Of a stretch of 64,000 nucleotides of DNA, positions 1 through 64,000 are shown piece by piece; the first letter of the stretch is position 1; every line of letters starts with the position of its first letter. The notes under the pieces were generated by a model. That model did no database searches, had not been told where the DNA came from, and saw only the letters and a list, made by a program, of their open reading frames with translations. Position numbers and translations under genes: made by a program. The stretch covers positions 8,262-72,261 of the forward strand of contig CAUJGS010000041.1 in the NCBI GenBank assembly GCA_963170185.1. Direction: 5' to 3'. Source of the DNA: Bdellovibrionota bacterium (GTDB lineage Bacteria > Bdellovibrionota > Bdellovibrionia > Bdellovibrionales > JAMPXM01).

Positions 1-1
1 C

Positions 2-448
2 TATCTTCCAAAACCGTTTGAGCCACGTGAGCTTGTCGCGCGACTTCAGGCTCTGGTGCGACGTGCTTCGCGTGAAACAAAGGCGTCATCCGGTGTGAAA
101 CTGAAGTCAGGCCGGCTCGTACTTGATCGCAATATGCGCGAGGCTTGGTTCGCCGACGAAGCTTCACAGTCGGAGGCTCAAGCATCGGCGAAGACGGCTT
201 TGCAGTTAACGACTTCGGAGTTTGCAGCTCTCGAGCTTTTGATGATGAAGGCCGGGGAGTCCTTGGATCGCGACCAGATCATGGAGGCTCTTCGCGGGAT
301 CGAGTGGGATGCCACGAATCGCGTGATCGACATCACGATGAGCCGACTTCGGCAGAAGCTGGGTGACGACCCTAAGAATCCGCATTTTATCAAAACAATT
401 TGGGGAACCGGTTACGCTTTCATCGCTCCGGTCGAAAGCGAGGGGTAA
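2..448 (+). CDS. OmpR/PhoB-type response regulator, C-terminal part (5' end outside window)
   Basis: The frame of ORF 56..448 stays open to the window edge (nt 2: YLPKPFEPRELVARLQALVRR). Winged-helix end: RVIDITMSRLRQKLGDDPKNPHFIKTIWGTGYAF. Its stop abuts the GTG start of a histidine kinase. Confidence 0.85.
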   Translation, partial: YLPKPFEPRELVARLQALVRRASRETKASSGVKLKSGRLVLDRNMREAWFADEASQSEAQASAKTALQLTTSEFAALELLMMKAGESLDRDQIMEALRGIEWDATNRVIDITMSRLRQKLGDDPKNPHFIKTIWGTGYAFIAPVESEG

Positions 449-1828
449 GTGAAAGCGCTTCGCTTGACGCTAACGAGCAAGGTCATGTGGATTTTCATTG
501 CGGCCTTGATCGTGCTTGGAGCTCTAGCATGGGGGTTTTCGAAACCGTGGCGTGGGCCGTGGCGCGATCAGTTACCGAAGGTGGCTTGGATCAATCTGCG
601 CGCGCATCTTTCCAATGTCGTAAACGAGATCGGCTCCGACCCGACATCGGATTCCGCACAGGCTTTGCTTAAGGGGCTTCGGCTTCAGCTTCGCGTGAAA
701 CGTGCCAACGGGACGGATATCGAAACTCAACCGGGACTTCCGCCATGGACGGTTATTGAAACCGAAATTCGCAAGGAAGAAGAACGTTGGATGGAGAAAC
801 CCAAGTCGATGAAGTCTCGTCTCGGAGACTTTGTCGTCGGCCGACTGGGGGGCCGTATGTTCGCGGTTTTGGAAAAAAACGGCGACTACTACGCGTTCTT
901 CATCGCTGGCCGAAATGAGTTTCAAGGCGGCTTAAGAGCCTTCAGTGGCTTTGTGTTTACGATCGCCTTTTTGTTGATCGCGATTTTATTGATGACCTCT
1001 TGGTTGGTTCGGCCAATGAAATCGCTGATCGCTGGGGTCAATGCGATTTCGGAGGGCAAGCTTGATACCCGAGTTCCTGTCGAAGCCAAGGGAGAGTTCG
1101 GGCGTCTTGCGGAGTCTTTTAATAAAATGGCGGATCGTATTCAAGCGCAGCTAAAGTCTAAGGACAGGTTGCTCATGGATGTGAGTCACGAGCTAAGAAG
1201 TCCCCTTGGTCGCATAAAGATGGCGGCCGAGATGTTAAAAGACGAGCGCTTGCAGCCGCAGATTCAATCCGACGTTCGTGAGATGGAAGACCTAATTACG
1301 GAGCTTCTCGATCTCTATCGCCTGCAGGGCGGTGGCGCGAATGGCCTTGGGCACGGTGGACATCCAAAGACGGAGATCACAGTCGAAGACCTTCTTAAGC
1401 AAACGATCTCTCCACTCTTAGAAGGCAAGCCTGGTTTGCGATATGAGATCCACGGCGGTGAGGTCAAGGTGCTTGTCGATGTGAAGTCGATGGTTCGGGC
1501 CTTTCGCAACGTGGTCGAGAATGCGCAGAAGTTCTCGCATCATCAATCGCGTCCAGTTGAAATTCGGGTCAGGACGATTGATCAACAGGTGGAGATCGAG
1601 GTCGAGGACTTCGGGATCGGGATGTCGGCCGATGAGGCGGCAAGGATCTTTGAACCGTTTTATCGATCGGACACGTCGCGCGTGAGAGAGACTGGCGGTT
1701 ATGGCCTTGGGCTTTCCCTGTCGCGTGCGATCTTGCGGGCCGGGGGCGGTGATCTTCAGGTTGCACGTACGGAAGCTGGTCGCGGCTCCTTGTTCCGATT
1801 GAGTTTCCCGATAGCTCGGGCCGGTTAA
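449..1828 (+). CDS. sensor histidine kinase (TM - HAMP - HisKA - HATPase_c)
   Basis: 459 aa with two hydrophobic segments and a HAMP-like linker. H-box SHELRSPLGRI; N/G boxes VVENAQKFS, DFGIGM, GGYGLGLSL. Operonic with the upstream regulator. Confidence 0.9.
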   Translation: MKALRLTLTSKVMWIFIAALIVLGALAWGFSKPWRGPWRDQLPKVAWINLRAHLSNVVNEIGSDPTSDSAQALLKGLRLQLRVKRANGTDIETQPGLPPWTVIETEIRKEEERWMEKPKSMKSRLGDFVVGRLGGRMFAVLEKNGDYYAFFIAGRNEFQGGLRAFSGFVFTIAFLLIAILLMTSWLVRPMKSLIAGVNAISEGKLDTRVPVEAKGEFGRLAESFNKMADRIQAQLKSKDRLLMDVSHELRSPLGRIKMAAEMLKDERLQPQIQSDVREMEDLITELLDLYRLQGGGANGLGHGGHPKTEITVEDLLKQTISPLLEGKPGLRYEIHGGEVKVLVDVKSMVRAFRNVVENAQKFSHHQSRPVEIRVRTIDQQVEIEVEDFGIGMSADEAARIFEPFYRSDTSRVRETGGYGLGLSLSRAILRAGGGDLQVARTEAGRGSLFRLSFPIARAG

Positions 1829-1885
1829 CCCGGTTCCGTTTAAAATTTCGTGACGCCGCTTGTATGGGCGTGAGTCAATGGACTC

Positions 1886-3055
1886 ATGAAAAAGGGGCTA
1901 GCTAAAAAACTCGCCGAATGGGAGAAAGCAGGGCTCGTTCGGCAAGATCAAGTCGCTGCTATTTCACAGTACGAACAAAACCAGCCAGAGAGTCATTGGG
2001 TTTTGTCGGGTCTCATGATTCTTGGAGTCGTGATTATCGGGATCGGCGTGATCTCTTTGATTGCGGCAAACTGGTCGGAGATACCGGACGCCCTGAAACT
2101 TGCCGTCGACTTTCTGGTTTTAGGTGGAATTGGCTACGCGATCTTTCGAGCGGCACATTCCTCGGACTCTGGACGTCGCGAGATGGCTTTCAATGCCTGG
2201 ATCGTCGCTATGCAGGTCGCGGCCCTCGCTTCCATCGGACTGATTTCTCAGATTTATCACACGGGCGGAAAGCTCTATCAGGCGATTTTATTCTGGTCGA
2301 TACTTGTCGCGCCTCTTTCCTTGATTGCGACGAGGTTTTTTCCTCCGATGTTCTGGATGGGCGGACTTTTGGGAGCCACGACCTGGGCGGTGATGGACTC
2401 CGGGGTTTATAGCTCGTTGTTCTCCCGTAGCCCCGGATACGTGGCATTTTCTTTGACGACATTCTGCCTGATGCTCGCCGTGCTCGCTCGTCTTTTTAGC
2501 CGAGGCGAAGAATGGCCTCTGACACGAGTCGCGCGCTTTTGGACGTCCTATATCGGAATCGGTGCGCTTTTGTTTTTGGAATTCGCCGGTCGTGGGCGTT
2601 ATGAAGCTGAGTTCGTTCCCATGTACTTGGGTCTTGTGTTCTTGGCGATTTCCCTTGGCGGAATCGCCTTGGGCAGAGTTTATAACCGCTTTCAGCGTCT
2701 TTCGATGATGGCGATGCTCTTGTTCTTCACGACACTTGCTCACATTCAACACCTTGGCTCAGGTGCCGGATATGACGGTCGAGGGGGCGAGTGGTTGGTT
2801 CGTGTGGGGCTTGTTATTCTCACCTTGCTTGCCGCGGGCGTATTCGCTGCGAGTTTGCGTGCCGAGCGGACATTTCAGCTCATCTTGGCGATCATAGGTA
2901 TGCGTCTTCTGGGGGTTTACTTCGAGGCGGTTGGTGGACTTGCCGCTACGGGAGTTGGTCTTATCGTGTCCGGCGGAATCGTGATCGGCATGGGATGGCT
3001 TTGGAACAAGTATAGAAAGACGATTCAGGTGTGGGTCGAGGAGTTGTCGCGATGA
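1886..3055 (+). CDS. polytopic membrane protein, DUF2157-like
   Basis: 389 aa. A soluble N-terminus (MKKGLAKKLAEWEKAGLV) is followed by about 10 hydrophobic helices. Coupled to the next gene through ATGA at 3052-3055. Confidence 0.7.
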   Translation: MKKGLAKKLAEWEKAGLVRQDQVAAISQYEQNQPESHWVLSGLMILGVVIIGIGVISLIAANWSEIPDALKLAVDFLVLGGIGYAIFRAAHSSDSGRREMAFNAWIVAMQVAALASIGLISQIYHTGGKLYQAILFWSILVAPLSLIATRFFPPMFWMGGLLGATTWAVMDSGVYSSLFSRSPGYVAFSLTTFCLMLAVLARLFSRGEEWPLTRVARFWTSYIGIGALLFLEFAGRGRYEAEFVPMYLGLVFLAISLGGIALGRVYNRFQRLSMMAMLLFFTTLAHIQHLGSGAGYDGRGGEWLVRVGLVILTLLAAGVFAASLRAERTFQLILAIIGMRLLGVYFEAVGGLAATGVGLIVSGGIVIGMGWLWNKYRKTIQVWVEELSR

Positions 3056-3585
3056 CAGATACAATCAATCCGGTCTCATCGCCTCTTCATCGAAAGTTTT
3101 TGATCTTCGCCATCGCCTTTCCGATTGTTCTCTTGCTGGTGTTCATGCTGCATAAGCAGCGAGTCGTTTCGCAAGGGGCACGCGTCGTTTTAAAAATCAC
3201 GGGTTACGATCCGCGCGATCTGCTCTCGGGGCACTACTTGATTTACAATGTCGAGTATGGCGTAAACGCCGTGTGCACGTCGGACACAAATCTGGCTGAA
3301 GCGTATGTCTGCCTGGGGGATGGAACTTTCCGATTCGGATCCGTACGCGACTGCGGCCTGGCGATCGCCGGGAAATGCGAAAACTCGCGCTTCGTCGCGG
3401 GAATCGAACGGTTCTATGTTCCGCAGGAGAATGCACAGGAGTTAGAAAAACACGTGATGGGAAAAAATGCTTCCATCGAACTCGCCATTAAAAATGGTCG
3501 AGCGCAAGTCGTCGATCTTTTGATCGAAGGGAAGAGCTGGCGGGAAAAAATCAAAGAGCCGGCTCCATCAGAACCGGCTCCTTAA
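3052..3585 (+). CDS. GDYXXLXY-domain protein
   Basis: N-terminal TM helix, then ITGYDPRDLLSGHYLIY, which matches the DPxDLLRGDY core of the GDYXXLXY family. This family is the usual partner of DUF2157 genes. Confidence 0.7.
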   Translation: MTDTINPVSSPLHRKFLIFAIAFPIVLLLVFMLHKQRVVSQGARVVLKITGYDPRDLLSGHYLIYNVEYGVNAVCTSDTNLAEAYVCLGDGTFRFGSVRDCGLAIAGKCENSRFVAGIERFYVPQENAQELEKHVMGKNASIELAIKNGRAQVVDLLIEGKSWREKIKEPAPSEPAP

Positions 3586-3608
3586 AGTTAGTAATTTTTG
3601 TCGCGACC

Positions 3609-4151
3609 TTAAGGAAGGCCCGCTTGGTCTTTGAATTCGCGCAAGATTTGCGCGGGTGTTTTGCACGTGCTTGGGTTCTCGGGCATATTCGGCGGGCCTT
3701 TGGCGACTTCAGCAAGTTTCACGCGAACCTCTGCCGACACCTTGTCGTCGAGGTTTGAGATCGAACGGTACACCAGGCGTTTCACGGGTGCTGTCGGCGA
3801 CGCTTGGTAGTCTTTGAGTTCGAGCATGATCTTTGTCGGCGATCCGAATGGAACACCGTGAGTCACGCAACCAGTAGCTGGGTCGCGACGGATTTGAATG
3901 CCGTTGAATTCTGTCACCAACATAACAGCGCTATCGCCGATGCAGTCGACACGAACCGGCTCAACAACGTACTTGTCGATATCGTTGGCCGAAGCCAGGA
4001 ACGCCAGCGTTTCGACATAGTTGTTTGCCGTCCATTGACCGTTTTTCGCTGGGACCAGTGGTTTTAGCTGGGGCATGAGTTCCAGGAGTCCTGCGATCGA
4101 AGAGTGCCAGCTGATGTAGTCTGGATGGATTTGCTCGAGTGGATATCGCAC
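3609..4151 (-). CDS. hypothetical protein; probably the C-terminal segment of a frameshift-split gene
   Basis: 180-aa ORF with protein-like composition from its first codon (GTG at 4151, TAA immediately upstream in frame). It overlaps the 3' end of ORF 4064..5239 by 88 nt in another frame. Confidence 0.5.
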   Translation of the reverse strand: MRYPLEQIHPDYISWHSSIAGLLELMPQLKPLVPAKNGQWTANNYVETLAFLASANDIDKYVVEPVRVDCIGDSAVMLVTEFNGIQIRRDPATGCVTHGVPFGSPTKIMLELKDYQASPTAPVKRLVYRSISNLDDKVSAEVRVKLAEVAKGPPNMPENPSTCKTPAQILREFKDQAGLP

Positions 4152-5107
4152 TTAAGGTCTTCGACGCCAATCGCCGGATAACCAGGAGTTTTTCGAAACT
4201 GTCGATTGAACTCTGTTTCCGACTTAAGCCAGGTTCCTTCGCGCACCAAGCCGCCCGCAAATTTCCAGTGATTGATCTCGGTTTGAAGAATCAAGGTGAT
4301 CGACTCGGTTTGCGGGAATCGTCGCTCAGGCGGCAAGGCAGCAGATTGAAAACCACGTTCGGTGGCACTTCGCAGCAGTGCACGTACGTGATCGGCAAGT
4401 GTCGTCTTGCCGAGTGATGCGATTTCGCTGATGAGTCCTGGGTGAGGCCCGAGCGCTTTACCGAATGTCTCGGTGCCGTACTGAGTCTCGCTCAGATCTT
4501 GAAGTATTTTGAGATCTTCAATGGCCGCTTGAAGCTCGGCTGAGTCGAGATTGACCAGAATATGAATAGCTGTGGGGAGAGCGATGCCAAAGAGATTGAA
4601 AGGCTGTGTAACAAGTCGGAGACGCGGTTGGCAGCCGGGGTCTCGTGTGAGGAGAAGTGTTGATGGGAGACCGATGTGACTTTCTTTTTTTATGCGAATG
4701 ACTTCGCTACAGTCTTCGAATCGAAAAGATGTCAGTTTCCAGCGACGAAAATCTGTGATGAACCGTGAGTCGACATAAGGCAGATCCGCGAAGTCAGGAG
4801 AGTTCGCCGCCGCTTTGGGATACTCGAAGCGAAGGACCTGTTCAAAAATCTCTTCGTCAAGAACGCCTAGTTCTTGAATGGAAATAGCCGGATGTAACCC
4901 ATGTGGACCCACGGGTAAAAGCACGCTGACGTCGTTGACGTCCAGGCCCCTTGTCGCTAAGCCGCGCGCCTTTGCGGAATACACCTGCGAAGCAGCCCAT
5001 GTGGTAAGCGAAAGCGCAATAAGCAGGGTGATGCTGGCGACGGTTTGCGCATAACGCACAAGTGGCCGCAGCGGCTTTTTTGTTCGAGCATTCATACGCG
5101 CTCTCAT
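4064..5107 (-). CDS. hypothetical exported protein (N-terminal segment of a possibly split gene)
   Basis: An internal ATG (5107 or 5095) gives MRARMNARTKKPLRPLVRYAQTVASITLLIALSLTTWAASQ, a signal/anchor sequence. The last ~25 codons after ...IGVEDLK look like out-of-frame read-through. Confidence 0.55.
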   Translation of the reverse strand: MRARMNARTKKPLRPLVRYAQTVASITLLIALSLTTWAASQVYSAKARGLATRGLDVNDVSVLLPVGPHGLHPAISIQELGVLDEEIFEQVLRFEYPKAAANSPDFADLPYVDSRFITDFRRWKLTSFRFEDCSEVIRIKKESHIGLPSTLLLTRDPGCQPRLRLVTQPFNLFGIALPTAIHILVNLDSAELQAAIEDLKILQDLSETQYGTETFGKALGPHPGLISEIASLGKTTLADHVRALLRSATERGFQSAALPPERRFPQTESITLILQTEINHWKFAGGLVREGTWLKSETEFNRQFRKTPGYPAIGVEDLKCDIHSSKSIQTTSAGTLRSQDSWNSCPS

Positions 5108-5263
5108 ACGGCAATACCAGCTTTCGGGGAATGAGAGTCCCATGACACAGCGGGCTTCTTTTGCTGATTTCGCGTCACAGAGATTTGAAACGAATTGGAA
5201 CAAAAGATGTATCGGGAAGCGTATTCGTTCCGAAAACATCTGTTCGAAACACTGAGGTTGGCG

Positions 5264-7018
5264 ATGAAGAGGTCGGCATTGACGAATTCGAGCGTGCTGT
5301 CGCGAAGTTCGACAGTGGTCTTATTTGCCATTGGCGCATTTGCATTTGCGGCGACGCTTTCGTCCTGCTCAAAGCCGTCTCCTGAATCGAACCTGGCGAT
5401 TACAGACTTCAGCGTATCCGATATCGAAAAGCCAAACTCCGTTCGAGACGCCGAAGACGATGAAGGGGCCACAGAAACTCCACGTAAGTCTGAAGAGTTG
5501 GACGCACCCGTTGCCGCTCGTCCGGAAGTGTCTACCGGGGCGTCGCCTGTTGCCTTGGCGCCATCAAAACCCTACGCGCGGGCTGTTGAAATTCTCTCCG
5601 GTCACTCCACTTCGCAGCATGTGGGCGAGCCATGGGGCTCGGTCAAAGGCATGACGATGTTTCGCGGAAACCCGTCTCGCACCTACTACGGCACGGGACC
5701 GGTTCCTCGTACTCAGCCAAAAACCATGTGGCGTTATCCAGATAAACCGATGTGCGCGGAATCCTGCGTTGGGAAATCTTGTAAGCAGTGGTGTGGTCTC
5801 GGATGGACAGGGCAGCCAGCCGTATATGAACGAGCTGATGGCGTAACGGAAGTTATCTTTGGTGCGTACGATCGCCAGGTTCATTTTGTCGATGCGGCGA
5901 CAGGCAAAGCCACACGTCCGCCATTTCCTACTGGCGATATCATCAAAGGTTCGGTCACGGTCGATCCGGATGGATTTCCGCTTCTCTATTTTGGATCACG
6001 CGATAACAAGTATCGTATTCTCGCTCTTGATCGCGATGTTCCAACAGAGCTTTTCCACTTGAACGGCAACAAGGTTCGCCGTCGCCTTTGGAACGACGAT
6101 TGGGATTCCAACGGTGCAATCGTCAGCGATCGACTCTTTATCGGTGGCGAGAACTCGTGGTTCTACGTGGTGAAACTTAATCGCGGTCGCGACTCCCAAG
6201 GGAAAGTGAAGATCGATCCCGTTGTCGAAATTGAAATGCCGGGCTGGACCGAAGAGATGATGAAGATGCTCCATCCAGAAAAGCGCGACACGATGGTGTC
6301 GATCGAAAGCTCTCCGGTTGTCATCGGTAACCGTGCTTACTGGACGAACTCTGGCGGCATGGTTGTCGGAATCGATTGGACGAAGGTGAGAAACAAACAA
6401 GCCGACATCGTCTTCACATTCTGGACAGGTGATGATGTCGACTCGACTCCGGTTGTGGATGAAAAAGGCCATCTCTATATTTCCGTCCAAAAGGAGCTTG
6501 AGAACGGACGAAGCGGCCGTGCCTCACGAGAGCGTGTCGAAGAGATCGGGCAATTGATCAAGCTTGATCCTATGAATCCCATGAATCCGCTTATCTGGTC
6601 GGTTGCGATTCCGTCAAAACGTCAGGGTGACAAAGGCGGGATCTGGTCGACACCAGCATTGGATTTAAAACGAGGTCTTTTGATCGTGACAACTCATCCG
6701 GGAGACCTCTTGGCCGTGGACCGCAACACAGGCCGCGAGATGTGGCGAACACGCCTTGGTCACCACGAGTGGTCTTCGCCATTGGTGATCGGCGACAGCC
6801 TTGTTGTTGGTCGATGTCTTCACTCGGGTGTTCAGGCATTTGATCTCAGTGCCTACGGTCCAAGTGGTGGTCCTGGTTCCAGTGGACCTGTTCCGCCGGT
6901 TCTTTGGACCACGCAAGCACCTCGCGGTTGCGTTGAGTCGACTCCCACGATGTGGCGCGGTCGCCTCTACGTCGGCTCTCGCGACGGCTACTTCTACGGC
7001 TTGGCTGCGGAAAAATAA
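5264..7018 (+). CDS. lipoprotein with PQQ-like beta-propeller repeats
   Basis: Start at the internal ATG gives a lipobox signal MKRSALTN...AFAATLSSC. Repeated propeller-type segments: GGMVVGIDW, LLAVDRNTGREMWRTRLG, LYVGSRDGYFYGLA. Confidence 0.75.
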   Translation: MKRSALTNSSVLSRSSTVVLFAIGAFAFAATLSSCSKPSPESNLAITDFSVSDIEKPNSVRDAEDDEGATETPRKSEELDAPVAARPEVSTGASPVALAPSKPYARAVEILSGHSTSQHVGEPWGSVKGMTMFRGNPSRTYYGTGPVPRTQPKTMWRYPDKPMCAESCVGKSCKQWCGLGWTGQPAVYERADGVTEVIFGAYDRQVHFVDAATGKATRPPFPTGDIIKGSVTVDPDGFPLLYFGSRDNKYRILALDRDVPTELFHLNGNKVRRRLWNDDWDSNGAIVSDRLFIGGENSWFYVVKLNRGRDSQGKVKIDPVVEIEMPGWTEEMMKMLHPEKRDTMVSIESSPVVIGNRAYWTNSGGMVVGIDWTKVRNKQADIVFTFWTGDDVDSTPVVDEKGHLYISVQKELENGRSGRASRERVEEIGQLIKLDPMNPMNPLIWSVAIPSKRQGDKGGIWSTPALDLKRGLLIVTTHPGDLLAVDRNTGREMWRTRLGHHEWSSPLVIGDSLVVGRCLHSGVQAFDLSAYGPSGGPGSSGPVPPVLWTTQAPRGCVESTPTMWRGRLYVGSRDGYFYGLAAEK

Positions 7019-7042
7019 TCAGAGAAATAGCTACGCCTCTTG

Positions 7043-7297
7043 TCAGTGGATGAGCGGGCCTTCGTAGTTCTGCGGGCCGGTCGCGCGATCGTTCGATCTT
7101 AGGCTCCATCCGTATAGCAGGGTCAATAGTCCTAAGACGGCCGGCGCGATGAGCAAGAACGCCCGATAGGTCTCGATCGATAAAGTTGGGAAGAATGGAT
7201 TTAGGGTTCGAGTGAGGGTCTTAGAGACCTCGGAGAAGGGAAGCCAAAAGTAGGAGCTCAGTATGGCAAGCCCGGCAACACATAGGCATTTGCTCAC
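7043..7297 (-). CDS. small hypothetical membrane protein (2 hydrophobic segments)
   Basis: 84-aa ORF with a GTG start and no recognisable SD. Only its hydrophobic profile supports it. Confidence 0.25.
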   Translation of the reverse strand: MSKCLCVAGLAILSSYFWLPFSEVSKTLTRTLNPFFPTLSIETYRAFLLIAPAVLGLLTLLYGWSLRSNDRATGPQNYEGPLIH

Positions 7298-7355
7298 CAG
7301 GAGTCGTAGCTGGGGTAGCGTGTGCCTTCCTTGATCCAGTAAAGTGCGTTTTCGC

Positions 7356-7979
7356 TCATTGTTTTCCTAAAGGAGCGCTGATCTTTTTTCGGATGTCTTT
7401 TCGAACTTCGAGCGAAATGACTTCCGGAGTGACGATGGGTGTCTGGCCGTCAGCTTCGAAGAACGGTGAGGGGGACTTTTTCCCGAGAATGAGTCCCTTA
7501 AGGAGAAAGGGAGCGACGAACACGATGTCGCGAAGACCCATCTTTTGGGAAGCGTCTTTGGGTGGCTCGCCGTGGGCAAACTTCGCCATGATCCGACTTT
7601 TGACCTGGCCAAAGTTTCGCTCGACGAAACCGACTTCTCCGAAGTTGTAGAGATGAGGACTGAGGCCCGCCCAAGGGGCGCCAAGCATCAAGTTTGCGAC
7701 AGGTGTTTTACAGCAAACTGTCGAAAAGCGATAAAGACCTTTTGGCGAAAGCCGCGTGCAGCGAAGCTGTTCGCGTCCGGCCATGAATTTGATGGCACTT
7801 GGAAACGTGGGAATGACTTCGGTTCCGCCGTTTTGATCGAGCAGTTCGGCTCGCCCAATGTGATGAAGAAACGACTGGCAGTCGTCACAGTAGCAGACGG
7901 CTCGACCAGCTGTGGAAGCCTTGACGTCTATGACCTCAGCCTGAAACTTTCCGCACTCGCATCGCACTTTCGCAGTCAT
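7356..7979 (-). CDS. Cys-rich zinc-binding protein, GFA/CENP-V-like (DUF6151-like)
   Basis: 207 aa. Cys clusters: MTAKVRCECGKFQ, CYCDDCQSF, TVCCKTP. SD-like GAGGAAC lies before the ATG. Confidence 0.6.
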   Translation of the reverse strand: MTAKVRCECGKFQAEVIDVKASTAGRAVCYCDDCQSFLHHIGRAELLDQNGGTEVIPTFPSAIKFMAGREQLRCTRLSPKGLYRFSTVCCKTPVANLMLGAPWAGLSPHLYNFGEVGFVERNFGQVKSRIMAKFAHGEPPKDASQKMGLRDIVFVAPFLLKGLILGKKSPSPFFEADGQTPIVTPEVISLEVRKDIRKKISAPLGKQ

Positions 7980-8003
7980 AGGTTCCTCTGGTTGTCTTTC
8001 CAG

Positions 8004-8038
8004 TTACTTTTCTGATTACTTTTCTGAATACTTTCTGA
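8004..8038 (-). promoter_or_regulatory. three tandem 11-12 nt direct repeats in the 5' leader of gene 7356..7979
   Basis: Plus strand reads TTACTTTTCTGA, TTACTTTTCTGA, ATACTTTCTGA at 8004-8038. On the minus strand this is TCAGAAAGTAT/TCAGAAAAGTAA x2, ending about 24 nt upstream of the ATG. Confidence 0.4.
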
Positions 8039-8106
8039 GGATCTTTTCGCGCTCCGATGGCGCAGTCTCTTTGTTGCTTTAGAGATCTTCTCCATAAACG
8101 AGATAG

Positions 8107-8706
8107 TTAGTCAGGCATTTCTCTTAAGCTCTTCTCGATTTCGATCCAGGCTCGCGCTTCGCGTCGGTTTGCACCGTTGCCCTCAAGCTGATTAAGACGA
8201 ATATAGTCACGAAGACCAAGTACCGCTCGCCAGCTTTCTACAATCCGCGTGAATGGACGATGGTCCCAAAAACGGAGCCTCTCTCGAGAATTCGACGACA
8301 CGTTACTGTCGGTTTGCCAACGTGTTCGTCCAGTCACGGCCTGTGCGATCGCACCAGTGATTGCGCGAATGAATCTTGCGTACGCAAAGCGATTCCCTAG
8401 CTTGATATGCAGGTGAAGGTGATTTCCGACATTCGCCATCGAAAGCACACGGACGCCGTTGGTGCGCGCAAATCGGAGAACGATGTTCGTCACGCGTCTG
8501 CGATGGCGGGTGTGTCGAAGTGACCACTCGCCCTTGGCGAGCGAAGATCGCAAGACCAGATGCATGGTTTGGCGAGTGGCAAGTGGCCTTGCGCCTCGGC
8601 CGGCGCGAGTTTTTCGAAGTTCACCACCATATGCGCTCTTTTCTCGTTTCAGCATGGCGAGCTGAGGTGAGCGAGGGGAGTTGCGTTTTGGTGGGTTCTT
8701 GCGCAT
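8107..8706 (-). CDS. IS200/IS605-type Y1 (HUH) transposase-like protein, RAYT-like, copy 1
   Basis: HUH motif NHLHLHIK; Tyr motif RDYIRLNQ (compare YIxxNP of RAYTs); beta-strand MHLVLRS. Start at the internal ATG 8706 by homology with copy 2. Paralog at 62166..62942. Confidence 0.6.
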   Translation of the reverse strand: MRKNPPKRNSPRSPQLAMLKREKSAYGGELRKTRAGRGARPLATRQTMHLVLRSSLAKGEWSLRHTRHRRRVTNIVLRFARTNGVRVLSMANVGNHLHLHIKLGNRFAYARFIRAITGAIAQAVTGRTRWQTDSNVSSNSRERLRFWDHRPFTRIVESWRAVLGLRDYIRLNQLEGNGANRREARAWIEIEKSLREMPD

Positions 8707-8712
8707 GCGTTT

Positions 8713-8741
8713 CTTGTATGTGACCGATGGTATAGAGTCAA
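8713..8741 (-). promoter_or_regulatory. putative sigma70-type promoter of RAYT-like copy 1
   Basis: Minus strand reads TTGACT (8741-8736), 17 nt, TACAAG (8718-8713), with ATG 7 nt further on. The geometry and -35 are identical to copy 2, but the -10 is weak. Confidence 0.3.
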
Positions 8742-8931
8742 CCAAGAGAGTCTGGCTAGACTATTAGGACGTGGGCAAAGAACGAGCTGGGAGGGCGTGT
8801 CGAAGCCGAATTGGTGATCACGGCGAGGCGAGGTATGGAGGCGAAAATGGTGCGCTATCGAGGAACGCGCGCCTACGGCCATCGAAACGTTTACGATCGC
8901 CCGCGCCTCCGAACGCGCCATCGCGCGCGCG

Positions 8932-8964
8932 AAACAAAAAAAGCGCAGCTGGTGACTGCGCCCT
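8932..8964 (-). terminator. intrinsic terminator downstream of the deoxyhypusine-synthase-like gene
   Basis: Minus strand reads GGGCGCAG-tcaccag-CTGCGC followed by TTTTTTTGTTTC. Confidence 0.75.
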
Positions 8965-9062
8965 TTTGGCTGGCCTGAGCTATGGTTGTGTGCAGGCCGG
9001 AATTTTAGTTTGCATCGCGCGCCAGTCGAATATTCGAAGAGCGCAAGGTCTTAGGGCGGGAA

Positions 9063-10055
9063 CTACTTGTTCATCACGTAAGCGAAGATCAGGGGCGCGA
9101 CGATCGTCGCGTCCGATTCGATCACGAAGCGTGGTGTGTCGACGCCGAGTTTACCCCAAGTGATTTTCTCGTTGGGGATCGCGCCTGAGTACGAACCGTA
9201 CGAAGTCGTCGAGTCCGAGATTTGGCAGAAGTAACCCCAAAGTGGCGTGTCGCGCTGAAGATCTTGTTGAAGCATTGGAACAACGCAGATCGGGAAGTCG
9301 CCCGCGATACCGCCGCCGATTTGGAAAAATCCAATCGACGATTTCGGTGCAGTTTCTGTGTACCAGCTAGCGAGTTCCGTCATGTACTCGATACCCGAGC
9401 GCACGGTGTGGACGTTCTTGATATCGCCTTGCATGCAGTGAGCAGCGTAGATGTTGCCGAGAGTTGCATCTTCCCAGCCCGGAACGATCATCGGGAGGTT
9501 TTTTTCGGCTGCGGCCATCAGCCACGAGTCTTTCGGGTCAATTTGATAGAACTTCTTAAGCTCGCCGCTTAAGAGAATCTTGTACATGAATTGGTGAGGG
9601 AAGAAGCGCTCGCCGGCTTTGTCGGCTTTTTGCCAATGCTCGAGAACAGCGTGCTCGATACGACGGATCGCCTCTTCTTCTGGGATACATGTGTCAGTGA
9701 CGCGGTTTAAGTGACGGTCGAGGAGCTTTTGCTCGTCTTCCGGAGTCAAATCGCGGTAGTTTGGGATGCGCACGTAGTGATCATGAGCAACGAGGTTGAA
9801 AACGTCTTCTTCAAGGTTTGCACCCGTGCAGCAGATCGCGTGGACCTTGTCTTGACGGATCATCTCCGCCAAAGAAAGACCGAGTTCGGCCGTCGACATC
9901 GCTCCCGCGAGTGTCACAAGCATCTTTCCGCCGCCATTTAGGTGCTTTTCGTAGGCTTGTGCTGCATCTTTCAGCGCTGCCGCATTGAAGTGACGGTAGT
10001 TGTAGTCGATGAACTGGCGAACAGTTCCGGTCGATGCTGTGGTAGTAGCTGCCAT
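9063..10055 (-). CDS. deoxyhypusine synthase family protein
   Basis: About 330 aa from MAATTTAS (SD AAAGAGG upstream). Family-typical stretches: LAGAMSTAELGL, AICCTGANLEED, FQIGGGIAGDFPICV, ISDSTTSYGSYSGA. Confidence 0.85.
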   Translation of the reverse strand: MAATTTASTGTVRQFIDYNYRHFNAAALKDAAQAYEKHLNGGGKMLVTLAGAMSTAELGLSLAEMIRQDKVHAICCTGANLEEDVFNLVAHDHYVRIPNYRDLTPEDEQKLLDRHLNRVTDTCIPEEEAIRRIEHAVLEHWQKADKAGERFFPHQFMYKILLSGELKKFYQIDPKDSWLMAAAEKNLPMIVPGWEDATLGNIYAAHCMQGDIKNVHTVRSGIEYMTELASWYTETAPKSSIGFFQIGGGIAGDFPICVVPMLQQDLQRDTPLWGYFCQISDSTTSYGSYSGAIPNEKITWGKLGVDTPRFVIESDATIVAPLIFAYVMNK

Positions 10056-10182
10056 TTTTTGGACCTCTTTAAAGCGTTTTACGTGTCGGGAGGTGATACC
10101 CCTTGTACCCCCAGCAGGCAATGCCAAATCGCGTGGAATTTTGGTGGCAATCTGACCGGTTTTCTCCTAGATATTCGGCCCC

Positions 10183-10938
10183 ATGAGCCAACCTCCGCGT
10201 CCGTCGCCACTGCATTCGCCGATTTTTGCCGCCAAAGATCTGTTTGAAACCCGTTACCAAGGGGCCAATGCCGTGCTGGTCGCCGGTTCCGTTGTGCGCG
10301 GGGAGGCTTCGACGTATTCGGATCTCGATCTCGTCGTGATTTTTCCCAAAGTAGGAATGGCGTATCGCGAGTCGTTTACTCATAAGGGCTGGCCAGTGGA
10401 GGCGTTTATTCACGACCTCGAAACGCTTCGCTACTTCTTCTACCGTGTCGATCGTCCCGAGGGTTCGGCCACACTTTGCGACATGGTACGCGAAGGTCTT
10501 GAGGTTCCGGCGCCGACGGCGGCAACTCGTGAGGCGAAAGAACTCGCGGCCGAGATTCTACGCGAGGGACCTCCCAAGCTTGCGGCTGAAGACATCGAGG
10601 ATCGCCGCTATATGATCTCGGAAATGATCGACGACCTTCGTGAACCGCGCAGTCGACACGAACTAAACGCCTCCGGCGCACGTTTGTTTGGTGAGCTTGG
10701 CGACTTCTACTGCCGTTCGCGCGGCGGGTGGACAGGACACGGAAAAGGACTTCTCAAGCGAATCAAGTCGCAGGACCCGGTTTTGGCTCGTCGTTACTCG
10801 GAGGCCTTTGATCAGCTCTTTCAGCACGGTCAACCGGCGATGGTGATCACGATGGCCGAGGAACTGCTTGCGCCATACGGTGGGCTGCTGTTTGACGCCT
10901 ACCGTCGGGATGCGCTGCCAAGTCAGCGCGGCCGCTAG
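10183..10938 (+). CDS. nucleotidyltransferase-domain protein (KNTase/ANT-like two-domain architecture)
   Basis: Polymerase-beta NTase motif GSVVRGEASTYSDLDLVVIF, followed by a helical C-terminal domain. 251 aa. Confidence 0.65.
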   Translation: MSQPPRPSPLHSPIFAAKDLFETRYQGANAVLVAGSVVRGEASTYSDLDLVVIFPKVGMAYRESFTHKGWPVEAFIHDLETLRYFFYRVDRPEGSATLCDMVREGLEVPAPTAATREAKELAAEILREGPPKLAAEDIEDRRYMISEMIDDLREPRSRHELNASGARLFGELGDFYCRSRGGWTGHGKGLLKRIKSQDPVLARRYSEAFDQLFQHGQPAMVITMAEELLAPYGGLLFDAYRRDALPSQRGR

Positions 10939-12005
10939 TTCGAGCTAGGCTTTGCCGGAGCGTTGGCGACCGATGCGAAGAAATGCATGAGCAGGATCTG
11001 AACGTTGGTTGTCTCGCCTTCGTCGTTGTCGACGATTTCCGCGACATCGCGATGGAATTTTTCGACGAGTTCCAAAACCTTACCGGAAGCCTCTTTTGAC
11101 ATCGGCCGTACGCGGACCGAGGAAACACTCGGGTTGATCCAGTCTTGTGCGGGGGCGCCAGATGGTACAGTCAAGTAGCGTTCGGCGGTGAGGCCGGTAG
11201 AATATCGCGTAAGACCTTTCAGTCTCGTGTTGGCGAGACTTCCAAAGGAAAAACAATCGCCCTGACTTGTGTATCTCGTTCCGTCGAACTCGACACAGCC
11301 GAGTTCGAGAAGGGCTTTCAGCGTGGTGCGTGCTTCTTGCGTTGAGCAAGTCGCGTGTCTGGCGACGAAGTCGTCGTCATGCTTTTTAAGCGCTTTGTAA
11401 ACATCGAGTTCGATCGCCGCTTTGACAAACACCGCAAGGGGATTGGCCGCAACGAGGTCGATACATTGCTGATGCCAGGCATAGAAGGACTGAACTTCCG
11501 GAAGCAGCAAGGGGTCGACAAACCCCTCGAGCCACCCCATCAAGAGCGAGGGTTTTGAAGCGATAAGGCGCTGAACATCGGCGAGCATCACGTGTGACTC
11601 GCCGGCTTTCAGGCGACGAATGGTTCGGGGCGAACTGGAAAGTGCGCGTTGGATGAAGCGGTGATCGGTCAAAAAGTAGTTGATGACAGCTTTGGAGTTG
11701 AACTCGCCGACGAATGACCAAAAGATGCTGCGAAAATGTTTTTCGATCGCATGGCCTTCAAGTGTTGCGAGCTTGACGAAGTCGTCCCAAGAAATATGCG
11801 TCGATCCACTTTCCCATTTTCCGACCTGGTTGAACGAATATCCGAGCTTCTGACTTAAGTCGCGCTGAGTGCTGTCGCCGCGCATGGCGCGCACGATTTC
11901 ACGGGCGAGAGTGTCGTGATCGATCTTGGTCACCGGGCGTGGGCTATTAGGTGAGCGAAGGGGCGTTCCCGACTCAGGTGTGTTGGATGGTGGTTGAAGC
12001 TCCAT
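10935..12005 (-). CDS. HTH (XRE-like) protein, TIGR02147/DUF4423-like
   Basis: HTH segment STQRDLSQKLGYSFNQVGKWESGSTHISW, followed by a ~250-aa C-terminal domain. Architecture matches the TIGR02147 family. Confidence 0.6.
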   Translation of the reverse strand: MELQPPSNTPESGTPLRSPNSPRPVTKIDHDTLAREIVRAMRGDSTQRDLSQKLGYSFNQVGKWESGSTHISWDDFVKLATLEGHAIEKHFRSIFWSFVGEFNSKAVINYFLTDHRFIQRALSSSPRTIRRLKAGESHVMLADVQRLIASKPSLLMGWLEGFVDPLLLPEVQSFYAWHQQCIDLVAANPLAVFVKAAIELDVYKALKKHDDDFVARHATCSTQEARTTLKALLELGCVEFDGTRYTSQGDCFSFGSLANTRLKGLTRYSTGLTAERYLTVPSGAPAQDWINPSVSSVRVRPMSKEASGKVLELVEKFHRDVAEIVDNDEGETTNVQILLMHFFASVANAPAKPSSN

Positions 12006-12097
12006 ACGTCCCCTTTTTGTTTCCGGTTTTGGAGATCGGCGGACAAATCCGGAAAGTTCGGTCGTTTTCCTTACGACAAGGTCGAAGACTTAGCGGA

Positions 12098-13240
12098 ATG
12101 ATGAATTCAACTCAAATTCCAAAGTCTCAGTCGCTTGAAATCGAAATGGCAGCCATCTGGGCGCGTCAGGCTGCACGAGCCGCGTCGGGCGGTAACGCTC
12201 AGCCATGGGTCGTGAAGATAGAGCGTTTGTCTGACAATCGCCTTTTGTTTCGCTTAGGAATAGACTCTCGCTACTCTTGTCGGCCTTCGCCAATGGATGT
12301 CGATGGCAAGGCGGCGCTGATGGCGCTGGGGTGTTATGCGGTTTATGTCGAAGCTTTTGCGGCACTTGCCGGTTTCGAAGTTCAAAGTCGGTCTTTGGCG
12401 GCGGGGGAAACCGCGTGGGAGACAGAGGTCTCTCTGGTGTTTCGTCCGGTTGTTGGTGCGCGCAAGACGAAGTATTCCGAACAAGCGTTGCAGCAGCGTT
12501 GGACCGACCGTCGGGTTTATGAGACGGCGCCCTGTCCTCCTGATTTGCAGCGACGCATGCAAGATGTTTTAAAAGACTACGGCGGTATCCGCGCGACTTC
12601 GGTTCGCTCACGTATTGAGGCCGCAATCGGACCGTTAAGAAAACTCGAAGCCTTGCGCTGGAAAAACAAAAAATTTCGCGACTCGCTTTTTGAGGAGATC
12701 GACTTTTCCAGCGGCAAGGACGCTGGGGCGAGTAGGAAAATTCCCGCCTCACAACTGGGGGTTGAGGGGTTTGATCTTTTATTTTTGCGCTTGATGCACG
12801 GGTATCCCGCTTTGCGCACGATTTTAAGTATGGGTGGGTCGGAGATCGTCGCAAGAAAAACAGTGCCTCGCTTGCTTCGAGCTTCGTCGGGGGTTTGGTT
12901 TCTTCAGGCCGAAGTGAAATCAAACGCGGCCGTGTTTGATTTGGGAAGGTGCTTTCAGGAGCTATGGCTTGTCGTGAACGATTACGGCTATTCCTTTCAG
13001 CCCATAGGACTGCCTTTGGTGGCACTTTCTTATTGGAGCGGCGACAGTTGCGGGATCGGTCAATCGCCCGCGCAGACCGGTGTCGTGCGGGAGGTAACAG
13101 GGGTGCTTCGGGAGAAATTCGACTTAGACTTAAAAGAACTTGTTCTGGGCTTTCGCTTTGGCGCGACGAAAATCTCGCAAAGTGTTTCGTCAAGACTGAG
13201 CCCGCGCGCGGAACCGCAAATCGAAAGCAGCAAAACCTGA
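12098..13240 (+). CDS. tandem nitroreductase-like (Acg-family-like) FMN-binding protein
   Basis: Start at ATGATG 12098. Motif AARAASGGNAQPWVV resembles the nitroreductase SxxNxQPW signature. The ~380-aa length fits a two-lobed Acg-type protein. Confidence 0.6.
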   Translation: MMNSTQIPKSQSLEIEMAAIWARQAARAASGGNAQPWVVKIERLSDNRLLFRLGIDSRYSCRPSPMDVDGKAALMALGCYAVYVEAFAALAGFEVQSRSLAAGETAWETEVSLVFRPVVGARKTKYSEQALQQRWTDRRVYETAPCPPDLQRRMQDVLKDYGGIRATSVRSRIEAAIGPLRKLEALRWKNKKFRDSLFEEIDFSSGKDAGASRKIPASQLGVEGFDLLFLRLMHGYPALRTILSMGGSEIVARKTVPRLLRASSGVWFLQAEVKSNAAVFDLGRCFQELWLVVNDYGYSFQPIGLPLVALSYWSGDSCGIGQSPAQTGVVREVTGVLREKFDLDLKELVLGFRFGATKISQSVSSRLSPRAEPQIESSKT

Positions 13241-13380
13241 AGGACACAGCGACATATCCCGAATCTTTCGATGCCCCTGCATCGAAAGCAGCGAAGTCCG
13301 AAGGACGCAGCGACATATTCCAATCTTTCGATGCCCCTGCATCGAAAGCAGCGAAGTCCGAAGGACGCAGCGACATATTA
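13221..13380 (-). repeat. 2.7 tandem copies of a 60-bp two-hairpin element (family locus A)
   Basis: 13261-13320 and 13321-13380 differ at 2 positions; 13221-13260 is a degenerate partial copy. Each unit holds a perfect 10-bp stem (CTTTCGATGC/GCATCGAAAG, 4-nt loop) plus a small GTCC/GGAC hairpin. Confidence 0.95.
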
Positions 13381-14613
13381 GTTTCTGGCGTAGCCGTCGA
13401 AGTGAATGGGCCACGCGATCATGTCGCGTAGGGCGAATACGGTTCGAAAGTACGGAAGAACCGGAAGTGGCCAGGTGGCGCTTGGGTCGACCGCTTCGTA
13501 TGCGGAGCCGCCAAGAAACGAGGGCTCGTAGAGCGCGGAAAACACCTTGAGACGGCACTCTTTGAGCGCGCGAGCGATGATCTTGTCGAGTTCCAGATAC
13601 TGCGAGCGATACGTGCGTTCAAACGGCCAGCGTCCAGTGAGCTGGTCGCGCATGGAGAGTTCATTGGGCAGGCGATAATTGATCGCCGCGCAAAGGCCCG
13701 ACGGAAGCTTTTCGTCGCCAAAGCTTTTTAGTAGGCGTTCTTCGAGATTTAAGATGCTTAGGTAGCTCGAGCTTGCCAGCCAAGTCCGTCGGGCCCGACG
13801 TATGAGATTGGTCGGAAGCGGCTGCCATTTGGACTCTTGCAACCATCCGCGATCGACGTATTCACGATACGCGACACGCTCAAGATCAAGGATCGCAAGC
13901 CCGGTCAACAAGAGTGGCATGTACTCGGTGGTCAATAGTAGGCTTGCGAGCTTTCGTGTTTCGTGAAGAGCCTCTAGCGGTTGACCATCGAGAGTTCCTC
14001 TTAAGAGTCGAACCTTGGCGGCCGAGATGAGATCCAAAGTGTCTGGCGAGGGTATGAAATTGTAGGGAACGAACTGTCGTTTTTTTCCGAGCGCCTCCAA
14101 TGGAGACGCGGTTTCAATGTCCCAGATTTCGAATCCGCCGAGCTCCGAGAAGACGGCTGTTTCCCCTTTGAGGCGTCCACTTTCTAAAAAGCTTCGTCCT
14201 TTGATCCAGTCGTCTTGATAGCGCAAAAGAAATTCGCGCGACTCTGGCGGCACCAAAGGGGTTTTGCGGCCAAAGCTTGCTTGGTCGGCCGGTGCCGCTG
14301 GTGACCAGTAGAGTTTCGCATTGAGAACGGGACCTGCATTTTTTCCGGTTTTGGGCATCAGAGCCCGAAGCGGTTCGGCGGCGGGTGCGCTGTTTAAAAA
14401 CTCAAGATCGGCGCTGAAGGTGTCGTAGTGGCGCGCGTAGATCGCCTCGGTCTCATGAAGTTTCGTGGCGATGTTGCCGCGAAGAAGAAGCTCGACCGAG
14501 AGAATGTAGAGAAAAAAGAGCGCAATAAAGGACGGCGCTCCAAGAAGGAGCGCATGTCGAAGAGAGATTAGGCTGTTTGGGCTCGGAGCCACGTTCTCAC
14601 GTACGTCTTCCAC
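13378..14613 (-). CDS. hypothetical membrane-anchored protein
   Basis: 411-aa ORF with an N-terminal hydrophobic helix (LLLGAPSFIALFFLYILSVELLL). No domain recognised. Its 5' end overlaps the desaturase 3' end by 46 nt, so the true start may lie further downstream. Confidence 0.6.
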   Translation of the reverse strand: MEDVRENVAPSPNSLISLRHALLLGAPSFIALFFLYILSVELLLRGNIATKLHETEAIYARHYDTFSADLEFLNSAPAAEPLRALMPKTGKNAGPVLNAKLYWSPAAPADQASFGRKTPLVPPESREFLLRYQDDWIKGRSFLESGRLKGETAVFSELGGFEIWDIETASPLEALGKKRQFVPYNFIPSPDTLDLISAAKVRLLRGTLDGQPLEALHETRKLASLLLTTEYMPLLLTGLAILDLERVAYREYVDRGWLQESKWQPLPTNLIRRARRTWLASSSYLSILNLEERLLKSFGDEKLPSGLCAAINYRLPNELSMRDQLTGRWPFERTYRSQYLELDKIIARALKECRLKVFSALYEPSFLGGSAYEAVDPSATWPLPVLPYFRTVFALRDMIAWPIHFDGYARN

Positions 14614-15764
14614 GCTATGAGAGCATTGTTCATCTCAATGCGTGCAAGCTCAAGCTCCGCTCGCTTTTCAACCAAAACTTGATTCCAAGAATGTTCTTCT
14701 TTGTAGCGTTTGATATCGGCCTGGATGGCCTTCCAGCGCGTCTGAGCCGCCAGAATTCGTTCGCGAAGCAGGCGAACGCGTTCTTGATTGGCGCCGCGCG
14801 CCAAAATACGCTTCTCCTCCATGGCGATGCGGGCTTTTAAGATTTCCTCGGCTGAAACTTTTTTGAGCCGTTTGGCAAGGCCGACGATGGCCATCGAGGC
14901 GATGACCCACTTTGATGGGTCCCACTGATACCAGCGCACACCATTTCGGTAATCAGCTTGGAAGTAGTGGTGATAGTTGTGATAGCCCTCGCCGAAAGTG
15001 AGAAACGCCATCGTGAAGCTGTCGCGAGCGGTGTTTTTGTCGGTGTAAGGTTGGTTGCCGAACGTGTGTGCGGCCGAGTTGATCAAGAAGGTCGAGTGCT
15101 GCGAGAGCACGATGCGCGTGAGGCCGCCAACTAAAACTCCCGGCCAAAACCCAAAGCCAAGCGCCATTCCAATTAGACCCGGTACGACGAAGCCCATGAA
15201 GATCGCAACGACGATGTAGTAGTTGTGCTGAAGCTGGACCCACTTGTGCGTCGCTAGATCGCGGGGAATGACGTCGACATCGGGGTGGCGATCTTTGAAC
15301 AGCATCCAACCAAGGTGTGCGTGAAAGAAACCTTTGTTGATAGTGTAGGGATCTTCATCGGTATCGACTTCGCGGTGGTGGCGGCGGTGGTCCGCTGCCC
15401 AACGAAGCGCAGACCCTTGAAAGGCCATCGACGCCACCAGCAGGAACATCACCTGCACCCACATCGGCACATCAAAACTGCGATGCGCGAAGTAGCGGTG
15501 GTAACAAACGGTGATGCTCAAGTTGGAGATTGAATAGAGAATCACGAGAAACGCCGTTAATCCCCAGCTCCAACCATGAAAATACATGTAAATGGGAAGC
15601 AAGATGACAGCCAGCAGAGGTGTCACCACCAAGAAGATCGCACTGACCCAGTTGATCTCTCGCAAGAGTTCGCGGAACGTCATCTCTCGGACTGATTTAG
15701 GATGTGACGCTCGCGAATTCTCGATCTTTTGAACCGAGTCTGAAATTTGACTGTTCTGATTCAT
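14568..15764 (-). CDS. acyl-CoA (delta-9) fatty-acid desaturase
   Basis: Three His boxes: HRYFAHRSF, HRRHHREVDTDEDPY, HNYHHYFQADYRNG. Four TM helices, plus a coiled-coil-like C-terminal ~90 aa. Confidence 0.9.
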   Translation of the reverse strand: MNQNSQISDSVQKIENSRASHPKSVREMTFRELLREINWVSAIFLVVTPLLAVILLPIYMYFHGWSWGLTAFLVILYSISNLSITVCYHRYFAHRSFDVPMWVQVMFLLVASMAFQGSALRWAADHRRHHREVDTDEDPYTINKGFFHAHLGWMLFKDRHPDVDVIPRDLATHKWVQLQHNYYIVVAIFMGFVVPGLIGMALGFGFWPGVLVGGLTRIVLSQHSTFLINSAAHTFGNQPYTDKNTARDSFTMAFLTFGEGYHNYHHYFQADYRNGVRWYQWDPSKWVIASMAIVGLAKRLKKVSAEEILKARIAMEEKRILARGANQERVRLLRERILAAQTRWKAIQADIKRYKEEHSWNQVLVEKRAELELARIEMNNALIAWKTYVRTWLRAQTA

Positions 15765-15823
15765 GTTTCCTCGTCGTTCGCGGAATTTGGCCCTAGAATC
15801 AGTCTAAAAAAAGCGGGGACGAG

Positions 15824-16612
15824 TTGCACTTGAAAAGAAGAGAAAAATCGACCTGGACCGGTCGGCGATTTGTCACAGTTTTGTCAGTTTCGTTAATAGC
15901 CATCGTTATTTTCTCATTGGCGAACTTTGACGCTATGAAACAGCCGGCGCAAGCGGCTGATGCGACCAAGGAAAATACTAGAGCGATCGCGCCAGTGGGC
16001 TCTCGGAACGAGACAGTGATCGTGTTCATCGGGGACTCTTTGACCCAAGGTTATGGTGTCCGAGCCGAAGAAGCTTATCCCGAACTCGTGGGAAAACAGC
16101 TTCGCGACAAAGGCTACTCAGTCAAAATCATCAACGGCGGGATCAGTGGTTCTGTCACTGCGGAAGCCGATCGCCGCTTGCGATGGTACCTGCGTGCGAA
16201 ACCGCAGATCGTGGTTTTAGCACTTGGCGCCAACGACGGAATGAAGGGTGCTCCGCCGGATGTGATTGAGAAGAATTTGAAAAAGGCCATCGATCTCGCC
16301 AAAGCAAACGGCATCGACGTGGTGTTGGCGGGACTAAAAATGTTCACCAATTTGGGTGACGAGTACTTGCGGAAGTACGAGGCGATTTTTCCCCGTCTAG
16401 CTAAGGAAACCAAAGTGCAGCTGATTCCATTTTTGCTCGAAGATGTCGCGCTTCAAAAAGAGTACAACCAAAGCGATATGCGACACCCCAATCCCAAGGG
16501 GCACGAGGTCATCGCCAATCGGGTGACGAAATCCTTGGAAGGGCTCTTAGTGAAGCATGCGAAAGCTCAAACGAGTTCCCAAACCAACCCTCAAGACGGA
16601 GTGAAGCAGTGA
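15824..16612 (+). CDS. SGNH/GDSL arylesterase / acyl-CoA thioesterase I-like (TesA-like)
   Basis: Blocks FIGDSLTQGYG, GGISGS, LALGANDG, MRHPNPKGH. N-terminal signal/anchor. Positioned beside ybbA/ybbP-like genes, as tesA is in E. coli. Confidence 0.8.
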   Translation: MHLKRREKSTWTGRRFVTVLSVSLIAIVIFSLANFDAMKQPAQAADATKENTRAIAPVGSRNETVIVFIGDSLTQGYGVRAEEAYPELVGKQLRDKGYSVKIINGGISGSVTAEADRRLRWYLRAKPQIVVLALGANDGMKGAPPDVIEKNLKKAIDLAKANGIDVVLAGLKMFTNLGDEYLRKYEAIFPRLAKETKVQLIPFLLEDVALQKEYNQSDMRHPNPKGHEVIANRVTKSLEGLLVKHAKAQTSSQTNPQDGVKQ

Positions 16613-17334
16613 GTGACCCGGTTTTGGTCTGCGCAAAAGTCAAAAAGTCGTACGTGATTCCTGGAGAATCGGGAGCGGCTGGCCGTCTCGAGGTTTTAAA
16701 GGGCATCGATTTCGAAGTTCGCGCCGGCGAGACACTGGCGATTATGGGGCGATCCGGCGGCGGAAAGTCGACCTTGCTCAGCTGTATCTCCGGTCTTGAT
16801 GTCATCGACTCGGGTGAAATACGTCTGATGGGCCAAAACCTTTCGGCGCTCGATGCCAACTCGCTTAACGCATTTCGCGCAAGCCGTATCGGAATCGTGT
16901 TTCAACAATTTCAATTGCTCGACCATTTCACCGCGCTAGAAAACGTGCGACTCCCATTGGATCTTGCCGGCGTATCGCCGGAAAAGGCCGATCAAGTGGC
17001 GCTAGAAAAACTTGAGCGCGTTGGTTTAGCTGGGCGTGAGTCGCATTTCCCGGATCGCATGAGCCGCGGCGAGTGTCAGCGCGTGGCTATCGCACGCGTG
17101 TTGGCGATGGGGGTTCCGGTGATCTACGCCGACGAACCGACAGGAAGTTTGGATGTCAAAACGGGGAAAGTGGTCATGGATCTGCTCTTTACCTCGGCCA
17201 AAGAATCCGGAGCGGCCCTGGTCTTGGTGACACACGATCCACTTTTGGCGAAACGCTGTGATCGCATCTTGAGAATCGAAGACGGACTCCTTAAAGAAGG
17301 ACCGCTTGAGCTGACGAGCGAGCTTGGTGTCTGA
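16609..17334 (+). CDS. ABC transporter ATP-binding protein (YbbA/LolD-like)
   Basis: Walker A GRSGGGKST, signature MSRGECQRVAIAR, Walker B VIYADEPTGSLD. Its start overlaps the upstream stop. Confidence 0.85.
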   Translation: MSDPVLVCAKVKKSYVIPGESGAAGRLEVLKGIDFEVRAGETLAIMGRSGGGKSTLLSCISGLDVIDSGEIRLMGQNLSALDANSLNAFRASRIGIVFQQFQLLDHFTALENVRLPLDLAGVSPEKADQVALEKLERVGLAGRESHFPDRMSRGECQRVAIARVLAMGVPVIYADEPTGSLDVKTGKVVMDLLFTSAKESGAALVLVTHDPLLAKRCDRILRIEDGLLKEGPLELTSELGV

Positions 17335-19841
17335 TGTTTAGCAGGTATTTTCGCACAGATTTGAAGCGCTCGATGCGAGCCAACTGGATCGCGATTGCGG
17401 TTTTGTTTCTGAGTTTCCTTGGGCCTGTCGTTTCAAGCGTTTTAAGGTCCTCGGTGGAAAGCTTTTTGGTTTCAAATCAACGCCGCATTCTGACGGCGGA
17501 TTTAGCCATCACGGCCTATCGGCCGATTCGTGAAGATGAAGTGGACCGTGTTCGCGAAGTTCTCGGAATCAAGCGCGAAGTTCGAGAAGTCGAATTCGTG
17601 ACGATGGCTCTTGGCGGCGCCAGTCAGGGAAGTCTGATCGAGGTCCACGCCGTCGAGCCCTCTTTTCCGATTGATGGTGAATTCACATTTGCCGACGGAA
17701 GCAAAAAAGCCGGCGGTCCGACGGGAGAAAACCTCTGGGTGACTTCGGATGCGGCTCTTGCGTTGGATTTGAAATCTGGCGGACGATTGAAGCTTGGCCG
17801 CGTGGACTTTTTGATCGAAAAAGTCATCACGCAAGCCCCTGGTATTTCGCGTGGTGCTTTCGGTATGGCACCGCGAGTGTACATCCCGATCGAGCAGGCA
17901 AGTCGCACGGGGCTTACCGGGTTCGGAAGTCAGATTTATCACCGCGTGTATCTTGAGACCGAAAAGCTGGCGACGAGCGAGGTGATCAAGGAAACACTAG
18001 GGGATCCGGATCTGTTTTTGCGAACACCGGACGATTCCGTTCAGGGTATCGAACGCTTCACCGGATTTGTTTCGCTCTATCTTGCGGTGGTTTCGGTTTC
18101 GCTGTTTGCGCTTGGTTGGGCGGCGGCCTTTTATATTATTCGAACGCAAGCGATTGAACGCATGCGAGCAACGGCGATTGCGATTGTGTTTGGCGGATCG
18201 CGCAGCAGCATGCTCGGTTTTGAATTCGCTCGAACTTTGGCGCTGACGGCGATTGCCGCCGTGCTTGCGATGCTGGCAGCCTGGGGAGCCGCGGAGTTTT
18301 TAGAGCCCGTCATCGGCCAGGCGTTGGCCAAACAAGTGCCAGGCAAATTTGAAATCGTACTATCCATTAAGGATTTCTTAGGGCTCTTTGTAACCTCGCT
18401 TGTGTCGGCGGTTTTGTTCACGGCGCCATTCGCGCAGCGTTTGAGGTCCTCGCAGCCGCGCGAACTTTTTGATGACTCGGCTCTTGCGCCACCTCAGGAA
18501 TCTCGCAGCGGCGTGAGGTCGATGCTTGCTTTGTCGGCGGTTGGATTTCTCACATTGGCGGCGCTTGCGAGTTGGATCACGCGCGACGTAAAACGTGGTT
18601 TTCAGCTAGCCGCGGGATTTGGCGCGGCGGCAGGCGTGATTCATTTTGCGGGAATCGGTTTGTTTCGAGCGCTTTCAACGGTGTTTCGTGCAACAGGATC
18701 AAGTGCCTTCTTGCGCTTGGTCGGGCTTCAACTTTCACGCGCGCGATTTGCCGTGAGGCTTTCGTTTCTGGCTATCGGGCTTTCGACCTTTGTGGCGAGC
18801 AGTGTCGGGCAGATCATGATTTCTCTTGGCGACGAGTTGGGAGCGGGCGGAAAGCTTGATTCGGCGCCAGATTTTTTCCTGTTCAACATTCCGGAGTCGG
18901 AAGTCGAAAACCTGCAAGCAACGGTTGCCAAGTACGGCGTGAGCCTCGATTTTCTTTCGCCGATGATATTGGCGCGTCTTCAGGCCAAAAACGGCGAAAC
19001 CATGGAGAGCGAGCAGTTTCGAAAGTTCCCGGTTCGCATCACTTGGCGCGAAAAAACCATCGGTAGCGAAAAGATCGTCAAAGGCAAACCTCTTCACGAA
19101 AAGTATGACCCAGCCGTCGACGGCGATTTGCCGCTGATCAGCGTCGAATCGCGCTTTCTTGAGCGAAACAAACTGGGAATCGGTGATCGCCTTCTCTTTG
19201 ATGTACAAGGTGTCCCGGTCGAGGGGAAGATCGGCAACGTTCGTTCGGTGCGGTGGACGGATTTCAATCCAAACTTTTTCATCTCGTTTCAGGGCGGAGT
19301 TTTAGAAGACGCTCCAAAAACCTGGCTTGCGAATATAAAATCCAAGTCACGTGAGGACCGCATCCCACTGCAGGCCGAGATCGTGCGCAACTATCCCGAT
19401 CTTTCTTTGATCGATGTGAGTCAGGGCTTGGAAAAAATCGTCGCGCTCATGCGATCCATCTTGGGGCCGGCCGAGCTTGCGGCTTGGTTGGCTTCGGCGT
19501 TCTCGGTTTTTGTTTTGGTCACGATCGTCGTGCATTCGACCCGACTTCGCGCACATGAGATGAATCTCTTTCGGATACTCGGCGCAGAGCCGCGTCGCGT
19601 TAGGCTGCTCTATCGAGCTGAGTTTGCCCTCGCGTCGGGCTTTGGGTCATTGCTTGGAAGTGTTGGCGGCCTGGGGTTGGCTTGGTTTATCTCGATTCAG
19701 TTCTTGGATTTGGAGTTTCGCGCCGACCCGGTTCGGTTGCTGCTAACAATCTTGGCAGGATTGGCTCTCGGAACCTCTTTGGGAGAGTGGCTCTATCGCC
19801 GTACAGCTCGAGGACTTGGAATCGAGCGACGGGTCGTGTAA
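17334..19841 (+). CDS. FtsX-family ABC transporter permease (YbbP-like, duplicated FtsX domains)
   Basis: 835 aa with two clusters of TM helices separated by large loops. TGATG overlap with the ATPase gene. Confidence 0.8.
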   Translation: MFSRYFRTDLKRSMRANWIAIAVLFLSFLGPVVSSVLRSSVESFLVSNQRRILTADLAITAYRPIREDEVDRVREVLGIKREVREVEFVTMALGGASQGSLIEVHAVEPSFPIDGEFTFADGSKKAGGPTGENLWVTSDAALALDLKSGGRLKLGRVDFLIEKVITQAPGISRGAFGMAPRVYIPIEQASRTGLTGFGSQIYHRVYLETEKLATSEVIKETLGDPDLFLRTPDDSVQGIERFTGFVSLYLAVVSVSLFALGWAAAFYIIRTQAIERMRATAIAIVFGGSRSSMLGFEFARTLALTAIAAVLAMLAAWGAAEFLEPVIGQALAKQVPGKFEIVLSIKDFLGLFVTSLVSAVLFTAPFAQRLRSSQPRELFDDSALAPPQESRSGVRSMLALSAVGFLTLAALASWITRDVKRGFQLAAGFGAAAGVIHFAGIGLFRALSTVFRATGSSAFLRLVGLQLSRARFAVRLSFLAIGLSTFVASSVGQIMISLGDELGAGGKLDSAPDFFLFNIPESEVENLQATVAKYGVSLDFLSPMILARLQAKNGETMESEQFRKFPVRITWREKTIGSEKIVKGKPLHEKYDPAVDGDLPLISVESRFLERNKLGIGDRLLFDVQGVPVEGKIGNVRSVRWTDFNPNFFISFQGGVLEDAPKTWLANIKSKSREDRIPLQAEIVRNYPDLSLIDVSQGLEKIVALMRSILGPAELAAWLASAFSVFVLVTIVVHSTRLRAHEMNLFRILGAEPRRVRLLYRAEFALASGFGSLLGSVGGLGLAWFISIQFLDLEFRADPVRLLLTILAGLALGTSLGEWLYRRTARGLGIERRVV

Positions 19842-19887
19842 GACAAAGGGACGATTTAAGTAGGTTACAAACTCACGAACAAAGGTT

Positions 19888-20505
19888 TTGAGAGTGGAAA
19901 AACAGTCCTCCAATCAATCTTCTCGATCGATGTCCCTTCAGCCGGTTCTGATTGTTGGCGTCGTGCTTGCGCTGGCGGCTTTGGCCCGCATGATGCCTCA
20001 TACATCCAACATGACTCCGATCTTCGCAGTGGGCCTAGCAGCCGGTGCGTGGTTAGGACGCGACCGCCAAGTGCTTGCTGGTCTCATGGTGATTGTGGCG
20101 ATGCTGGTTGGCGACCTCGTACTGGGGTTTCACTGGACAATGCCGTTTGTTTATTTCGGAATGTATATCGGCGCGACTCTTGGCGCTCGATCGAGCGATT
20201 GGTTGGCGGGAGCGAAGTCTTCGTGGTCGCGCATGGGTAAGTCCTTTGCCGTCGCCGGAACTGGCAGCCTCTTGTTCTTCGCGGTTTCGAATATCGGTGT
20301 TTGGCTGATCGGAGAACTCTATCCGCGTACGCTGGAAGGCCTTGTTCAGTGCTTTGTGATGGCGGTTCCGTTCTTCAAGCAAAGTCTTGCGGCGGACCTC
20401 TTTTTTGGGTCGGTTCTTTTGTATGGTGTAGCTCTTGCCCGTCGCTCTTTCCGCGGCGTGAACTGGATCGCTTCTGAAGAGGGTGGATCAGTCCATGCCG
20501 GATAA
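19888..20505 (+). CDS. polytopic membrane protein, DUF6580-like
   Basis: ARMMPHTSNMTPIFAVGLAAGAWL resembles the RL(I/L)PHxxNFTP(I/V)GA motif of DUF6580. About 6 TM helices. Start uncertain (TTG 19888 or ATG 19930). Confidence 0.55.
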   Translation: MRVEKQSSNQSSRSMSLQPVLIVGVVLALAALARMMPHTSNMTPIFAVGLAAGAWLGRDRQVLAGLMVIVAMLVGDLVLGFHWTMPFVYFGMYIGATLGARSSDWLAGAKSSWSRMGKSFAVAGTGSLLFFAVSNIGVWLIGELYPRTLEGLVQCFVMAVPFFKQSLAADLFFGSVLLYGVALARRSFRGVNWIASEEGGSVHAG

Positions 20506-20731
20506 GAACGATCAGTGGACACAGAATATCAAGGGTAAGTACTACGTCGATAAAACCTGTATCGCGTGCGATGCCTGCTGCATCGCTGCTCCCGGCAACT
20601 TCAAGATGAATGACGAAGAAGGTCACGCCTTCTTGTCGAAACAGCCTGATTCACAGGAAGAAGAAGAGCAGTGCAACGAAGCGATGGCTGGTTGCCCTGT
20701 TGAAGCCATCGGAAGCGACGGCGAGTCTTAA
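20495..20731 (+). CDS. small single-cluster ferredoxin
   Basis: CIACDACCIAAP ... CNEAMAGCPVEAI, the CxxCxxC...CP pattern. 78 aa from MPDKND. Confidence 0.8.
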   Translation: MPDKNDQWTQNIKGKYYVDKTCIACDACCIAAPGNFKMNDEEGHAFLSKQPDSQEEEEQCNEAMAGCPVEAIGSDGES

Positions 20732-20778
20732 TACATCGCTTGCTCGAGCGTGCGGTGGCACGCTCGAGCTCAATTTGG
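20729..20778 (+). repeat. one-hairpin variant of the repeat family (locus B)
   Basis: TAATACATCGCTT-GCTCGAGCGTGC-GGTG-GCACGCTCGAGC-TCAATTTGG. A perfect 12-bp stem (20742-20769) lies between the ferredoxin stop (20729-31) and the MscS stop (20770-72). Confidence 0.8.
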
Positions 20779-21615
20779 CGAGGTCGGTGCGCCGCTTTGG
20801 TCGATGTGTTGATGTACGATTGTGCGAGTAGGGAACGGAATGTTGATTCCGTTTTGTCTGAAGGCGCGATCCAGCGCTCGGTACATTTCGTTCTTCACGG
20901 CGACGACGTTGGCCGTCTCTGTCCAAACATAAATATCGAAATCGATCGACGATGCGCCAAAACCTCGCATCTGAATACTCGGCTCGGGGTTGCGTAAGAC
21001 AAAGGGGTGTCCTGCGACTGTCTCGCGGACAATTTTTTCGACCGTGTCCAAGTTCGCGGCATAGTCGACACCGATCTCCAAATCCACGCGGCGAACCGGG
21101 AAATAGGAGAGATTGGTTATGCTCGATTTCACCAGTGTCTCGTTGGGAACGCGCACCATCATATTGGCCAACGTGCGAATTTTCGTCGAAAGCAAGTCCA
21201 CCGCAATGACTTCGCCGCGAAGGTCGCCGACGGCAATGGAGTCGCCGACGACAAACGGGCGTTCGATCATCAAAAAGAGGCCGCTGATGAGGTTGGACGC
21301 GGATGTTTGCGCGGCAAAGCCAACGGCGACGGTGAGCACGCCGGCCGCACCAAGAAGAACTTTGAGGTCAAACCCCAGAGTGTCCAGCGCCAGTGTGCAG
21401 GAAAGAAAAACCAGGCCCAGATGCGCGAACTTTTCGAACAGCATGCGCTTTTGTGAGTCGAGATTCTTCATGCGGCCGATCGCGGTACGAGCGCGGCGTG
21501 CGAGGAAGAAGCCGACACTTAAGATAACGAGCGCCGTGAAAAGCGATGCAATATGGCGACTTGTTATGACCTCTGAAATCTCTTTGGACCACTGTTGAAA
21601 GATACTTGGCATCAC
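20770..21615 (-). CDS. mechanosensitive ion channel, MscS family
   Basis: Three N-terminal TM helices, then ASNLISGLFLMIERPFVVGDSIAVGDLRGEVIAVDLLSTKIRT, the MscS beta-domain signature. Confidence 0.85.
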   Translation of the reverse strand: MMPSIFQQWSKEISEVITSRHIASLFTALVILSVGFFLARRARTAIGRMKNLDSQKRMLFEKFAHLGLVFLSCTLALDTLGFDLKVLLGAAGVLTVAVGFAAQTSASNLISGLFLMIERPFVVGDSIAVGDLRGEVIAVDLLSTKIRTLANMMVRVPNETLVKSSITNLSYFPVRRVDLEIGVDYAANLDTVEKIVRETVAGHPFVLRNPEPSIQMRGFGASSIDFDIYVWTETANVVAVKNEMYRALDRAFRQNGINIPFPTRTIVHQHIDQSGAPTSPN

Positions 21616-22472
21616 TTGCGCTCCCTATGAAAAGCCGAGGTGGGAGGGGTTTGTTTCGGACCCTGCACCAGCACAGGGAGCCCGGCGTCTTTTGGAAAGG
21701 TCTTTTCCGTCTTGAGCGGCTGCTGCTCGGCGATGTCGACGTTCAGCGTGTCGCTCCAAAATCCCGTTTGCGGAGAGTGGTACAGCGCTAGCCGGACGGT
21801 GGGAACAACGAGGTTTCGCATGGTTTGAGCCGCGCTCCCTTGATTGATTAAGGAAACGGGGCAGGCGACATAGTCCAAACGTGGGGAATGGTCCGTCCAG
21901 CGATCGACAGTGAGGCAAGGGCTTGGAACAAAGGCGATGTCACCAAAGGTGGTATTTGGGCCGTTCCAGGTTTTTGCCATCGGATGGATGGGGATTTCTG
22001 TGATGACGCGGGTGCCACCGTGCGCCGGCGCGATTTCGACCTGGATAGAGAGCGGAATCAGGAGTCCAAAATTCAGGCGTTCTCCGGCCGCTAAGGTGAC
22101 AGGTGTTTTGAGCTCCATAAGTAGAGGACCTACCGGATAGGTCGGCGTGAATATCAGGTCTTCGTTAGGACTCATTGAGGGTATTGTGAGCGACGTGTTT
22201 TTCGCCGGATAATAGCGGCTCAGTGCGGAAAAGGATTCGTCAGCGGATTCGTTAGCGAAACTTCCAGCGGCACTCGATGAGACGCCGATCGATCTGCGAA
22301 CGGGAAAACTGCCGGTACGGTGAACATGACGCCATGTTAGGCGCCAGAGGCTGTCGCGACGTTCGCAGAGAAGGTCAATCGGCCCGATCGTCCAAAGATC
22401 ATATCGGTCGTGTGATTGGCGGTGTCGGCCCCACCACGTATTGATTTCGGTCAGCTTCTCGGTCGCAGTCAT
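21612..22472 (-). CDS. hypothetical protein, translationally coupled to the MscS gene
   Basis: 286-aa ORF. Its stop overlaps the MscS start (GTGATG). No motif recognised with confidence. Confidence 0.6.
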   Translation of the reverse strand: MTATEKLTEINTWWGRHRQSHDRYDLWTIGPIDLLCERRDSLWRLTWRHVHRTGSFPVRRSIGVSSSAAGSFANESADESFSALSRYYPAKNTSLTIPSMSPNEDLIFTPTYPVGPLLMELKTPVTLAAGERLNFGLLIPLSIQVEIAPAHGGTRVITEIPIHPMAKTWNGPNTTFGDIAFVPSPCLTVDRWTDHSPRLDYVACPVSLINQGSAAQTMRNLVVPTVRLALYHSPQTGFWSDTLNVDIAEQQPLKTEKTFPKDAGLPVLVQGPKQTPPTSAFHRERK

Positions 22473-22572
22473 GGCTGTTAACGTACCAATTCCGAGGCGA
22501 AATTCAAGACGTGGCTATTGTGGCGTGCCGCAAGGTTTGTTTAGATAACGTGTAGAGACAAGAGGGAACGAT

Positions 22573-24882
22573 ATGGCAAGCGGCAAAGAACGGCACAAGG
22601 GAGCGATGCGGACCTCAGCGAAAAACGCGAGGGCGACGGCACCGCGACCGAAAACCACAAAGAAAGCCGTAAGAAAAAAAGTCCGCTCACTTGGCAAGTC
22701 CTACGAAAAAAAGAATGTCGATCTCGAATCTCTAGAAGGCACGGGGTCTCGTTCGGAATTCCTCAATCGGGAAGTCGAGTGGCTGGAATTTAACGGCCGC
22801 GTGCTTCACGAGGCGATGGATCGCCGCACGCCGCTTTTGGAGCGCGTGCGATTCATGGGAATCTTCACGTCCAATCTCGACGAGTTTTTTATGAAACGTG
22901 TCGGCGGCCTTCGGCATCAGGTCCAAGTTGGAAGCCGTCGTCTCGCCGGTGGCATGACGGCCGAAGAGCAGCTGAAGGCCATTCGAAAGATGGTCGTCTC
23001 GCAACAATCTAAGCAGGCCGATAGTTTCTCGAAAGTCTTGCGTCCGGAACTAAAAAAACAAGGAATTGAGCTTCTGGAGTGGCGCGAGCTGTCGGCTTCC
23101 GAGCGTCTCGTCGCAACCCAATATTTCCGACAGAATGTGTTCCCGGTGCTAACGCCTCTTGCTGTGGACCCTGGATTGCCGTTTCCATTTATTTCGAGTC
23201 TTTCGGTGAGTTTCGGTGTGACGCTTCGGCATCCCGAGCGTGACGAAAAACTTTTTGCGCGCATTAAGATCCCAAAAATTTTCCCGCAGTGGATTCGAGT
23301 GCGCCCAGAGCCTACCGTGGGAGCCGCGCACGACAGCGGACACCGCTTCGTTTCGCTCCTTGATGTGATTCAGCACAACTTGCGCGATTTGTTCCCGGAC
23401 ATGGAAGTCATCGACGTCATGCCGTTTAGAATCACGCGAAATGCCGAAGTCGAACGCGAAGAGGAAGACGCGGAAGATCTTTTGGAGATGATCGCCGAGG
23501 AGCTTAAGCAGCGTCGCTTTGGCGACGTCGTGCGATTCGAACACGGCCCAAACCCTGATCCGTGGATGCTTCGCTTCTTGATGGATGAACTCGAGCTCAC
23601 GGAAGACTCGGTCTACGAATTGGGCGGGCTCTTTGACTACACCGATCTGAAACCGCTTTTAGAGCTTCCGCTGCCGCAGTTGAAGTACGAACCGTGGACG
23701 CCACTGGTGCCTCCTCGGCTGATGGACGATCGTGTGAGTATCTTCGATGTGATTCGCGAGGACGATATTCTTGTGCATCACCCCTATGAAAGCTTCGGCG
23801 CCAGTGTTGAGCGCTTTGTGCGTCAGGCGGTCGACGACCCATCCGTCTTGGCCATCAAGATGACCTTATATCGGACCGGAGACGACTCGCCATTTATCCC
23901 GCTTCTGATTCGTGCCGCGGAACAGGGTAAACAGGTTGTTGTGTTGATCGAGCTCAAAGCGCGCTTCGATGAGGCGCGAAATATCCACTGGGCTCAGGAG
24001 TTGGAAAACTCAGGTGTTCACGTCGTGTATGGAGTCGTCGGCCTTAAAACCCATGCCAAGACGGCGCTTGTGATTCGTCAAGAAGCGACGGGTGTTCAGT
24101 GTTACGTTCATCTTGGAACAGGGAACTATCACAAACAAACTGCAAAGCTTTATACGGATGTCGGGTACTTCACGGCTAAGCCCGAGTACACCGAAGACGT
24201 GGTAGAGCTCTTTCATTTCCTCACGGGCCGAAGTTTGAAACGCACCTACCATAAGCTTTTGGTGGCGCCTGCGGAAATGAAGGACGGAATCCTTGCGCGA
24301 ATCAAACAAGAAATCGAATTCGCCAAGGCGGGAAAGCCCGCGCGAATCATCGCAAAATGCAACTCGCTAGAGGAGCGTGATCTGGTGCGGGCCCTCTATG
24401 AGGCCTCGCAGGCCGGCGTCGAAGTCGAGCTCATCGTTCGCGGGTTTTGCTGTCTTCGCCCTCGTGTGAAGGGCCTAAGCGAACGCATTCGAGTGATCTC
24501 GGTGATCGGACAGTTTTTGGAGCATTCGCGTATCTTGTTCTTCTCTCGTGGCCAGGCGAATCCGCTGGACGGGGAGTTTTTAATCGGCTCGGCGGACCTC
24601 ATGTATCGCAACCTTCTGGGGCGTATTGAAACCATGTCGCCGATTGAATCGCCGATCGCCAAGGAACGTCTGTGGGAGATTCTCGATACTCACCTTTCGG
24701 ACCGTCGTCTCGCGTGGGAGATGCAGTCCGATGGTACCTACGTGCAGTACCAGCCAAGAACAACTGCCGAGCAAGACGGAAGTCATAAGCGTTTGATGAA
24801 CTCCACTCGCCAGCGGCATCTCGATGAGCTGCGTAAGATTCAAGAGCGAAGCAGCGCCGAAGCGGAAAGCTCGGGCACATGA
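22573..24882 (+). CDS. ppk: polyphosphate kinase 1
   Basis: FLNREVEWLEFNGRVLHEA, two PLD-like HKD regions (GLKTHAKTALV, FLEHSRILFF), about 700-aa core. An extra ~60-aa Lys/Arg-rich N-terminus is present. Confidence 0.95.
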   Translation: MASGKERHKGAMRTSAKNARATAPRPKTTKKAVRKKVRSLGKSYEKKNVDLESLEGTGSRSEFLNREVEWLEFNGRVLHEAMDRRTPLLERVRFMGIFTSNLDEFFMKRVGGLRHQVQVGSRRLAGGMTAEEQLKAIRKMVVSQQSKQADSFSKVLRPELKKQGIELLEWRELSASERLVATQYFRQNVFPVLTPLAVDPGLPFPFISSLSVSFGVTLRHPERDEKLFARIKIPKIFPQWIRVRPEPTVGAAHDSGHRFVSLLDVIQHNLRDLFPDMEVIDVMPFRITRNAEVEREEEDAEDLLEMIAEELKQRRFGDVVRFEHGPNPDPWMLRFLMDELELTEDSVYELGGLFDYTDLKPLLELPLPQLKYEPWTPLVPPRLMDDRVSIFDVIREDDILVHHPYESFGASVERFVRQAVDDPSVLAIKMTLYRTGDDSPFIPLLIRAAEQGKQVVVLIELKARFDEARNIHWAQELENSGVHVVYGVVGLKTHAKTALVIRQEATGVQCYVHLGTGNYHKQTAKLYTDVGYFTAKPEYTEDVVELFHFLTGRSLKRTYHKLLVAPAEMKDGILARIKQEIEFAKAGKPARIIAKCNSLEERDLVRALYEASQAGVEVELIVRGFCCLRPRVKGLSERIRVISVIGQFLEHSRILFFSRGQANPLDGEFLIGSADLMYRNLLGRIETMSPIESPIAKERLWEILDTHLSDRRLAWEMQSDGTYVQYQPRTTAEQDGSHKRLMNSTRQRHLDELRKIQERSSAEAESSGT

Positions 24883-25553
24883 TCTTGGTTTATTTCCGTC
24901 ACGGCATCGCCATGGATCGCGAAGAGTTTGCGCGCTACTGCATCGAAAATGGAATCGAAGCGGACGATGAACGACGTCCGCTGACCGAAGAAGGAGTGCG
25001 TAAGACCAAGCGCACCGTGCACGGTTTGATTCGGTCGCTGAAGTCTTTGGACACGGCCGGTGTCTCGGGGCTTTCGCAAGAAGCCCGACGTGAACTCACG
25101 CGTAAGTCGACAAAGAAAAAACTTTCGCCGCTTCCTGCCTTTCGACCTTTGATCGTTACAAGTCCGCTTCTGCGCGCCAAGCAAACGGCGGTGATTCTTG
25201 CGCAAGGTTTTGCCAAAGCCGGAATTCGTTTAAAGACAAAGCAACCGTTGGAGACAACCACGCTTTCACCGATGCAAGACCCGCAGGAATTTCGCGATTT
25301 CCTCTACGGCCGGCTTCACTCCGATGACTCTCATCGGGTTCATTCGACGACCGTGGTGATTGCCGTCGGTCATGAGCCGCATCTTGGGCAAAGTGTCGCG
25401 TGGTGGATGATGGGTGAAAACCGACCGCGATTTCCATTCAAAAAAGGTGGCGCGACATGTTTGGAAATCGGCGCGGCTTTGGCACCCGGAGAGGCTCGGC
25501 TTTTATGGGCGCTGCCGCCATGGGCTTTGCGAGCAATGGCGCCGCGCGCTTAA
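24879..25553 (+). CDS. histidine phosphatase superfamily protein (SixA-like)
   Basis: MILVYFRHGIA (RHG motif), SPLLRAKQTA, AVGHEPHLG. ATGA overlap with the ppk stop. Confidence 0.7.
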   Translation: MILVYFRHGIAMDREEFARYCIENGIEADDERRPLTEEGVRKTKRTVHGLIRSLKSLDTAGVSGLSQEARRELTRKSTKKKLSPLPAFRPLIVTSPLLRAKQTAVILAQGFAKAGIRLKTKQPLETTTLSPMQDPQEFRDFLYGRLHSDDSHRVHSTTVVIAVGHEPHLGQSVAWWMMGENRPRFPFKKGGATCLEIGAALAPGEARLLWALPPWALRAMAPRA

Positions 25554-25558
25554 GATGT

Positions 25559-26551
25559 CTAAAGCATGCTAGCGAGAAGGCCATCTCGAAGCCCGACAAA
25601 GGGTACGTTTAACGTGTCCGTCGGGATTGATTCCATGATCGCGAGAGTGACGAGGGCCGCCGGTACGATGACGTCTGCTCGGTCGTTTCTTAGTCGCAAG
25701 TAGTGAATACGTTCTTTCACCGACATGGATGCCAGGTGATCGGTCAACTCGTGTAGATCGTCAAAGCTCATCGAATAAATCGAAGTTTTCGAAAGCAGAG
25801 CGACGCGAAGCTTGCCTAGACATTCGAAATTGCCGCCGGTGCCGATGGCGAAATCCACGGACTGGTTGCGAAGGTTTTCTTTGAGGTAGGTTCGCACGGG
25901 CTTCATCGCGCTCTCGATGAGGTTTGGCAGGTGCTTTTCTTTTAAGTTTTTCGAGTCCAAGGTCTCAAGAAGCCGGACCGTGCCTAGCGGAAACGAGCGT
26001 GTCGCCGAGACTTTTTTTCCATCGGCGATCGAGACTTCGACACTGCCGCCTCCGATATCAATCAAAACAGATTTCGAGCCAACCAAGTCGACACGACGTG
26101 CGACGGCCGAGAAGATCAGCTGTCCCTCTTCGAGGCCGTCGATCACTTGCAGCTGAAGTCCTGAGATCTTTTGAATTTCCGCGATCAGGCTATCTCGGTT
26201 TTTCGCTTCGCGAAGGGCGCTGGTGCCGACGGCCCGCACTTGGCGGGCATCGTGTTCTTTGATGAAACGGCGAAACTTGATGAAGGTCTCAACGGTCCGT
26301 TCGATCGACTTTTTGGAGATGGTTCCTGCGGAGAAGGTGTCCTTGCCTAGGCGCACGCCTTCGCGGAATTTTTTTAAGACCTTGATTTCGCCATTTTTGT
26401 CGACTTCGCCAATAACCAGTCGGATAGCGTTTGAACCGACGTCGATCGCTGCGAGGCGAGTCCCGGGTTGGGATTTGCGGCGATTGGAAGGTGTGTAGTT
26501 TTCGAAAGTCGAAGTCGATCCCGTCGTGGCCATGGGTCTAGTACGAAGCAA
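25559..26551 (-). CDS. ppx: Ppx/GppA family exopolyphosphatase
   Basis: LAAIDVGSNAIRLVIGE, VGTSALREAKN, DIGGGSVE: the ASKHA phosphatase motifs. Confidence 0.9.
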   Translation of the reverse strand: MLRTRPMATTGSTSTFENYTPSNRRKSQPGTRLAAIDVGSNAIRLVIGEVDKNGEIKVLKKFREGVRLGKDTFSAGTISKKSIERTVETFIKFRRFIKEHDARQVRAVGTSALREAKNRDSLIAEIQKISGLQLQVIDGLEEGQLIFSAVARRVDLVGSKSVLIDIGGGSVEVSIADGKKVSATRSFPLGTVRLLETLDSKNLKEKHLPNLIESAMKPVRTYLKENLRNQSVDFAIGTGGNFECLGKLRVALLSKTSIYSMSFDDLHELTDHLASMSVKERIHYLRLRNDRADVIVPAALVTLAIMESIPTDTLNVPFVGLRDGLLASML

Positions 26552-26628
26552 TGTCGGTCGGAAATCAAGACCTAACCAATCTCAAACTGAACTCAAACTA
26601 AGGACTGACAACGTTTCCGCGGTTTTGC

Positions 26629-27399
26629 GTGCACGATTTAGTCATGATGATAGCGGACCTCCACGTTCACTCGACCTTCAGCGATGGCAAGCTCACGATT
26701 CCGGAGCTTGTGGACTTCTACGGGACGCGCGGATTCGGCTGTATCGCGATCACCGACCATATCTGCGAGAAGAAGAGCTTTCTTGGATTCGCCGCAGGCG
26801 CCTTGAAGTTCAGCCTAAAGGAAGAGACGTTTGACGATTACCTCAGGCTGATTGCCGAAGAAGGCAAGCGTGCGTGGCGCACTTACCGTATGCATGTGAT
26901 CCCCGGTTATGAGCTCTCTAAAAACTCGTGGTCGCACCATCGTTCCGCTCACGTTTTGGGGATCGGCGTAAAAAGTTGGCTTGCGGCCGAGCTTCCGATC
27001 AGAACTATGACACGTGAACTGCGCGCACAAGGAGCGCTAAGCATTGCGGCGCATCCCGTGTTTACTGGCGTGTTGGAGCCACAAACTTTGCATCTTTGGG
27101 AAAATCGCGAAGAGCTGGCTCAGGAGTTTGATGCGTGGGAAGTTGCTAGCGGCCGCCACTTCTTTCATCAGGTCTATAGCTCAGGCTTAAAAATGGTGGC
27201 TTCAAGCGATCTTCACCATCCCAAGCAAATCCATTCGTGGAAAACTCTTCTCAAGCTTCCGCGAGGTGAGGCCTCGGTCGGTGAGGTTTTAACAGCCGTG
27301 CGCGAGCAAAGACTCGAGTTTGGTTTTTGGAATGAGGCGAGAGGGCAAATCGAGTCGACTGGCGCAACTTGTCAACCCGTGATGGCGCCGCTCTCTTAA
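26629..27399 (+). CDS. PHP-domain metal-dependent phosphoesterase
   Basis: ADLHVHSTFSDGKLTIPELV ... IAITDH ... AAHP. The start could be ATG 26644/26647. Confidence 0.75.
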   Translation: MHDLVMMIADLHVHSTFSDGKLTIPELVDFYGTRGFGCIAITDHICEKKSFLGFAAGALKFSLKEETFDDYLRLIAEEGKRAWRTYRMHVIPGYELSKNSWSHHRSAHVLGIGVKSWLAAELPIRTMTRELRAQGALSIAAHPVFTGVLEPQTLHLWENREELAQEFDAWEVASGRHFFHQVYSSGLKMVASSDLHHPKQIHSWKTLLKLPRGEASVGEVLTAVREQRLEFGFWNEARGQIESTGATCQPVMAPLS

Positions 27400-27444
27400 G
27401 GTTAATTGGCGCTTATCAAGATCACTGTCAGGAGATCCATCAAG

Positions 27445-28485
27445 ATGATTCTTTCGTACACGAAGACACTTCTCGTTTGTTTGGCTTTGGTGACCTCGGC
27501 GTCCGTTTCGCAGGCTGCGGAATCCAAAGGTGGAAAACTTCTCATGACGGGCGCCGGTTCGACGTTCATCAACCCGCTTTTTTCGAAATGGTTTTCCGAG
27601 TACAACAAGAAGTTTCCCAACGTTGAAATCAACTACCAGAGCATCGGTTCTGGTGGCGGTATCAAACAGCTTCAGAAAAAAACAATCGACTTCGGGGCGA
27701 CGGATGTTCCGATGACGGAAAAAGAACTCACTGATGCGGGAGCCCCGGTGCTGCATTTTCCAGTGGCGATTGGTGCGGTCGTGCTCTCGTACAATCTCCC
27801 CGAATTGAAGGGCGAGCTGAATCTCGATGCGGCCACGATTGCCGCGATCGTGAAAGGCAAAATCAAATCGTGGGATGATGCGGCTCTTAAGGCGCTCAAT
27901 CCGACCCTCGCGCTTCCTAAGCGCCCGTTGGTTTTTGTTTATCGTTCGGACTCCTCTGGTACGACCGGCGTATTCACCGAATATCTTGGCAAGAGTGACG
28001 CGACATTTGCCAAGGAAGTGGGAGTCGGCAAAGCCATCAAGTGGCCTACTGGTTTGGGTGGAAAAGGAAACGAGGGAGTCACGGCAAACTTGAAAAACAC
28101 GGTCGGTTCGATCGGCTATGTGGAACTCACCTATGCCTTGAATGAGAAGCTCCGAATGGCTGCGATCAAAAATCCGGCCGGAAAATTCGTTGTCGCAGAA
28201 TTGGGAAGTGTCACGGAGGCGGCTGCGCAGTCGCTGAAGTCGATCCCCGAGGACTTCAAGGTGTCGCTGACCAATGCTCCTGGTGCGAAGTCGTATCCGA
28301 TCTCTTCGTTTGCCTACCTACTGGCGTACGAAAAAACGGCGAAGCCAGCGGGTGAGGAGCTTGTTCGTTTGATGAACTGGGCCCTGGTTGATGGACAAAA
28401 GATGGCGCCGGCCCTTGGCTATGCGCCGCTCCCGGCGGCACTTGTTAAGAAGATGCAGCCCGCGCTGGCCAAGATGGCCAACTGA
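27445..28485 (+). CDS. pstS: phosphate ABC transporter substrate-binding protein PstS
   Basis: Signal peptide MILSYTKTLLVCLALVTSASVSQA. GAGSTFINPLFSKW, YQSIGSGGGIKQ, DSSGTTGVFT. SD AGGAG before ATG 27445. Confidence 0.9.
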   Translation: MILSYTKTLLVCLALVTSASVSQAAESKGGKLLMTGAGSTFINPLFSKWFSEYNKKFPNVEINYQSIGSGGGIKQLQKKTIDFGATDVPMTEKELTDAGAPVLHFPVAIGAVVLSYNLPELKGELNLDAATIAAIVKGKIKSWDDAALKALNPTLALPKRPLVFVYRSDSSGTTGVFTEYLGKSDATFAKEVGVGKAIKWPTGLGGKGNEGVTANLKNTVGSIGYVELTYALNEKLRMAAIKNPAGKFVVAELGSVTEAAAQSLKSIPEDFKVSLTNAPGAKSYPISSFAYLLAYEKTAKPAGEELVRLMNWALVDGQKMAPALGYAPLPAALVKKMQPALAKMAN

Positions 28486-28520
28486 TTCAAAAGCAGCTTG
28501 GGACGTCGATCGGGTGAGCC

Positions 28521-29252
28521 TTATCGGAGCTCGTTCACGAGCCTAAAAACGGAGTCGAACATCGGCTCCGTTAGACGTTTGGTATTCGTGTTCTGACGGC
28601 TCGGGTGATAGCTCCCGACTAAAAAAATATGCTCACTGCTTGGTCTGCGCCCGTAGGGTTTTGTGAGTTCCACTTTTGCGAGATGCGCGAATGCCGGCAG
28701 AGGTTTTGGTTTTTCAAAGCCCATCTCGTCGGTCAAGACGTCGAGCGCGGCCTTCCAGGCGATTCCGCCAAGTGCCAACACGACTTTCGGCTTTGCGATC
28801 TCAAAGCGACGAACCAGAAACGGTCGGCATTTTGCGATCTCCGAGGTGCTTGGCTTGTTGTCGGGCGGAGCGCAGTGGGCGACGGCGGTGATGCAGGCGC
28901 CGACAAGCTCATTGTCATTGGCCCTTTCATAGCCAGGGGTTTTTGCGAGTCCCGCTTTGTGAAGAGCGCGGTAGAGCCACTTTCCCGAATCGTCTCCCGT
29001 GAACATTCGCCCTGTGCGGTTGGCGCCATGGGCCGCCGGCGCCAGTCCCACGATCAAGACATCAGACGGTGTTGATCCGAAGTCGGGAACCGGTTTTTTC
29101 CAGTAGAGGTCGTTTCGGACTTCCTCAAGATACGCCTTTCTTGGAAGCGCTTCTCCACGAGCGACCGCCTCGCAGTGTTTGCGAAGTCGAGGGCAGCGTG
29201 TGCAGGCGATTAGGTCGCGATCAAGAGAGGTCGGCATTTTTCTCGGCTTCAT
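28521..29252 (-). CDS. uracil-DNA glycosylase, family 5 (UdgB-like, Fe-S)
   Basis: Motif A GLAPAAHGANRTGRMFTGD, motif B SYHPSRQNTNT, N-terminal Cys cluster CTRCPRLRKHC. Confidence 0.8.
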   Translation of the reverse strand: MKPRKMPTSLDRDLIACTRCPRLRKHCEAVARGEALPRKAYLEEVRNDLYWKKPVPDFGSTPSDVLIVGLAPAAHGANRTGRMFTGDDSGKWLYRALHKAGLAKTPGYERANDNELVGACITAVAHCAPPDNKPSTSEIAKCRPFLVRRFEIAKPKVVLALGGIAWKAALDVLTDEMGFEKPKPLPAFAHLAKVELTKPYGRRPSSEHIFLVGSYHPSRQNTNTKRLTEPMFDSVFRLVNELR

Positions 29253-29631
29253 CGAGTTTTTTCGTGAGGAGATCTTTTATGGTCTGGCGATCGGCTTCGT
29301 TGTTTTGAACCGACAAAAGAAACTCGCCTTCCGGGTAAAGCGCCATGGCGATTCCTTTTGAGCAGAAGTCGATGCAGCCGGACCCGTTCACGCGTGCGCG
29401 GAACTTTCCCTGAAGTCGAGGGCGCTTGATAATTTCATTTCTCAGCCACTCTTTGAGTTCACCGCGAAGGCTATCGGCCCCTAGGGGGCCGCACGATTGT
29501 TTTACGGGTCTGCCGTCGGGGGAGGGGGCTCTCGTATTGGTGCAAATCATTAAGTGAATGTCGAAAGGTCGAGTTTTGTTTTCCACATCTGCTCCGCGAG
29601 TTCCAAAATGGGTGGTTCCAATTCGAGCCAA
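29221..29631 (-). CDS. thioredoxin-like (2Fe-2S) ferredoxin family protein
   Basis: HLMICTNTR ... SCGPLGA ... VNGSGCIDFCSKG, a Cys pattern typical of COG3411-type ferredoxins. Confidence 0.55.
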   Translation of the reverse strand: MARIGTTHFGTRGADVENKTRPFDIHLMICTNTRAPSPDGRPVKQSCGPLGADSLRGELKEWLRNEIIKRPRLQGKFRARVNGSGCIDFCSKGIAMALYPEGEFLLSVQNNEADRQTIKDLLTKKLDEAEKNADLS

Positions 29632-29859
29632 GGCACCACTTGTTAGGGCTTTGATGCTTACATTTCGCTTCAGAAGATTAACGAAATAAAACTAATTGAT
29701 TTAGAAAATCTTCTTGCTTGAGCACGGATTTCGCATCATCGTTAACTCATGGTCATAATCCCTCGAGGGATGGGGCGCAAGAAAGTGAATACTTTCTCAG
29801 TACCTTGTCACCTGATCGAGTAGGAAAATCGACCGAACTCTTATGAAAGGAGGACGAGC

Positions 29860-29997
29860 ATGTTGAACATTCATCTTAAGTCTGATCGCGGAATTTGCGG
29901 TATTACGAAGCGTGATCTTGGTGGAGTCGCGGATATGGAGCTTGTCCTCCTACCAAGCGAACGCCCAGTCGTCGGCGCTTTGGTCGCAGCTAAATAA
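29860..29997 (+). CDS. candidate small ORF (45 aa), below the 60-aa cut-off of the ORF track
   Basis: A perfect SD (AAAGGAGG, 29846-29853) lies 6 nt before ATG 29860. Translation: MLNIHLKSDRGICGITKRDLGGVADMELVLLPSERPVVGALVAAK. A nested stem-loop follows at 30003-30041. Confidence 0.3.
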   Translation: MLNIHLKSDRGICGITKRDLGGVADMELVLLPSERPVVGALVAAK

Positions 29998-30278
29998 GGC
30001 GGCTCGGTAGCCTGGCTATATCAGCTGGGTGAGTAGCGAGCTAAAAACCAAAACTTTAGCAACGCGATCAGAGCCGCAGTTTCAGACGCGGCAACGAAAG
30101 CAGTAGAATTTCGAAAAATAAACGGTGGGCCTAGCGATCCTTCGTTTCCGTTGGCAACGGCGATCTTCCGACGTCTTTCGCAAAACGTTCATCCGTTCGT
30201 TTCAACAATCTGAGGTCGTTTCATCTGTGCCGTCGGGTACGGAAGGGGCGAACTCGTTTTTAAAATTAGGATTTTATA

Positions 30279-30586
30279 TGTATAAAAAGTTAAGTCAGTT
30301 AAATAGCTGGAAATCTGCGGCCGAGAATCAGTTGTCGGTCACGCTGGTTTTGATTTCCGGAGCCGAAGCGGGAAGTGCGAGAAGCAAGAGTTTCTCGAAA
30401 CGACCTTTTCGGGCTTCGAGTTTCGCGAAGATAGCAGTTCGAGTATGGAACACGATGGCGGCAGCCTGGGCTTGGGCCTTTTCTGCTCGTTTGGTTCGCT
30501 CGATCGGTCCTGGCCGTCAGGCGCTTGAAAGACACGAGTTTGAGTCGATCGAGTTAAGACAGGGCGGTTTCGGTGGCCCGTTCTAA
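30279..30586 (+). CDS. doubtful ORF (102 aa from MYKKLSQL), basic Ser/Ala/Arg-rich
   Basis: Internal ATG of ORF 30125..30586, preceded by an AT-rich tract. No SD and no recognisable domain. Listed only because the region is otherwise empty. Confidence 0.2.
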
Positions 30587-30593
30587 AATGCGG

Positions 30594-30623
30594 ATTTCTG
30601 AAATGCTTATTTCCGAAATGCTT
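30594..30623 (+). promoter_or_regulatory. two tandem 15-bp repeats, each containing a TTTCnGAAA palindrome
   Basis: ATTTCTGAAATGCTT (30594-30608) and ATTTCCGAAATGCTT (30609-30623) are immediately followed by AAAGGAGG (30624-30631). Confidence 0.4.
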
Positions 30624-30926
30624 AAAGGAGGGGCGGTTTTGCTTCGGGATGCCTATTCAAACTATGGCGACCTATAAGTGCAAATCGCACCCTCCGTGTT
30701 CTCCTTTCTAAACATCGCTTATGCACCCTGAAATATTGCCAGTGACCGTGGACGGCACTTAGACGCGTGGCTCCACTATGGTACCACTTTAACCGTCCGT
30801 GTTTTCGCCAGTTTATCTGGTGTCAAAACGACCTGGCGCAAAGCTTGCCTGCACGTTACCGGCGGAAGAACCGGTGGACCGAATCGGTGAGACCATTGCC
30901 TCCAGACGGCAAGAAACGAGGGTGCA

Positions 30927-31874
30927 GTGCTGAATACAAAGATTCCATCACGCATGGAAACTCAGCTCGAAACGAGAGACTCGAAACTCTCGACGGCTGC
31001 GCTCTTTGTTTTCTTTGTTGTGTTCGTAGGTCTTGTCTCAAACTTCCTCGCGTCGCGCGCCAACGCTCAGGCGGCAGCTCTTGCGAACGATCCGGCGACC
31101 TTGGCGGCAAATGCGGCTCAGGCGGAAAACCAAAGCCCGTTCCTCTTCACAGGCCAGTTCTTGCTCGAGACAACGCGTTCAGCAAACGAAGCTGAGCCGA
31201 TCTCGTACGGCGGCTGGTACCAGCTCACCGGTTCGGCGATCCATAAAAAAACGGCTATCAACGCAACAGCGCGGGTCGGTTACACCCGCGAATACTCGTA
31301 CGAGCGTGACGACGGGTCGGTTGGTTCGTTTGATAACCCCGGCCTCTCGCTCGCAAAGAGCTTCCGAAACGGAAAAGACTACGAGTTCTCGTACCTCGAT
31401 GCGGTTTCGGTTTCTGTCAGTGGCTCGATCGGTGCCAACGACGAATCACGGCGTCGCTCGTTCCTTTGGTCCAATGGAGTCAGCGTCACAGGTGCGAAAA
31501 CTCTGGGGAATTGGAACCTGCGCCAAGGGTTCGGCTACACGCACTCGTTTTATGAGTACGACATCCGAGATAGCGGCGTGGTGAATGCGCCGCACACGCT
31601 TCGCAGCACGACGATGGCGTTTTATTCGTTGAACGATCAGATTTCTTTCGGTGCGAGTGTTCTCTACGGATACTCGATCAGCTTCCAAGGTGTTGGACGA
31701 GCAACGACGATGGCTCAGTTCAGCGCTGACTATGCATTTACAGATAAAGTTTCGGCCTCTCTTGGAGTCGCGTCAGAACGCGGCACTTTGGAGCCCGACG
31801 GCCAAACAAATCGGATCCGGTTTTACGCGCCCGAGGCGGCGACGTATTTCTTCGATCTGATCGTCTCGCTGTAA
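30927..31874 (+). CDS. putative outer-membrane beta-barrel protein
   Basis: Signal peptide ending ASRANAQ. Alternating-hydrophobicity strands rich in Y/G/S (ARVGYTREYSY, GFGYTHSFYEY, SVLYGYSISF). Lies upstream of the metalloprotease gene. Confidence 0.55.
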   Translation: MLNTKIPSRMETQLETRDSKLSTAALFVFFVVFVGLVSNFLASRANAQAAALANDPATLAANAAQAENQSPFLFTGQFLLETTRSANEAEPISYGGWYQLTGSAIHKKTAINATARVGYTREYSYERDDGSVGSFDNPGLSLAKSFRNGKDYEFSYLDAVSVSVSGSIGANDESRRRSFLWSNGVSVTGAKTLGNWNLRQGFGYTHSFYEYDIRDSGVVNAPHTLRSTTMAFYSLNDQISFGASVLYGYSISFQGVGRATTMAQFSADYAFTDKVSASLGVASERGTLEPDGQTNRIRFYAPEAATYFFDLIVSL

Positions 31875-31935
31875 GGACATAAAGGAAAGCGTGTCTCTAG
31901 TTGAGAGATACGGTTGAAACCAGAAAGGGGCCGAC

Positions 31936-34900
31936 ATGGCTCAGGGGCAGAACAAGATGGGTAAATTCGCAACACTGGTTGCTGTATTTGCGGCGTTGGC
32001 GCTTTCGGCTTGTACGAAGACGAAAGAGACCAAGTCGATGGTCAGCCCTGATCATTATATGTCGAAGGCCGACTTCGAAGGGAAAACCTTCTCGCTCGTC
32101 CGCGGGATCGAAGAAGCAGACTCGAACAACACGGTCGGCGCGATCCCTGGTTTTTCGGAGGACTTCGGTTTTGTAACGGTACGTATTACCGAGACGGAGC
32201 TTCAGTTCATCGAGGCCTTCAATCCTCAGAATAAAAAGGAGACTCAGTCGGTCTTGGCATCTTTCGCCATCAAAGACCACTTTGATATCCAACGCGAAGA
32301 AAACGACTTCAAAGAGACAACTCACCGGATCGTTGAGAACCGTGAGCGCCCTTGGAACCAACGGAAATTCATTCGCGTTGATTTCAGTCGTCCAACAAAT
32401 GAAAAGTCGCGTTTGTCGTCATCGACCCAAGATCCAACAGCTCCAACAGAAAACGTCGTTCAGCTGGCTGATCCAAAGGTTGAGGCTGACGGCCATATCT
32501 CTTGGTTGACCGAGTTCTCGGCGGCTGGTGGCAGCTTCTGGTGGGGCGTTGAGAACAACTCGCGCGTTGTTGCTCGCACGCATCTCATGCCAGTGAAAGC
32601 TACCGATTACGAAAAGCTCAACTACCGCGAAAAGGACTTCCAGCGTTTCGGTTTCTTCTACACGCGTCAGTTGCTCGAAGACCCTGAGAAGGGTTTCTTG
32701 GACTCGAAGCTTGAAGACAACACATACGCGTTGATGCACAACGTTTGCGAAGCCGGACGCACGGACAAAAATGGCAAACCGCTTTCGTGCTCGACGAACA
32801 AAATCGTATGGCACCTCTCAAAAGGCTTCGCCGAGAAGTACAAAGACGTCACTCGCAAGGCTGTTAAAGAGTGGAACGATGTTTTCAAGAAGTCGCTCGG
32901 CCGTTCGGACGACGTCGTAGTTCTAAACGAAGATCTCGCGGTGGATGTCGTTGATCCACGTTACAACACACTTGCGTACTACGGCGCGAAGTCGCCAGGC
33001 GGTCTCTTGGGTGTCGCGCAATGGGCGTCGAACCCTGTGACGGGCGAACTGATCGCGGCTCGCGCGACAGTTTACGAAGATGGTATCCGTGGAACTCTTG
33101 GTTGGGTTGATGACATCATCACGATGATCCTCAATGACGAAGAGGTTCGTAAACTCTTCTTGGCATCCGACGAGGAAGCAAAAGAGCGTCTTTCTCGCTT
33201 GTTCCCATCGACTGGTGGATTCAAGGTTCAGGAAGATATTCAAAAGCTTCGTATGAGCATGGGTATGCCTGTTCATTCGGATCTTCGCGTCGGTTCGGAT
33301 CTCCTCGCGGACTCGCACGGAGCTACGACTGCTTTGAAGAAAGATTCGAAGTCTTTGGCGGCAAACTTTGCTCGCGGTCAAAAGTCGCCTTTCCAGAGCC
33401 AGTCTTACCGTAATTATCTCTCGCGCAAGCTGGCTGAGCCAGTGGGTCGCGGTCTGGCGCGCAAAGAAGCCTTGATGAAAAAGGCTCCCGAACTCTTTGC
33501 GGTTTCGGAAGTCGATCGTCTTGGCGGCGCAATCGGTGGTTATGACTACTCGTTTGGCTTGATCGGTGCCAAGCAACCAGCGAAGTCGCGCTTGCCTTCG
33601 ATTCAAGGTCTTGAGCACTTGCATGATGTAGGTTCGGCTCTTCGTGAAGAGCGCGCTCGCATGGTTAACCAGGCTCACACAGGTGTTCACGGTGCGGAGC
33701 TTGTTGAAGAAGCGGCGATCCGTTACATCCGTAAGATCTTGGCGAAATACCCGAACGTGAATGACTTCAAGGGTCAGGTCGCGGTGATCAAAGCTGAAAT
33801 CGACCAGCTGACGTTCTACACGACAATGCTTCACGAAATGGGGCATGCGTTCGGCCTTCGTCATAACTTCCACGGTTCTTCGGACTCAAAGCACTACCAC
33901 CCTGAGTACTTCCGTCTCTCGAAGCAGATCGAGTCCGAAGCGGCTTTGCCTGCTGACCAGAAGACAGTGACTCCAGACGACCTGCATCCGTTCATGTTCT
34001 CGTCGATCATGGATTACGGCGGCGACTTCTACGCTCAGGCGGGTGGACTCGGTCCGTATGATTTCGCGGCGATCAAGTACGCTTACAACCGTACAACGGA
34101 TCGCAACGAAGATCCCGTTGTGAAGTCTGGCTACAAGTTCTGTACGGACCACCAGGTCAACGACACGATCCTCTGTCGTCGTTTCGACAAGGGTCGTAAC
34201 GTTTCCGAGATCACGGCGAACATGATCGAGGACTACCACAATAACTGGGTTCTCTCTCACTTCCGTCGTGACCGTGCGAACTTTGAACAGCGCGCTCGTA
34301 GTTACCCAATGGCGGCTCTTGTTCGCTACTTCATTCCGATCCGTCAGGTCATGGACGAGTACATCTACTCGTTGATCGATGCGAAAGATGTTGCGGCTGG
34401 TGAAAACGAGTGCGGTATGGAGCACTGGAAAAAATCGGTCGATGCGGGCGAGATCGTCAACGTCTGTGACCCGCTTGCGGCTGAGCAGGTAGGTGTTGAT
34501 CCGACGGATCTTTCGACGTTCGCTGCGGGCCTTTTTGGCGAGCAGGGACTTCGCAAGAACCCAATGGAGTACGAAGCCTACGGTTTGGCTGACTTGGTTT
34601 ACGCCGATGCGATTGCGAAGCAGTTCTTCGTTGAAGTTCTTGGTTCGGCAGAGCCCGGCACGTTCATCGCGCTTCCAATTGCTCCTGGAAAGTTCCAACT
34701 CGAACAGATTCCTTCGAGCGGTGACCTTGAAGAAAACTTGGCGCAGTTCGCAGCCGAGCGTGGGTTCCCGACGACACCTGACGTGATCGGTCAGATGAAA
34801 CAACTTGTGGGTCGTATCGACATCGGTCGCTATGGAAAACCATTTGTTTCGGAAGCCGACGAGACAGGTCCGTTTGTTCGTCAAAAGAATATCGGAGCCT

Positions 34901-36144
34901 TCTTCGACAAGTACGTAGCGATGATAGCTCTTGGTATCAAAGACATCGGTGTGCCGAAGTACTACCGCCGTTCGATGACGGGCAACGCGTACGCGTACCC
35001 ACAGACGAAGGACTTCGCGACTCAGATGATCAAGGCGATGATCACGCAGAAGGATCGTATCTTGACGATTCCGTTTAAGACACAAGTCGGAGTTATTCCG
35101 GTTGCTGTTGAGCCGTCGTTGAACCTCGATGTTAAGGCGATTGGGACGATCACGGCCCTTGTCGACTTCGTTTCGGATTCGGATGAATCGATTGCGGATT
35201 CGCTTCGCGTCTGTTCGCTCAATGACCAAGGGTGCCGCGCTGGTTTTGGTCAGAAGACAGTTGAGTTCACGACTGCAAGCGGTCAGGACGTTTACCGTTC
35301 GGTTCAGACTCTGAAGGAAGATTCGATTTCGTTCGATCTTTTGACAGAAGCTGCGGCGATCGACAAAGAGCGTAAAGAGTGGGTCACAAAGCTGCAAAAA
35401 GCTTCGGACACAATCGCTACGAACATCATGAAGCTAGAAGAGCTTAAGCCAGTTCGCGAATCGATGATCAAGACGCTTGAATCTCTTGAGATCGCGGAGA
35501 TGGCGCAGATTCTTCCGATGGTTTTCACTGACGACGAAAAGACACCGTCGCTGTGGAATATCACGAAATTGGTTGCGACAAAGGGCGAGGAGATTCCTCT
35601 GTTCCTGACGTTGAACATGACTCAGCAAGCGGGTGGCGCGTTGGAAGCTGTCGGCGGGCTGATCGTAGCGGAGATCCAAAAGATCGACCCTAAGAACGAG
35701 TGTCCTGTTCCGATGGCAGTTGAAGGTGAAGAGCCGGTAGAAGCACAGGGTGGAGATAAGCAGGGACCAAATGGTGGCCTGCCGACCGTAACGGGACTTC
35801 GTGGTCGCGCGAACGGAATTCGCCTTGCGGGTGGCGCGGTCTTGCGCCCAGGCTCTCCTCTTCTCAACAACAATGCACCAGTTGTTCAGCCAAATGGTCC
35901 GGCAACGGCTGAAGAGCCTAAGATGCCGGCGCATTGCGCGGAAATCTTGGAGCGGAAAAAGACTCTTGTCGCGGCGGTGACTGAGTTCCAAGGCTTCGCA
36001 AAAGGTGTTGGAGAACTCTTGAATGGTGCGCTTGAAATCAAAGTCGCTCCGCTTCGCGTGAAACGTGCGACGGATGAGCTTCAGCGTGCCGAAGCCAATA
36101 TTCGATTGATTCGCCGTGTATCGAAAGCGGTCGGTCTCGAATAA
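31936..36144 (+). CDS. large zinc metalloprotease lipoprotein (metzincin-type HExxHxxGxxH)
   Basis: Lipobox FAALALSAC. Active site TMLHEMGHAFGLRHNFHGSSD. 1402 aa. SD AAAGGGG before ATG 31936. Confidence 0.85.
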   Translation: MAQGQNKMGKFATLVAVFAALALSACTKTKETKSMVSPDHYMSKADFEGKTFSLVRGIEEADSNNTVGAIPGFSEDFGFVTVRITETELQFIEAFNPQNKKETQSVLASFAIKDHFDIQREENDFKETTHRIVENRERPWNQRKFIRVDFSRPTNEKSRLSSSTQDPTAPTENVVQLADPKVEADGHISWLTEFSAAGGSFWWGVENNSRVVARTHLMPVKATDYEKLNYREKDFQRFGFFYTRQLLEDPEKGFLDSKLEDNTYALMHNVCEAGRTDKNGKPLSCSTNKIVWHLSKGFAEKYKDVTRKAVKEWNDVFKKSLGRSDDVVVLNEDLAVDVVDPRYNTLAYYGAKSPGGLLGVAQWASNPVTGELIAARATVYEDGIRGTLGWVDDIITMILNDEEVRKLFLASDEEAKERLSRLFPSTGGFKVQEDIQKLRMSMGMPVHSDLRVGSDLLADSHGATTALKKDSKSLAANFARGQKSPFQSQSYRNYLSRKLAEPVGRGLARKEALMKKAPELFAVSEVDRLGGAIGGYDYSFGLIGAKQPAKSRLPSIQGLEHLHDVGSALREERARMVNQAHTGVHGAELVEEAAIRYIRKILAKYPNVNDFKGQVAVIKAEIDQLTFYTTMLHEMGHAFGLRHNFHGSSDSKHYHPEYFRLSKQIESEAALPADQKTVTPDDLHPFMFSSIMDYGGDFYAQAGGLGPYDFAAIKYAYNRTTDRNEDPVVKSGYKFCTDHQVNDTILCRRFDKGRNVSEITANMIEDYHNNWVLSHFRRDRANFEQRARSYPMAALVRYFIPIRQVMDEYIYSLIDAKDVAAGENECGMEHWKKSVDAGEIVNVCDPLAAEQVGVDPTDLSTFAAGLFGEQGLRKNPMEYEAYGLADLVYADAIAKQFFVEVLGSAEPGTFIALPIAPGKFQLEQIPSSGDLEENLAQFAAERGFPTTPDVIGQMKQLVGRIDIGRYGKPFVSEADETGPFVRQKNIGAFFDKYVAMIALGIKDIGVPKYYRRSMTGNAYAYPQTKDFATQMIKAMITQKDRILTIPFKTQVGVIPVAVEPSLNLDVKAIGTITALVDFVSDSDESIADSLRVCSLNDQGCRAGFGQKTVEFTTASGQDVYRSVQTLKEDSISFDLLTEAAAIDKERKEWVTKLQKASDTIATNIMKLEELKPVRESMIKTLESLEIAEMAQILPMVFTDDEKTPSLWNITKLVATKGEEIPLFLTLNMTQQAGGALEAVGGLIVAEIQKIDPKNECPVPMAVEGEEPVEAQGGDKQGPNGGLPTVTGLRGRANGIRLAGGAVLRPGSPLLNNNAPVVQPNGPATAEEPKMPAHCAEILERKKTLVAAVTEFQGFAKGVGELLNGALEIKVAPLRVKRATDELQRAEANIRLIRRVSKAVGLE

Positions 36145-36191
36145 TCTATGAAATAGTAGAGGGGGGAATGAGAATTCTCGTTCCTTTGAGC

Positions 36192-36220
36192 GGGAGGACA
36201 TTGTCCTCCCGTTCTTTTTT
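36192..36220 (+). terminator. intrinsic terminator after the metalloprotease gene
   Basis: GGGAGGAC-att-GTCCTCCC followed by GTTCTTTTTT. Confidence 0.8.
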
Positions 36221-36238
36221 GCGGTAATCGTCTCCTAT

Positions 36239-37144
36239 ATGGATCAGAGCTTTGTTCCGGACTATCGGAAACATCTTGGTGCCGAGTGGGGAGATCGCGG
36301 CGATGCGATCTTTCATGCGTTGCTCACGGATCACCGCAAGCTTGCCCGGAACAGTCGTTTCACTGGTGGCTCGAAAACGGTCTACCATATGGACCCCGCC
36401 TCGCTTTTGCCGGCAGTGGCACTTGATGTTTTGCCTGGGATGGAAGTTTTGGATCTATGTGCGGCACCGGGAGGAAAGACTTTGCTTTTGGCGGAGTCGC
36501 TCTTTTTGGCGCAAAAAGCGCGAAAGCACTCAGAGGAAGTTACCCAAGGGCGCTTGGTCGCCAATGAAATCTCCGACGGTCGTCGAACGCGGTTAAAGAA
36601 TACGATTCGCGATTACATGAACCCCGAGTTTACCGGGCAGGTGCGAGTGACCGGCTACGATGCTTCGCGCTGGGGTCTGAATGAAAAGGAAGCCTATGAT
36701 CGAATCTTGGTCGATGCCCCCTGTTCGGGAGATCGCTTTTTTTTAAAGAAGCTGCACAACCAGCAACTGCATGAATCGGATGCCGATGAAGTTGAGGACT
36801 TCCGACCTGGGCGCACGAAGCGATTGGCGATTCGTCAGTACGCGATTTTGGCCAGCGCTTGGATGGCGCTTAAGCCAGGGGGACGGTTGGTCTACTCGAC
36901 CTGCGCTGTTTCCGAAATCGAAAATGACAAGGTCGTGGCGAAGCTTGTGAAGCGCCAAGGTGTTGATGAATCCGGCGCGCCGGCGCTTCGAGTGGAGCGC
37001 ACTCTTTCGGAAGAGGCCTGCGCCGTGGCCACCAACCACCAGATGGAGTGTGAACCGACGGAGCATGGATTCATTGTTCTTCCGGATCGTTCAGGTGGAG
37101 CGGGTCCGATCTATTTTTCGATTCTCAACAAACTGCAAGGGTAA
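36239..37144 (+). CDS. NOL1/NOP2/Sun (RsmB/RsmF-like) RNA m5C methyltransferase
   Basis: SAM motif LDLCAAPGGKTL. Catalytic motifs DRILVDAPCSGD and LVYSTCA. Confidence 0.85.
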   Translation: MDQSFVPDYRKHLGAEWGDRGDAIFHALLTDHRKLARNSRFTGGSKTVYHMDPASLLPAVALDVLPGMEVLDLCAAPGGKTLLLAESLFLAQKARKHSEEVTQGRLVANEISDGRRTRLKNTIRDYMNPEFTGQVRVTGYDASRWGLNEKEAYDRILVDAPCSGDRFFLKKLHNQQLHESDADEVEDFRPGRTKRLAIRQYAILASAWMALKPGGRLVYSTCAVSEIENDKVVAKLVKRQGVDESGAPALRVERTLSEEACAVATNHQMECEPTEHGFIVLPDRSGGAGPIYFSILNKLQG

Positions 37145-37149
37145 AGACG

Positions 37150-37911
37150 ATGAAGATTCAAGGCGCGAAGGTTTTAGTGACCGGTGGCAATCGAGGAATT
37201 GGACTTGCGATGGCGAGGGCTTTTCGCGAAGCCGGCGCGGACGTCTGGGTCGGGGTTCGCGACGCGAAGGCGATGACGGAGTTTCCTGCGATTGCGCTGG
37301 ATATGGGGTCGCGAGATGCGATCGAGCGTGCGGCTTTGGAACTTCAGGCGATGGAGTTTGATATCTTGGTTAACAACGCCGGGCTTTTGACGGGAGGTCT
37401 TTTGGAAGACCAGTCTGTCGAAGAGATCTACGCCATGCTGCAGGTGAATCTTCTTGGGGTTATCCAGCTTACACACGCGCTGCTGCCGGGAATGGTGAAG
37501 CGTGGACGCGGAAAGATTGTGAACAACTCGAGTGTTTCGGGTGTCATGAATTTCCCTCTGGCTTCGACATATTCCGCGTCGAAGTCCGGAGTTTATGCGT
37601 TCACGCAATGCTTGGCTCAGGAGCTTCGTGGAACCGGGGTTTCGACGTTGGTCATGGTCACGCCGGGCGTAAAAACCCGGATGTTCGATGAAATTCCAAA
37701 AAAGTATGGCGCGAAACTGGATTTGAAACTCATCGAAGGTGCGATTTCGGCGGAAGAATGGGCGCGCGAAGTCGTGCATGCCGTGGAGGATGATCGCGAA
37801 GTTTTGGAGCCCAAAGGCTTCTCAGGGCTGGGGGTCTTTCTTGCTCGGCATACGCCAGGAGTTTTCAATCGTCTGGTCGCGACCAAGTATCGCCGGGACG
37901 GGCTGTTCTAG
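37150..37911 (+). CDS. short-chain dehydrogenase/reductase (SDR)
   Basis: VLVTGGNRGIGLA, NNAG, YSASK catalytic motif. Confidence 0.9.
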   Translation: MKIQGAKVLVTGGNRGIGLAMARAFREAGADVWVGVRDAKAMTEFPAIALDMGSRDAIERAALELQAMEFDILVNNAGLLTGGLLEDQSVEEIYAMLQVNLLGVIQLTHALLPGMVKRGRGKIVNNSSVSGVMNFPLASTYSASKSGVYAFTQCLAQELRGTGVSTLVMVTPGVKTRMFDEIPKKYGAKLDLKLIEGAISAEEWAREVVHAVEDDREVLEPKGFSGLGVFLARHTPGVFNRLVATKYRRDGLF

Positions 37912-37971
37912 ACCGAGGTCCTGGGTTCTTTTCCTTGTCGCGCACAAGGGTTTATCGAGACAATACGCCAT

Positions 37972-39300
37972 ATGGATTTGAATGCCCTTGTGCGGCTGAT
38001 TTATGCGAAGCACGAACTGATGTTGGGCGTGTCGATTACGCTTTTGCTGATCGTCACCGTTTTGATGTTGGTTCGATCGGTGATGGAAGACCGCCAGGCC
38101 GAAAAAAAATCGGACAAATCTGGAGACCTCGACGCTAAGACTTTGAACACGGCGATCGAGGGAGCCATGAAAAAGGTTTTGGCTGATAAGGGTATTCAGG
38201 GAGCAATTGCTGGTGCCGCGGGTGCGTCTGTTGCTGGCGGCGGGGCGGCCGGCCCGGAGGCCGCCGAACTTAAAAAATCGTTGAGCGAGAAAGAAGCAAA
38301 GATCGCGGCGCTGATGACCGATATCGAAGCTCTGAAAGTCGCGGCGGATAAAGTGCAACCGACGGCGGACGGTGGCGTGGCTCACGGTGTGGACATCGGG
38401 GCTTTGCAGGCGAAACTCGCGGAGCTACAGGCAAAACTCGCGGAGTACGAGATCATCGAGGACGATATCGCCGATCTTTCGATGTACAAAGAAGAGAACA
38501 AAAAACTCAAAGCCGAACTGACCACTTTGAAAGCGGCTGTCGAAACTGCGCAGACCCAAGTTCATGCGGCGAGTGTTTCTGTCGAGGCGGCTCCGCACGT
38601 TGAAGACCCGGTGCAAGTCGCGCAGGCGGCGGTGACGTCTCCAGCTCCTCAGGAAAAGTTCGAGCTCGATAAGAGCGACAGTGTCATGAACGAGTTCGCT
38701 CAGGCGATTTCTGGCGAATCTTCGACGGCGGCTCAGCCGGAGACAAGTTTTGAATCGCAGCTCGTGGTGGCGTCGGATTCGCCATTGGCGGACCCTCAGG
38801 CGGCAATCGATGCGATCATGTCGCAGTCGCAAGCAGAGGAACAGGCGGTAGCCGAGAAGGCACCTAGTGAGGAAAACCTCGAGGTGACGGAGGCCTTGCC
38901 TGAGTTGCCGGTCGAAACGGCCGCGGCGACGCCCGGGGTTTTGGATGAGGCTTTGGATACCAATAAACTTCAGGCCGAGGTTTCTAAACTGGCAGCCGAA
39001 CTCGAGAGTATGGCGCTAGAGGCCGCCGGAGACTCTTCGGTTCTCGACGAGAGTTTGGATACGGATAAGCTGATGCAGGAACTCGCTGGCTCGGAAGAAC
39101 CGACAAAACCAGCGACACCGCCGCAAACACTTGAGAGCTCGTTAGCAAGCCCGCGCGAGAGTGCGGTTGTCTCCGCCAAGCCGGAAGTCGTTGAATCGGG
39201 AGCTAAGCCCCGTCCGCCGTCAGCACCCGCGGAAGATGACCTTCTGGCGGAATTCAAGGATGTCGATTTTCAAAACTCAAAGACCACGAAGGGATCTTGA
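37972..39300 (+). CDS. membrane-anchored acidic coiled-coil protein
   Basis: N-terminal TM helix (LGVSITLLLIVTVLMLV), then heptad-like repeats (LQAKLAELQAKLAEYE) and a long Ala/Glu/Ser-rich acidic tail. Confidence 0.6.
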   Translation: MDLNALVRLIYAKHELMLGVSITLLLIVTVLMLVRSVMEDRQAEKKSDKSGDLDAKTLNTAIEGAMKKVLADKGIQGAIAGAAGASVAGGGAAGPEAAELKKSLSEKEAKIAALMTDIEALKVAADKVQPTADGGVAHGVDIGALQAKLAELQAKLAEYEIIEDDIADLSMYKEENKKLKAELTTLKAAVETAQTQVHAASVSVEAAPHVEDPVQVAQAAVTSPAPQEKFELDKSDSVMNEFAQAISGESSTAAQPETSFESQLVVASDSPLADPQAAIDAIMSQSQAEEQAVAEKAPSEENLEVTEALPELPVETAAATPGVLDEALDTNKLQAEVSKLAAELESMALEAAGDSSVLDESLDTDKLMQELAGSEEPTKPATPPQTLESSLASPRESAVVSAKPEVVESGAKPRPPSAPAEDDLLAEFKDVDFQNSKTTKGS

Positions 39301-39301
39301 A

Positions 39302-40126
39302 ATGGGATTGTCGCGTTGGAGTTTCTTGAGTTCGCTTTCTGTCGTCGTCGTGTTTGGCGCGATGGAGTATGGACAAGCGGCGATTGACCGCAAGTCGGAA
39401 TGGATCACGCCGAAGGCTTCGGAGAAAAACGCAGGCAAAGATGCGGTGAAGCCAGTGGCGGGCGTGAAGCCCGGTAAGTCGGTTTCGATTCAGCAAACGA
39501 TGATTGCTTTGGAGCTTCCGTTTGAAAATCGCATCGCGGCTTTGCGGGCGCAGGGGCCTCAGGGCTACAAGAATCTTCGAGATATCATGTTTGGTCGCGA
39601 CAGCAAGATCGATTCGCGCTGGCGGGCGACGATGGCGCTTGGACGCATCGGTGGACGTTTTAGTCTTCCGGAGCTTGAGCGCGCCTCGAAGGCCAGTGTT
39701 TGGGAGCTTCGCAGTGCTGCTTTGATCGCTGTTTCAAGAATCGATCGCGCGACGGCGTCGAAATGGTCGCGTCGCTTGTTGCAAGACAAGGCTCTCTTGG
39801 TGCGATTGACGGCTGTTGAAACTCTAGAGACGGTGGGAGATCGCACGGCGATTCCCGAGCTCTGGGCGCAGCTCGATAGCCGGCAAAACTTCAAAGGTAG
39901 TCGAAGTCTCTTCATTCGTCGTCGGATCGTGGAGGCTTTGACGAAGCTCGAGTCTCCGACAGCCACGGCTCGGTTTGCTCGACTTTTAGAAGAAGAAGAT
40001 CCGCAGATTCATCGTTCTGCGATTTTGGCTCTTGAGAAACTAACAGGGCAAACCATGGGAAAACCAAGCGACCCGCTTTCGCGTCGCCGAGCTCTGTGGC
40101 AGCAGTGGCAGTCGACTCAAGGCTGA
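39302..40126 (+). CDS. HEAT-repeat protein
   Basis: Start at ATG 39302, 1 nt after the upstream stop, with a signal-like N-terminus. Repeated WRATMALGRIG / VWELRSAALIAVSRI / VRLTAVETLETVGD / RSAILALEKL helices. Confidence 0.7.
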   Translation: MGLSRWSFLSSLSVVVVFGAMEYGQAAIDRKSEWITPKASEKNAGKDAVKPVAGVKPGKSVSIQQTMIALELPFENRIAALRAQGPQGYKNLRDIMFGRDSKIDSRWRATMALGRIGGRFSLPELERASKASVWELRSAALIAVSRIDRATASKWSRRLLQDKALLVRLTAVETLETVGDRTAIPELWAQLDSRQNFKGSRSLFIRRRIVEALTKLESPTATARFARLLEEEDPQIHRSAILALEKLTGQTMGKPSDPLSRRRALWQQWQSTQG

Positions 40127-40638
40127 TTCTTCTTGTTCGCTTTGTCGTTGGCTTTTGCGATGGCGCGTGCGAGTTGAAGTTCGCGCCCGATTCGATAGAG
40201 AATGACCTGCTCCTCTAAACCGTCGCTTTTTTGTGTGACGGGTTCCGAGAAAAAGTCCCTTAAAATTTCAGCGCGCTTGGTGATCTGCACTTTGATGGCG
40301 GGTTTGTCTTCCGAGCGTCCGCGGACGAGACGCACGAGAAGTCGATAGCGATACCCTGGTGAGAGCGGCCCTGGTTCGAGAGGCGAACGAAACCGCGCTT
40401 CACCTTTGATGAAGTCCGTTTCGAAAATTCCGGCTTCGGTATTATCCACCTTTTGTGGGTAGCGAATCATGGACTGCTTGAGGGCGATCTCGACATCTTC
40501 GTAGTTGGCATAGAAGACCCGGCTATAAGGACCGCTCGAATTTTTGCGCTCTTCAAGACGCTGAGTCGCCGTCGTGCAAGCCGACAACGACAACAACAGC
40601 GATATGGCTAAGAAAGAAATATTGCCGCGCAACTGCAC
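40117..40638 (-). CDS. lipoprotein, function unknown
   Basis: GTG at 40638 gives M-QLRGNISFLAISLLLSLSAC (lipobox). In-frame sequence upstream overlaps the preceding gene. The start codon lies inside a repeat-family hairpin. Confidence 0.6.
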   Translation of the reverse strand: MQLRGNISFLAISLLLSLSACTTATQRLEERKNSSGPYSRVFYANYEDVEIALKQSMIRYPQKVDNTEAGIFETDFIKGEARFRSPLEPGPLSPGYRYRLLVRLVRGRSEDKPAIKVQITKRAEILRDFFSEPVTQKSDGLEEQVILYRIGRELQLARAIAKANDKANKKNQP

Positions 40639-40675
40639 GGCAAGCAGTACCGACCGGAGGTCGGTACGCCACCTA
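40621..40675 (-). repeat. two-hairpin repeat family, locus C
   Basis: Minus strand reads TAG-GTGGCG-TACCGACC TCC GGTCGGTA-CTGC-TTGCCGTGC AGTT GCGCGGCAA-TATTT. From CTGCT to ATTT it matches locus D at 27 of 31 positions. Confidence 0.8.
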
Positions 40676-42202
40676 TAGATCAACGGCGCTTTTTGAGACG
40701 TGCGAGAGTCCGTCGATAATGCTTGGGCTGAGACTGACGTTGGTTCCTTGAGTAGCAGCACCGAACAAAACCTCCCAGCGATGCGAGCCGGAGATCGCGC
40801 TTCCCATTTCAGGAAGTTCCATCGAAGCACTCCAGCCAGTCGCATAAACGTCCCAAACCGGTGACTTGCGGTCGATTTGCATCGAGCCCGAGGTCACACG
40901 ATCGATCTTGTTCAGCGTCGCATACGTCGCAGCAGGTGTCACGGAAGCAACCGACGACTTCGGCGGATTAAGGCCGAGAGTCGAGCCGCGCGCCGTTGGG
41001 GCTTTTGCGATATCGAGGAATTCAAACTTCGTCGTCCCCGTGTTGGGAGAAATCACGACCGACATAGCGTCAGCGCCCGCACCTGAGCTTGGTGCGTTGG
41101 TGTCGCGAAGTGCGCCGACGAGGTAGCCAGGAACGCCTTTTGGCGAAACGAGGCGACGTGTTTCCGAAGGTCCAAGTTTTTTGACGTCGGTTGGATACAG
41201 AAGCCCACCGTTTTCTGCGACGGAAACTGCGAGCATCGTTTGCGAGCTAGCAAAACGAGGTGCCGTCACGTCGACCTTTGCATCAAATACGGTGTCAGTG
41301 ATCGAGAGATCTTGGTTGGTAGACGGGCTAGAAAGCGCAATGTCTTTGATCGTGGCACTTTTAAATTCGAAGTAGTTTAAGATGTCGAAGAACGACTTTC
41401 CGGCGCGAAGATCGTCGACGACTTCTTCAAATGGGAAGCGCGCGTGAGCCGCGACCATTTTCCAAGTGCGTGGTTCTGGCAAATAGCTGCGGAACACGGG
41501 CTTGTCGAGCGTGATCGTGAAGAAGTAGCGCTCTTGCTGTTTAGGCAAGGAGACGTTGCTTGGAATATTGATCGACTGCCCCATGATCGTGATGGTGTCG
41601 ACTTCAGGGCTCACGAGATCTGTTACTTGCAACGATGCCAGTTGATCTTTGCGCAAAGCCGGGAAGATGACGCCGACGTCGACCCAGCCGTCTTGCTTGA
41701 GATTTTTAAAGCCAGTCGCTTTACCTTTAAGTTCCATGCGTTGCGCTTGGATCTTGCGGCGAACCTGAAGAGCCAGAGCTTGAGGTGCCTGATTCATCCA
41801 TGTTGCGCGAACGAAGCCAGCGACTTCGACAGTGATAGGCTGAGCGTCTGTCCATTGTGCGGGCAGGGCGATCTTGCCATCAGCGTCTGTTGTGAGCACG
41901 TTTCCAGGGAATGGGACATTTTCGCGTGCCCCGATCATGACCTTTGCTTGCGCCAAAGGCTGACCGCCTTGGTCAGCAACAAGCAGGTGGCCAGCGATAG
42001 GAGCCAAGGCTGTGATGCCCGCTTGGTTAGAGTCTGATGGGATCGAAACTTGTTCACGCGAGCAGGCTGCTGCGGAAAGCAGCAATGCCATGGGCAGAAC
42101 CACCCAGAACTTGGATGATAGGTTGGCTGACAGTTTGAATGACTGTTTGAATGACTGTGCAGTCTTGTTGGCCCGAGTCGTTTCCGTCTTTGGTCGAGTC
42201 AT
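40673..42202 (-). CDS. large lipoprotein, function unknown (carboxypeptidase-regulatory-like N-terminal fold possible)
   Basis: Lipobox LLLSAAAC. Segment GHLLVADQGGQPLAQAKVMIG...TTDADGKIALP resembles CarboxypepD_reg-type beta-sandwich domains. Confidence 0.6.
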   Translation of the reverse strand: MTRPKTETTRANKTAQSFKQSFKLSANLSSKFWVVLPMALLLSAAACSREQVSIPSDSNQAGITALAPIAGHLLVADQGGQPLAQAKVMIGARENVPFPGNVLTTDADGKIALPAQWTDAQPITVEVAGFVRATWMNQAPQALALQVRRKIQAQRMELKGKATGFKNLKQDGWVDVGVIFPALRKDQLASLQVTDLVSPEVDTITIMGQSINIPSNVSLPKQQERYFFTITLDKPVFRSYLPEPRTWKMVAAHARFPFEEVVDDLRAGKSFFDILNYFEFKSATIKDIALSSPSTNQDLSITDTVFDAKVDVTAPRFASSQTMLAVSVAENGGLLYPTDVKKLGPSETRRLVSPKGVPGYLVGALRDTNAPSSGAGADAMSVVISPNTGTTKFEFLDIAKAPTARGSTLGLNPPKSSVASVTPAATYATLNKIDRVTSGSMQIDRKSPVWDVYATGWSASMELPEMGSAISGSHRWEVLFGAATQGTNVSLSPSIIDGLSHVSKSAVDL

Positions 42203-42311
42203 TTTTCCCCTCCGTTGGTACGGGGGATAGTCGACCCAAGGCGGAAAAATGTGTCAATTCTACATGGTTAGGATGGCGCAGTCCGCCACCAATTAGTGGG
42301 GCATCCTCGAC

Positions 42312-42752
42312 TCATCGCACTGCGTGTGCGCGTAGGGGCGGTAGAGAAAGAGATCTCAGGGCGGCGATCCGCTCGTCGGTCATGTGGAGGCGGCACTGCT
42401 GAGTGGCCGGGTTGAGCCGGTTTTCGTAGTCCCGTAGCTCGAGGCCAGCGAGCTCGCATTGAGCATCCCGATAATCACGCCACTTGGATTGCGCGTCTTT
42501 CAGCCGTGAAAGTGATGGATTTTTCGCTTCGCGGGTCAGGAGCGTTTTGAAGAGAACTGAGAGCTCGGTTTCGGCAATGGCGATTTGCACGCCAAGGCAT
42601 TCGGCAAGCTCACCGCTTGGCGCCTCGGCGCACGAGGCACGCTTATCGGCACCGACGGTTCCGCTTTCTGTCGAAGCATCGGCGGCGATAGAGCCCAGAA
42701 GAGTGGCAACAAGAGCGAGAGTGGTGACGATCAGACGGCGCGTTTTGGTCAT
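42312..42752 (-). CDS. DUF1311 / LprI-like (lysozyme-inhibitor family) secreted protein
   Basis: Signal peptide MTKTRRLIVTTLALVATLLGSIAADA. Family motif AQSKWRDYRDAQCEL. Confidence 0.7.
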   Translation of the reverse strand: MTKTRRLIVTTLALVATLLGSIAADASTESGTVGADKRASCAEAPSGELAECLGVQIAIAETELSVLFKTLLTREAKNPSLSRLKDAQSKWRDYRDAQCELAGLELRDYENRLNPATQQCRLHMTDERIAALRSLSLPPLRAHAVR

Positions 42753-42902
42753 ATGAGTGGCTTGCGCTCGCAAGAAGTCTTCCACATGAAGTCGCGTGAT
42801 CTCTGCGGCATAGCGCGGAGTTGGTGGTTGAGAGCCGAGAGGAATTTTCCGAAGTGTTTGATTTCTCGACAGCCAGGAGGGTGGCCTTGCCGGTTTTGGG
42901 CC

Positions 42903-42932
42903 TTGACGGGCCTCCCGGTTTTTACTTATGGT
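42903..42932 (+). promoter_or_regulatory. putative sigma70 promoter of the tRNA gene
   Basis: TTGACG (42903-08), 18 nt, TATGGT (42927-32), then a GC-rich discriminator GGTCGCTCGC. The tRNA starts about 20 nt downstream. Confidence 0.45.
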
Positions 42933-42951
42933 GGTCGCTCGCTTTTACCGT

Positions 42952-43028
<77 letters not shown>

Positions 43029-43037
43029 CTTTTTAAA

Positions 43038-43067
43038 GCTCGCTGACTTCTGCAGCGGGCTTTTTTA
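43038..43067 (+). terminator. intrinsic terminator after the tRNA
   Basis: GCTCGCTG-acttctg-CAGCGGGC (one G.U pair) followed by TTTTTTATTTT. Confidence 0.8.
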
Positions 43068-43103
43068 TTTTAAACCACAAGAGATTTTAGGCGACGATTT
43101 CGA

Positions 43104-43490
43104 TCACTGGTCGCTCTTTCTAAAGAGTTCTCGTAGGCGGGAAACTCCTTGAGAAAGCCCTTGAGAAAGCCATGATGTGATCTGAGGTTTGGGTGGGAGA
43201 GCGCCGAGTTCTGAAAGTCGTTGGAGCACGAGATCGTTTCCGTAACGAACGGCGGCCTCGCGTGGAGTGGTGTCGTCGAAAAAGGACCTGAGATTCGGGT
43301 CGGCACCGTTTTCGAGAAGGTAAAGTGCGACTTCCGTGTGGCCACCCGAGATGGCTGCCACCAAGGGTGTGGCGAGGATCTCGGGGTGCTGATAGTTGGG
43401 GTTCACTTCATTTTCGATATGGTAGCGAACGAGTGCGAGATCGCCCCGTAGTGCCGCCGCATACATGTCTTTCCAGTCTCCAGCCGACAT
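43104..43490 (-). CDS. ankyrin-repeat protein
   Basis: Three ANK-like units: AALRGDLALVRYHIENEVNPN; TPLVAAISGGHTEVALYLLENGADPN; TPREAAVRYGNDLVLQRL. Confidence 0.8.
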   Translation of the reverse strand: MSAGDWKDMYAAALRGDLALVRYHIENEVNPNYQHPEILATPLVAAISGGHTEVALYLLENGADPNLRSFFDDTTPREAAVRYGNDLVLQRLSELGALPPKPQITSWLSQGLSQGVSRLRELFRKSDQ

Positions 43491-43632
43491 CGTATCGCGA
43501 TGTTAACGGAATGTTTCAATGGTGGCCAACACGAAGTTTCTCTCGAGAATTTTCAACGAGCTGCTTGGCTCTTGCTGGGTGTGATTTTGCGGCTGTAAGC
43601 AGGGGACGATTCCATCTATAAAAGGAGGCCTT

Positions 43633-44424
43633 GTGAAGGCGATTGGCTTGGTTTTGGTAGCTATGGGTTCCATGATCGCGGCGTCGTTGCCGGAATTGTC
43701 CTCGGCCTCGGCGACGCAGCCGTTGCGTTCAGCTCCGCTGAAGCGTTTGATCTGCGAAGAGATTCGCTACAAGTTCGAGGATCAGGCGGAGAAACATCTT
43801 TTCTTTGGTCGCTTGAGTCAGAAAGACTGCGTAGCTGGCCGGTTCGTCGTGACCAAGTCGGTTTACGACAATGCGCTTAAGACCACGACGCTGTTGGAAG
43901 TCGAGTTCGAGACGGGTTTCGGCAAGTTTGCGATCGCCGGGAATGCGAAACTTGGGCTGGCGATCACTGCGGATCGTCAGGGTTTGATTTCTAAGAGCTG
44001 GAAAGTCTTGGAGTCGGGTGTCGCGATCGAGGACTCGCGCGCGGTTTCCGATGTTCTAAAAGACTACTTCGAATTCGAGAAAGTCGATTTCCACAATGGT
44101 TCATTTTCGTTGGATCCTGCGGCAAAGGGACTGACGTCCAAGGATCTCGTTTTCGATCTCGAGCAAATGTTAGAAGACGGTGAAGCGACGGATTCCTGCC
44201 GATACCTCAATGAGGAGTCGCCGAAGGGCGCAATTGAGTACTTAAAGGAGTACGCACCGGACTTGGCGACGTATCTGGAGGCGAAGCTGGCGGCGGGTGA
44301 AATCGCTCTAGCGGTGTCGCGCACCTACGATTCGGGGGAGAGCGAGTACTGTTCGCACTACTTCTTTGAGATCGTCACGAAGGATGGGCTTCGGGTTTCT
44401 CTTCAGTTCGACTTCACGACCTAA
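43633..44424 (+). CDS. secreted hypothetical protein
   Basis: SD AAAGGAGG before GTG 43633. Signal peptide MKAIGLVLVAMGSMIAASLPELSSASA. No domain recognised. Confidence 0.6.
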   Translation: MKAIGLVLVAMGSMIAASLPELSSASATQPLRSAPLKRLICEEIRYKFEDQAEKHLFFGRLSQKDCVAGRFVVTKSVYDNALKTTTLLEVEFETGFGKFAIAGNAKLGLAITADRQGLISKSWKVLESGVAIEDSRAVSDVLKDYFEFEKVDFHNGSFSLDPAAKGLTSKDLVFDLEQMLEDGEATDSCRYLNEESPKGAIEYLKEYAPDLATYLEAKLAAGEIALAVSRTYDSGESEYCSHYFFEIVTKDGLRVSLQFDFTT

Positions 44425-44488
44425 AGAATCCACTTCTCAATTGCACCGTTGATTGTAAGATCGAGGCCAAATAGGCTGATTCGATCTT

Positions 44489-45157
44489 ATGAAGACGGTG
44501 CTTTGCGTAGAAGACAACCGCGAGATTCAGATTTTGGTGCGGGCGGCGCTGGACCAACACTCGGTTCTCACGGCGGAAAACTTGAAAGAAGCTAGGCGGC
44601 TTTTAAAAGGTCAGCGCGTTGATCTTTTGGTGCTCGATATCGAACTTCCAGATGGAGATGGTCTCGATCTGCTGGCTGAGATCGAGGGTCAGGGAATTCC
44701 GGTTTTTGTTCTCACCGGTAAAACCGAGATATCAAAAAAAGTGATCGCATTTTCATTGGGTGCGGACGACTTTTTGTCCAAGCCATTTGACCCGTTGGAG
44801 CTTCGTGCGCGAGCTAACGCGAAGTTCAAAAAACTTGATCAGGCGACCGAGCATCAAAGCGTCTTGAAGATTCGCAATCTGACGATCGAAGTCGAAAAAC
44901 AAAGAGTGTACCTCTCAAACGTCGGTTCGCGTGATCCGATTGCTCTTACGTCGCTGGAGTTTCGTTTGCTTTTGGCGTTTGCGCGCTCACCGGAACGGGT
45001 TTTTTCTCGGCAGATTCTTTTGGACAAGGTCTGGGGGACTGAAGTCAATATCACGGATCGCACAGTCGACACGCATGTGAACCATCTTCGGAAGAAGTTA
45101 AAGGCGTCCGATGTGAAAATCGAGACGGTTTTAAACGAAGGGTATCGCCTTATCTAG
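44489..45157 (+). CDS. OmpR-family response regulator
   Basis: REC domain (LLVLDIELPDGDGLDL, SKPF) plus a winged helix (LTSLEFRLLLAF..., VDTHVNHLRKKL, GYRL). Confidence 0.9.
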   Translation: MKTVLCVEDNREIQILVRAALDQHSVLTAENLKEARRLLKGQRVDLLVLDIELPDGDGLDLLAEIEGQGIPVFVLTGKTEISKKVIAFSLGADDFLSKPFDPLELRARANAKFKKLDQATEHQSVLKIRNLTIEVEKQRVYLSNVGSRDPIALTSLEFRLLLAFARSPERVFSRQILLDKVWGTEVNITDRTVDTHVNHLRKKLKASDVKIETVLNEGYRLI

Positions 45158-45182
45158 AGAAAGCGATTGGGAAGCTTCGTGT

Positions 45183-47741
45183 TTAGGCGAACAGTTTTTG
45201 TTCAGCGAACACGTTTCCGACGCTTTCGGCTTCCGCCAAAAGCTCGTGTACCGCCGGTGCGACATCTTCGAGATGCAGCGTGCGTTCGGCTTTGTATTCC
45301 AGGGTTTGACAGAGTTCACTGAGCTTCGTGGCGCCCAGCGTGGCACTTGATGCCCGCAGGTGATGGGCCGTGCGGCGAATTCCGTCGAGATCCCCTTTTT
45401 CGACCGCAGCTTCGATTTTGGCGACAGATTGGTTCAGCGTTGACCGGTACGAGGCAATAAGCTGTCGAACGACATCAGAGCTTGTATCCGTGGCGAGCTT
45501 GCGAAGAGCCGCCCAGTCAACGAACTCGGCCCCGTTGTAAGTGAGCCAGCGCAACAGAGTTTTTTCCAACTCTATTGGCTGTAGAGGCTTTGAAAGAAAC
45601 CCGTCCATGCCGGCGGCGAGACATTTTTCCCGATCTTCAGCCATGGCATTTGCTGTCATTGCGATCACGGGAGTGTGTGTGCCCTGTTGGCTTTCGCGTT
45701 GTCGCAGTTTCCTCGTGGCTTCGAAACCGTCCATGATCGGCATCTGGCAATCCATGAAGACGATCTGATAAGATGTTTTCTCAAGTGCCGTCAGCGCCTC
45801 TTCGCCATTTGCGACGGTGTGCACTTCGCAGCCATACTTTTTGAGATAGGATTCGGCTACTAGCTGATTAGTTATGTTGTCTTCGACCAATAAGACAAGG
45901 CGCCCGTTAGAATCGGCGTCTGTCGAAGTCGGAAGTTGTGTTTCAAGCGCGATCGGATCTTGGGGTTCTTTCGGTTCGCTCAAGGCTTCTTGCAGGCGTT
46001 GGCGGGAAAAGGGAATGCGTAGATATGTCAGCGGGAATTCACGGAAGGCTTCGCGTTCTTTGAGTCTCTGATTTGTGAGCAGAATGGTGCGCGGGACACG
46101 GGCGGGTGTCGATGCCGAATTCGTGGTCTTTTGTGCAAACAAGGTCTGGAAGAAATGCTGAACGTCCTCTTCTTGGTAATCATCCGAGCAGACAAAGACG
46201 ACGGAACTCATCGAGGCTGTTGGGATCAGTTCCGATTGAACAGTCAGCGTGGTGCCGGCTTCATCAGCATAGAGCCCGAGCGTCTCTGCCAGCGGCGAGT
46301 TGCGGCTATACAGGGTGAAGAGATCGTCAGAGGCGACCCCCAGTTTTGAAATAGAAACCCGCTCGTCTTGATTTTGAAGCTTCAGTGGAATCTCAAACCA
46401 GAATGTCGAGCCGCCGGACGGAGCGGGAGAAAATCCAATTTCACCGCCCATCTGTTCGACGAGTCCCTTGCAAATGGAAAGTCCTAGCCCAGTTCCTTCG
46501 ACGTCGATGCGATTGCGGTTGTGAAGCTGGTGAAATGGTTCGAAGAGGTACTGACGCATGTCTTCGGGGATGCCGAGCCCTGTGTCTTGGATCTCGAAAC
46601 GAACCAGAACTTTTGATCCGGCCTCAAAGTGGTGTCGGGCTTTGACGACGACGCCACCTGAGGATGTGAATTTCACGGCATTGGCGATAAGGTTGCGAAG
46701 GACTTGGCTAATTCGGCTGGAATCTCCCATGAGGTCGGCAGGGATGGCCGAATCGACATGCGTAAGTAGGGTGATGCCTTTTTCCGAGGCCTTGGCCGAA
46801 TAGAGTTCGACGGCGGTTTCCACGAGGTTGAGGCAAGACAGCCGAGAGAGTTCGAATTCGATTCTCCCGGCTTCGATTTTTGAAAAGTCGAGCAAGTCGT
46901 TCACGATCCGTAGCAGTGCAAGACTCGATTGATGAATGATGTCGGAATAGCGTCGACCTTCTGAATCGTGAATGCGGTCGCGGAGCAGGTCGCTCATGCC
47001 GATGATGCCATTTAAGGGTGTGCGAATTTCGTGGCTGATGGTCGAAAGAAAGCGCGACTTCATACTAGACGCGACAAGTGCGGCTTGTTCGGCTTTTTTT
47101 AATGATTCTTCATTGAGTCGTCGTTGTCGGATTTCTTTTCTCGTGAAGCTTGCAAACAAGAGCACGAGGGAGAGTGAGATGAAAGAACCAACCGCGATCG
47201 AGATTTTGAGAAGTGTGGAGTATCGTTGCACGAAACCTTCGTGGCGAATGGCGTCTAGTTCGGCTTTGTGATCGAGTTGGTTTAACAGCTCGAAGATTTC
47301 GGTCATCAGCTGCTTGCCCTGGTCGGTATTCGTGATCGCAATGGCCTCTTCGTTTTTGGAGGCTTTGCGAAGAATGACGGTCAGTTTAATTTCGTCGAGT
47401 TTTTTTGATACGAGTTGATCGACCTCGCTCACGATTTTTTCTTCTTCCGGTACGCCGGCGGTGACTCGACGGAGTCGTTTCATGATGCCGGGTACTTTGG
47501 GAATCGCTTGAGTGTAGGCACGGAGGTAATCATCGTTTCCGGTAAGAAGATAACTTCGCTGCGAGGACTCGGCGATTTGAAGCTGTTGGGAAAGATCTCC
47601 CACGATGTCTTGAATGATGATCGCATCTTTTTCGATACGAATGGCATTTTCCAGAGTTTGAACAGACCAGAGCGCGGCTGCGACCACGGCGAGAAACGAA
47701 AGCACGCCAAGAGGAAGCACGGTTTTTAGGAGTCGTCTCAT
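45183..47741 (-). CDS. hybrid sensor histidine kinase (CHASE3 - HisKA - HATPase_c - REC - HPt)
   Basis: CHASE3-like SQRSYLLTGNDDYLRAYTQ. H-box STISHEIRTPLNGIIGM. G-box DTGLGIP/GTGLGLSICK. REC VFMDCQMPIMDGFEATRKLR. HPt TAHHLRASSATLGA. Confidence 0.9.
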   Translation of the reverse strand: MRRLLKTVLPLGVLSFLAVVAAALWSVQTLENAIRIEKDAIIIQDIVGDLSQQLQIAESSQRSYLLTGNDDYLRAYTQAIPKVPGIMKRLRRVTAGVPEEEKIVSEVDQLVSKKLDEIKLTVILRKASKNEEAIAITNTDQGKQLMTEIFELLNQLDHKAELDAIRHEGFVQRYSTLLKISIAVGSFISLSLVLLFASFTRKEIRQRRLNEESLKKAEQAALVASSMKSRFLSTISHEIRTPLNGIIGMSDLLRDRIHDSEGRRYSDIIHQSSLALLRIVNDLLDFSKIEAGRIEFELSRLSCLNLVETAVELYSAKASEKGITLLTHVDSAIPADLMGDSSRISQVLRNLIANAVKFTSSGGVVVKARHHFEAGSKVLVRFEIQDTGLGIPEDMRQYLFEPFHQLHNRNRIDVEGTGLGLSICKGLVEQMGGEIGFSPAPSGGSTFWFEIPLKLQNQDERVSISKLGVASDDLFTLYSRNSPLAETLGLYADEAGTTLTVQSELIPTASMSSVVFVCSDDYQEEDVQHFFQTLFAQKTTNSASTPARVPRTILLTNQRLKEREAFREFPLTYLRIPFSRQRLQEALSEPKEPQDPIALETQLPTSTDADSNGRLVLLVEDNITNQLVAESYLKKYGCEVHTVANGEEALTALEKTSYQIVFMDCQMPIMDGFEATRKLRQRESQQGTHTPVIAMTANAMAEDREKCLAAGMDGFLSKPLQPIELEKTLLRWLTYNGAEFVDWAALRKLATDTSSDVVRQLIASYRSTLNQSVAKIEAAVEKGDLDGIRRTAHHLRASSATLGATKLSELCQTLEYKAERTLHLEDVAPAVHELLAEAESVGNVFAEQKLFA

Positions 47742-47947
47742 ATTCGCTCCAATGGTTCGCTTCTTGAGACCAGTACGAAGCTACCCCCAAGACACATCCT
47801 AAGTATAGGCAATCCTTCAGGGTTTCGCGATGCGTTCGGCGTGGAGATTTCTCCATATGGCCGTCACACGGCGATCATAGCGTGCCTTTAGATTTTGGTT
47901 CTGAAAGCAGCATCCATAACGGATCAAGCTGGATAAAGGAGAACACA

Positions 47948-48193
47948 ATGAAAGCAGCATTTTTGGCAGGTTTGATGGCAGTCGCATTCGTATCGGCAGC
48001 AAACGCGGAGGGCACAGCGGCTCCTGCAGCAGCTCCGGCTTCGGCGCCAGCAGCTCACCACGCTGACCCAATGAAAACTGAAACCGCTCCTGCAGCTACA
48101 ACTGCGAAAGCAGGCAAGCACGCGAAGAAAGATATGAAAGGCAAAAAAACGGAAGCTTCGAAAGAAGCGGAAGGCACGAAGTCGACTCACTGA
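47948..48193 (+). CDS. small secreted Ala/Pro/Lys-rich protein
   Basis: SD AAAGGAG before ATG 47948. Signal peptide MKAAFLAGLMAVAFVSAANA. A terminator follows. Confidence 0.55.
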   Translation: MKAAFLAGLMAVAFVSAANAEGTAAPAAAPASAPAAHHADPMKTETAPAATTAKAGKHAKKDMKGKKTEASKEAEGTKSTH

Positions 48194-48224
48194 TCGCTTT
48201 GTTTTCGTTACCGTTTTTTCTAGG

Positions 48225-48259
48225 CTCCGGATGGCATTGTGCTTTCCGGAGTTTTTTTT
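48225..48259 (+). terminator. intrinsic terminator
   Basis: CTCCGGA-13 nt-TCCGGAG followed by TTTTTTTT. Confidence 0.8.
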
Positions 48260-48398
48260 CGCCTCGACATTATCAATAGACTTTCGTTGATGGTTTTTTG
48301 GGGGGCGATGCTTGCTTGGCGGGTCGCGTGAAGGGCAAGATTTCTGGCGCTTCATTTGATACAGGTGAAACATGCAGGTGATACGGGAGGGAACGGTG

Positions 48399-48737
48399 AT
48401 GAAAGCAATCTTGGGTACGGCTTTGCTCGGAAGTTTAATTGCTGGTGGGGCCGCACAGGCGGCGACGAACCACTGTGACGAGTACTACTCGCGAGACCCT
48501 CGCTTTATTGAGGCGATTAAGGCGGTTGCCAACCACACGATGCGAAGTTTTGACGAGCTGTGCACGCTCCCTGGACTTTTGGATATCGAAGCGCAACCAG
48601 ATCGTGTAATCACCCGCGCTGGAGACGTGATTCCTCATGTCACGGTCCAGCTTCATCGCGAATACGATAGCTGCCTGTACAAGGTGCGCGACTCTGATAA
48701 AGAGATCACATCGGCTCGCTGTTATTCGGGATTTTAG
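48399..48737 (+). CDS. small secreted four-Cys protein, unknown function
   Basis: SD GGGAGGG before ATG 48399. Signal peptide MKAILGTALLGSLIAGGAAQA. Four Cys in the mature part. Confidence 0.55.
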   Translation: MKAILGTALLGSLIAGGAAQAATNHCDEYYSRDPRFIEAIKAVANHTMRSFDELCTLPGLLDIEAQPDRVITRAGDVIPHVTVQLHREYDSCLYKVRDSDKEITSARCYSGF

Positions 48738-48807
48738 TCCCGTCTAGGTTTCTTAAGCAGGCCACCCGAAAACTCATTAAGTTCGCGATTTTTGTCGAAA
48801 AAGAGGA

Positions 48808-51800
48808 ATGAGTTTTCGGCTTCGGAAAATCTCATTTTCGTCCCGATTGCTTGGGTCGATTTTAATTTCTTTTTCGGTGTTGATGTCTCCTTTCGGAGGC
48901 ATCGGCCGGGCGAATTCGTCGACCGATTCGTCGACAGTTACTCCCTCCGAGATGCCAGGTGTCGCTGCGGATACAATCCCGGACAACGCGACGGAAGAGA
49001 TGAAGGCTCTTCTTGCGTTGGAAATTCCCGAGACTAAACTTGAAGTGATGCAGACCAGAGGCGCTCGCGCCTTGATGGCCGGTCACGGCAAAGCCATTCA
49101 ACAGCTTGTTAGCGATATGGCGACAAAACTTGGTCTGGCCGGTGACCCGAAGGATGTCTCCGTCGTCTTGAATGCTGATCCATCGGTTAACGCCTTTGTC
49201 ATGACGGATCCGGCTACTAAGAAAGTCACGATCGGGTTGAATGCGGGGCTTTTGTCATTCGTCAAAAACCAGGACGAATTGGCCCTTGTGCTCGCACACG
49301 AGATGACCCACATGAATCCCGCGGTCCTTCGCCACCGGGCGGATTCAGGTACACTTGCGAAAATCACGAGTGCGATTCCCAAACAGATTCAAGGCCGACA
49401 GGCTGAGGAGCTACGTGCAGACCTTGGCGCTGTTCAGCGGATGATCAAGGGCGGGTACAACCCTTGGGGCAGCTACGATTTTTTCAAGAGGCTCTCCGCC
49501 AAGCGGGACCTGTCGGGAAATAGCACCGTCAGAACTCTTGTGTCCATGATCTCGACACATCCGGACCCGCAGCTTCGCATGAGCGTGGTGAAGAGCTACA
49601 TCACTGCGAGGCAGGCCGAAGAGAACTTGATGGAAGTGACCGGCAAGTACAACGGCTTTCCAAAAGGGTTGGAGGCCATGCGCTGGAGACTTGCGGCGTA
49701 TCGTGGATTGGCGGACGTCAATAAAGTGAAAGCGGGTGTCGCCGCGGTCGCAGCTGTAGGGGCCCAAGTCGCTACGGCGCTGATCGTTTCGCCGGAGACG
49801 GCCGATGCCATGGGAGTTTTGTTGCGACCGGGAACGGATCTCATCGGGATGGTGTCTTCGGTGAAGGAATTGATATTGAGCCCGGCGGAACTAGGGGCAC
49901 CCATCTTAGGTTCTGGTTATTTACCAAGTTCGGGGGCTGGTTCGTACGGAGCGGTTTCAAGTTTGGGAGGAGAGATCGCCGAAAAGGCGAGCTATCTAAA
50001 AAATGTGCCTCTTGAAAAGGTAGCAACCGTCGTCGGGTCATTGGTGGGGTCAGGAGTTGCTGGGCGCTGGGCGATCAATCGCGTTCGAGCAGATGCAAAG
50101 AGAGCAGCTGCGGATGCCAAATTCGAACGACTCGTGCAAGAGGTTTTGGAAAAGTCGAAAACAGCGATGGATATTCGCAAGGCGATTTCCAGAACCGAAG
50201 ACGCGGTGAAGCTCTATGCAGAGCTTCATAAAAAAGGTCAGTTCGATCGCACGAAGGTGCTTGAGGCGGCGCTGGCTTCGAATGAGAAATCATTCTCTGG
50301 CTTACGTCTCACAGACGAAGTCTACTCAATGATTCGAAGTTATGGCTATGATCCCAGATCTACAGTTGAGTATCTCAACTCTCTCGTTAAAGAAGAGGCT
50401 GCAAAACGCCAACTTCTCCTCAATGAAATTGTTGATGACTCAATTGCGAGGCTTCCTGCATCGCGGACACGGGCCATGATCGCGACCATAGGAAGAATGC
50501 CCGAAGTATACGTTTCACGGCCGGATATGCAAGATTCACTCGATAGGCTTATCGAGACTGCTAAAAAAAGAGATCCGTCGCTTCGGTTCTCAACGAGAAT
50601 TGAGAGAATCAAGCTTATTCAAAAACAGACAGGCCGAATCGGGAGTGCCGTGACACTCTCAAATGGTGTATCTGAGACTGCGGCTACTCCCCCACGTCTT
50701 CTCGAGGTTATGGAGATTGCCGAGAAGCTAAGAACTGCGGACCGAAGCGTGATTGCACCGAGGGGATCGCCTCCGCCGAAGGGAGCGTCCGTTAATCGTG
50801 TCGAAGTTCGCCGTTTGCGTTATCTGAATTTGCCAGAGCTTGTGATGCAGAATATCGATTCTTGGGTGCAGGAAGTAGAGGTTCCCGGCGAACGAGGCGT
50901 CAGGGCTGATACCACATTGAGAGCCGCGATTCGAGATGCAACCGAGATGTTGCTCGATGGTGGGTCTGGCGAGAGACACATTGAATTCAATCGTAAAGTA
51001 CTTCAAGTCTTTGCTGAACGTGTATCGAAAACAGATAGTGTTCGCCTGAGTCGGTTACCTGGCAGTGCTGGTTTGACGGCGGCATCCTTCACCAAGACTT
51101 CCAAAATTCCTGGGATCAAGCCTGTAATGTCTTTCGACGACACGACGGAAAAGTTGCGAGAGCTCAATAAATGGAACAACCTGTTTTTAAAAAAGGTAGA
51201 GGGAGCGAATTCCGTCGTCGAACTCGATGATCTTGTGCAAAAACTGCTTGTCGAGCGAGAGAAATTAGATCCGAACGATTCGCCGATATCGCTGCTTCAT
51301 AAACATATAGAGGCGAGGCCGGACCTTTTAAAGACTTCCGAAGATATCGACCGCTTGTTGAAGAGCCCATACTTATGGAACCAGCTTGGCACGGGCTACG
51401 GAGATCTCGATCAGAAAATCTTGGATGATATGCGCTCCAGGTACGGAAGTAGCAGTTCGCAGGCTGATCTTTGGAAGTATCGACCAGAGGCTTCCGAACG
51501 CCTGCAAAAGCGTATTCTTACGAGACTAGAAGAGCTCGGAAAATCGCCGAAGACGTTCGATGAACGACTTAAAACCTGGCAAATGTTTGTCGGTCGCGGA
51601 GTCACGAACACGACAGACACGATGTTCGCCAAACTTTATGAAGAGGCCGACCCCAAAACTCGTGGACGTCTGCGTGAAATTTCGCGAGGGCGTATTTGGG
51701 AGCCACGTCTTCGTGCAAGTATCTTGAAGGATCGTATCGCCGAAACCTCGGAGTATAAGCAGCTTGTCGCGACGTCTCGTGACGCTCAGCTCTCGCGTGA

Positions 51801-53808
51801 GGCGGAGCGGCTTCGCATCTCGAATCTCCGCCAGGTGATTCGTGTGGCGGAGCAGGAGTTTGACTCGCGTGGGCCTGACTATGATCGTGTCGTTGAATCG
51901 GTTTTAAACGATGTTCGCTCGTCGGCTTTGGAGACTCGTTATGCCGAACGGTATCGTGGGCCGGTTGGCCAGGGCCAGTCGGACCTTACCATGCGAACAC
52001 TTTCGGGTTTGGTCGAGCGAATGCGAAAAATGGAAAAGAATGAAAAGTGGGAGTTCATTCTGTGGCTTCGTGGCGAAAAGGCTGCAAGCAAATCTATAGA
52101 AGAAATGTTCCCGGCGATTGGGTCGGACCGTGTTGCACGCATGTACACACTCTTGCCTGACTATCAAAAGGCCCTTGTCATTGATTCGGTTTTGGATTCG
52201 AAAGAGGGCTTGCTGCCAACGGCTGATGTGAATTCGTTCTGGGGTCGAAAGATTGTGGATCATCTAATTGGCGGTGGGAGTTCGGATAGCGCCGATACCG
52301 TGAAGAACCGTCAGATCGCTCGTGAGATTTTGGAGTCTTACTTGGCGAGCTTTGATGGGCCGGGTGCTAATAAAGCTCAGCGCACCTTGGTGCTGTCTTA
52401 CATGCTGGCGAGTAAGTCAGGTGATGGCTCCAACGGCAAAGTTCTTAAACAGGTTCTCGAGGCGATGGGTGCAAGTGGTGTCAAGATCGGTCAGTTCTTG
52501 GTTGCAACGGACATTCTCGGGGAAGAGGAGAACAAAGTTCTTCGTCAGCTTCAGGATCAAGCCAATGTTCCATTTCGAACGCGGATCTACGAAGATCTAG
52601 CGAAAGCAAAAGGCATTCAGCCCCCTAAAAAGGTCGATGATCTTTTGGGAGCCGCATCGATCAAATATGCGGTCCAGGCCTTTGAAGTGGAAGACGGAAA
52701 TCCGTTTGTTTTAAAGGTTCTTCGTTCCGAGGCGTCTGCGACGATCGATCAGCAATTTGCACGACTGCGATCGATGTCGGACTCTCTCGTTAAAAAATAT
52801 GGTGGTAAGTACGGAGTTCTGCGCTCGGTTATCCGTGCTTCTGAGGAAGCCGTCAGGCGTGAGCTCACCTTGTCTAACGAAACAAAGAGCTCGGCAAGGG
52901 CCGCCGAAATTTATCGCGCCGTTTCGGATTTCGAGGTTCCAAAGGAAAGACTGGTGGACTCGAGTTTGATCAAATCGGATTTCGCGCATGGCGGATCGAT
53001 TCACGATCTCGATCTCGAAGAACGAGGTCGTGTGGCATCGAGAATTATGGAAGTCGAACGAGATATTCTTTTTGGCGACAAAGATGTGATCGAATTTGAT
53101 CCGGATCGACACCCTGGAAACTTCAAGGTCGAAATCACGGGCGAGGACAAAGTTCGGGTTCGACCGATCGATTTTGGACAGTTCATTAAGATCACAAAGC
53201 AAGAACGAGATCAGGTCATCGATCTTTTTGCCCAGTCGGCGATTTTGGACAAAACCGGACCGACCAAACGGTCGATCGACCGCATCGCGGAGTCTTTAAA
53301 ACTCTCGTCCGCGGAAAAGTCCAAACTCATGAAAAGTTTGAAATCAGGATTTCCGTCGAAAAACCGAACCGGTTTGGCGTCGTACTACACTTTGTTGGCG
53401 GCGCTTGAAGATGCAGGAAAGCCACAGCCAATTCAGTTCTTCGATTTCGCCCGTGCGGTTGTTCAACACAACCAATACGAAGACATGGTTATGAGCTCTC
53501 TTATGGCCAAGGGAATGAGTGAATCTGAAGCCAGGGCCGCGGTTCCGACTCCACGGGAAAAGCTAGTTCAACTGGTCAAGGCGAGTGCGGATAGACAGAT
53601 CGCAACCGGTACTGGAGTGCCGGAGTTTTCGAAAACGGACAAGGTTCGGATTGTTTGGAATCGCACCCAAAAGAAGGCCGACGAGATCGTCGGTGACATC
53701 AAGACCCGAGTTCGAGCGGCTACCTTCAAGAAGGTTGTCGATCCGACGCTTGTGCTCGGTTCCGATTGTGCAAAGTTTTTTAAAGATATCAAGCGAAGCT
53801 GGGATTAA
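48808..53808 (+). CDS. 1666-aa exported fusion protein: N-terminal M48-type Zn peptidase, long helical middle, C-terminal ABC1/UbiB-type atypical kinase domain
   Basis: Signal-like N-terminus. M48 motifs LAHEMTHMNP and STHPDPQLRM. ABC1 motifs VKIGQFLVATDIL, GAASIKYAVQAF...FVLKVLR, DPDRHPGNFKV, IDFGQF. Confidence 0.8.
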   Translation: MSFRLRKISFSSRLLGSILISFSVLMSPFGGIGRANSSTDSSTVTPSEMPGVAADTIPDNATEEMKALLALEIPETKLEVMQTRGARALMAGHGKAIQQLVSDMATKLGLAGDPKDVSVVLNADPSVNAFVMTDPATKKVTIGLNAGLLSFVKNQDELALVLAHEMTHMNPAVLRHRADSGTLAKITSAIPKQIQGRQAEELRADLGAVQRMIKGGYNPWGSYDFFKRLSAKRDLSGNSTVRTLVSMISTHPDPQLRMSVVKSYITARQAEENLMEVTGKYNGFPKGLEAMRWRLAAYRGLADVNKVKAGVAAVAAVGAQVATALIVSPETADAMGVLLRPGTDLIGMVSSVKELILSPAELGAPILGSGYLPSSGAGSYGAVSSLGGEIAEKASYLKNVPLEKVATVVGSLVGSGVAGRWAINRVRADAKRAAADAKFERLVQEVLEKSKTAMDIRKAISRTEDAVKLYAELHKKGQFDRTKVLEAALASNEKSFSGLRLTDEVYSMIRSYGYDPRSTVEYLNSLVKEEAAKRQLLLNEIVDDSIARLPASRTRAMIATIGRMPEVYVSRPDMQDSLDRLIETAKKRDPSLRFSTRIERIKLIQKQTGRIGSAVTLSNGVSETAATPPRLLEVMEIAEKLRTADRSVIAPRGSPPPKGASVNRVEVRRLRYLNLPELVMQNIDSWVQEVEVPGERGVRADTTLRAAIRDATEMLLDGGSGERHIEFNRKVLQVFAERVSKTDSVRLSRLPGSAGLTAASFTKTSKIPGIKPVMSFDDTTEKLRELNKWNNLFLKKVEGANSVVELDDLVQKLLVEREKLDPNDSPISLLHKHIEARPDLLKTSEDIDRLLKSPYLWNQLGTGYGDLDQKILDDMRSRYGSSSSQADLWKYRPEASERLQKRILTRLEELGKSPKTFDERLKTWQMFVGRGVTNTTDTMFAKLYEEADPKTRGRLREISRGRIWEPRLRASILKDRIAETSEYKQLVATSRDAQLSREAERLRISNLRQVIRVAEQEFDSRGPDYDRVVESVLNDVRSSALETRYAERYRGPVGQGQSDLTMRTLSGLVERMRKMEKNEKWEFILWLRGEKAASKSIEEMFPAIGSDRVARMYTLLPDYQKALVIDSVLDSKEGLLPTADVNSFWGRKIVDHLIGGGSSDSADTVKNRQIAREILESYLASFDGPGANKAQRTLVLSYMLASKSGDGSNGKVLKQVLEAMGASGVKIGQFLVATDILGEEENKVLRQLQDQANVPFRTRIYEDLAKAKGIQPPKKVDDLLGAASIKYAVQAFEVEDGNPFVLKVLRSEASATIDQQFARLRSMSDSLVKKYGGKYGVLRSVIRASEEAVRRELTLSNETKSSARAAEIYRAVSDFEVPKERLVDSSLIKSDFAHGGSIHDLDLEERGRVASRIMEVERDILFGDKDVIEFDPDRHPGNFKVEITGEDKVRVRPIDFGQFIKITKQERDQVIDLFAQSAILDKTGPTKRSIDRIAESLKLSSAEKSKLMKSLKSGFPSKNRTGLASYYTLLAALEDAGKPQPIQFFDFARAVVQHNQYEDMVMSSLMAKGMSESEARAAVPTPREKLVQLVKASADRQIATGTGVPEFSKTDKVRIVWNRTQKKADEIVGDIKTRVRAATFKKVVDPTLVLGSDCAKFFKDIKRSWD

Positions 53809-54233
53809 CGAAACGTCGCGATCTCCGAGAGAGGCTTACGGGCTATCTTTGGTACGTGGACTCCGTGCCTAGGGTAACCGACCGCCAGCAGTAGAAATGG
53901 ACGGTACGAGCCATCGAGTCCCAGCAACCGATTGAGGAAGTGTGCGGGGCGCGGGGTGTGGGTTAACGACGCTAGGCCCAGCTGGTGCAGAGCGGAGATC
54001 AAGAAACCAACAGCAATTCCGGTTGATTCGATGGGATAGTAGGTTTTTTTTGGAGCCGATTCGTCGGAGTCTTGCTGGATTTGGGATCGACTGAAGATTG
54101 CGATGATAGCGGGTGCCTCCGTGAGATAGGGCTTTATGCTGTTTGTTCCAAAGATCTTAAGGTCCTCTCTCCAGTTCTTTGTCGATTCGGCCGAGTAAAA
54201 CGCGGCTTCGACGGTTTCGGCGGGATCGGTCAC
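53805..54233 (-). pseudogene. N-terminally truncated nitroreductase-family gene
   Basis: The 142-aa ORF matches only the C-terminal two thirds of nitroreductase/iodotyrosine-deiodinase-like proteins (EAPAIIAIF, ESTGIAVGFLISALHQLGLASLTHTP, LLAVGYP). A TGA lies in frame 10 codons upstream of the GTG, and no RRSxR-type N-terminus exists in any frame. Confidence 0.5.
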
Positions 54234-54353
54234 TGCTGGCGAGCATGAACTTCTGGTTGTCAGTCAGGCAAATTGTGATCGAGACGAGGTGGATTTTATT
54301 GCTGCGGAAGTCAGTTTGTTGCTGAAACACGGAAGAGGCGTTAGGCTGTAAGT

Positions 54354-54590
54354 ATGGAAATGTGGCTGATCTTCGCGGCGATAGCGGTTTTTATTGGAGG
54401 TTCGGCGGTGTACCTCGTGTTCATGATCTTTTTCCCGGAATGGGTGGGGATCACGGGAGAGACGGCTTTGAAGGCCGAGCAGAGTCACCGTGGAGACGTG
54501 CCTCATGAAGAGGGGCCAGACCCTTTGAAGGGTGTATCGAAGAGCGCTTCTGGTCGCGCTTCTGGGCCGCCGGAGTCTTCAAATAAGTAA
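54354..54590 (+). CDS. small single-TM protein
   Basis: MEMWLIFAAIAVFIGGSAVYLVFMIFF TM helix with a charged tail. A strong terminator begins 8 nt after the stop. Confidence 0.5.
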   Translation: MEMWLIFAAIAVFIGGSAVYLVFMIFFPEWVGITGETALKAEQSHRGDVPHEEGPDPLKGVSKSASGRASGPPESSNK

Positions 54591-54597
54591 TTCGAAA

Positions 54598-54629
54598 TAA
54601 AAAAGAGCCGGTATTCACCGGCTCTTTTT
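54598..54629. terminator. bidirectional intrinsic terminator
   Basis: AAAAAAA-GAGCCGG-tattca-CCGGCTC-TTTTT, with A- and T-tracts on both sides. Confidence 0.85.
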
Positions 54630-54644
54630 CGTCGAGTGCTAGTA

Positions 54645-54733
54645 GAGGGTGCGGTTCGTAGCGACACCCCTCAAATCTCGCCGCGCCACTGCACGGCGAG
54701 CAGCTTAGGGCGAAGCCCTAAGCGACACCCTTA
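54645..54733 (-). repeat. two-hairpin repeat family, locus D (one full copy plus a partial second copy)
   Basis: Minus strand reads TAAGGGTGTCGCT-TAGGGC TTC GCCCTA-A-GCTG-CTCGCCGTGC AGTG GCGCGGCGAG-ATTTGA, then GGGGTGTCGCTACGAACCGCACCCTC. Confidence 0.85.
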
Positions 54734-55066
54734 GATCGCGCGACAGCCATCCATCCAGCAGCTGCGGCTTACTTGGTAGCAGCTACGAAGAGCCGCATCG
54801 CGAGCCTCGGGCATGTTGCGGCCTCGGCCGTAGAATGGTGCTCCACGCTGGTTAACAGCTTTGCACTGAACACCGCGATAGCCTGGACGGCTTGGGCGAC
54901 CTGGACGGTAGTACAGCGAATGTGAGTCAGCAGACTCTTGACCGCCGCTTGCGAGAATCGCCATCTCTTCGAAGCTAGATGTCGAGTGATCCATCGCCAT
55001 TGCTGGAAGAGCAAATCCTGACGAGATGAGAAGTGCCGAGCCCACCGAGAAAACCATACGACGCAT
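54731..55066 (-). CDS. small secreted Cys-containing protein (DUF4189-like?)
   Basis: SD AAGGGGG before ATG 55066. Signal peptide MRRMVFSVGSALLISSGFALPAMA. C-terminal ARDAALRSCYQVSRSCWMDGC. Confidence 0.6.
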   Translation of the reverse strand: MRRMVFSVGSALLISSGFALPAMAMDHSTSSFEEMAILASGGQESADSHSLYYRPGRPSRPGYRGVQCKAVNQRGAPFYGRGRNMPEARDAALRSCYQVSRSCWMDGCRAI

Positions 55067-55402
55067 ACGTGCCCCCTTAGTATGTGGTGAAGGTGCCTTG
55101 GCCTGTCTTGGTGTCAGACTGGCTATCGACACAGCGTGTTTTCGTACTCGAAAAGCGCATGCTAGGTCGAGGGGCAAGATCCGGACCATTTGAAAATGGA
55201 TTTTATTCGCCGTTTTTCTGGGGGATCGTGACACCGGTGGCAAGAAGTCCTGGTTTGAGTCGAATCTGTGCTGCAGCTCGTCTTGGACTGAGACGGACTG
55301 TCGAATGGCGCTCACAATCGGTTTCTCGGGCAAAAGCGGGGGTATCTTGGATTTCAGAAGAGAAACGTTCCGATGAGAACTAATTCGACGAGCGAGGTTT
55401 CG

Positions 55403-55690
55403 ATGTTTCAGATGAAAGAATCAGCAACAGGTTATCAGCAGTTTGAACGCCAACTAGCACGTCGACTTGCGCGAAAGGCCCATCGTACTTCGCAAAGCCA
55501 AGCGAAACAGGCTTTGCGAAGTGCCTTGATGGTCATCGTCGCGCTGGGCATGGGGTTTCTTTCCGCGTGCTCGAACGTTCGAGAAGAGGTCGTCGCGGGG
55601 AAAATCGAGGCGCAAGAGAAAAAAGAGCGCACTTACGTTGGAACTGCGAAAACTCGCTCGATCTGGGCGATTGAGGTCAGTCGCAACTAA
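55403..55690 (+). CDS. doubtful small ORF with an internal hydrophobic segment
   Basis: MFQMKES... with LMVIVALGMGFLSACSN about 45 aa from the start. No clear SD. Confidence 0.3.
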   Translation: MFQMKESATGYQQFERQLARRLARKAHRTSQSQAKQALRSALMVIVALGMGFLSACSNVREEVVAGKIEAQEKKERTYVGTAKTRSIWAIEVSRN

Positions 55691-55728
55691 TTGACTCGCT
55701 ACCGTTTCTGCGAAATTCAAGAGAGATC

Positions 55729-57033
55729 ATGGAAAGATCCTCCGCTTTTTTTCATACACTTTTGGTTCTCGTACTTTTTTTGCCGGTAACGGCGCCGGCT
55801 TTTGAGATCGACTCGGAATATCGGTCGATCGCGACAGAGCGCGGATATGCGGGGCTGCTTGAGTCACTATCGCCGAAACCCCTTGATAGCGAGTATCAAT
55901 CTGACATTTTAACTTATAGCGATTCGCCATTCTCGTTGCTTGCGAGTTCCGATATTTCTCCGGGAAACTTCGCGGCGGGCCAAGAGCGCGTCGCCGGGAT
56001 TTTCTCGACCTCGGCGGGGAGTTTGTCTGCAACCCAGTTTGATTTTCGCCTTCGAGCGAAATTTGCCAGAGCCCTAAGCGACAGTCTGCGCTTTGTGTAC
56101 TTGCGTTCGGAACACGAAAACTATGAAGAACAAGCGTCGGCATCGTTTGTCGAGCTCCAGTATCAGATTGCGGGAAGCCGACTTTGGTTGGCGGCTTACG
56201 GAAGCCTTGCACGTATGAAACGAGAAGATGACGTGGGCTTTGCGGCAATATGGCGAGATCCAAGCGAGGTTTTACGGCGCGAGCATCGCCTCTATGTGAC
56301 GTTTCCCGACTTCACACGTTCCGAACGAAACGATGCCGGAGATCGTTTTCAAAGTGGTCCGACGGTTATCGGTTGGAAGTTTGAAAGCCAAAATGCTTCG
56401 GGTGTCTACCGTTCGTCGGAAGTTCGTCGCGAGTCCGACGTTGATTGGCGCGATAGCGCATCGGGCATAGAATACGGAACGACGATGGCCTCGTTCAAAC
56501 GTGTCACTGATCGGTCGTCATTTCGGGCGCAGCTAGATCGCAAACGAATTGTCAAAAACACATTTGACGCTCTCGGTGTCGTCTCGGCGAGAGAGGGGCT
56601 TATACGCGAGCGTGAACAGCTCGAGTACCGTCGTCGAACGATGACTCAGGAGTTTGAAGGCGGCGTTGCTTGGGTAGCTAGGCGTTGGGAAGACGTCGTC
56701 GGGCGTAAGCTCATGCACGAAAACCTCATGTTCTTTTTTGATTGGCGGCCTTTGCCGGTTTTGAGCGATGACCCGGCTATGTGGCGACCGCAGCCAGGTC
56801 CCGAGCTAGGGCTTGAGGCCACACGTTTTGCCAAGCATGGCGATGCGAGTCTCGGTTCGCCAACGACACGTGATCTGGCCTGGGAGTCACGTTTGAACAC
56901 GCGTTATCGTTGGGCGTTTAGTCGCGATGAAGAAACCATCGCGGAGCTAGCGGTGGCGCTCACGTTTGATCTGGATCGTGCCGAAGGTGGCCTCTTTGAG
57001 GGCGGCCACGGGCAGTTTCTTATGAGATTTTAG
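55729..57033 (+). CDS. putative outer-membrane beta-barrel protein
   Basis: Signal peptide MERSSAFFHTLLVLVLFLPVTAPA. The C-terminus ends ...GGHGQFLMRF (terminal aromatic residue typical of OMPs). Confidence 0.6.
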   Translation: MERSSAFFHTLLVLVLFLPVTAPAFEIDSEYRSIATERGYAGLLESLSPKPLDSEYQSDILTYSDSPFSLLASSDISPGNFAAGQERVAGIFSTSAGSLSATQFDFRLRAKFARALSDSLRFVYLRSEHENYEEQASASFVELQYQIAGSRLWLAAYGSLARMKREDDVGFAAIWRDPSEVLRREHRLYVTFPDFTRSERNDAGDRFQSGPTVIGWKFESQNASGVYRSSEVRRESDVDWRDSASGIEYGTTMASFKRVTDRSSFRAQLDRKRIVKNTFDALGVVSAREGLIREREQLEYRRRTMTQEFEGGVAWVARRWEDVVGRKLMHENLMFFFDWRPLPVLSDDPAMWRPQPGPELGLEATRFAKHGDASLGSPTTRDLAWESRLNTRYRWAFSRDEETIAELAVALTFDLDRAEGGLFEGGHGQFLMRF

Positions 57034-57061
57034 CAGCGCCGTTTTGGCCGCAGGCGCGATC

Positions 57062-57898
57062 TCAGCGCTGGTGTTCGGCCCACTTGGCTTCGGCGCGCTC
57101 GATGAGTTCTTTGTCGCTGGCGACGTAGTTCCACTTCATGTGGCGAGGAGCATCTAGCGGGTCGCCACCAAAGATCGCCAAGCGTGCACCGGGTGCAAGC
57201 TCCACTTCGACAACCGATTTTTCGCCTTCGGCTTGATCGAGCACCAGGAGCTGTCCAGGGAGGAAGTGGCCGTGCGGTTCGATGGTCGCCGAGCCTTCGC
57301 AGACGTAGAGTCCTGTTTCTCGTTCATTGAGTTCAAGTGTGATGCGATGAACGTGTGAGCTTGCGGAATCGATCACGGCAAAAAGTGCTCGAGAGGGGAA
57401 CTCGGCCTTTGATTTATGGTCTCTGAATTCGCCCAAGAGAACTTGTCCGACGACGTCACGCGCGACGGTCCACATAGGTAGTTCAAGCCCTTCGCAGTGT
57501 TGAAACTTCGGCGCGCATTCTTCCTCTTCAAGCGGAAGAGCGATCCAGAACTGAAGTCCGTGCACTTCGTTGGTGAGGCCTTGTTCGATGTGCGTGATCC
57601 ACTCGCCGGCGGTCATGAGGTTGAGTTCACGTTCGCGAATGACCTGCTCGGTGCCAAGCGAGTCCTTGTGCAAGATCTCGCCTTCAAAGAGATAGGTCGC
57701 CGTCGCAAGACCAATGTGGGGATGCTCGGAAACGAACATGGGCTGCTCGGTTTCAATCGGTCCGATATGGTCGAGAAAAACAAACGGCCCGACATGGCGT
57801 CGGACTTGAACATCTCCCTCGCCAGTGCCTTTGGCAAAGGGGAGAACGCGTCGGATGATGAGGCCACCTAGGTCATGTTGTCGGGCATTGATAATCAT
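57062..57898 (-). CDS. pirin family protein
   Basis: GPFVFLDHIGP, EHPHIGLATATYLFEGEILHKDSLG, LMTAGEWITHIE, QFWIALP. Confidence 0.85.
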   Translation of the reverse strand: MIINARQHDLGGLIIRRVLPFAKGTGEGDVQVRRHVGPFVFLDHIGPIETEQPMFVSEHPHIGLATATYLFEGEILHKDSLGTEQVIRERELNLMTAGEWITHIEQGLTNEVHGLQFWIALPLEEEECAPKFQHCEGLELPMWTVARDVVGQVLLGEFRDHKSKAEFPSRALFAVIDSASSHVHRITLELNERETGLYVCEGSATIEPHGHFLPGQLLVLDQAEGEKSVVEVELAPGARLAIFGGDPLDAPRHMKWNYVASDKELIERAEAKWAEHQR

Positions 57899-58001
57899 AG
57901 TCCTAAGTTCTAGCTCCAATTTGGAACTAGAGTCACGCTTTGGCTGATCATAAAATAAGTCATTTTGTCTTAGTCATGAAAACCTATTTAACTGGATACA
58001 T

Positions 58002-59096
58002 ATGACAAACCAAAACTACGTCATCCGCACCGAAGCGCTTACCAAATCTTTTCGTCGTCCTCAAAAAGCGACGACGCTTGTCGATCGTCTCAATCCATTT
58101 CGTTCGAGCATGGAAGAGATGGTGGCGCTTAAACCGCTAAGCCTTGAGGTCAAACGTGGTGAGTCGCTAGCGTTTATCGGACCCAATGGAGCAGGCAAGT
58201 CGACGACGATTAAAATTCTGACTGGAATTTTACATCCGACCTCGGGCGAAGCCAGCGTATTGGGGCTTGTGCCATGGCGCGATCGCGTGAAGCTTGCGTA
58301 CCGCATCGGCTCGGTGTTTGGGCAAAAGTCTCAGCTCTGGTTGCACTTGCCGCCGGTGGATACGTTCGAACTTTTGTCGCGTGTTTATGAGCTCAATCGC
58401 GCGAAGTTTCAAGCGCGCCGTGACGAATTGATTCGTCTATTTGAGATCGACGATTACAAAAATGTTCCGGTTCGAAAGCTTTCTTTGGGGCAACGCATGC
58501 GATGTGAAATCGCCGCGAGCCTGCTTCACGAACCAGAGATTTTGTTTTTGGATGAGCCGACGATTGGTCTTGATCCGGTCGCCAAAGCGAGCATTCGCGA
58601 CTTGATTCGCCGTGCGAATCAGGAAACAGGTGTGACAGTGTTTCTGACGTCGCACGACGCGGGCGATATCGAAAGTCTTTGCAAGCGAACCGTGATTATT
58701 AACCAAGGGACTTCGGTTTTCGACGGGTCCACCAATAGCCTTCGTCGCGATTGGCTGAAACGCAAAGAGATCGATCTCAAGCTTCGTCGCGAAATCGGCT
58801 CGGAAAGCGAACTGCGTTTGCGGCTAAATGAACTCGGACTAGGTGAAGCAAACGGGGTTCAGCTGATCAAGGCAAAGGGTTACGGACTGAAGTTCGCGGT
58901 TGAGACCGAGAAGATGGGGATGGACCGTGTCGTGGGAGGTCTTTTGAGCGCTTATGATGTCGAAGACATCGTGATCGCGGCGGCTCCGTTGGAAGAGATT
59001 ATCGCGACCATCTACCGAGACCGCAGTGGCAGAGACCGTGAGGAGGGGCAAAATCGCCCGCTCGGCGCGCGCGAAACCGAGAGGGGCGATTTATGA
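58002..59096 (+). CDS. ABC transporter ATP-binding protein (COG4586-like)
   Basis: Walker A GPNGAGKST, signature LSLGQRMRCEIAASL, Walker B ILFLDEPTIGLD, plus a C-terminal extension. Confidence 0.9.
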   Translation: MTNQNYVIRTEALTKSFRRPQKATTLVDRLNPFRSSMEEMVALKPLSLEVKRGESLAFIGPNGAGKSTTIKILTGILHPTSGEASVLGLVPWRDRVKLAYRIGSVFGQKSQLWLHLPPVDTFELLSRVYELNRAKFQARRDELIRLFEIDDYKNVPVRKLSLGQRMRCEIAASLLHEPEILFLDEPTIGLDPVAKASIRDLIRRANQETGVTVFLTSHDAGDIESLCKRTVIINQGTSVFDGSTNSLRRDWLKRKEIDLKLRREIGSESELRLRLNELGLGEANGVQLIKAKGYGLKFAVETEKMGMDRVVGGLLSAYDVEDIVIAAAPLEEIIATIYRDRSGRDREEGQNRPLGARETERGDL

Positions 59097-59941
59097 TCGC
59101 ATCGCGTGGAGCCCCCTCGCTGACATCGGAGATCACGAAGCTTGTGGCGATTGCGCAGATCACACTGCGCTCGCGGTTTCGCTATCTTTGGGACATGATC
59201 GGATCGACGTTGTTCTTGGCGGTCGTGATGTTTGTTTTCGTCCGCCTGTGGACGGTGACGTATCAGTCAAGCGCTGGTGCTGGCGGCAACGTGAAAGACG
59301 TGGCGCTGGCCGGGTTTTCTCTGGCGCAGATGATTTGGTACTTGGTCGCAACTGAAACCATCATCATGTCCATGACGCCGATTCATCGACTCATCGAACG
59401 CGAGATTCGCGACGGTGATGTCGCGATTCGCCTGAACAAACCCTATAGTTTTTTGGGGTTTCACTGGAGCGTTTTCCTAGGGGAAGGATTGCTTAAGGCC
59501 TGTATCTTGATTGCGGTCGGCGGAGTCGTTGCCGCGATCATGGTGGGTGGCGTGTCGTTCTCTTTGGGCAGTGTTCCAGCTTTGGTGCTCACCTTTATTC
59601 TGACTTCGACGCTCAACTTTTTCTTTGGCGCGATGATAGGCCTTTTGGCGTTTTGGACCGAAGATGTAACGGGGTTTTATTTCATCTTTGACAGGGTGAA
59701 GTGGCTCTTGGGTGGTTTTTTAATGCCGATCACGCTGTTTCCGGAATGGCTTTTGAGTGTGGTCGAGTGGCTTCCGTTTTCGCTGATGATCTATCAGCCG
59801 GCGCGCTTGGCCGTGCAGTTTGATTGGAACGTATGGGCCGAACTCGCAATGAAGCAGCTAGGGTTGATTCTGGTGTTGGGTTTTTTGGCGCAAAGCATGT
59901 ATCGCTTGGGTGTGCGTCGTCTCGACGTGAACGGGGGATAG
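59093..59941 (+). CDS. ABC-2 family permease (COG4587-like)
   Basis: Six hydrophobic helices. ATGA overlap with the ATPase gene. Confidence 0.75.
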   Translation: MIASRGAPSLTSEITKLVAIAQITLRSRFRYLWDMIGSTLFLAVVMFVFVRLWTVTYQSSAGAGGNVKDVALAGFSLAQMIWYLVATETIIMSMTPIHRLIEREIRDGDVAIRLNKPYSFLGFHWSVFLGEGLLKACILIAVGGVVAAIMVGGVSFSLGSVPALVLTFILTSTLNFFFGAMIGLLAFWTEDVTGFYFIFDRVKWLLGGFLMPITLFPEWLLSVVEWLPFSLMIYQPARLAVQFDWNVWAELAMKQLGLILVLGFLAQSMYRLGVRRLDVNGG

Positions 59942-59945
59942 TCGG

Positions 59946-60722
59946 ATGTTGAGATTTTTAGCCGCGATGATGCGAACGGGTTTTGCTTCAGCGATTGAAT
60001 ATCGTTCGAGCTTTTTCACGCAAGTTTTTGGGATGATGATCAACGACTCGTTGTGGGTCACGTTTTGGATGCTCTATTTTCAGAAGTTCCCGGTTTTAAA
60101 TGGCTGGGAGAAAGAGGATCTCTTTGTGCTCTGGGCGGTGATCACGTTTTCGTTTGGAATCGCGTTTGGCTTGTTCGCGCAAGCCCTACGTTTGTCCGAG
60201 CTGATTGCGCAAGGGCAGCTTGATTATTACTTGGCGCTGCCAAAAAATGTGCTCCTGCATATTCTTGTTGGGCAAATCCGTCCGGCGAACTTGGGTGACT
60301 TGTTTTTCGGTCCGACGTTGCTATTTTTCTTTGTCGATATGACACCGGAAAAATGGTGGTGGTTTCTCGTTGGCGGAGTCTTGGGTGGCTTGGTTTATCT
60401 GGCGTTTTTTGTGATGGCCGGGTCGCTTGCGTTTTATATGGGGTCAAGCGAGGGGATTTCCAGTGGGATCGGGAATGCTCTGATTCACTTTTCGACTTAT
60501 CCGACTCGGATATTCGATGGTTGGACACGCGTGGTTTTGTTTACTTTGATTCCTGCCGGATTCATCGCCGAGGTGCCGGTGGAGCTGGTCCGACGGTTCC
60601 AATGGGGCGATCTCGGGATTTTGGTGGTCGGAACTGCCGCTTTTTCGAGCTTTGCATGGTTCCTCTTTCACCGGGGTTTACGCCGCTACGAATCTGGAAA
60701 CCTCATCGTGATGCGCTCCTAG
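59946..60722 (+). CDS. ABC-2 family permease (COG3694-like)
   Basis: Six hydrophobic helices. Starts 4 nt after the previous stop. Confidence 0.75.
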   Translation: MLRFLAAMMRTGFASAIEYRSSFFTQVFGMMINDSLWVTFWMLYFQKFPVLNGWEKEDLFVLWAVITFSFGIAFGLFAQALRLSELIAQGQLDYYLALPKNVLLHILVGQIRPANLGDLFFGPTLLFFFVDMTPEKWWWFLVGGVLGGLVYLAFFVMAGSLAFYMGSSEGISSGIGNALIHFSTYPTRIFDGWTRVVLFTLIPAGFIAEVPVELVRRFQWGDLGILVVGTAAFSSFAWFLFHRGLRRYESGNLIVMRS

Positions 60723-60787
60723 GTGGATTCGTGTTCCTCTAGGATGAGAGTGACAACGCTGGCCGGGATGTTAAACTCGTTCTCGTT

Positions 60788-61600
60788 ATGGGATCTCAGT
60801 TACAACCGGCAGTTTTCATCGGGCACGGTAGCCCGATGAATGCGATTTCAGAAAACACCTACACGGCCACGCTCCGCGAGTGGGGCGATAGGCTTCGTGC
60901 AAAAAAGCCGCGCGCTGTGGTTGCCTTTTCGGCGCATTGGGAGACGGAAGACTTCCAAGTTCTTGCCGCGACGGAACCGCGTACGATTCACGACTTCTAT
61001 GGATTTCCACGAGCGCTATTTGAAGTTCGATATGCGGCAAAAGGTGATCTGGCATTGGCCGCGCGTGTGGCGGATATTTTAAAACACGAACCGGCTTCTT
61101 TGACTCAGCAATGGGGGTTGGATCACGGCGTTTGGTCGGTGATGAGGCATCTCTGGCCCAATGCCGATATTCCGATTGTGCCAGTGTCATTGTCGCGCCG
61201 TCTCGATCCGGAAAGTCACATTCGTGCTGGGCGCCTGCTTCGCGAGCTTCGAAGCGACGGCGTTTTACTTCTGGGAAGCGGAAACATCGTCCACAACCTT
61301 CGCGAGATGAGTCGCGAAGCCGATGCGTCGCCTGCGAATTGGAATGTCGAGTTTGATAAGCGAGTCGCGGCGGCCCTTGAGGCCAGGGACGAGAAGTTTT
61401 TAGCGGGCGCTAGTCGCTCGGGCGAATTCGCCGCGCGTAAGGCAATTCCAACTCGTGAGCACTTTATGCCGCTACTTCCGATTTACGGCGCAAGTTTTGG
61501 CCCCGGCGAAGGTGGCTCGAGTGGCGAGAGGCCTGAGTTTTTTGCGACGGAATACCATCACGGAACGCTCGCTATGCGATCCGTCGCGTACGGGGCGTGA
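60788..61600 (+). CDS. class III extradiol dioxygenase (4,5-DOPA dioxygenase / YgiD-like)
   Basis: AVFIGHGSPMNA, FSAHWET, WGLDHGVWSV, GSGNIVHNL. Confidence 0.85.
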   Translation: MGSQLQPAVFIGHGSPMNAISENTYTATLREWGDRLRAKKPRAVVAFSAHWETEDFQVLAATEPRTIHDFYGFPRALFEVRYAAKGDLALAARVADILKHEPASLTQQWGLDHGVWSVMRHLWPNADIPIVPVSLSRRLDPESHIRAGRLLRELRSDGVLLLGSGNIVHNLREMSREADASPANWNVEFDKRVAAALEARDEKFLAGASRSGEFAARKAIPTREHFMPLLPIYGASFGPGEGGSSGERPEFFATEYHHGTLAMRSVAYGA

Positions 61601-61601
61601 C

Positions 61602-62057
61602 GTGAGCGGCGCTGCGATAAAGGGCCCGATCTTTGTTGTCGCCGCGGTCATTCGAAATTCTCTTGGGCAAGTTCTCTTGGCAAGGCGGCCGACTTCGCAT
61701 CCGATTGCGGGTGGTTTGTGGGAGTTCCCTGGCGGCAAAGTCGAACCGGGTGAAAAGCCTGAAGACGCACTCATTCGTGAAATTCAAGAAGAGCTCGGTG
61801 TCACGATCGTAGTTGCACGTTCGCGTGGACAAGACGGTCTCTTAGGCCTGGCCTCACACGTTTATCCGGGCGCGGGCGATTCGCCGAATGTGCATATTCT
61901 GCTTGCTGGGTATCACGCCGATCTTGCGGCTGGTGACGAGGCAAAGATTCGTCTAAGCGATGTCGCTGAAGTGAAGTGGATTTTCGCGCACGAACTTCCC
62001 GATTCTGCCGAATTCGCGCCGGCCGACATTCCGTTTTTACCGCTGATTTTTAGCTAG
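61602..62057 (+). CDS. NUDIX hydrolase (MutT-like)
   Basis: GTG 61602 lies just after the upstream stop. Nudix box GGLWEFPGGKVEPGEKPEDALIREIQEELGV. Confidence 0.8.
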   Translation: MSGAAIKGPIFVVAAVIRNSLGQVLLARRPTSHPIAGGLWEFPGGKVEPGEKPEDALIREIQEELGVTIVVARSRGQDGLLGLASHVYPGAGDSPNVHILLAGYHADLAAGDEAKIRLSDVAEVKWIFAHELPDSAEFAPADIPFLPLIFS

Positions 62058-62103
62058 CTTGCAATTCGAATATTGCCCACGGCAGGGCGAGATCGAAAAT
62101 TGT

Positions 62104-62131
62104 CGACTGGCGACTGGCGACTGGCGACTGG
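62104..62131. repeat. 4 x 7-bp perfect tandem repeat (CGACTGG)
   Basis: cgactgg cgactgg cgactgg cgactgg lies between the convergent MutT-like and RAYT-like genes. Confidence 0.95.
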
Positions 62132-62165
62132 CAGGTGGCGGCTGCATTCGGAGTTCGGCACGCCA

Positions 62166-62942
62166 TCATATTCGTGACTCGGGTTTTCTTGGGTCGGATC
62201 TTTTTAGGTCGGATATTCTTAGCACTGGTCTTCGCGTCTTGCTTTCTAGCCAAGCCCGCGCCTCTAGGCGACTGACGCCGAAACCTTCGAGTTGGTTGAT
62301 GCGAACATAATCGCGCATGTTGAGAACCGCGCGCCAGCTCTCGATGATTCTCGTGAATGGGCGGTAGTCCCAAAACTGCAACTTGGCTGACCCGACATTT
62401 CTCGACTGGTTGTTTTGCCAGCGCGTGCGTCCGGTTACAGCTTGTGCGATGGCGCCGGTTACGGCTCGGATGAACCCGGCGTAGGAATGGCGATTTCCAA
62501 GTTTGATGTGAAGATGCAGATGATTTCCGACGTTGGCCATCGACAAGATACGCACGCCGTTTTTGAGCGCAAATCGTTTGATGATGGCCCCCACGCGGTT
62601 GCGATTCTTCGGGTGGCGGAACGACCATTCTCCCTTTGCTTTTGTCGAGCGCAGCACGAGGTGCATGCTGTGCCTTGTTGCGAGCGGCCTGGCTGTAGAG
62701 CGGCCCTCGCGAGTGTTGCGAAGCTCGCCACCATACGCACTTCTTTGTCGTTTTATCAGGGTCAGTTGCGGCGAACGTGTAGCTGGCCGCGTGACCGGCT
62801 GTGTAGCTGGCCGTGCGAATGGCCGTGCAACTGATGGCGGCCGCGTAGCTGGCGGTGGCTGTGTAGCCAAGGAGGATGTTGGTCGGTCTTTCACTCGTTT
62901 TGACTGCGGGATTGAGCGGGTAGCGGCTTTTCCTGATCGCAT
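62166..62942 (-). CDS. IS200/IS605-type Y1 (HUH) transposase-like protein, RAYT-like, copy 2
   Basis: Same motifs as copy 1 (NHLHLHIK, RDYVRINQ). About three quarters identical to copy 1 by hand alignment over the core. Has an extra Pro/Thr/Arg/Ala-rich N-terminal ~45 aa. Confidence 0.6.
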   Translation of the reverse strand: MRSGKAATRSIPQSKRVKDRPTSSLATQPPPATRPPSVARPFARPATQPVTRPATRSPQLTLIKRQRSAYGGELRNTREGRSTARPLATRHSMHLVLRSTKAKGEWSFRHPKNRNRVGAIIKRFALKNGVRILSMANVGNHLHLHIKLGNRHSYAGFIRAVTGAIAQAVTGRTRWQNNQSRNVGSAKLQFWDYRPFTRIIESWRAVLNMRDYVRINQLEGFGVSRLEARAWLESKTRRPVLRISDLKRSDPRKPESRI

Positions 62943-62948
62943 CCGCGA

Positions 62949-62977
62949 AATATATGTGACCGATGGTAGAGAGTCAA
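62949..62977 (-). promoter_or_regulatory. putative sigma70 promoter of RAYT-like copy 2 (leaderless geometry)
   Basis: Minus strand reads TTGACT (62977-62972), 17 nt, TATATT (62954-62949). ATG 62942 begins 7 nt after the -10 hexamer. Confidence 0.45.
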
Positions 62978-63120
62978 TGAAAAAGCAATGTCTGACGATA
63001 GGGAAAGTGAGTGGCGGAGAAGGGGAGGGCGCCGAGTCGTATGGAGACGGTTATGGAGGAGGGTATAGAGGAGGGTATGGAGACGCTTGCAGAGGTGCTG
63101 GCGGAGAGGGCTATGGAAAT

Positions 63121-63165
63121 GGTTGCGGAGGAGGTGATGGTTGCGGAGGAGGTGATGGAGGTGAT
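63121..63165 (+). repeat. 18-bp tandem repeat (GGTTGCGGAGGAGGTGAT x2 plus a half unit) inside a G-rich tract
   Basis: 63121-63138 and 63139-63156 are identical, followed by GGAGGTGAT. The surrounding 62990-63190 is strongly purine/G-rich on the plus strand. Confidence 0.9.
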
Positions 63166-63195
63166 GGACCGGCTGTTGCGGGGGGGGCGTGAGGA

Positions 63196-64000
63196 TTATT
63201 TGAGGCGGTCGCCGAAGTGGCTTAAAAAGCGGCGGTGAAGGTCTTTGTCGCCGTAAATGTCGGTTGAGTCGGAAAGTTCGTTCCTCGAGTAGCCGGAAGA
63301 TATGTCGTGAATCTTTACGGCTCCACTGGCCGAAACGGCGGAACCGGATTTGCTGACGGAGGCGGCATTGGTGAGATCGGCATGAATGTGAGTGGTGTGG
63401 ATGGAGGACGCATTGGTGGATACGGCATTGGTGGGATCGGCATGAATGGGAGTGGTATGCGTGAAGGAAGCATGTGCGAGAGTGGCGTGAATGCGCCAGG
63501 TGCGAAACGAAGCCGTGAATTTCGTCTCAGCGCTTTCAAGTTCTGAGGCGGTACTCGATCTTGTAGTTGAACCGGGAACAGAAACATTGTCGCCCACCGC
63601 GGGAACAATCTCGATTCGTTTTCTTGTTTGATCTAGCGGTTGATAGCGAAGCTGTTCGAAAATAAAGGGGCGCAAACGTGCTTCGCCCTCTGCTTCCAGC
63701 CAGTCGAGTTTTTCTTTTGCTATCGCGGATTCTTCGATGGAGTGGGGAGGGGGAAGAAGATCGATCCACCCGGCGCGGGCATCGGGAAACGAATCGGCCT
63801 CTGGAACATAAGGCTTGATGTCGTAAATCGGAGTGCCGTCTAAGAGATCGTGGTGCGAGATGCGAACCGAGCGACCTTCGATTCCCAAAAGCCGAACACA
63901 GCTTAAACCTAAGCCGTTTGGTCGATGTGGCGCACGTGTTGCGAAGACGCCTTTTAACGAACCGTCACCGCGCGGTGGCTTTGTTTGCGGAAGCCAAGAC
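63196..64000 (-). CDS. trmO: tRNA (t6A37) methyltransferase TrmO/TsaA (5' end outside window)
   Basis: The frame stays open to the window edge. FATRAPHRPNGLGLSCVRLLGIEGRSVRISHHDLLDGTPIYDIKPYVP is the TsaA-domain signature. The C-terminal domain has a repeat-bearing insertion. Confidence 0.85.
   Translation of the reverse strand, partial: SWLPQTKPPRGDGSLKGVFATRAPHRPNGLGLSCVRLLGIEGRSVRISHHDLLDGTPIYDIKPYVPEADSFPDARAGWIDLLPPPHSIEESAIAKEKLDWLEAEGEARLRPFIFEQLRYQPLDQTRKRIEIVPAVGDNVSVPGSTTRSSTASELESAETKFTASFRTWRIHATLAHASFTHTTPIHADPTNAVSTNASSIHTTHIHADLTNAASVSKSGSAVSASGAVKIHDISSGYSRNELSDSTDIYGDKDLHRRFLSHFGDRLK

Follow-up and report, generated by a model that had tools for sequence, protein, structure and literature searches.

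Two genes in a 64,000-nucleotide stretch of DNA from a Bdellovibrionota bacterium (the whole stretch is referred to here as the window) encode paralogous proteins with HUH and tyrosine motifs, and an earlier note on this DNA took them for domesticated, single-copy RAYTs that share a conserved 5′ flank and leaderless-type promoters. The locus raises the question of whether these genes are RAYTs, insertion sequences (IS) or genes maintained by the host, and of what the conserved sequence directly ahead of them represents. The explanation that we favour, with moderate confidence when taken as a whole, is that the two copies are old paralogues in a clade of solo Y1 HUH single-stranded DNA (ssDNA) endonuclease genes with an IS200/RAYT fold. 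These genes would occupy fixed chromosomal sites, be inherited vertically and remain under strong purifying selection, with no partner gene, REPs or terminal hairpins. The features on which the argument draws are collected in Table 1.

Table 1. Coordinates, in the window, of the two genes and of the elements ahead of them.
Feature	Position	Strand	Description and basis
Copy 1 CDS	8107..8706	minus	199 aa; solo Y1 HUH protein with the IS200/RAYT fold; His96 and His98 (HxH); Tyr168
Copy 2 CDS	62166..62942	minus	258 aa; same family as copy 1
Copy 1 family box TATACCATCGGTCAC	8720..8734	minus	exact 12-mer match; family-wide conservation
Copy 2 family box TCTACCATCGGTCAC	62956..62970	minus	exact 12-mer match; repeat family D9
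Copy 1 −35-like hexamer TTGACT	8736..8741	minus	abuts the box, class b layout; direct reading
Copy 1 −10-like hexamer TACAAG	8713..8718	minus	17 nt past the −35, 6 nt before ATG(8706); weak, without the final T
Copy 2 sigma-70-type promoter	62949..62977	minus	TTGACT (62977-62972), 17-nt spacer holding the box, TATATT (62954-62949), 6 nt, ATG(62942)

Both open reading frames are real and lie where the earlier note had placed them, and the HUH motif NHLHLHIK and the Tyr motif RDY(I/V)R(L/I)NQ that it had read are found in copy 1 and copy 2 alike. Its estimate of about three-quarters identity over ~165 aa agrees with a BLASTP identity of 69% across 187 aa, which rises to 73% across a 164-aa core. 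Copy 2 has a low-complexity, Pro/Thr/Arg-rich N-terminal linker that is ~50-60 aa longer than in copy 1, and linker length also varies in two relatives (L001 and L085) behind the same Met-Arg start. The start codon of copy 1 is backed by an invariant ATGCG that is kept at a constant distance from the promoter in its orthologues.

The assignment to the Y1 family holds, if narrowly, by profile search. Copy 1 scores 24.9 bits and copy 2 scores 26.3 bits against Pfam Y1_Tnp (PF01797), marginally above the gathering cutoff of 23 bits. Structure prediction supports the HUH geometry, as an AlphaFold2 (AF2) model of copy 1 (pLDDT 78.5) matches TnpA and RAYT structures. The top 30 Foldseek matches in the PDB are all TnpA proteins (IS608, ISDra2, IS200 or Sulfolobus), Deinococcus radiodurans dr_0177 or the RAYT 4er8, with the tightest superposition on 4er8 (rmsd 2.2 Å, TM 0.50-0.59), and sequence similarity to the PDB chains is marginal (E ~0.03). 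His96, His98, Tyr168 and Asn172 are invariant in 39 family sequences. The two histidines align with the HxH that is catalytic in IS608 and ISDra2 TnpA, and Tyr168 lies within a predicted helix (residues 159-176) of the copy 1 model. Because the metal-binding HUH motif and the tyrosine nucleophile are intact, as judged from this invariance and from the alignment to the two TnpA proteins, the family members are probably catalytically active as endonucleases. The family also has a conserved basic N-terminal arm of ~45 aa, SAYGGELxKTRxGR..RPL. A search returned 870 homologues whose sources, where named, are Bdellovibrionales, Bdellovibrionota or Oligoflexia. Genome loci were taken as 6.5-kb segments, and the 80 retained all come from metagenome-assembled genomes (MAGs), nearly all labelled with names of these types. 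Members of the clade are almost exclusive to predatory bacteria of the Bdellovibrio type. A literature search on RAYT or IS200 with Bdellovibrio found nothing on the present clade.

The gene neighbourhoods agree with the earlier observation that neither copy has IS200/IS605-style hairpins or a tnpB partner. No significant ssDNA hairpin was found in either flank of the window copies (folding z-scores of −0.9 to +0.7), and the best perfect stems there are 5 bp, equal to background. Across the family, hairpin stem lengths equal those of controls, and the one exception is confined to a single lineage: in the MAG Jr-03apr18-63, all five aligned copies have an identical hairpin with an 11-bp stem ~95 nt upstream of the box described below. 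Neither tnpB nor any other partner recurs, with no ORF cluster present at more than three loci, and PADLOC gave no defence-system match.

Instead of moving, the genes appear to stay where they are. Orthologues of copy 1 with 91% and 77% identity retain its DUF6151 and PQQ-propeller neighbours, and two further contigs encode a protein identical to copy 2 between the corresponding TrmO and NUDIX neighbours. Synteny persists up to dS ~1.35. For the orthologue and paralogue pairs with estimable dS, dN/dS is 0.02-0.11 in 10 of 11, the remaining pair (L002/L003) standing at 0.24. Copy number is two in the window and at least seven, as diverged paralogues, in three MAGs. The closest paralogue pairs are at dS ~0.2, with no near-identical copies among the loci compared, and have only ~600-670 bp in common, a discrete unit at unlinked sites. 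In L002/L003 this unit begins on its left side 3 nt ahead of the −35 and the box, and in the seven GFS_7509 copies homology runs from ~10 nt 5′ of the −35 exactly to the stop codon. Paralogue clusters specific to a lineage are seen in Jr-03apr18-63 (79-99% amino acid identity) and GFS_7509 (~86% nucleotide identity), and one family copy is frameshifted. Since the youngest pairs share only this discrete unit, movement is taken to be rare, and any spread would be a very infrequent event involving a compact promoter-plus-gene cassette of ~600-670 bp. The genes behave as host-maintained, or “domesticated”, a better fit than an active IS, although the paralogue clusters and the frameshifted copy amount to some IS-like behaviour. 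The earlier description of domesticated single-copy genes is therefore right as to chromosomal fixation and purifying selection, but not as to single copy, given two copies in the window, at least seven in several MAGs and a cassette that has moved.

Directly ahead of the ATGs, the two 5′ flanks have a block in common (8702-8741 and 62938-62977; repeat family D9), in which 24 of 25 nt are identical over TTGACTCT(A/C)TACCATCGGTCACATA. The homology claimed for the flanks by the earlier note shrinks to these ~25 nt next to the start codon. Its further GTCTG and GGGAGGGCG blocks do not stand, as both copies contain the strings but at different offsets and neither MAFFT nor BLASTN aligns them; not even the copy 1 orthologue with 91% identity conserves them. 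The core of the block is a box, ACC-W-TCG-N-TCAC, that most family members have a short distance upstream and that extends over 12-15 nt as TATACC-W-TCG-N-TCAC. An exact 12-mer, ACC[AT]TCG[GTC]TCAC, occurs in the 64-kb window solely at the two genes, and 54 of the 80 relatives' loci have it in the orientation of the gene and on its 5′ side, compared with ~0.3 expected by chance in ~400 kb. The association of box and gene exceeds chance. The box of copy 1 is invariant among its orthologues whereas the remaining flank diverges, and information content peaks over ACC, TCG and TCAC, above that of the −35 and −10 hexamers. In class b, to which both window copies belong, the box sits in the 17-nt spacer, and in class a it lies over the −10 to +1 region, with the two registers interspersed on a rough neighbour-joining tree of the proteins, a distribution that would imply repeated switching of register. 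The shared flank is more than a promoter: at its core is a box that is invariant throughout the family, whatever the promoter register.

The box is found on the 5′ side only and has no dyad symmetry. A position weight matrix (PWM) scan of the 3′ regions gave no box-like site relative to controls (p = 0.87), and the idea that the box belongs to a pair of terminal repeats was rejected. A coding origin in an upstream-extended ORF, as might be read in copy 1, where the frame is open back to TTG 8745, was also ruled out, because its frame with respect to the gene takes all three values among the loci, many of which have intervening stops. By eye, the box gave no convincing match to the consensus sequences for FliA, ECF sigma factors, sigma-54, the DnaA-box or CtrA. 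A metagenome scan with the 16-mer TATACCWTCGKTCACA returned at least 120 matches, mostly chance occurrences or sites inside unrelated conserved genes; among the matches listed, at least six precede a family gene, as well as L186, where the contig end cuts off. Boxes also occur away from gene starts, as tandem units plus an inverted copy in L021, an inverted pair in L043 and five boxes in L073. At L158, box and promoter are present without the gene, and an unrelated ORF lies downstream on the opposite strand.

The promoter geometry read by the earlier note (TTGACT, a 17-nt spacer, and TATATT or TACAAG shortly before the ATG) is confirmed in both copies and is also conserved across the family. 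In class a (~33 loci), 0-5 nt separate the box from the first in-frame start and a −35-like hexamer is at −21 to −23, and in class b (~18 loci), 13-15 nt separate box and start and a −35-like hexamer is at −7 or −8 relative to the box; in both classes the ATG follows a −10-like hexamer by 6-9 nt. By direct reading, no Shine-Dalgarno (SD)-like sequence precedes the ATG of either window copy, in contrast to the neighbouring gene (7356..7979), which has GAGGA. Each copy would be read from a promoter of the sigma-70 type, with 6-9 nt between the end of the −10 and the start codon, and the conserved geometry supports leaderless or nearly leaderless transcripts, as predicted from sequence. The promoter of copy 2 was called by a promoter scan (10/12 matches). 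That of copy 1 was missed by the consensus scan for want of a T at the end of the −10, and this weak hexamer, the counterpart of which is TAnAAn in orthologues, counts against the leaderless part of our explanation. As far as the literature found goes, no leaderless transcripts have been mapped in this phylum, and PMC6006769 does not mention Bdellovibrio.

Could the genes be mobile after all, or RAYTs in the strict sense? One alternative is a slow IS200-like IS, in which the promoter-box-gene cassette is itself the mobile unit and the transposase recognizes or cleaves the left end at the box, close to the left edge of the cassette. Several genomes do have multiple copies, in some of them the paralogues cluster in a way that implies intragenomic spread, and one family member is frameshifted, but near-identical copies are not seen and paralogue dN/dS is unlike that of decaying IS copies. 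The discrete unit in the youngest pairs, and above all its edge next to the −35 and box in L002/L003, is what such an element would leave behind; however, selection alone would preserve promoter-plus-CDS homology in old duplicates, and synteny is retained up to dS ~1.35. The identical Jr-03apr18-63 hairpin and the inverted or tandem extra boxes of L043 and L021 also speak for it, yet the window copies and most lineages are without hairpins, the null result on the 3′ side leaves no matching right end, and both proteins are well under the cutoff of 55 for NCBIfam transpos_IS200 (NF033573), at 17.1 and 18.8 bits. We regard this alternative as unlikely. Very unlikely, in our estimate, is that the genes are domesticated RAYTs of the classical kind, acting on a dispersed hairpin repeat of REP/REPIN type, for which the two-hairpin repeat of the window would be a candidate. 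The Joint Genome Institute (JGI) annotates many members, on the basis of COGs, as “REP element-mobilizing transposase RayT”, and the RAYT equivalog REP_Tyr_transpos (NF047646) is the best NCBIfam match of both proteins, but at 22.3 and 23.0 bits the match falls far under the cutoff of 80. The close superposition on 4er8 speaks for this reading, as do vertical inheritance and purifying selection, which resemble those of RAYTs in Bertels et al. (2017; PMC5581495), although RAYT groups have 1.3-1.8 copies per replicon there, compared with up to at least seven per genome here. The two-hairpin repeat (four copies at two sites in the window) is structured, with compensatory stem changes, and belongs to no Rfam family, the sole Rfam match in the window being a tRNA. 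However, it lies 4.5-7.4 kb from either gene, no REP or repeat copy adjoins copy 1 or copy 2, and none was found at 85 family-gene loci, same-species contigs included. The earlier note was right that no repeat copy flanks either gene, but gene and repeat do not co-localize at any of the 85 loci, and the repeat is not supported as their substrate. Because of the low equivalog score, the lack of flanking REPs and the absence of the two-hairpin repeat from gene loci, the window genes are not classical RAYTs; the label is apt for the fold and the Y1 HUH identity, but not in its strict sense.

What the box does can be framed in three ways. We consider it most likely a putative protein-binding operator that, embedded in the promoter, would occlude RNA polymerase. 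The favoured guess for its binder is the HUH protein itself, which may act through its basic N-terminal arm and thus possibly exert negative autoregulation. The absence of dyad symmetry is unusual for an operator, and the extra boxes away from gene starts (L021, L043, L073) are not predicted by an operator alone. A second proposal dispenses with a separate binder and treats the box as an unusual −10 plus discriminator, or as a spacer preference, conserved by promoter function and descent. The box always overlaps the core promoter, the TATACC or TACCWT of class a can be read as a −10-like hexamer, and old paralogues are homologous over promoter and CDS together. Nevertheless, the class b box is equally invariant in a 17-nt spacer with which sigma-70 has few base-specific contacts, the most conserved positions (ACC, TCG and TCAC) exceed the hexamers and are not sigma-70 consensus, and the two registers are interspersed on the rough protein tree, all of which makes this proposal quite unlikely. 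There is also a slim chance that the box is no operator but a single-stranded site that the enzyme itself recognizes or nicks in a transcription-coupled, one-ended HUH reaction. The class a box spans ~−12 to +3, where the strands separate when the open promoter complex forms, so that initiation at the leaderless promoter of the gene would expose the substrate and couple expression to nicking, priming or rolling-circle-type copying of the promoter-box-gene cassette. If true, this would be a new self-contained Y1 element or a host DNA-processing module, free of hairpins, one-ended and maintained as many paralogues in predatory bacteria.

The host role of REP-less domesticated Y1 (RAYT-like) transposases is presented as an open question in Bertels et al. 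(2017; PMC5581495). The present clade offers a clean handle on it, with a small solo gene, intact catalytic residues and strongly selected paralogues, and the coupling of this gene to a short, invariant, non-palindromic promoter box provides a defined candidate protein-DNA interaction. Should the box be an operator and nothing more, the family would neatly illustrate how domesticated transposases can regulate their own expression; a substrate role would instead define a hairpin-independent mode of Y1 recognition. The conserved promoter-to-ATG geometry additionally yields a set of predicted leaderless genes in the phylum.

Among known systems, the family resembles the IS200/IS605 TnpA proteins (IS608, ISDra2 and IS200) in its Pfam Y1_Tnp match, its ferredoxin-like HUH fold with an aligned catalytic HxH, the tyrosine on a C-terminal helix and the small solo tnpA-like gene. 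IS200 itself is without tnpB. The family differs from them in its marginal sequence similarity, in having neither paired subterminal hairpins nor near-identical copies, in its synteny and purifying selection, in the additional basic N-terminal arm and in the invariant box embedded in its promoter. A second comparison is with Groups 1, 4 and 5 of the RAYTs, which, in Bertels et al. (2017; PMC5581495), are RAYT-like but without the very abundant flanking 16-mers of Groups 2 and 3, with few duplicates and no plasmid copies in Groups 4 and 5. This pattern resembles the present family, the likeness being one of description and not of group sequences. Those groups average fewer than two copies per replicon, and no promoter box is described for them in that paper. 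To RAYT/TnpA-REP proteins such as E. coli YafM and PDB 4er8, the family is closest in superposition, in its Y(I/V)xxN-type Tyr motif and in its COG-based RayT annotation, and it shares with them housekeeping-like selection and the vertical inheritance that the same paper describes for RAYTs generally. It departs from them in failing the equivalog model, in the lack of flanking REPs and of any dispersed hairpin repeat found in association with it, and in having up to seven or more diverged paralogues per genome. The cis element differs as well: the RAYT element is a hairpin with a GTAG head, and that of the present family is a single non-palindromic box on the 5′ side of the gene.

Both minus-strand open reading frames described in the earlier note, copy 1 (199 aa) and copy 2 (258 aa), were recovered, and their products share 69% identity over 187 aa by BLASTP and 73% over a conserved core of 164 aa. 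Each contains the NHLHLHIK and RDY(I/V)R(L/I)NQ motifs. Both proteins narrowly pass the Pfam Y1_Tnp cutoff (24.9 and 26.3 bits against 23) and fall far short of the NCBIfam equivalogs for RAYT (22-23 bits against 80) and IS200 (17-19 bits against 55). An AlphaFold2 model was built from a 39-sequence family alignment (mean pLDDT 78.5), and the 30 best Foldseek matches of this predicted structure in the PDB were all TnpA proteins of IS608, ISDra2, IS200 or Sulfolobus, the D. radiodurans putative transposase dr_0177, or the E. coli RAYT 4er8, which gave the tightest superposition (rmsd 2.2 Å). In alignments the family HxH falls on the catalytic HxH of IS608 and ISDra2, although no solved structure shows more than marginal sequence similarity (E ~0.03). 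Among the 39 members, H96, H98, Y168, N172 and a FWD.RP block are invariant, and so is a large part of a basic N-terminal arm, SAYGGELxKTRxGR..RPL, that neither the Pfam nor the NCBIfam matches cover. The profile match, fold, HxH alignment and invariant residues, together with the failed equivalogs, thus place both proteins in a remote clade of the Y1 HUH superfamily that is neither standard RAYT nor standard IS200 TnpA, and the residue pattern suggests that both are probably catalytically competent. Copy 2 also carries an extra N-terminal linker that is Pro/Thr/Arg-rich and repetitive (residues ~25-60), and linkers of variable length follow the same Met-Arg start at two related contig loci, L001 and L085.

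The 5′ flank shared by the two genes is real, extending less far than had been claimed. It is captured by repeat family D9 and by a 25-nt BLASTN block of 96% identity, TTGACTCT(A/C)TACCATCGGTCACATA. The further homology proposed for GTCTG and GGGAGGGCG is taken as chance, since the offsets differ, neither MAFFT nor BLASTN aligns these sequences, and even the copy 1 orthologue with 91% identity does not conserve them. The promoter geometry was as previously read in both copies; that of copy 1 was not called by the consensus scan because its -10 lacks the final T. No SD-like sequence precedes the ATG of either copy; the neighbouring gene 7356..7979 has GAGGA before its ATG.

Features in the window and at related contig loci (L numbers)
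Feature	Position	Strand	Remarks
Copy 1	8107..8706	-	
Copy 2	62166..62942	-	linker within 62760-62870
Copy 1 promoter		-	TTGACT, 17 nt, TACAAG, 6 nt, ATG; direct reading
Copy 2 promoter		-	TTGACT, 17 nt, TATATT, 6 nt, ATG; consensus scan, 10/12 matches
Repeat family D9	8702-8741, 62938-62977		paired
Two-hairpin repeat, 4 copies	13201-13379, 54674-54731		first span, three tandem ~60-nt units
CGACTGG x4	62104-62132		just 3′ of copy 2
G-rich tandem repeats	63039-63168		12- and 18-nt units, 5′ of copy 2 promoter
tRNA gene	42952-43025	+	67 bits; only Rfam gathering-threshold match in window
Extra boxes, L043	4054-4068, 4229-4242	+, -	inverted pair; ~170 nt inside, with terminator-like hairpin
Extra boxes, L021	2591, 2749, 2877	+, +, -	first two in ~79-nt tandem units, third inverted
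Extra boxes, L073	1232, 1967, 2601, 2813, 2841		direct copies
Promoter and box, L158	60-160		class b-type -35, box, -10 (TTGATTTTATACCTTCGGTCACATACAAA)
Split family copy	L139:2302-3060		same sequence in L192
~25-nt motif GTTGCACTTCGGACTTGAATCCGCC	L017:117, L029:2984, L044:2842, L048:2841, L053:1091, L056:2681, L070:2901	gene strand	

A protein search returned 870 matches, and every source naming an organism was Bdellovibrionales, Bdellovibrionota or Oligoflexia; many members carry the JGI label "RayT", derived from COG. Contigs from one genome per species gave 160 stretches encoding a relative, from which 80 loci were kept, all from MAGs and almost all with names of the same three kinds. Aligning 68 loci on the shared 5′ block revealed a promoter-embedded motif, ttTATACC-W-TCG-k-TCAC (the box), whose information content is higher than in the promoter hexamers that flank it, with peaks over ACC, TCG and TCAC. 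At 54 of the 80 loci the exact 12-mer ACC(A/T)TCG(G/T/C)TCAC stands 5′ of the gene and on its strand, against ~0.3 expected by chance in ~400 kb, and its only two copies in the window are both gene-linked. In copy 1 orthologues, the box, the -35 and the ATGCG start are the only invariant upstream sequence. The box occurs in all three frames relative to the gene, frequently with intervening stop codons, which rules out a coding sequence and identifies a DNA-level element. A terminal pair was likewise rejected, as no box-like site is found near gene 3′ ends (p = 0.87 against controls).

The first in-frame start follows the box at a bimodally distributed distance. In class a (~33 loci), the start follows within 0-5 nt, a -35-like hexamer precedes the box by 21-23 nt, and the box itself extends over the region from -10 to +1. 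In class b (~18 loci, including both window copies), the start follows after 13-15 nt, the -35-like hexamer abuts the box at -7/-8, and the box occupies the spacer. Either layout sets the start codon 6-9 nt past a -10-like hexamer, which lends comparative support to mRNAs that would be leaderless or nearly so. On a rough NJ protein tree the two classes intermingle. Because the box is invariant despite a ~15-nt shift within the promoter, and its conserved bases are not sigma-70 consensus, a separate binding partner is the best explanation. At L158, the 900 nt downstream of a box and promoter contain no family gene, and a long unrelated ORF runs on the opposite strand; an insertion may have displaced the gene.

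The window copies are fixed. DUF6151 and PQQ-propeller genes also neighbour the copy 1 orthologues with 91% and 77% protein identity, and two other contigs encode the identical copy-2 protein in the same setting as the window, between TrmO and NUDIX genes. Estimates of dN/dS (Nei-Gojobori) were 0.02-0.11 in 10 of 11 orthologue and within-genome paralogue pairs with estimable dS, and 0.24 in the eleventh (L002/L003). The one apparent pseudogene seen is a frameshifted copy split into ORFs of 136 and 115 aa, its class a box intact and directly followed by ATG. Of the genes next to family members, none is shared by more than 3 of 82 loci (the 80 plus the window copies), which leaves no tnpB or other partner; PADLOC gave zero matches, and hairpin content in the flanks equals background with one lineage-specific exception, in MAG Jr-03apr18-63. 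The window copies lack IS hallmarks, as the earlier note held. Its "single-copy" description is wrong, since three MAGs carry six or seven copies each among the 80 loci (Jr-03apr18-63, 7; GFS_7509, 7; GFS_13375, 6). Paralogues group by genome in some MAGs and scatter over the tree in others. The closest pairs are already at dS ~0.2, and the window pair is saturated. The youngest pairs have only a discrete ~600-670 bp unit in common, at unlinked sites; neutral flanks should still align at this divergence, yet are unshared, which indicates that the cassette itself has moved, very rarely. The seven GFS_7509 copies (~86% identity) can be aligned over a stretch that starts just 5′ of the -35 and ends exactly at the stop codon, so that promoter, box and coding sequence are kept as one unit.

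Additional elements were observed near family genes. Boxes away from gene starts, including a third ~79-nt unit in L021 whose box has one mismatch, indicate local, REP/BIME-like multiplication in some genomes. In Jr-03apr18-63, an identical, perfect hairpin with an 11-bp stem, TCTTCACGCCG-CGGA-CGGCGTGAAGA, precedes 5 of 5 aligned copies (L026, L029, L040, L055, L068) ~95 nt upstream of the box (~180 nt in L029), and the copies cease to be homologous at the stop codon, which falls within the small palindrome GGCCG-CGAAGTT-CGGCC-TAG; the hairpin has the look of an IS200-like left end specific to that lineage. The GTTGCACTTCGGACTTGAATCCGCC motif, which contains a near-palindrome centred on TTCGAA, lies 5′ of family genes in four different MAGs, 25-290 nt ahead of the box; those loci have no other occurrence of it, and it does not belong to a tRNA, since ARAGORN detected none.

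These genes are fixed, under selection and partner-less, with conserved promoter-to-ATG geometry; their products are predicted to fold as Y1 HUH proteins and retain the catalytic residues, and an invariant, gene-linked, 5′-only box overlaps the core promoter. We propose that the mRNAs are leaderless and that the box acts as an operator, where a bound protein would block RNA polymerase. The HUH protein itself might bind the box through its conserved basic N-terminal arm, which would result in negative autoregulation. The main alternative is a very slow IS200-like element with the box as its left-end site. Support for such an element comes from lineage-specific expansions, the discrete cassette, the extra boxes in L021, L043 and L073 and the Jr-03apr18-63 hairpin, but the box has no right-end counterpart, near-identical copies are absent, and synteny and low dN/dS argue against it. 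Population behaviour is intermediate between "domesticated" and "very slow IS". The most notable feature is the family-wide, promoter-embedded box, which may serve as operator or as substrate.

A RAYT and REP system acting on the two-hairpin repeat, which the earlier note considered possible, is not supported. The repeat forms a family, with 4 pattern matches in the window, at 13227-13375 and 54700-54727, against 0.03 expected by chance, conserved unpaired parts (AATCT, GCAGC, a GAAG loop and GCGACA), compensatory changes in both stems between the 13.2-kb and 54.7-kb copies, and no Rfam match. It is absent from all 85 gene-bearing related loci, and the proteins fail the RAYT equivalog test.

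Overall, the earlier observation was largely right: correct on superfamily, absent IS hallmarks and promoter geometry, and mistaken on copy number, strict RAYT membership and the hairpin repeats. Full-text searches gave no description of this clade or its box. In Bertels et al. (PMC5581495), RAYT groups average 1.3-1.8 copies per replicon, and REP association is limited to Groups 2 and 3. Judged by the behaviour described there, the REP-less groups resemble this clade in vertical inheritance, but the clade differs in its number of paralogues and in its promoter box.

Follow-up and report, generated by a model that had tools for sequence, protein, structure and literature searches.

A tandem array of a probable REP-like dispersed repeat between two convergent genes of an uncultured Bdellovibrionales lineage

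The stretch of DNA analysed here (the window) comprises 64,000 nucleotides of contig CAUJGS010000041.1, assigned to a Bdellovibrionota bacterium, and contains a pair of convergent genes whose ends are joined by repeated sequence. On the plus strand lies a nitroreductase-like gene (12098..13240; 380 aa from MMNSTQ), which has a weak Pfam match to PF00881 and ends with a TGA stop at 13238-13240; a 98% homologue exists for this 380-aa form. On the minus strand lies the gene for a 411-aa hypothetical protein (13378..14613), in an operon with a fatty-acid desaturase gene (14568..15764). An earlier note, made from the letters of this DNA, had claimed that an array of repeats fills the gap between the two genes and is best read on the minus strand, which our analysis supports; that the array begins on the TAA of the minus-strand gene (13380-13378) is borne out by the open reading frame at 13378..14613. 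The array is the immediate 3' flank of the 411-aa gene, whose native stop position is unchanged in relatives.

Tandem Repeats Finder places the array at 13220-13379, with a period of 60, 2.6 copies and 93% matches, and together with direct reading it agrees with the claim that 13261-13320 and 13321-13380 are 60-bp direct repeats: 58 of 60 positions agree, the exceptions being the first base (g/c) and the last (c/a). Two parts of the unit, its hairpin core of 24 nt and its second half of 29 nt, are each present exactly twice in the window, against an expectation of 0 from shuffles. The near-identity of the units points to a very recent duplication rather than to selection on each copy. Full unit 1 (13321..13380, minus strand) is matched by a covariance model at 13320-13377(-) with 76.2 bits and an E-value of 7e-17, and full unit 2 (13261..13320, minus strand) at 13260-13317(-) with 75.6 bits. 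In minus-strand order, unit 1 runs from TAA (the stop codon) and TA through a TGTCGCT box (13375-13369) to a first hairpin with the core GTCC-TTC-GGAC (13366-13356), a GCTGC linker, a second hairpin CTTTCGATGC-AGGG-GCATCGAAAG (13348-13325) and an ATTG tail; the corresponding parts of unit 2 are the box at 13309-13315, the hairpin 1 core at 13296-13306 and hairpin 2 at 13265-13288. Thus the two stems first described in the earlier note, GTCC/GGAC with a 3-nt loop and a 10-bp stem with a 4-nt loop (13265-13288 and 13325-13348), are indeed present. A CRISPR array test of the region found no unique spacers, as the entire 60-bp period repeats, and the fold z-scores of a 201-nt region (-0.43 on the minus strand, -1.90 on the plus strand) are uninformative.

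The third unit is truncated (13229..13260, minus strand). It consists of the box, a decayed hairpin 1 and the GCTGC linker; direct reading gives 34/40 identity between the unit 3 region and a full unit, and the covariance model matches it weakly (13169-13256(-), E 0.018). It had been described as a degenerate last copy that encodes the residues IESSKT and the TGA stop of the nitroreductase-like gene. The truncation stands, but the description as degenerate needs correction: the stretch 13220-13228 is native coding sequence. Comparison with an element-free orthologue (L087) and an alignment of protein C-termini show that I-E-S (ATC GAA AGC, 13220-13228) belongs to the gene, whereas AGC AAA ACC TGA (S, K, T and stop, 13229-13240) is derived from the element, with unit 3 supplying the last three codons and the stop. 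The orthologue in L087 ends in CAA ATC GAG AGC TAT TAG and carries no element. The nine nucleotides ATCGAAAGC at 13220..13228 are at once the native I-E-S codons of the plus-strand gene and identical to an arm of the element's hairpin 2 plus linker, a microhomology junction that is the same in a 98% strain (L088).

Orthologous sites in more distant relatives allow one to place the arrival of the array. In L087, an 82% relative, the same convergent gene pair is separated by a unique spacer of 98 nt from which the element is absent; relatives at 85% and at 82% identity have the site without the element, and a 76% relative (L041) has only a mini-module of 34 nt at the orthologous site. A further candidate for an empty site, with a 4-nt gap and no element (L040), was rejected because the neighbouring 418-aa gene is not an orthologue of the nitroreductase-like gene, and L087 was used instead. 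Judged from these alignments, the array is a recent insertion that arrived after divergence from the 82-85% relatives, and the element is gained and lost between close relatives. Since it is missing at orthologous sites, it behaves like a DNA repeat that comes and goes and not like a conserved regulatory RNA.

The window holds further copies. The earlier note had counted three more loci with the same module order, two of which the covariance model recovers. Family member B (54672..54733, minus strand; 75.4 bits) has the layout TAA-GGGTGTCGC, hairpin 1 GCTTAGGGC-TTC-GCCCTAAGC, hairpin 2 CTCGCCGTGC-AGTG-GCGCGGCGAG and ATTTG, and is followed downstream by a partial second box (54660-54670) and then by a canonical bidirectional terminator (54600-54629). 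Family member C (40616..40675, minus strand; 67 bits) has the layout TAG-GTGGCG, hairpin 1 GTACCGACC-TCC-GGTCGGTAC, hairpin 2 TTGCCGTGC-AGTT-GCGCGGCAA and TATTT; it follows directly on the stop of the gene at 40673..42202(-) and overlaps what is probably the start of the lipoprotein gene that comes next. The third locus, D (20731-20775(+)), resembles a one-hairpin version of the element but is not detected by the model, and is left unassigned. Short-read contigs of other samples stop inside the array (locus A) and inside B and C (L048 in B, L089 in C).

Outside the window, at least 20 further copies are found in four Bdellovibrionales metagenome-assembled genomes (MAGs) and one metagenome contig, and the claim of a multi-locus family is thereby supported. 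A degenerate 30-nt pattern gives 18 matches at 17 loci in these four MAGs, all of which have a perfect hairpin 2, a hairpin 1 and the box; the 13 matches in other taxa each lack a hairpin and are at chance level. The 34 pattern loci in the metagenome collection include one true member (L075), the others scoring 20-31 bits, which is what a pattern match alone yields, and viral contigs contain two pattern matches, no more than chance; the context of the element is chromosomal. The covariance model recognises 26 solid copies. The documented density is three loci (4.5 units) in 64 kb, with 13 strict-pattern matches on 12 contigs of one fragmentary MAG, and two stretches of 20 kb (L050 and L040), from the same genome or from relatives, contain no copy. 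Tandem arrays that repeat every 60-67 bp occur in the window and in L015, L022, L033 and L075, always with their units head-to-tail on one strand, and L012 has tandem modules made of hairpin 1 only. The outcome that the earlier note had named as reducing the array to a local duplication, an absence of further copies and of conservation in relatives, did not come about, given the copies in the four MAGs and the metagenome contig; at the orthologous site, the element is not conserved.

We consider it probable (roughly 0.72) that a lineage-specific, REP-like dispersed repeat of an uncultured Bdellovibrionales lineage has been amplified locally, head-to-tail, to give the array. The array consists of two near-identical units and one truncated unit. 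One end directly abuts the TAA of the 411-aa gene, and the other is joined to the convergent gene by the nine nucleotides of microhomology, an event that replaced the last codon or codons of that gene and removed the former spacer. The element would spread at the level of DNA, probably either as single-stranded hairpin intermediates on which a Y1/HUH enzyme acts or by template switching or illegitimate recombination; arrays would probably grow by slippage or unequal exchange.

The structure of the unit is conserved across the family. A unit spans about 58 nt. Its parts are, in order, an unpaired box of the TGTC/CGTC type, hairpin 1 (21 nt, with at most 9 bp and a loop of 3 nt), a TG spacer, hairpin 2 (24 nt, 10 bp with an AGKG loop) and an ATT tail; both hairpins are within the 20-50 nt of a generic REP palindrome. 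Alignments place TGTC, CGTC or CGAC directly 5' of the extended hairpin 1 stem in nearly all copies. Across 20 copies, 87% of cells are paired overall and 99.5% in hairpin 2, values reached by none of 500 shuffles and set against about 40% in slid controls; compensatory double changes occur in 12 of 19 pairs, both helices covary, and the single-stranded linkers are conserved among copies. G·U pairs are restricted to the strand that is co-oriented with the upstream gene: at one pair of hairpin 2, for example, 12 sequences have U·G and 8 have U-A, where the opposite strand would read C×A. The sense fold is the more stable one in 20 of 26 copies. Mimicry of an anti-Shine-Dalgarno sequence by the hairpin 1 loop (CCUCC) was considered and rejected, since other copies, those of the array among them, have TTC, TCT, TAC or CCA in this loop.

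The position of the copies relative to genes is as regular as their fold. At 12 loci a long open reading frame on the same strand ends in TAA or TAG 1-9 nt upstream, and six loci lie after tRNAs on the same strand, as near as 2 nt past the tRNA 3' end, so that each of the 18 evaluable loci points the same way as its upstream gene or tRNA. This co-orientation, together with the better pairing on that strand, suggests that the element is most likely transcribed as the start of a 3' UTR. Strong covariation in both helices with conserved linkers, the asymmetry of G·U pairs towards the transcribed strand, the co-orientation and the precise placement right after stops or tRNA ends are also what one might expect of a dedicated, selected cis-acting RNA motif at gene and tRNA ends, such as a 3'-UTR regulator, a processing or RNase-recognition site or an sRNA precursor, instead of selfish or neutral repetitive DNA. 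However, covariation is no proof of an RNA role, as palindromic DNA repeats can hold pairing by DNA-level processes. An RNA motif of this kind also fits poorly with orthologous sites that do not conserve the element in 76-85% relatives, with array units whose identity marks a very recent duplication, and with the existence of truncated and hairpin-1-only units; some copies follow strong terminators, and the genes served are functionally unrelated. Rfam holds no such family: a scan of the whole window at gathering thresholds returned tRNA-Met only, and in a permissive local scan the best match was IhtA with 15 bits against 76. We regard a dedicated RNA motif as decidedly unlikely.

Stable, GC-containing hairpins exactly between convergent genes at locus A also bring to mind transcription terminators, either bidirectional or without a U-tract. 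Yet a terminator scan found no U-tract and no terminator-like site within the array, with no T-run after either hairpin on either strand, in keeping with the earlier view that these are not canonical intrinsic terminators. The organism does use canonical terminators with a hairpin and U-tract: B and L034 have one just past the element, and three tRNA loci (L008, L025 and L027) have one just ahead of it. The element itself is not the terminator, and a terminator function for convergent genes is highly improbable. Copies past the terminators of tRNAs would be poorly transcribed.

If the dispersed repeat is indeed transcribed with the gene upstream, its hairpins, stable and not followed by a U-tract, would act as a barrier to 3'-to-5' exonucleases and thereby stabilise the message upstream, as the REP hairpins of E. 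coli do. Newbury and colleagues reportedly observed such stabilisation of upstream mRNA by REPs in 1987, and this is the effect that we propose for the element. Hairpin 1 starts only about 10 nt past the stop codon and may for this reason disturb the ribosome during termination. Work from 2015 attributed to Liang, Rudd and Deutscher is reported to show that REPs no more than about 15 nt from a stop codon lower expression through ribosome stalling.

The part of the preferred explanation that concerns spread at the DNA level can be given a more specific form. Here the element would be a minimal non-autonomous element of the IS200/IS605 type (PATE-like, with a left-end and a right-end hairpin only), mobilised in trans on single-stranded DNA by RayT-like Y1 transposases of the genome and inserted 3' of a YTAR-like target. 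Insertion 3' of a short target such as YTAR would explain why the stops flush with the element are TAA six times, TAG six times and TGA not once, with the native stop position unchanged. The two different hairpins, combined with neither terminal inverted repeats nor a target duplication at the 20 or more junctions inspected, are consistent with this form, as are the conserved unpaired nucleotides 5' of hairpin 1, which occupy the place of the guide sequences of IS200/IS605 (PMC8266576). Candidate enzymes are at hand: the window encodes two Y1_Tnp paralogues, and a third is found in the same samples. These proteins have the HUH motif, their best NCBIfam match is the model for REP-associated tyrosine transposases, and many of their homologues are labelled RayT by JGI.

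Several observations nevertheless speak against a PATE-like element. The Y1 proteins stay far under the RAYT/IS200 family cut-offs (22 bits against 80) and are only distant kin of curated RAYTs; a PDB sequence search gives only a marginal match to ISDra2 TnpA (E 0.22). No copy of the element adjoins a Y1 gene in the window or in L040, L041, L044, L046 and L048-L052; 84 kb of Y1 contexts have none beside such a gene, and five Y1 contexts inspected for it lack it as well, so that no REPtron can be claimed; nor was an autonomous parent with the same ends seen. The 5' flank is TAA or TAG at 12 loci but does not conform to YTAR after tRNAs or terminators, the distance from stop to box varies from 0 to 8 nt, and the 9-nt microhomology at the right junction of the array is typical of recombination or template switching rather than of transposition. 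Furthermore, transposition of IS200/IS605 elements is strand-biased with respect to replication, whereas the orientation of copies relative to GC skew is about 9:11 over 20 loci, a weak negative given the noisy skew of short contigs. A replication-strand bias was suggested by the window, where all units lie on the C-rich strand, and was rejected since the bias vanishes over the 20 loci. We judge the PATE-like form unlikely. A bolder proposal, and in our opinion an unlikely one, is that of an orientation-locked mobile hairpin module targeted to the ends of transcription units and mobilised by a multi-copy, RayT-like Y1 clade that is specific to Bdellovibrionota and stands outside classic REPtrons. 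It draws on the placement of copies flush with TAA or TAG stops, 2 nt past tRNA 3' ends and just after terminators. If true, it would reveal a novel way in which HUH-mobilised repeats choose their targets, as well as a natural, genome-wide installation of 3'-UTR hairpins.

The REP-like dispersed repeat that we favour is of interest for several reasons. Its architecture is unusual, with two different hairpins in strict head-to-tail order, co-oriented and flush with the gene or tRNA upstream. The family breaks the short-read assemblies of its host organisms, could serve as a marker for strain typing, and can rewrite the ends of genes, in this case the last codons of the nitroreductase-like gene. 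Clean filled and empty versions of the orthologous site, and the microhomology at the junction, make this a concrete case of the arrival of a repeat and its conversion to coding sequence. Because its orientation is so strict, the family is also well suited to testing whether a role at the RNA level is what maintains REP-like repeats.

How does the element compare with known repeats? REPs lie within 20 bp of the 3' ends of ORFs, between convergent or unidirectional ORFs, may be tandemly reiterated, may carry CGTC or TGTC tags and sometimes overlap or supply stop codons (PMC3733652). An element that fills gaps, flanks genes on their 3' side and overlaps a stop fits this class. It shares with the CGTC/TGTC REPs a short, stable palindromic fold, one foot of which carries an unpaired tag; in this family the tag reads GTGTC, GCGTC or GCGAC and precedes hairpin 1. 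Shared too are the dispersed, intergenic location immediately 3' of ORFs between convergent or unidirectional genes, the tandem clusters and the ability to overlap ORF ends and stop codons. The CGTC families have stems of 8-9 bp with A/T at the first two positions, loops of 4-5 nt and CCA tails, and mostly form head-to-head dimers; no dedicated transposase has been identified for them, and families can be species-specific (PMC3733652). Unlike CGTC-1 to CGTC-4, the stem of the element starts with G-C/C-G and has a 3-nt loop, and TG forms the tail, after which there is always another, different hairpin of 10 bp; the element is, moreover, exclusively head-to-tail and strictly co-oriented with the upstream gene.

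With the REP-BIME repeats and RAYT REPtrons of E. coli and Pseudomonas it shares palindromic extragenic arrays and the presence of Y1/HUH RayT-like genes in the genome, whose positions relatives have in common, as is typical for domesticated genes, and REP-BIME repeats are thought to fold as single strands (PMC8266576; PMC2817692). In contrast to these systems, it has no GTAG tag and no inverted pairs of REP and iREP, the arrangement that marks a BIME, the Y1 genes are not bracketed by the element, and at least three Y1 paralogues are present instead of a single copy. A comparison can also be made with the BOX elements of pneumococci. These are intergenic assemblies of small modules in variable numbers, one of them tandemly reiterated, which are co-transcribed with their neighbours and form stable structures. 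The element is likewise modular and intergenic with one module reiterated; its sequence, size and host are unrelated to those of BOX elements, which are neither flush with stops nor orientation-locked in this way. The element represents a new family of a known, REP-like kind rather than a novel type of system. The survey of Di Nocera, De Gregorio and Rocco, 2013 (PMC3733652) does not list Bdellovibrionota among its taxa, and the family described here adds an undescribed REP-like repeat in relatives of predatory bacteria (Bdellovibrionales), a group missing from published REP surveys.

The gap between two convergent genes is filled by a tandem array of a 60-bp two-hairpin unit, which Tandem Repeats Finder places at 13220-13379 (period 60, 2.6 copies, 93% matches). 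Direct reading of 12900-13700 agrees and bears out the earlier note in its claim that the units 13261-13320 and 13321-13380 are the same but for the first and the last base; as the two full units are internally identical, their duplication must be very recent. Two parts of the unit, its 24-nt hairpin core and its 29-nt second half, occur exactly twice each in the window, where shuffles predict none. As had been described, the array starts on the TAA stop (13380-13378) of the minus-strand gene for a 411-aa hypothetical protein (13378..14613), and its last copy holds the TGA stop (13238-13240) of the plus-strand nitroreductase-like gene. A terminator scan finds no terminator-like site within the array, in line with the previous view that it is not a canonical intrinsic terminator, and its two strands are equal in fold stability. 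A 428-aa minus-strand ORF (12090-13376), which has no Pfam match, crosses the nitroreductase-like gene in antisense and extends into the array; it is most likely a shadow ORF and could mislead gene callers.

The array (A) does not stand alone: it belongs to a family. Searching the window for repeats turned up B at 54674-54731, a copy with 64% identity that has conserved linkers and in which both stems have changed but still pair, and a census of hairpins added C at 40622-40667, the third locus with two hairpins. All three lie on the minus strand, where each opens at the stop of a gene on that strand: TAA-TATGTCGCT in A, TAA-GGGTGTCGC in B and TAG-GTGGCG in C. A degenerate 30-nt pattern that spans hairpin 2 together with its linkers finds these loci and no others in the window, and 31 loci in a collection holding one genome per species. 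The source genome of the window is absent from that collection; its relatives, and the names that NCBI gives to homologous proteins, put it in Bdellovibrionales/Bdellovibrionota. Four Bdellovibrionales MAGs account for 17 of the 31 loci with 18 matches, and in every one hairpin 2 pairs perfectly, with hairpin 1 upstream of it and a box of the GTGTCGCT type; the 13 matches from other taxa lack a hairpin, and their number is that expected by chance. A metagenome collection yielded a single further true locus (L075), also a tandem pair. A covariance model built from 20 units and run on 174 kb of family loci plus the window detects 26 solid copies, with the truncated third unit of the array as a weak match (E 0.018), so the expectation of copies outside the array stands. 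Rfam holds no family matching the element, and literature searches turned up no previous account of a repeat of this kind in Bdellovibrio.

Three further loci had been proposed in the window; B and C are members, while the model does not detect the likely third, 20731-20775(+). This last is a single 12-bp hairpin with a GGTG loop, preceded by TAA-TACATCGCT, which fills the gap between a Fer4_13 gene and a convergent MscS gene and resembles a one-hairpin version of the element; the corresponding junction is different in one retrieved contig (L040) and absent in another (L042).

On the sense strand the consensus reads (TAR)-N0-3-GTGTC, hairpin 1 (GCTACGGCC-TCC-GGCCTTCGC), TG, hairpin 2 (CTTTCCGTGC-AGTG-GCGCGGAAAG) and ATT. 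B, C, L016 and L022 have a perfect 9-bp stem as hairpin 1, which in many other copies is broken by an internal loop; hairpin 2 has 10 bp and a loop of AGKG. In a set of 20 distinct copies, pairing covers 87% of cells overall and 99.5% of those in hairpin 2, and compensatory double changes are present at 12 of 19 pairs; none of 500 shuffles reaches these values, and pairing falls to ~40% when the partners are slid out of register. Within hairpin 2, one position pairs as U·G in 12 copies and as U-A in 8, the U·G becoming a C×A mismatch on the opposite strand, and the sense strand gives the more stable fold in 20 of 26 copies (mean -25.9 vs -23.3 kcal/mol). Tandem arrays with a period of 60-67 bp are found in the window, L015, L022, L033 and L075, and a partial second box follows a single unit in B, L011, L014, L032 and L034. 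At L012:4250-4480(-), downstream of a unit at 4487-4544, stand three tandem hairpin-1-only modules (GGGGACGCT-GAAGCC-TTC-GGCTT...) without hairpin 2; the family is thus modular, and this locus shows that modules can amplify separately.

The element follows rules of orientation and position. A long same-strand ORF stops 1-9 nt before model position 1 in 12 loci (TAA 6, TAG 6, TGA 0), and a same-strand tRNA precedes the element in L008, L025, L027, L028, L029 and L075, that is, in six of about 21 independent loci, far above the tRNA share among genes. At two of these six loci, the element's start is 2 nt past the tRNA 3' end, after the last tRNA-Thr of a Thr-Tyr-Gly-Thr cluster (L029:5056-5190(+)) and after a tRNA ending in CCA (L075:120-345(+)). 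The element points the same way as the upstream gene in all 18 loci that allow the comparison, its distance to the next gene downstream ranges from -3 to >150 nt, and against local GC skew its orientation is split about 9:11. All window copies lie on the C-rich strand; skew is strongly positive in every 4-kb bin of 1-64000 (+0.05 to +0.17), which places the whole window on one replichore with the plus strand leading. Canonical terminators stand just downstream of B (54600-54629) and of L034, and just upstream in three tRNA loci, where the tRNA's own terminator precedes the element; the element is therefore not the terminator. At 40616-40650(-), hairpin 2 of C overlaps the probable GTG/TTG start (MRGNISFLAISLLLSLSAC...) of a downstream lipoprotein gene, where no clear Shine-Dalgarno is seen, and could occlude it.

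The array is a recent insertion with a microhomology junction. We retrieved orthologues of the 411-aa gene with their DNA: L087 (82% identity) has the same convergent pair around a unique 98-nt spacer, in which the covariance model with filters off finds no element; L040 (85%) has a 4-nt gap, no element and a different, non-orthologous neighbour; and L041-43 (76%) have a 33-nt gap with a mini-module of box, hairpin 1 and GATT. The stop of the 411-aa gene keeps its position in all relatives (YARN*, YARP*, YARGGN*; ...YARP* in L087), so the element lies exactly 3' of the native stop and is not its source. The nitroreductase-like gene ends CAA ATC GAG AGC TAT TAG (QIESY*) in L087 and, in the window, CAA ATC GAA AGC, then the junction, then AGC AAA ACC TGA; hence ATCGAAAGC (13220-13228) is native. 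It also matches the hairpin-2 arm and linker of the element base for base, and the third unit breaks off precisely there, a cut that reads as the signature of a 9-nt microhomology junction (chance expectation estimated at roughly 0.007, with the junction allowed anywhere in the gene's last ~30 nt and in the 58-nt unit). The degenerate copy had been said to encode IESSKT and the stop; by this alignment only S-K-T-stop is element-encoded, I-E-S being native. The same junction occurs in a 98% strain. Short-read contigs from other samples end inside A (L001, L003, L039, L088), B (L048) and C (L089), as the presence of near-identical k-mers at other sites in the genome would predict. Gene content from the 411-aa gene to a deoxyhypusine-synthase-like gene differs in every relative examined (window 10935-13240, L040:11250-16410, L041:3293-4048, L087:2590-5606), which puts the element at the edge of a variable region.

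Two minus-strand genes (8107..8745 and 62166..62942) encode Y1_Tnp proteins, 69% identical to each other, with Pfam scores of 24.7 and 26.3 bits (gathering score 23) and the HUH motif NHLHLHI; their best NCBIfam match, 'REP-associated tyrosine transposase', reaches 22-23 bits, far under the cut-off of 80. The first gene is syntenic in L040 and L041, a third paralogue (P0037) is present in the same samples, and the family counts 688 homologues, many of which JGI labels RayT and NCBI, in Bdellovibrionota MAGs, 'transposase'. The element flanks none of the Y1 genes examined, in the window or in other contexts, and its link to these enzymes is a lead only. The 5' ends of both window genes share a 40-nt promoter-like sequence (8702-8741, 62938-62977; minus strand TTGACT-17 nt-TATATT or TACAAG), and short tandem repeats (CGACTGG x4, 12- to 18-bp units, 45-bp imperfect repeats) lie around and upstream of the second at 62104-62144, 63039-63168 and 63358-63518. 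Elsewhere, a 1666-aa ORF (48808-53808(+)) joins an M48 peptidase domain near its N-terminus to an ABC1 atypical-kinase domain near its C-terminus, an unusual fusion.

The element probably spread via single-strand DNA or template switching, with arrays growing by slippage. Probably transcribed as a 3'-UTR hairpin block, it would shield the upstream mRNA and may also impede the terminating ribosome. Why each copy should abut the end of an upstream gene or tRNA, and in the orientation of that gene or tRNA, is the question of greater interest.

REP-like repeats are mostly situated no more than 20 bp from the 3' end of an ORF, where the flanking ORFs are convergent or unidirectional; they may bear a CGTC/TGTC tag, can be reiterated in tandem and may provide stop codons or turn coding, and the CGTC REPs have no known dedicated transposase (PMC3733652). 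The features of the element match this class. It differs from the described families in that its unit is a two-hairpin composite, its copies are exclusively head-to-tail and it is strictly co-oriented with the upstream gene; it also lacks the specific traits of CGTC-1..4 and, by the definitions of REP, BIME and REPtron membership in PMC8266576, is neither a BIME nor, at the Y1 genes examined, part of a REPtron. Given the match to the class and these differences, we class it as a new REP-like family.

What the first reader, a model, noticed from the sequence alone, without database searches (positions are those of the whole stretch)
29632..30926. 1.3-kb ORF-poor, AT-richer region upstream of the OMP/metalloprotease pair
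This is the largest non-coding stretch in the window. The supplied track has no ORF of 60 aa or more in any frame between 29632 and 30124. The ORFs offered for 30125-30926 have atypical, low-complexity composition or overlap the real OMP gene out of frame. The region has AT-rich blocks (ttaacgaaataaaactaattgatttagaaaatc; tttttaaaattaggattttatatgtataaaaagttaagtcagttaaatag). It has an 8-bp inverted repeat AGAAGATT/AATCTTCT (29672-79 / 29707-14) bracketing an AT-rich 27-mer. It also has a chain of short hairpins and three CGTTTC(A/C) direct repeats (about 30144, 30198, 30217). It could hold one or more sRNAs, a long structured leader for 30927..36144, or the remains of a decayed gene.
Basis: seen in the sequence. 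Interest (0 to 1): 0.55.

Follow-up and report, generated by a model that had tools for sequence, protein, structure and literature searches.

The report
Two small genes plus two promoters
The supposedly empty 1.3-kb gap in this predatory-bacterium (Bdellovibrionaceae) genome holds two conserved small protein genes, one with a self-locking ribosome-binding site, followed by a probable sigma-54 promoter for the outer-membrane-protein/protease genes, so it is a compact ordinary control region and not junk or a dead gene.

Summary
The gap is real: 1,340 nt (29587-30926), no ORF of 60 aa or more in 29632-30124, GC 0.49 against 0.536. It is not non-coding.

Comparison with 25 or more syntenic Bdellovibrionales loci shows five features:
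1. A sigma-70-like promoter with an AT-rich upstream tract (29672-29742).
2. ORF A (29860-29997, 45 aa). Its invariant strong SD, GAAAGGAGG, is paired with an in-ORF anti-SD (29940-29951). The hairpin occurs in 17/17 loci, with compensatory changes.
3. ORF B (30278-30586, 102 aa). It is under purifying selection (dN/dS 0.2-0.3). It belongs to a Pfam-less family of 55-141-aa proteins with the core VRxVGPxxRPxERHEFE. It always sits at this position.
4. A strong hairpin with a U/C-rich tail (30627-30712), probably a terminator.
5. A 180-nt block that is the best-conserved stretch of the gap. It ends in a sigma-54-type -24/-12 element, TGGCGC-N5-TTGC (30834-30848). This element is kept upstream of the OMP gene in 17 of 24 loci, and conservation collapses just after it.

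There is no Rfam hit, no consensus RNA fold in the block, and no pseudogene trace. The CGTTTC repeats are chance.

This is mostly ordinary anatomy. The modest novelty is an uncharacterised small-protein family and the SD-locked mini-ORF.

The parts
29221..29586 (-). Left boundary gene: 2Fe-2S ferredoxin-like protein, 121 aa, GTG start. The 136-aa TTG reading that gave the finding its start of 29632 is probably too long.
   Evidence: Called as 121 aa on the near-identical contigs L001 and L002. Weak NCBIfam 2Fe-2S ferredoxin hits. Conserved in synteny.
29605..29627 (-). Conserved sequence just upstream of the ferredoxin-like gene. On the - strand it reads ATTGGAACCACCCATTTTGGAAC, with TTGGAAC twice. 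It is probably that gene's own leader or operator and is not part of the + strand units.
   Evidence: Conserved in 7 related loci.
29672..29714 (+). It abuts the -35 hexamer, so it is read as a UP-element-like tract of the ORF A promoter and the divergent promoter spacer.
   Evidence: Inverted repeat (I1). GC. An AT-rich run lies directly 5' of the TTGC hexamer in W, L025, L030, L031, L008, L032, L004 and L017. The repeat itself is kept only in L003.
29714..29742 (+). Candidate sigma-70-type promoter of ORF A: -35 TTGCTT (29714-29719), 17-nt spacer containing the conserved TTTCGCAT, -10 CATCGT (29737-29742). The predicted start is about 29750.
   Evidence: TTGCNN-N17/18-[CA]ANNNT recurs upstream of the ORF A SD in 12 loci. 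It is a conservation peak. nhmmer finds it in L008 and L032 as well. It was not mapped experimentally, and the tool's own scan preferred TTCGCA-18-CATAAT at 29730-29759, which is less conserved.
29845..29859 (+). Extended Shine-Dalgarno GAAAGGAGG (29845-29853) plus spacer. It is the 5' arm of the SD-locking hairpin.
   Evidence: [TC]GAAAGG[AG]GG followed 6-7 nt later by ATG in all 17 loci examined. It is the only GAAAGGAGG in the 64-kb window, and AAGGAGG occurs only 4 times.
29860..29997 (+). ORF A, a 45-aa mini-ORF (MLNIHLKSDRGICGITKRDLGGVADMELVLLPSERPVVGALVAAK). It is probably translated. The peptide is weakly conserved (N-terminal MI/ML, C-terminal [VAI]-K).
   Evidence: Called by gene finders on L001, L002 and L025 and on a no-DNA place (43 aa). 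It is open in 17/17 loci, 24-64 codons: 711 codons in total against 312 in the +2 frame. 13/17 end in G[TC]CAA[AG] followed by TAA, TAG or TGA. In the closest pairs dN/dS is about 1 with unusually low pS (0.16 against 0.64 in the OMP gene; 0.06 against 0.33 in ORF B), which indicates an overlapping RNA-level constraint.
29940..29951 (+). Anti-SD GCTTGTCCTCCT inside ORF A. It is the 3' arm of the hairpin that sequesters the ORF A SD.
   Evidence: 12-nt arms, 92% complementary (I7). The MFE folds pair SD with the anti-SD in most loci. Duplex energy for W is -23.9 against -13.1 +/- 2.3 kcal/mol for shuffles, and a CCUCC-type partner lies 53-131 nt downstream in every locus. 77.5% of cells are paired against 67.4% shuffled (0/500) and 42-54% slid; 27 double-change cells against 14.8 (0/500).
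30085..30170 (+). Conserved non-coding element between ORF A and ORF B (...TCGAAAAATAAACGGTGGGCCTAGCGATCCTTCGTTTCC...). Its role is unresolved. It could be an internal promoter (TTCAGA-17-TAGAAT at 30081-30109) or part of the ORF B leader.
   Evidence: Conservation peak. nhmmer finds it only in the closer lineages W, L003, L025, L029, L027, L030 and L031. Promoter-like match.
30278..30586 (+). ORF B, a 102-aa protein. It has a variable basic N-terminal part, a central hydrophobic or amphipathic helix, and a conserved C-terminal motif ...LVRSIGPGRQALERHEFESIELRQGGFGGPF. It is an uncharacterised family. The AT-rich block at 30257-30306 is its translation-initiation region and first codons.
   Evidence: tblastn hits at the syntenic position in every locus that includes it. 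Alignment. 43 clusters, all Bdellovibrionales/Bdellovibrionota MAGs and all annotated as hypothetical, and the exact W protein is already in NCBI and Logan (P0048). 102 representatives at E<=1e-3 among 1.84 billion proteins; all but one (P0151, 901 aa, a weak hit in a different profile region) are 55-141 aa. dN/dS is 0.20-0.30 with pS as in the OMP gene. No Pfam or NCBIfam hit. AF2 mean pLDDT 59, two helices, C-terminal motif unstructured. The upstream GTG extension (30125) is interrupted in L003.
30627..30712 (+). Strong hairpin (GGAGGGGCG... / ...CGCACCCTCC, 30627-30695; apical CATAAG) followed by the conserved U/C-rich tail GTGTTCTCCTTTCTAAA. It is read as the terminator of the ORF A/ORF B unit, or an insulator ahead of the next promoter.
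   Evidence: MFE -31.8 kcal/mol, z -3.2 in W. Equivalent hairpins have z -2.5 to -4.5 in L025, L027, L030, L031, L032, L005 and L004; L003 is weaker (z -1.07). Stems differ between lineages, while the tail CCGTGTTYTCCTTTC and the loop ATAAG are conserved. The U-tract is imperfect, and the scan tool did not call it.
30725..30828 (+). Conserved upstream boxes of the OMP promoter: ACCCTGAAAT (30725-30734), CTTAGACGC...GCTCCACTATGGTACC (30758-30785) and TGGTGTCAAAA (30818-30828). They are candidate activator, architectural or other protein-binding sites.
   Evidence: This is the highest conservation of the whole gap (0.8-0.9 column identity, above ORF B). It is found by nhmmer in distant loci and stays with the OMP gene when other genes are inserted between ORF B and OMP (L008). 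There is no consensus RNA structure, and the single-sequence fold z is -1.25 (+ strand) and -0.61 (- strand). The only alifold helix pairs two invariant boxes, with 1 covarying pair.
30834..30848 (+). Sigma-54 (RpoN)-type -24/-12 promoter element TGGCGCAAAGCTTGC (GG 30835-36, GC 30847-48). The predicted transcription start is about 30860, giving an approximately 67-nt leader to the OMP start codon.
   Evidence: [TC]GGC-N7-TTGC lies 30-245 nt upstream of the OMP gene, same strand, in 17 of 24 loci at weighted score >=12.5 of 15, against 2.7% of random 330-nt windows. It is the only one of 5 matches in the window that is intergenic. Conservation drops immediately 3' of it. An RpoN-like sigma factor gene (bd0843) is predicted in B. 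bacteriovorus (PMC3464611).
30927..36144 (+). Right boundary: a 315-aa putative outer-membrane protein (30927-31874, no family hit) and a 1402-aa Met-zincin-like metalloprotease (31936-36144). This is the unit served by the sigma-54-type promoter.
   Evidence: The pair is conserved downstream of ORF A/ORF B in all loci.

Best explanation
The gap is a densely used control and small-gene region with two units.

Unit 1 (29672-30712):
- A sigma-70-type promoter with an AT-rich upstream tract starts a transcript near 29750.
- The transcript first encodes a 45-aa mini-ORF (ORF A). Its exceptionally strong ribosome-binding site is held closed by base-pairing with a CCUCC segment 80 nt downstream, inside the same ORF. 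Initiation is therefore limited or conditional, and once a ribosome reads through it opens the lock.
- The same transcript probably also encodes ORF B. This is a 102-aa protein with a central hydrophobic helix and a conserved, apparently unstructured C-terminal motif (VRxVGPGxRxLERHEFE...GGFGxxF).
- The unit ends at a strong hairpin with a U/C-rich tail.

Unit 2 (30725-30926):
- A highly conserved DNA block ends in a sigma-54 -24/-12 element.
- The OMP/metalloprotease operon is therefore expressed only when an enhancer-binding ATPase, not encoded in this window, activates RNA polymerase-sigma-54. The conserved boxes upstream are the likely protein-binding sites.

Shown: the conservation, the coding signal of ORF B, the open frame of ORF A, the SD/anti-SD pairing with covariation, the hairpin, and the -24/-12 motif with its conservation.

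Inferred: the transcript boundaries, co-transcription of ORF A and ORF B, termination at the hairpin, sigma-54 dependence, and any regulatory link between ORF A/ORF B and the OMP/protease operon.
For: - Synteny. The order PBP, UDG(-), Fd(-), ORF A, ORF B, OMP, protease holds in all loci that span the region, including a distant one.
- ORF B. Protein-level conservation, dN/dS 0.2-0.3, clear third-position variation, and a family of small proteins.
- ORF A. Invariant extended SD plus ATG, and an open frame in 17/17 loci. The stop codon alternates between TAA, TAG and TGA behind a conserved Lys codon.
- SD lock; 0/500 shuffles reach the observed pairing or the covariation score, and slid controls give 42-54% paired against 77.5%.
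- ORF A promoter pattern.
- Hairpin.
- Sigma-54 element.
- The conserved block has no consensus RNA fold, and conservation stops at the -12 element.
- An RpoN-like gene (bd0843) is predicted in the cultured relative B. bacteriovorus.
Against: - There are no expression data of any kind.
- The proposed -10 hexamers of the ORF A promoter are weak (CANNNT).
- The hairpin tail is not a clean U-tract, and its sequence and loop are more conserved than a terminator needs.
- Two lineages (L004, L017) lack a good -24/-12 match.
- No enhancer-binding protein (GAFTGA) is encoded in the 64-kb window, and rpoN could not be checked in this genome.
- One conserved box (TGGTGTCAAAA) lies at about -33 to -43, unusually close for an activator site.
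- In the closest pairs ORF A shows dN/dS of about 1, so peptide-level selection is weak or masked.
- The arm alignment used for the pair counts was anchored on the best duplex, which favours the core pairs.
Confidence: 0.6

Rival explanations
1. The conserved 180-nt block (30667-30850) is transcribed and acts as RNA. It would be a structured leader of the OMP operon, or a small RNA derived from the 3' end of the ORF B transcript. On this reading the TGGC-N7-TTGC motif is incidental.
For: - Each locus has a strong hairpin at the 5' edge of the block, with lineage-specific stems.
- The boxes TGGTACCA and TGGTGTCA can pair over 8 bp, and L008 and L030 carry a pairing-compatible G-to-A change.
- The tail CUCCUUUC is complementary to the invariant GAAAGGAG of ORF A (I13).
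Against: - RNAalifold finds no consensus structure over 14 loci and only 1 covarying pair over 7.
- Single-sequence fold z-scores are -1.25 and -0.61.
- There is no Rfam hit even at E<=5.
- GG-N10-GC is kept in lineages where everything around it has diverged, and conservation ends right after it.
- L005 and L011 lack one of the two supposedly pairing boxes.
Confidence: 0.2
2. ORF A is not translated. The GAAAGGAGG...CCUCC helix is the closing stem of a non-coding RNA, and the open frame is a by-product.
For: - In the closest pairs dN/dS is about 1 and synonymous sites are far more conserved than in neighbouring genes.
- Peptide length (24-64 aa) and sequence vary widely.
- The helix shows covariation.
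Against: - ATG lies 6-7 nt after the SD in 17/17 loci.
- The frame is open in all loci (711 codons against 312 in the +2 frame).
- 13/17 end with a [VAI]-Lys codon pair followed by any of the three stop codons. This is a coding-type pattern, not an RNA-motif pattern.
- In at least 8 loci the anti-SD sits in the same reading frame (NNC CTC CNN), by my own reading of the sequences printed.
- There is no Rfam family.
Confidence: 0.2
3. The region is the remnant of a decayed larger gene (pseudogene) or an otherwise non-functional spacer.
For: - GC is lower than in the surroundings.
- There are no long ORFs.
- A 153-aa ORF has odd composition if it is read from GTG 30125.
Against: - Several sub-regions are more conserved than the flanking small genes, out to relatives with about 40% OMP identity.
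- ORF B is under purifying selection.
- No frame-disrupted similarity to any larger protein was seen.
- A gap of similar size is maintained in all relatives.
Confidence: 0.02
4. ORF A with its SD-sequestering fold is the toxin mRNA of a type I toxin-antitoxin pair.
For: It is a small ORF with a strong SD buried in a long-range mRNA fold, as in hok or tisB-type mRNAs (from my own knowledge of those systems).
Against: - The peptides are hydrophilic and lack a transmembrane segment.
- The position is fixed and syntenic, and it is single-copy across a whole clade rather than patchy.
- No antisense promoter or terminator pair was found, beyond one weak - strand promoter-like match at 30298-30271 in ORF B.
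Confidence: 0.03

Closest known systems
Sigma-54 (RpoN)-dependent promoters with upstream activator sites, e.g. glnAp2 or pspA of enterobacteria (own knowledge of the consensus TGGCAC-N5-TTGCW)
   Same: GG and GC are exactly 10 nt apart and match most of the extended consensus. The element is intergenic, correctly oriented and conserved across orthologous loci. A conserved block lies 30-135 nt upstream where activator or architectural proteins could bind.
   Different: No activator gene, no recognisable activator-site palindrome and no IHF site were identified. One conserved box lies immediately upstream of -24. Two lineages lack the motif. Sigma-54 dependence is untested.
SD-sequestering mRNA hairpins that gate translation (RNA thermometers such as ROSE or fourU; long-range SD occlusion in hok/tisB-type mRNAs; leader-peptide ORFs such as ermCL or tnaC)
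   Same: The ribosome-binding site is base-paired with a complementary CCUCC segment. The pairing is kept by compensatory changes. The ORF is short, and its peptide is conserved mainly at its ends.
   Different: The helix spans 53-131 nt of variable sequence, and the anti-SD lies inside the ORF it controls. No trigger (temperature, ligand, antibiotic, amino acid) is evident. No attenuator or terminator follows ORF A. The peptide is not hydrophobic. It matches no Rfam family.
Rho-independent (intrinsic) terminators
   Same: A GC-rich stem-loop lies 41 nt after the ORF B stop codon, followed by a pyrimidine-rich tail. The stems differ between lineages while the hairpin is kept.
   Different: The tail is GUGUUCUCCUUUC, not a run of U. 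The tail and the apical ATAAG are sequence-conserved, which a plain terminator does not require.
Uncharacterised small bacterial proteins of about 100 aa with one hydrophobic helix (small membrane or membrane-associated regulators)
   Same: The size, the single central hydrophobic helix, the conserved short C-terminal motif and the fixed position next to an envelope-related operon.
   Different: No family in Pfam, NCBIfam or PDB-based knowledge could be assigned. Hydrophobicity is borderline for a transmembrane helix (mean Kyte-Doolittle 1.5). The function is unknown.

Membership tests
Sigma-54-dependent promoter | GG (-24) and GC (-12) dinucleotides separated by exactly 10 nt | tested here: met
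   TGGCGCAAAGCTTGC at 30834-30848
Sigma-54-dependent promoter | Match to the extended consensus TGGCACG-N4-TTGCW | tested here: met
   Weighted score 13 of 15 in W and 12.5-13.5 in 16 further loci. Only 0.7% of random 330-nt windows reach 13, and 2.7% reach 12.5.
Sigma-54-dependent promoter | Intergenic, upstream of a gene and on its strand, and conserved at the orthologous position | tested here: met
   It is the only intergenic match of 5 in the window. It lies 30-245 nt upstream of the OMP gene in 17 of 24 loci, including very distant ones. It is absent in L004 and L017.
Sigma-54-dependent promoter | rpoN present in the genome | not testable with these tools
   It is not in the window. An RpoN-like sigma factor gene (bd0843) is predicted in B. 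bacteriovorus HD100 (PMC3464611).
Sigma-54-dependent promoter | Cognate enhancer-binding protein and its upstream binding sites | tested here: inconclusive
   No GAFTGA-type ATPase is encoded in the 64-kb window. Conserved boxes exist upstream, but no known site pattern was recognised.
Sigma-54-dependent promoter | Transcription start about 12 nt downstream of GC and loss of expression without RpoN | not testable with these tools
   No expression data are available.
SD-sequestering translational control hairpin | Ribosome-binding site base-paired to a complementary segment of the same mRNA | tested here: met
   29848-29859 pairs with 29940-29951. Duplex energy is -23.9 kcal/mol against -13.1 +/- 2.3 for shuffles. 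MFE folds.
SD-sequestering translational control hairpin | Pairing maintained in relatives through compensatory changes | tested here: met
   A partner is present in 17/17 loci. Seven pairs have double changes. 27 double-change cells against 14.8 +/- 2.9 (0/500). 77.5% paired against 42-54% slid. Caveat: the 3' arm was anchored on the best duplex.
SD-sequestering translational control hairpin | A defined trigger that opens the helix (temperature, ligand, trans factor, upstream translation) | not testable with these tools
   None is evident from the sequence. The interior of the hairpin is not conserved, which argues against a ligand-binding aptamer.
Rho-independent terminator | Stable GC-rich stem-loop downstream of a stop codon | tested here: met
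   30627-30695, -31.8 kcal/mol, z -3.2. Equivalent hairpins occur in 7 more loci.
Rho-independent terminator | Run of U directly after the stem | tested here: inconclusive
   The tail GUGUUCUCCUUUCU is U/C-rich, but with at most 3 consecutive U. It was not called by the scan.
Any Rfam family (riboswitch, sRNA, leader) | Covariance-model match | tested here: not met
   No match at gathering score in the window except tRNA-Met. No match with E<=5 in 29400-31100.
Pseudogene / decayed gene | Frame-disrupted similarity to an intact larger homologue | tested here: not met
   Only intact small ORFs are conserved. The small proteins have no larger homologues, apart from one 901-aa weak hit in a different profile region (P0151).
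Type I toxin-antitoxin | Small hydrophobic membrane peptide | tested here: not met
   The ORF A peptides are hydrophilic, with no transmembrane stretch.
Known protein families (Pfam, NCBIfam) for ORF A and ORF B | Profile match above threshold | tested here: not met
   No hit apart from sub-threshold noise.

The most novel reading that the evidence does not exclude
ORF A, ORF B and the sigma-54-driven OMP/metalloprotease operon would form one clade-specific regulatory module of predatory Bdellovibrionota. The SD-locked mini-ORF would act as a sensor, with its translation opened by a cue such as temperature, ribosome availability or a prey-derived signal. It would set the level of ORF B. ORF B would be a membrane-associated protein whose conserved unstructured C-terminal motif (ERHEFE...GGFGxxF) contacts the unknown enhancer-binding protein or the protease, and so gates secretion-related proteolysis. 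A sub-variant: the conserved anti-SD-like tail CUCCUUUC after ORF B pairs with the invariant GAAAGGAG of ORF A as a feedback RNA.
Probability: 0.12. Interest if true: 0.6.

Novelty: new member of a known kind. Interest (0 to 1): 0.3.

Why it matters
It corrects an annotation-level impression. The largest "empty" stretch of this window is in fact fully occupied by small genes and regulatory DNA.

It also yields three concrete, testable predictions for an uncultured Bdellovibrionaceae lineage:
- A sigma-54-controlled OMP and giant metalloprotease operon.
- A previously undescribed small-protein family (55-141 aa, core VRxVGPxxRPxERHEFE) that is strictly linked to that operon.
- A mini-ORF whose very strong ribosome-binding site is kept base-paired by covarying sequence across the clade.

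If the protease module is predation-related, these elements are its likely control switches. None of the individual element types is new to biology.

Tried and rejected
- **Rfam.** cmscan of the whole window and a permissive scan of 29400-31100 found only tRNA-Met, elsewhere in the window.
- **Plasmid DNA search.** blastn of the gap against plasmids found nothing.
- **Exact-product look-up.** The 136-aa reading of the left gene is not on record, because its start was wrong.
- **Two JGI contigs.** They gave gene tables but no DNA.
- **RNAalifold on the conserved block.** With 14 loci it found no structure. With 7 loci it found one helix between invariant boxes with a single covarying pair. I therefore rejected the structured-leader reading as the main explanation.
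- **The conserved CATAAG as a stop codon.** I tested whether it ends a tiny ORF that starts after the second AAGGAGG (30625). The frame is not kept in L003 or L029, judged by eye, so I rejected it.
- **Sigma-70, sigma-28 or NtrC-type palindromes in the block.** The spacings do not fit or are not constant between lineages (my own inspection).
- **The CGTTTC(A/C) repeats.** They are at chance frequency and are not conserved.
- **The 153-aa GTG-extended reading of ORF B.** Its N-terminal extension is interrupted in L003.
- **Structure prediction of ORF B.** Confidence was too low (pLDDT 59) to justify a fold search.
- **Topology of ORF B from charge bias.** Not decisive.
- **A second profile search with distant family members.** It returned only unnamed proteins.
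Full report
**Observation**

The window around the finding was read directly.
- Between the minus-strand ferredoxin-like gene and the plus-strand 315-aa gene there is no ORF of 60 aa or more in 29632-30124.
- GC of 29632-30926 is 0.493, against 0.536 for the window. That is rank 15 of 1255 same-size windows, and the window's minimum lies here.
- The quoted AT-rich blocks, the inverted repeat at 29672-29714 (I1) and the three CGTTTC(A/C) copies are all present.

Three corrections are needed.
- On two near-identical public contigs the left gene is called as 121 aa from GTG 29586. The gap is therefore 29587-30926, 1340 nt.
- The gap is the largest gene-free stretch only if the ORF in 30125-30586 is dismissed.
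- CGTTTCM occurs 33 times in the window against 33.1 expected, and two of the three local copies are not kept in the closest relative.

**Origin and comparators**

The 1402-aa protease is encoded on two Logan contigs that are 99.9% identical to the window.

A protein search with the 315-aa protein gave a graded series of 47 homologues. Scans of genome and metagenome collections and exact-product look-ups then delivered loci L003-L033. All are from uncultured Bdellovibrionaceae, Bdellovibrionales or Bdellovibrionota MAGs or metagenomes.

In every locus that spans the region the gene order is: phosphate-binding-like PBP, UDG (-), ferredoxin-like (-), gap, OMP-like, roughly 1400-aa metalloprotease. 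The gap is 1.1-2.5 kb in all of them. A large intergenic interval is therefore a conserved property of the locus.

**ORF B is a real gene**

tblastn with the translation of 30278-30586 hits the syntenic gap of every relative that includes it. The aligned proteins share a variable N-terminal part, a hydrophobic helix and a conserved C-terminus...VRxVGPGxRxLERHEFExxExRxGGFGxxF.

- Gene callers had already called it on public contigs.
- The exact window protein is in NCBI and Logan as an unnamed or hypothetical protein (P0048).
- Pairwise dN/dS is 0.20-0.30, with synonymous divergence as high as in the OMP gene. The nucleotide alignment shows third-position variation across the motif.
- The GTG-extended 153-aa reading is not supported, because its extension is interrupted in L003.
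- An exhaustive profile search of 1.84 billion representatives found 102 proteins at E<=1e-3. All but one are 55-141 aa and match through their C-terminal half, with the core VRxVGPxxRPxERHEFE. The exception is P0151, 901 aa, a weak hit in a different profile region.
- A distant member (P0129) sits in the same synteny.
- There is no Pfam or NCBIfam match.
- AlphaFold2 gives two helices and an unstructured C-terminal motif at low confidence (pLDDT 59). Hydrophobicity of the central helix is borderline for a membrane span.

The function is unknown. The strict linkage suggests a role connected with the downstream OMP/protease pair.

**ORF A and its SD lock**

In all 17 loci examined, [TC]GAAAGG[AG]GG is followed 6-7 nt later by ATG and an open frame of 24-64 codons. 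GAAAGGAGG occurs once in the 64-kb window, and AAGGAGG only four times against 7.4 expected. This is therefore an unusually strong ribosome-binding site for this genome.

The peptides are poorly conserved. However, they start with MI/ML, and 13 of 17 end in G[TC]CAA[AG] followed by TAA, TAG or TGA. That is a [VAI]-Lys-stop in which the stop codon varies as a stop codon should. The frame is open over 711 codons in total, against 312 in the +2 frame.

In the two closest pairs, synonymous sites of ORF A are much less diverged than in neighbouring genes (pS 0.16 against 0.64, and 0.06 against 0.33), and dN/dS is about 1. This points to an overlapping RNA constraint.

That constraint is visible.
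- The SD and the bases after it (29848-29859) are complementary to 29940-29951 inside the ORF (I7).
- MFE folds pair them in most loci.
- A CCUCC-type partner with extended complementarity lies 53-131 nt downstream in every locus. Per-locus shuffle p-values range from below 0.003 to 0.32.
- The bases flanking the SD core differ between lineages and their partners change with them: ACGAGC/GCUUGU, UAGC/GCUA, UCGC/GCGG, CUGC/GCAG, and GGGGGACC/GGUCCCUC.
- On an ungapped arm alignment, 77.5% of cells pair, against 67.4 +/- 2.1% after shuffling (0/500) and 42-54% when slid. 27 cells carry changes on both sides, against 14.8 +/- 2.9 (0/500). The caveat is that the 3' arm was positioned by best duplex, which favours the core.

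I conclude that ORF A is a probably translated mini-ORF whose initiation site is kept closed by a conserved hairpin. The interior of the hairpin is not conserved, which argues against a ligand-binding aptamer. What opens it is unknown.

**Promoter of unit 1**

A conserved segment at 29707-29751 fits TTGCNN-N17-[CA]ANNNT, preceded by an AT-rich tract. The same arrangement recurs upstream of the ORF A SD in 12 loci, at variable distance from it.

The repeat itself is kept only in L003. The -10 hexamers are weak, so this is a prediction only.

A second conserved element (30085-30170) between ORF A and ORF B is restricted to the closer lineages and remains unexplained. It overlaps a promoter-like match.

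**Hairpin after ORF B**

41 nt after the ORF B stop codon, 30627-30695 folds into a long stem (-31.8 kcal/mol, z -3.2). It is followed by GUGUUCUCCUUUCU. Equivalent hairpins with different stem sequences precede the conserved tail CCGTGTTYTCCTTTC in at least eight further loci.

The simplest reading is a terminator or insulator of the ORF A/ORF B unit. The imperfect U-tract, and the conservation of the tail and of the apical ATAAG, are not explained by that reading.

**The conserved block and the sigma-54 element**

The best-conserved part of the whole gap is 30667-30850. Column identity is 0.7-0.9, higher than in ORF B. A profile of it finds distant loci. In L008, where two opposite-strand genes are inserted after ORF B, the block stays next to the OMP gene.

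It ends in TGGCGCAAAGCTTGC (30834-30848), which is GG-N10-GC within TGGC-N7-TTGC, the sigma-54 -24/-12 pattern.
- A weighted consensus score of 12.5 or more is reached upstream of the OMP gene, on its strand, in 17 of 24 loci, including the most distant ones (L010, L014, L022, L023, L033). Only 2.7% of random 330-nt windows reach that score.
- Of the five matches in the window, this is the only intergenic one.
- Conservation falls immediately downstream of it.
- RNAalifold finds no consensus structure in the block. A seven-sequence fold yields only a helix between two invariant boxes, with one covarying pair. Single-sequence z-scores are unremarkable.
- B. bacteriovorus is predicted to encode an RpoN-like sigma factor (bd0843) (PMC3464611).

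I therefore read the block as DNA: a sigma-54 promoter with upstream protein-binding boxes (ACCCTGAAAT; CTTAGACGC...TATGGTACC; TGGTGTCAAAA). The predicted start is near 30860, and the leader is short and poorly conserved.

Weak points:
- No enhancer-binding ATPase is encoded in the window.
- rpoN could not be checked in this genome.
- Two lineages lack the motif.
- One box lies unusually close to -24.

**Comparison and verdict**

Each element belongs to a familiar class: small protein genes, a sigma-70-type promoter, an SD-occluding hairpin, a terminator-like hairpin and a sigma-54 promoter. None matches a curated RNA or protein family.

The suspicion of conserved RNA structure was right in two places.

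Novelty is limited to a new, clade-restricted small-protein family and a conserved SD-locked mini-ORF of unknown trigger. Their fixed position next to a sigma-54-type promoter of an OMP/giant-protease operon suggests a regulatory module but does not show one.

Noticed in passing
window 29605-29627 (- strand): ATTGGAACCACCCATTTTGGAAC, with TTGGAAC twice, lies 19-41 nt upstream of the ferredoxin-like gene's GTG. It is conserved in seven relatives, and in L027, L030 and L031 it reads TGGCAC...TGGAAC. It may be an operator or leader of that gene.
   Followed up: partly
window 30625-30631 and 29847-29853: AAGGAGG occurs only 4 times in 64 kb, against 7.4 expected. Two of the four are in this gap, and both are base-paired to a CCUCC segment in predicted hairpins.
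   Followed up: partly
window 30698-30708 vs 29845-29855: The conserved tail after ORF B (GTTCTCCTTTC) is complementary to the invariant ORF A ribosome-binding site (GAAAGGAGGAC) 842 nt upstream, and it resembles the typical 3' end of bacterial 16S rRNA (a resemblance recalled from my own knowledge, not checked). It could be chance in a pyrimidine-rich terminator tail.
   Followed up: no
L010 4457-5362, L014 3277-4380, L033 8445-9374 (all - strand); L008 4375-5523: In several lineages a trypsin-like serine protease gene (two unnamed opposite-strand ORFs in L008) is inserted on the opposite strand between ORF B and the OMP promoter block. The block and the sigma-54-like motif stay with the OMP gene.
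   Followed up: partly
window 39967-40672, 61601-62165, 54234-54730: Other stretches of 500-700 nt without an ORF of 100 aa or more. The first is longer than either half of the gap studied here.
   Followed up: no
window about 50150-51600: This is the second-lowest GC region of the window (about 0.49 over 1.3 kb).
   Followed up: no
window 42952-43028: tRNA-Met (CAT), the only Rfam or ARAGORN hit in the window.
   Followed up: yes
window 25474-28485 and loci L001, L032, L033: The conserved neighbourhood upstream is phosphate-related: polyphosphate kinase, Ppx/GppA, a PHP-domain protein and a PstS-like binding protein.
   Followed up: no
L001 4114-5464 vs window 29587-30926: The otherwise 99.9%-identical contig L001 has a gap 11 nt longer than the window's (1351 against 1340 nt, with indels inside the intergenic region). 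L002 is identical.
   Followed up: no
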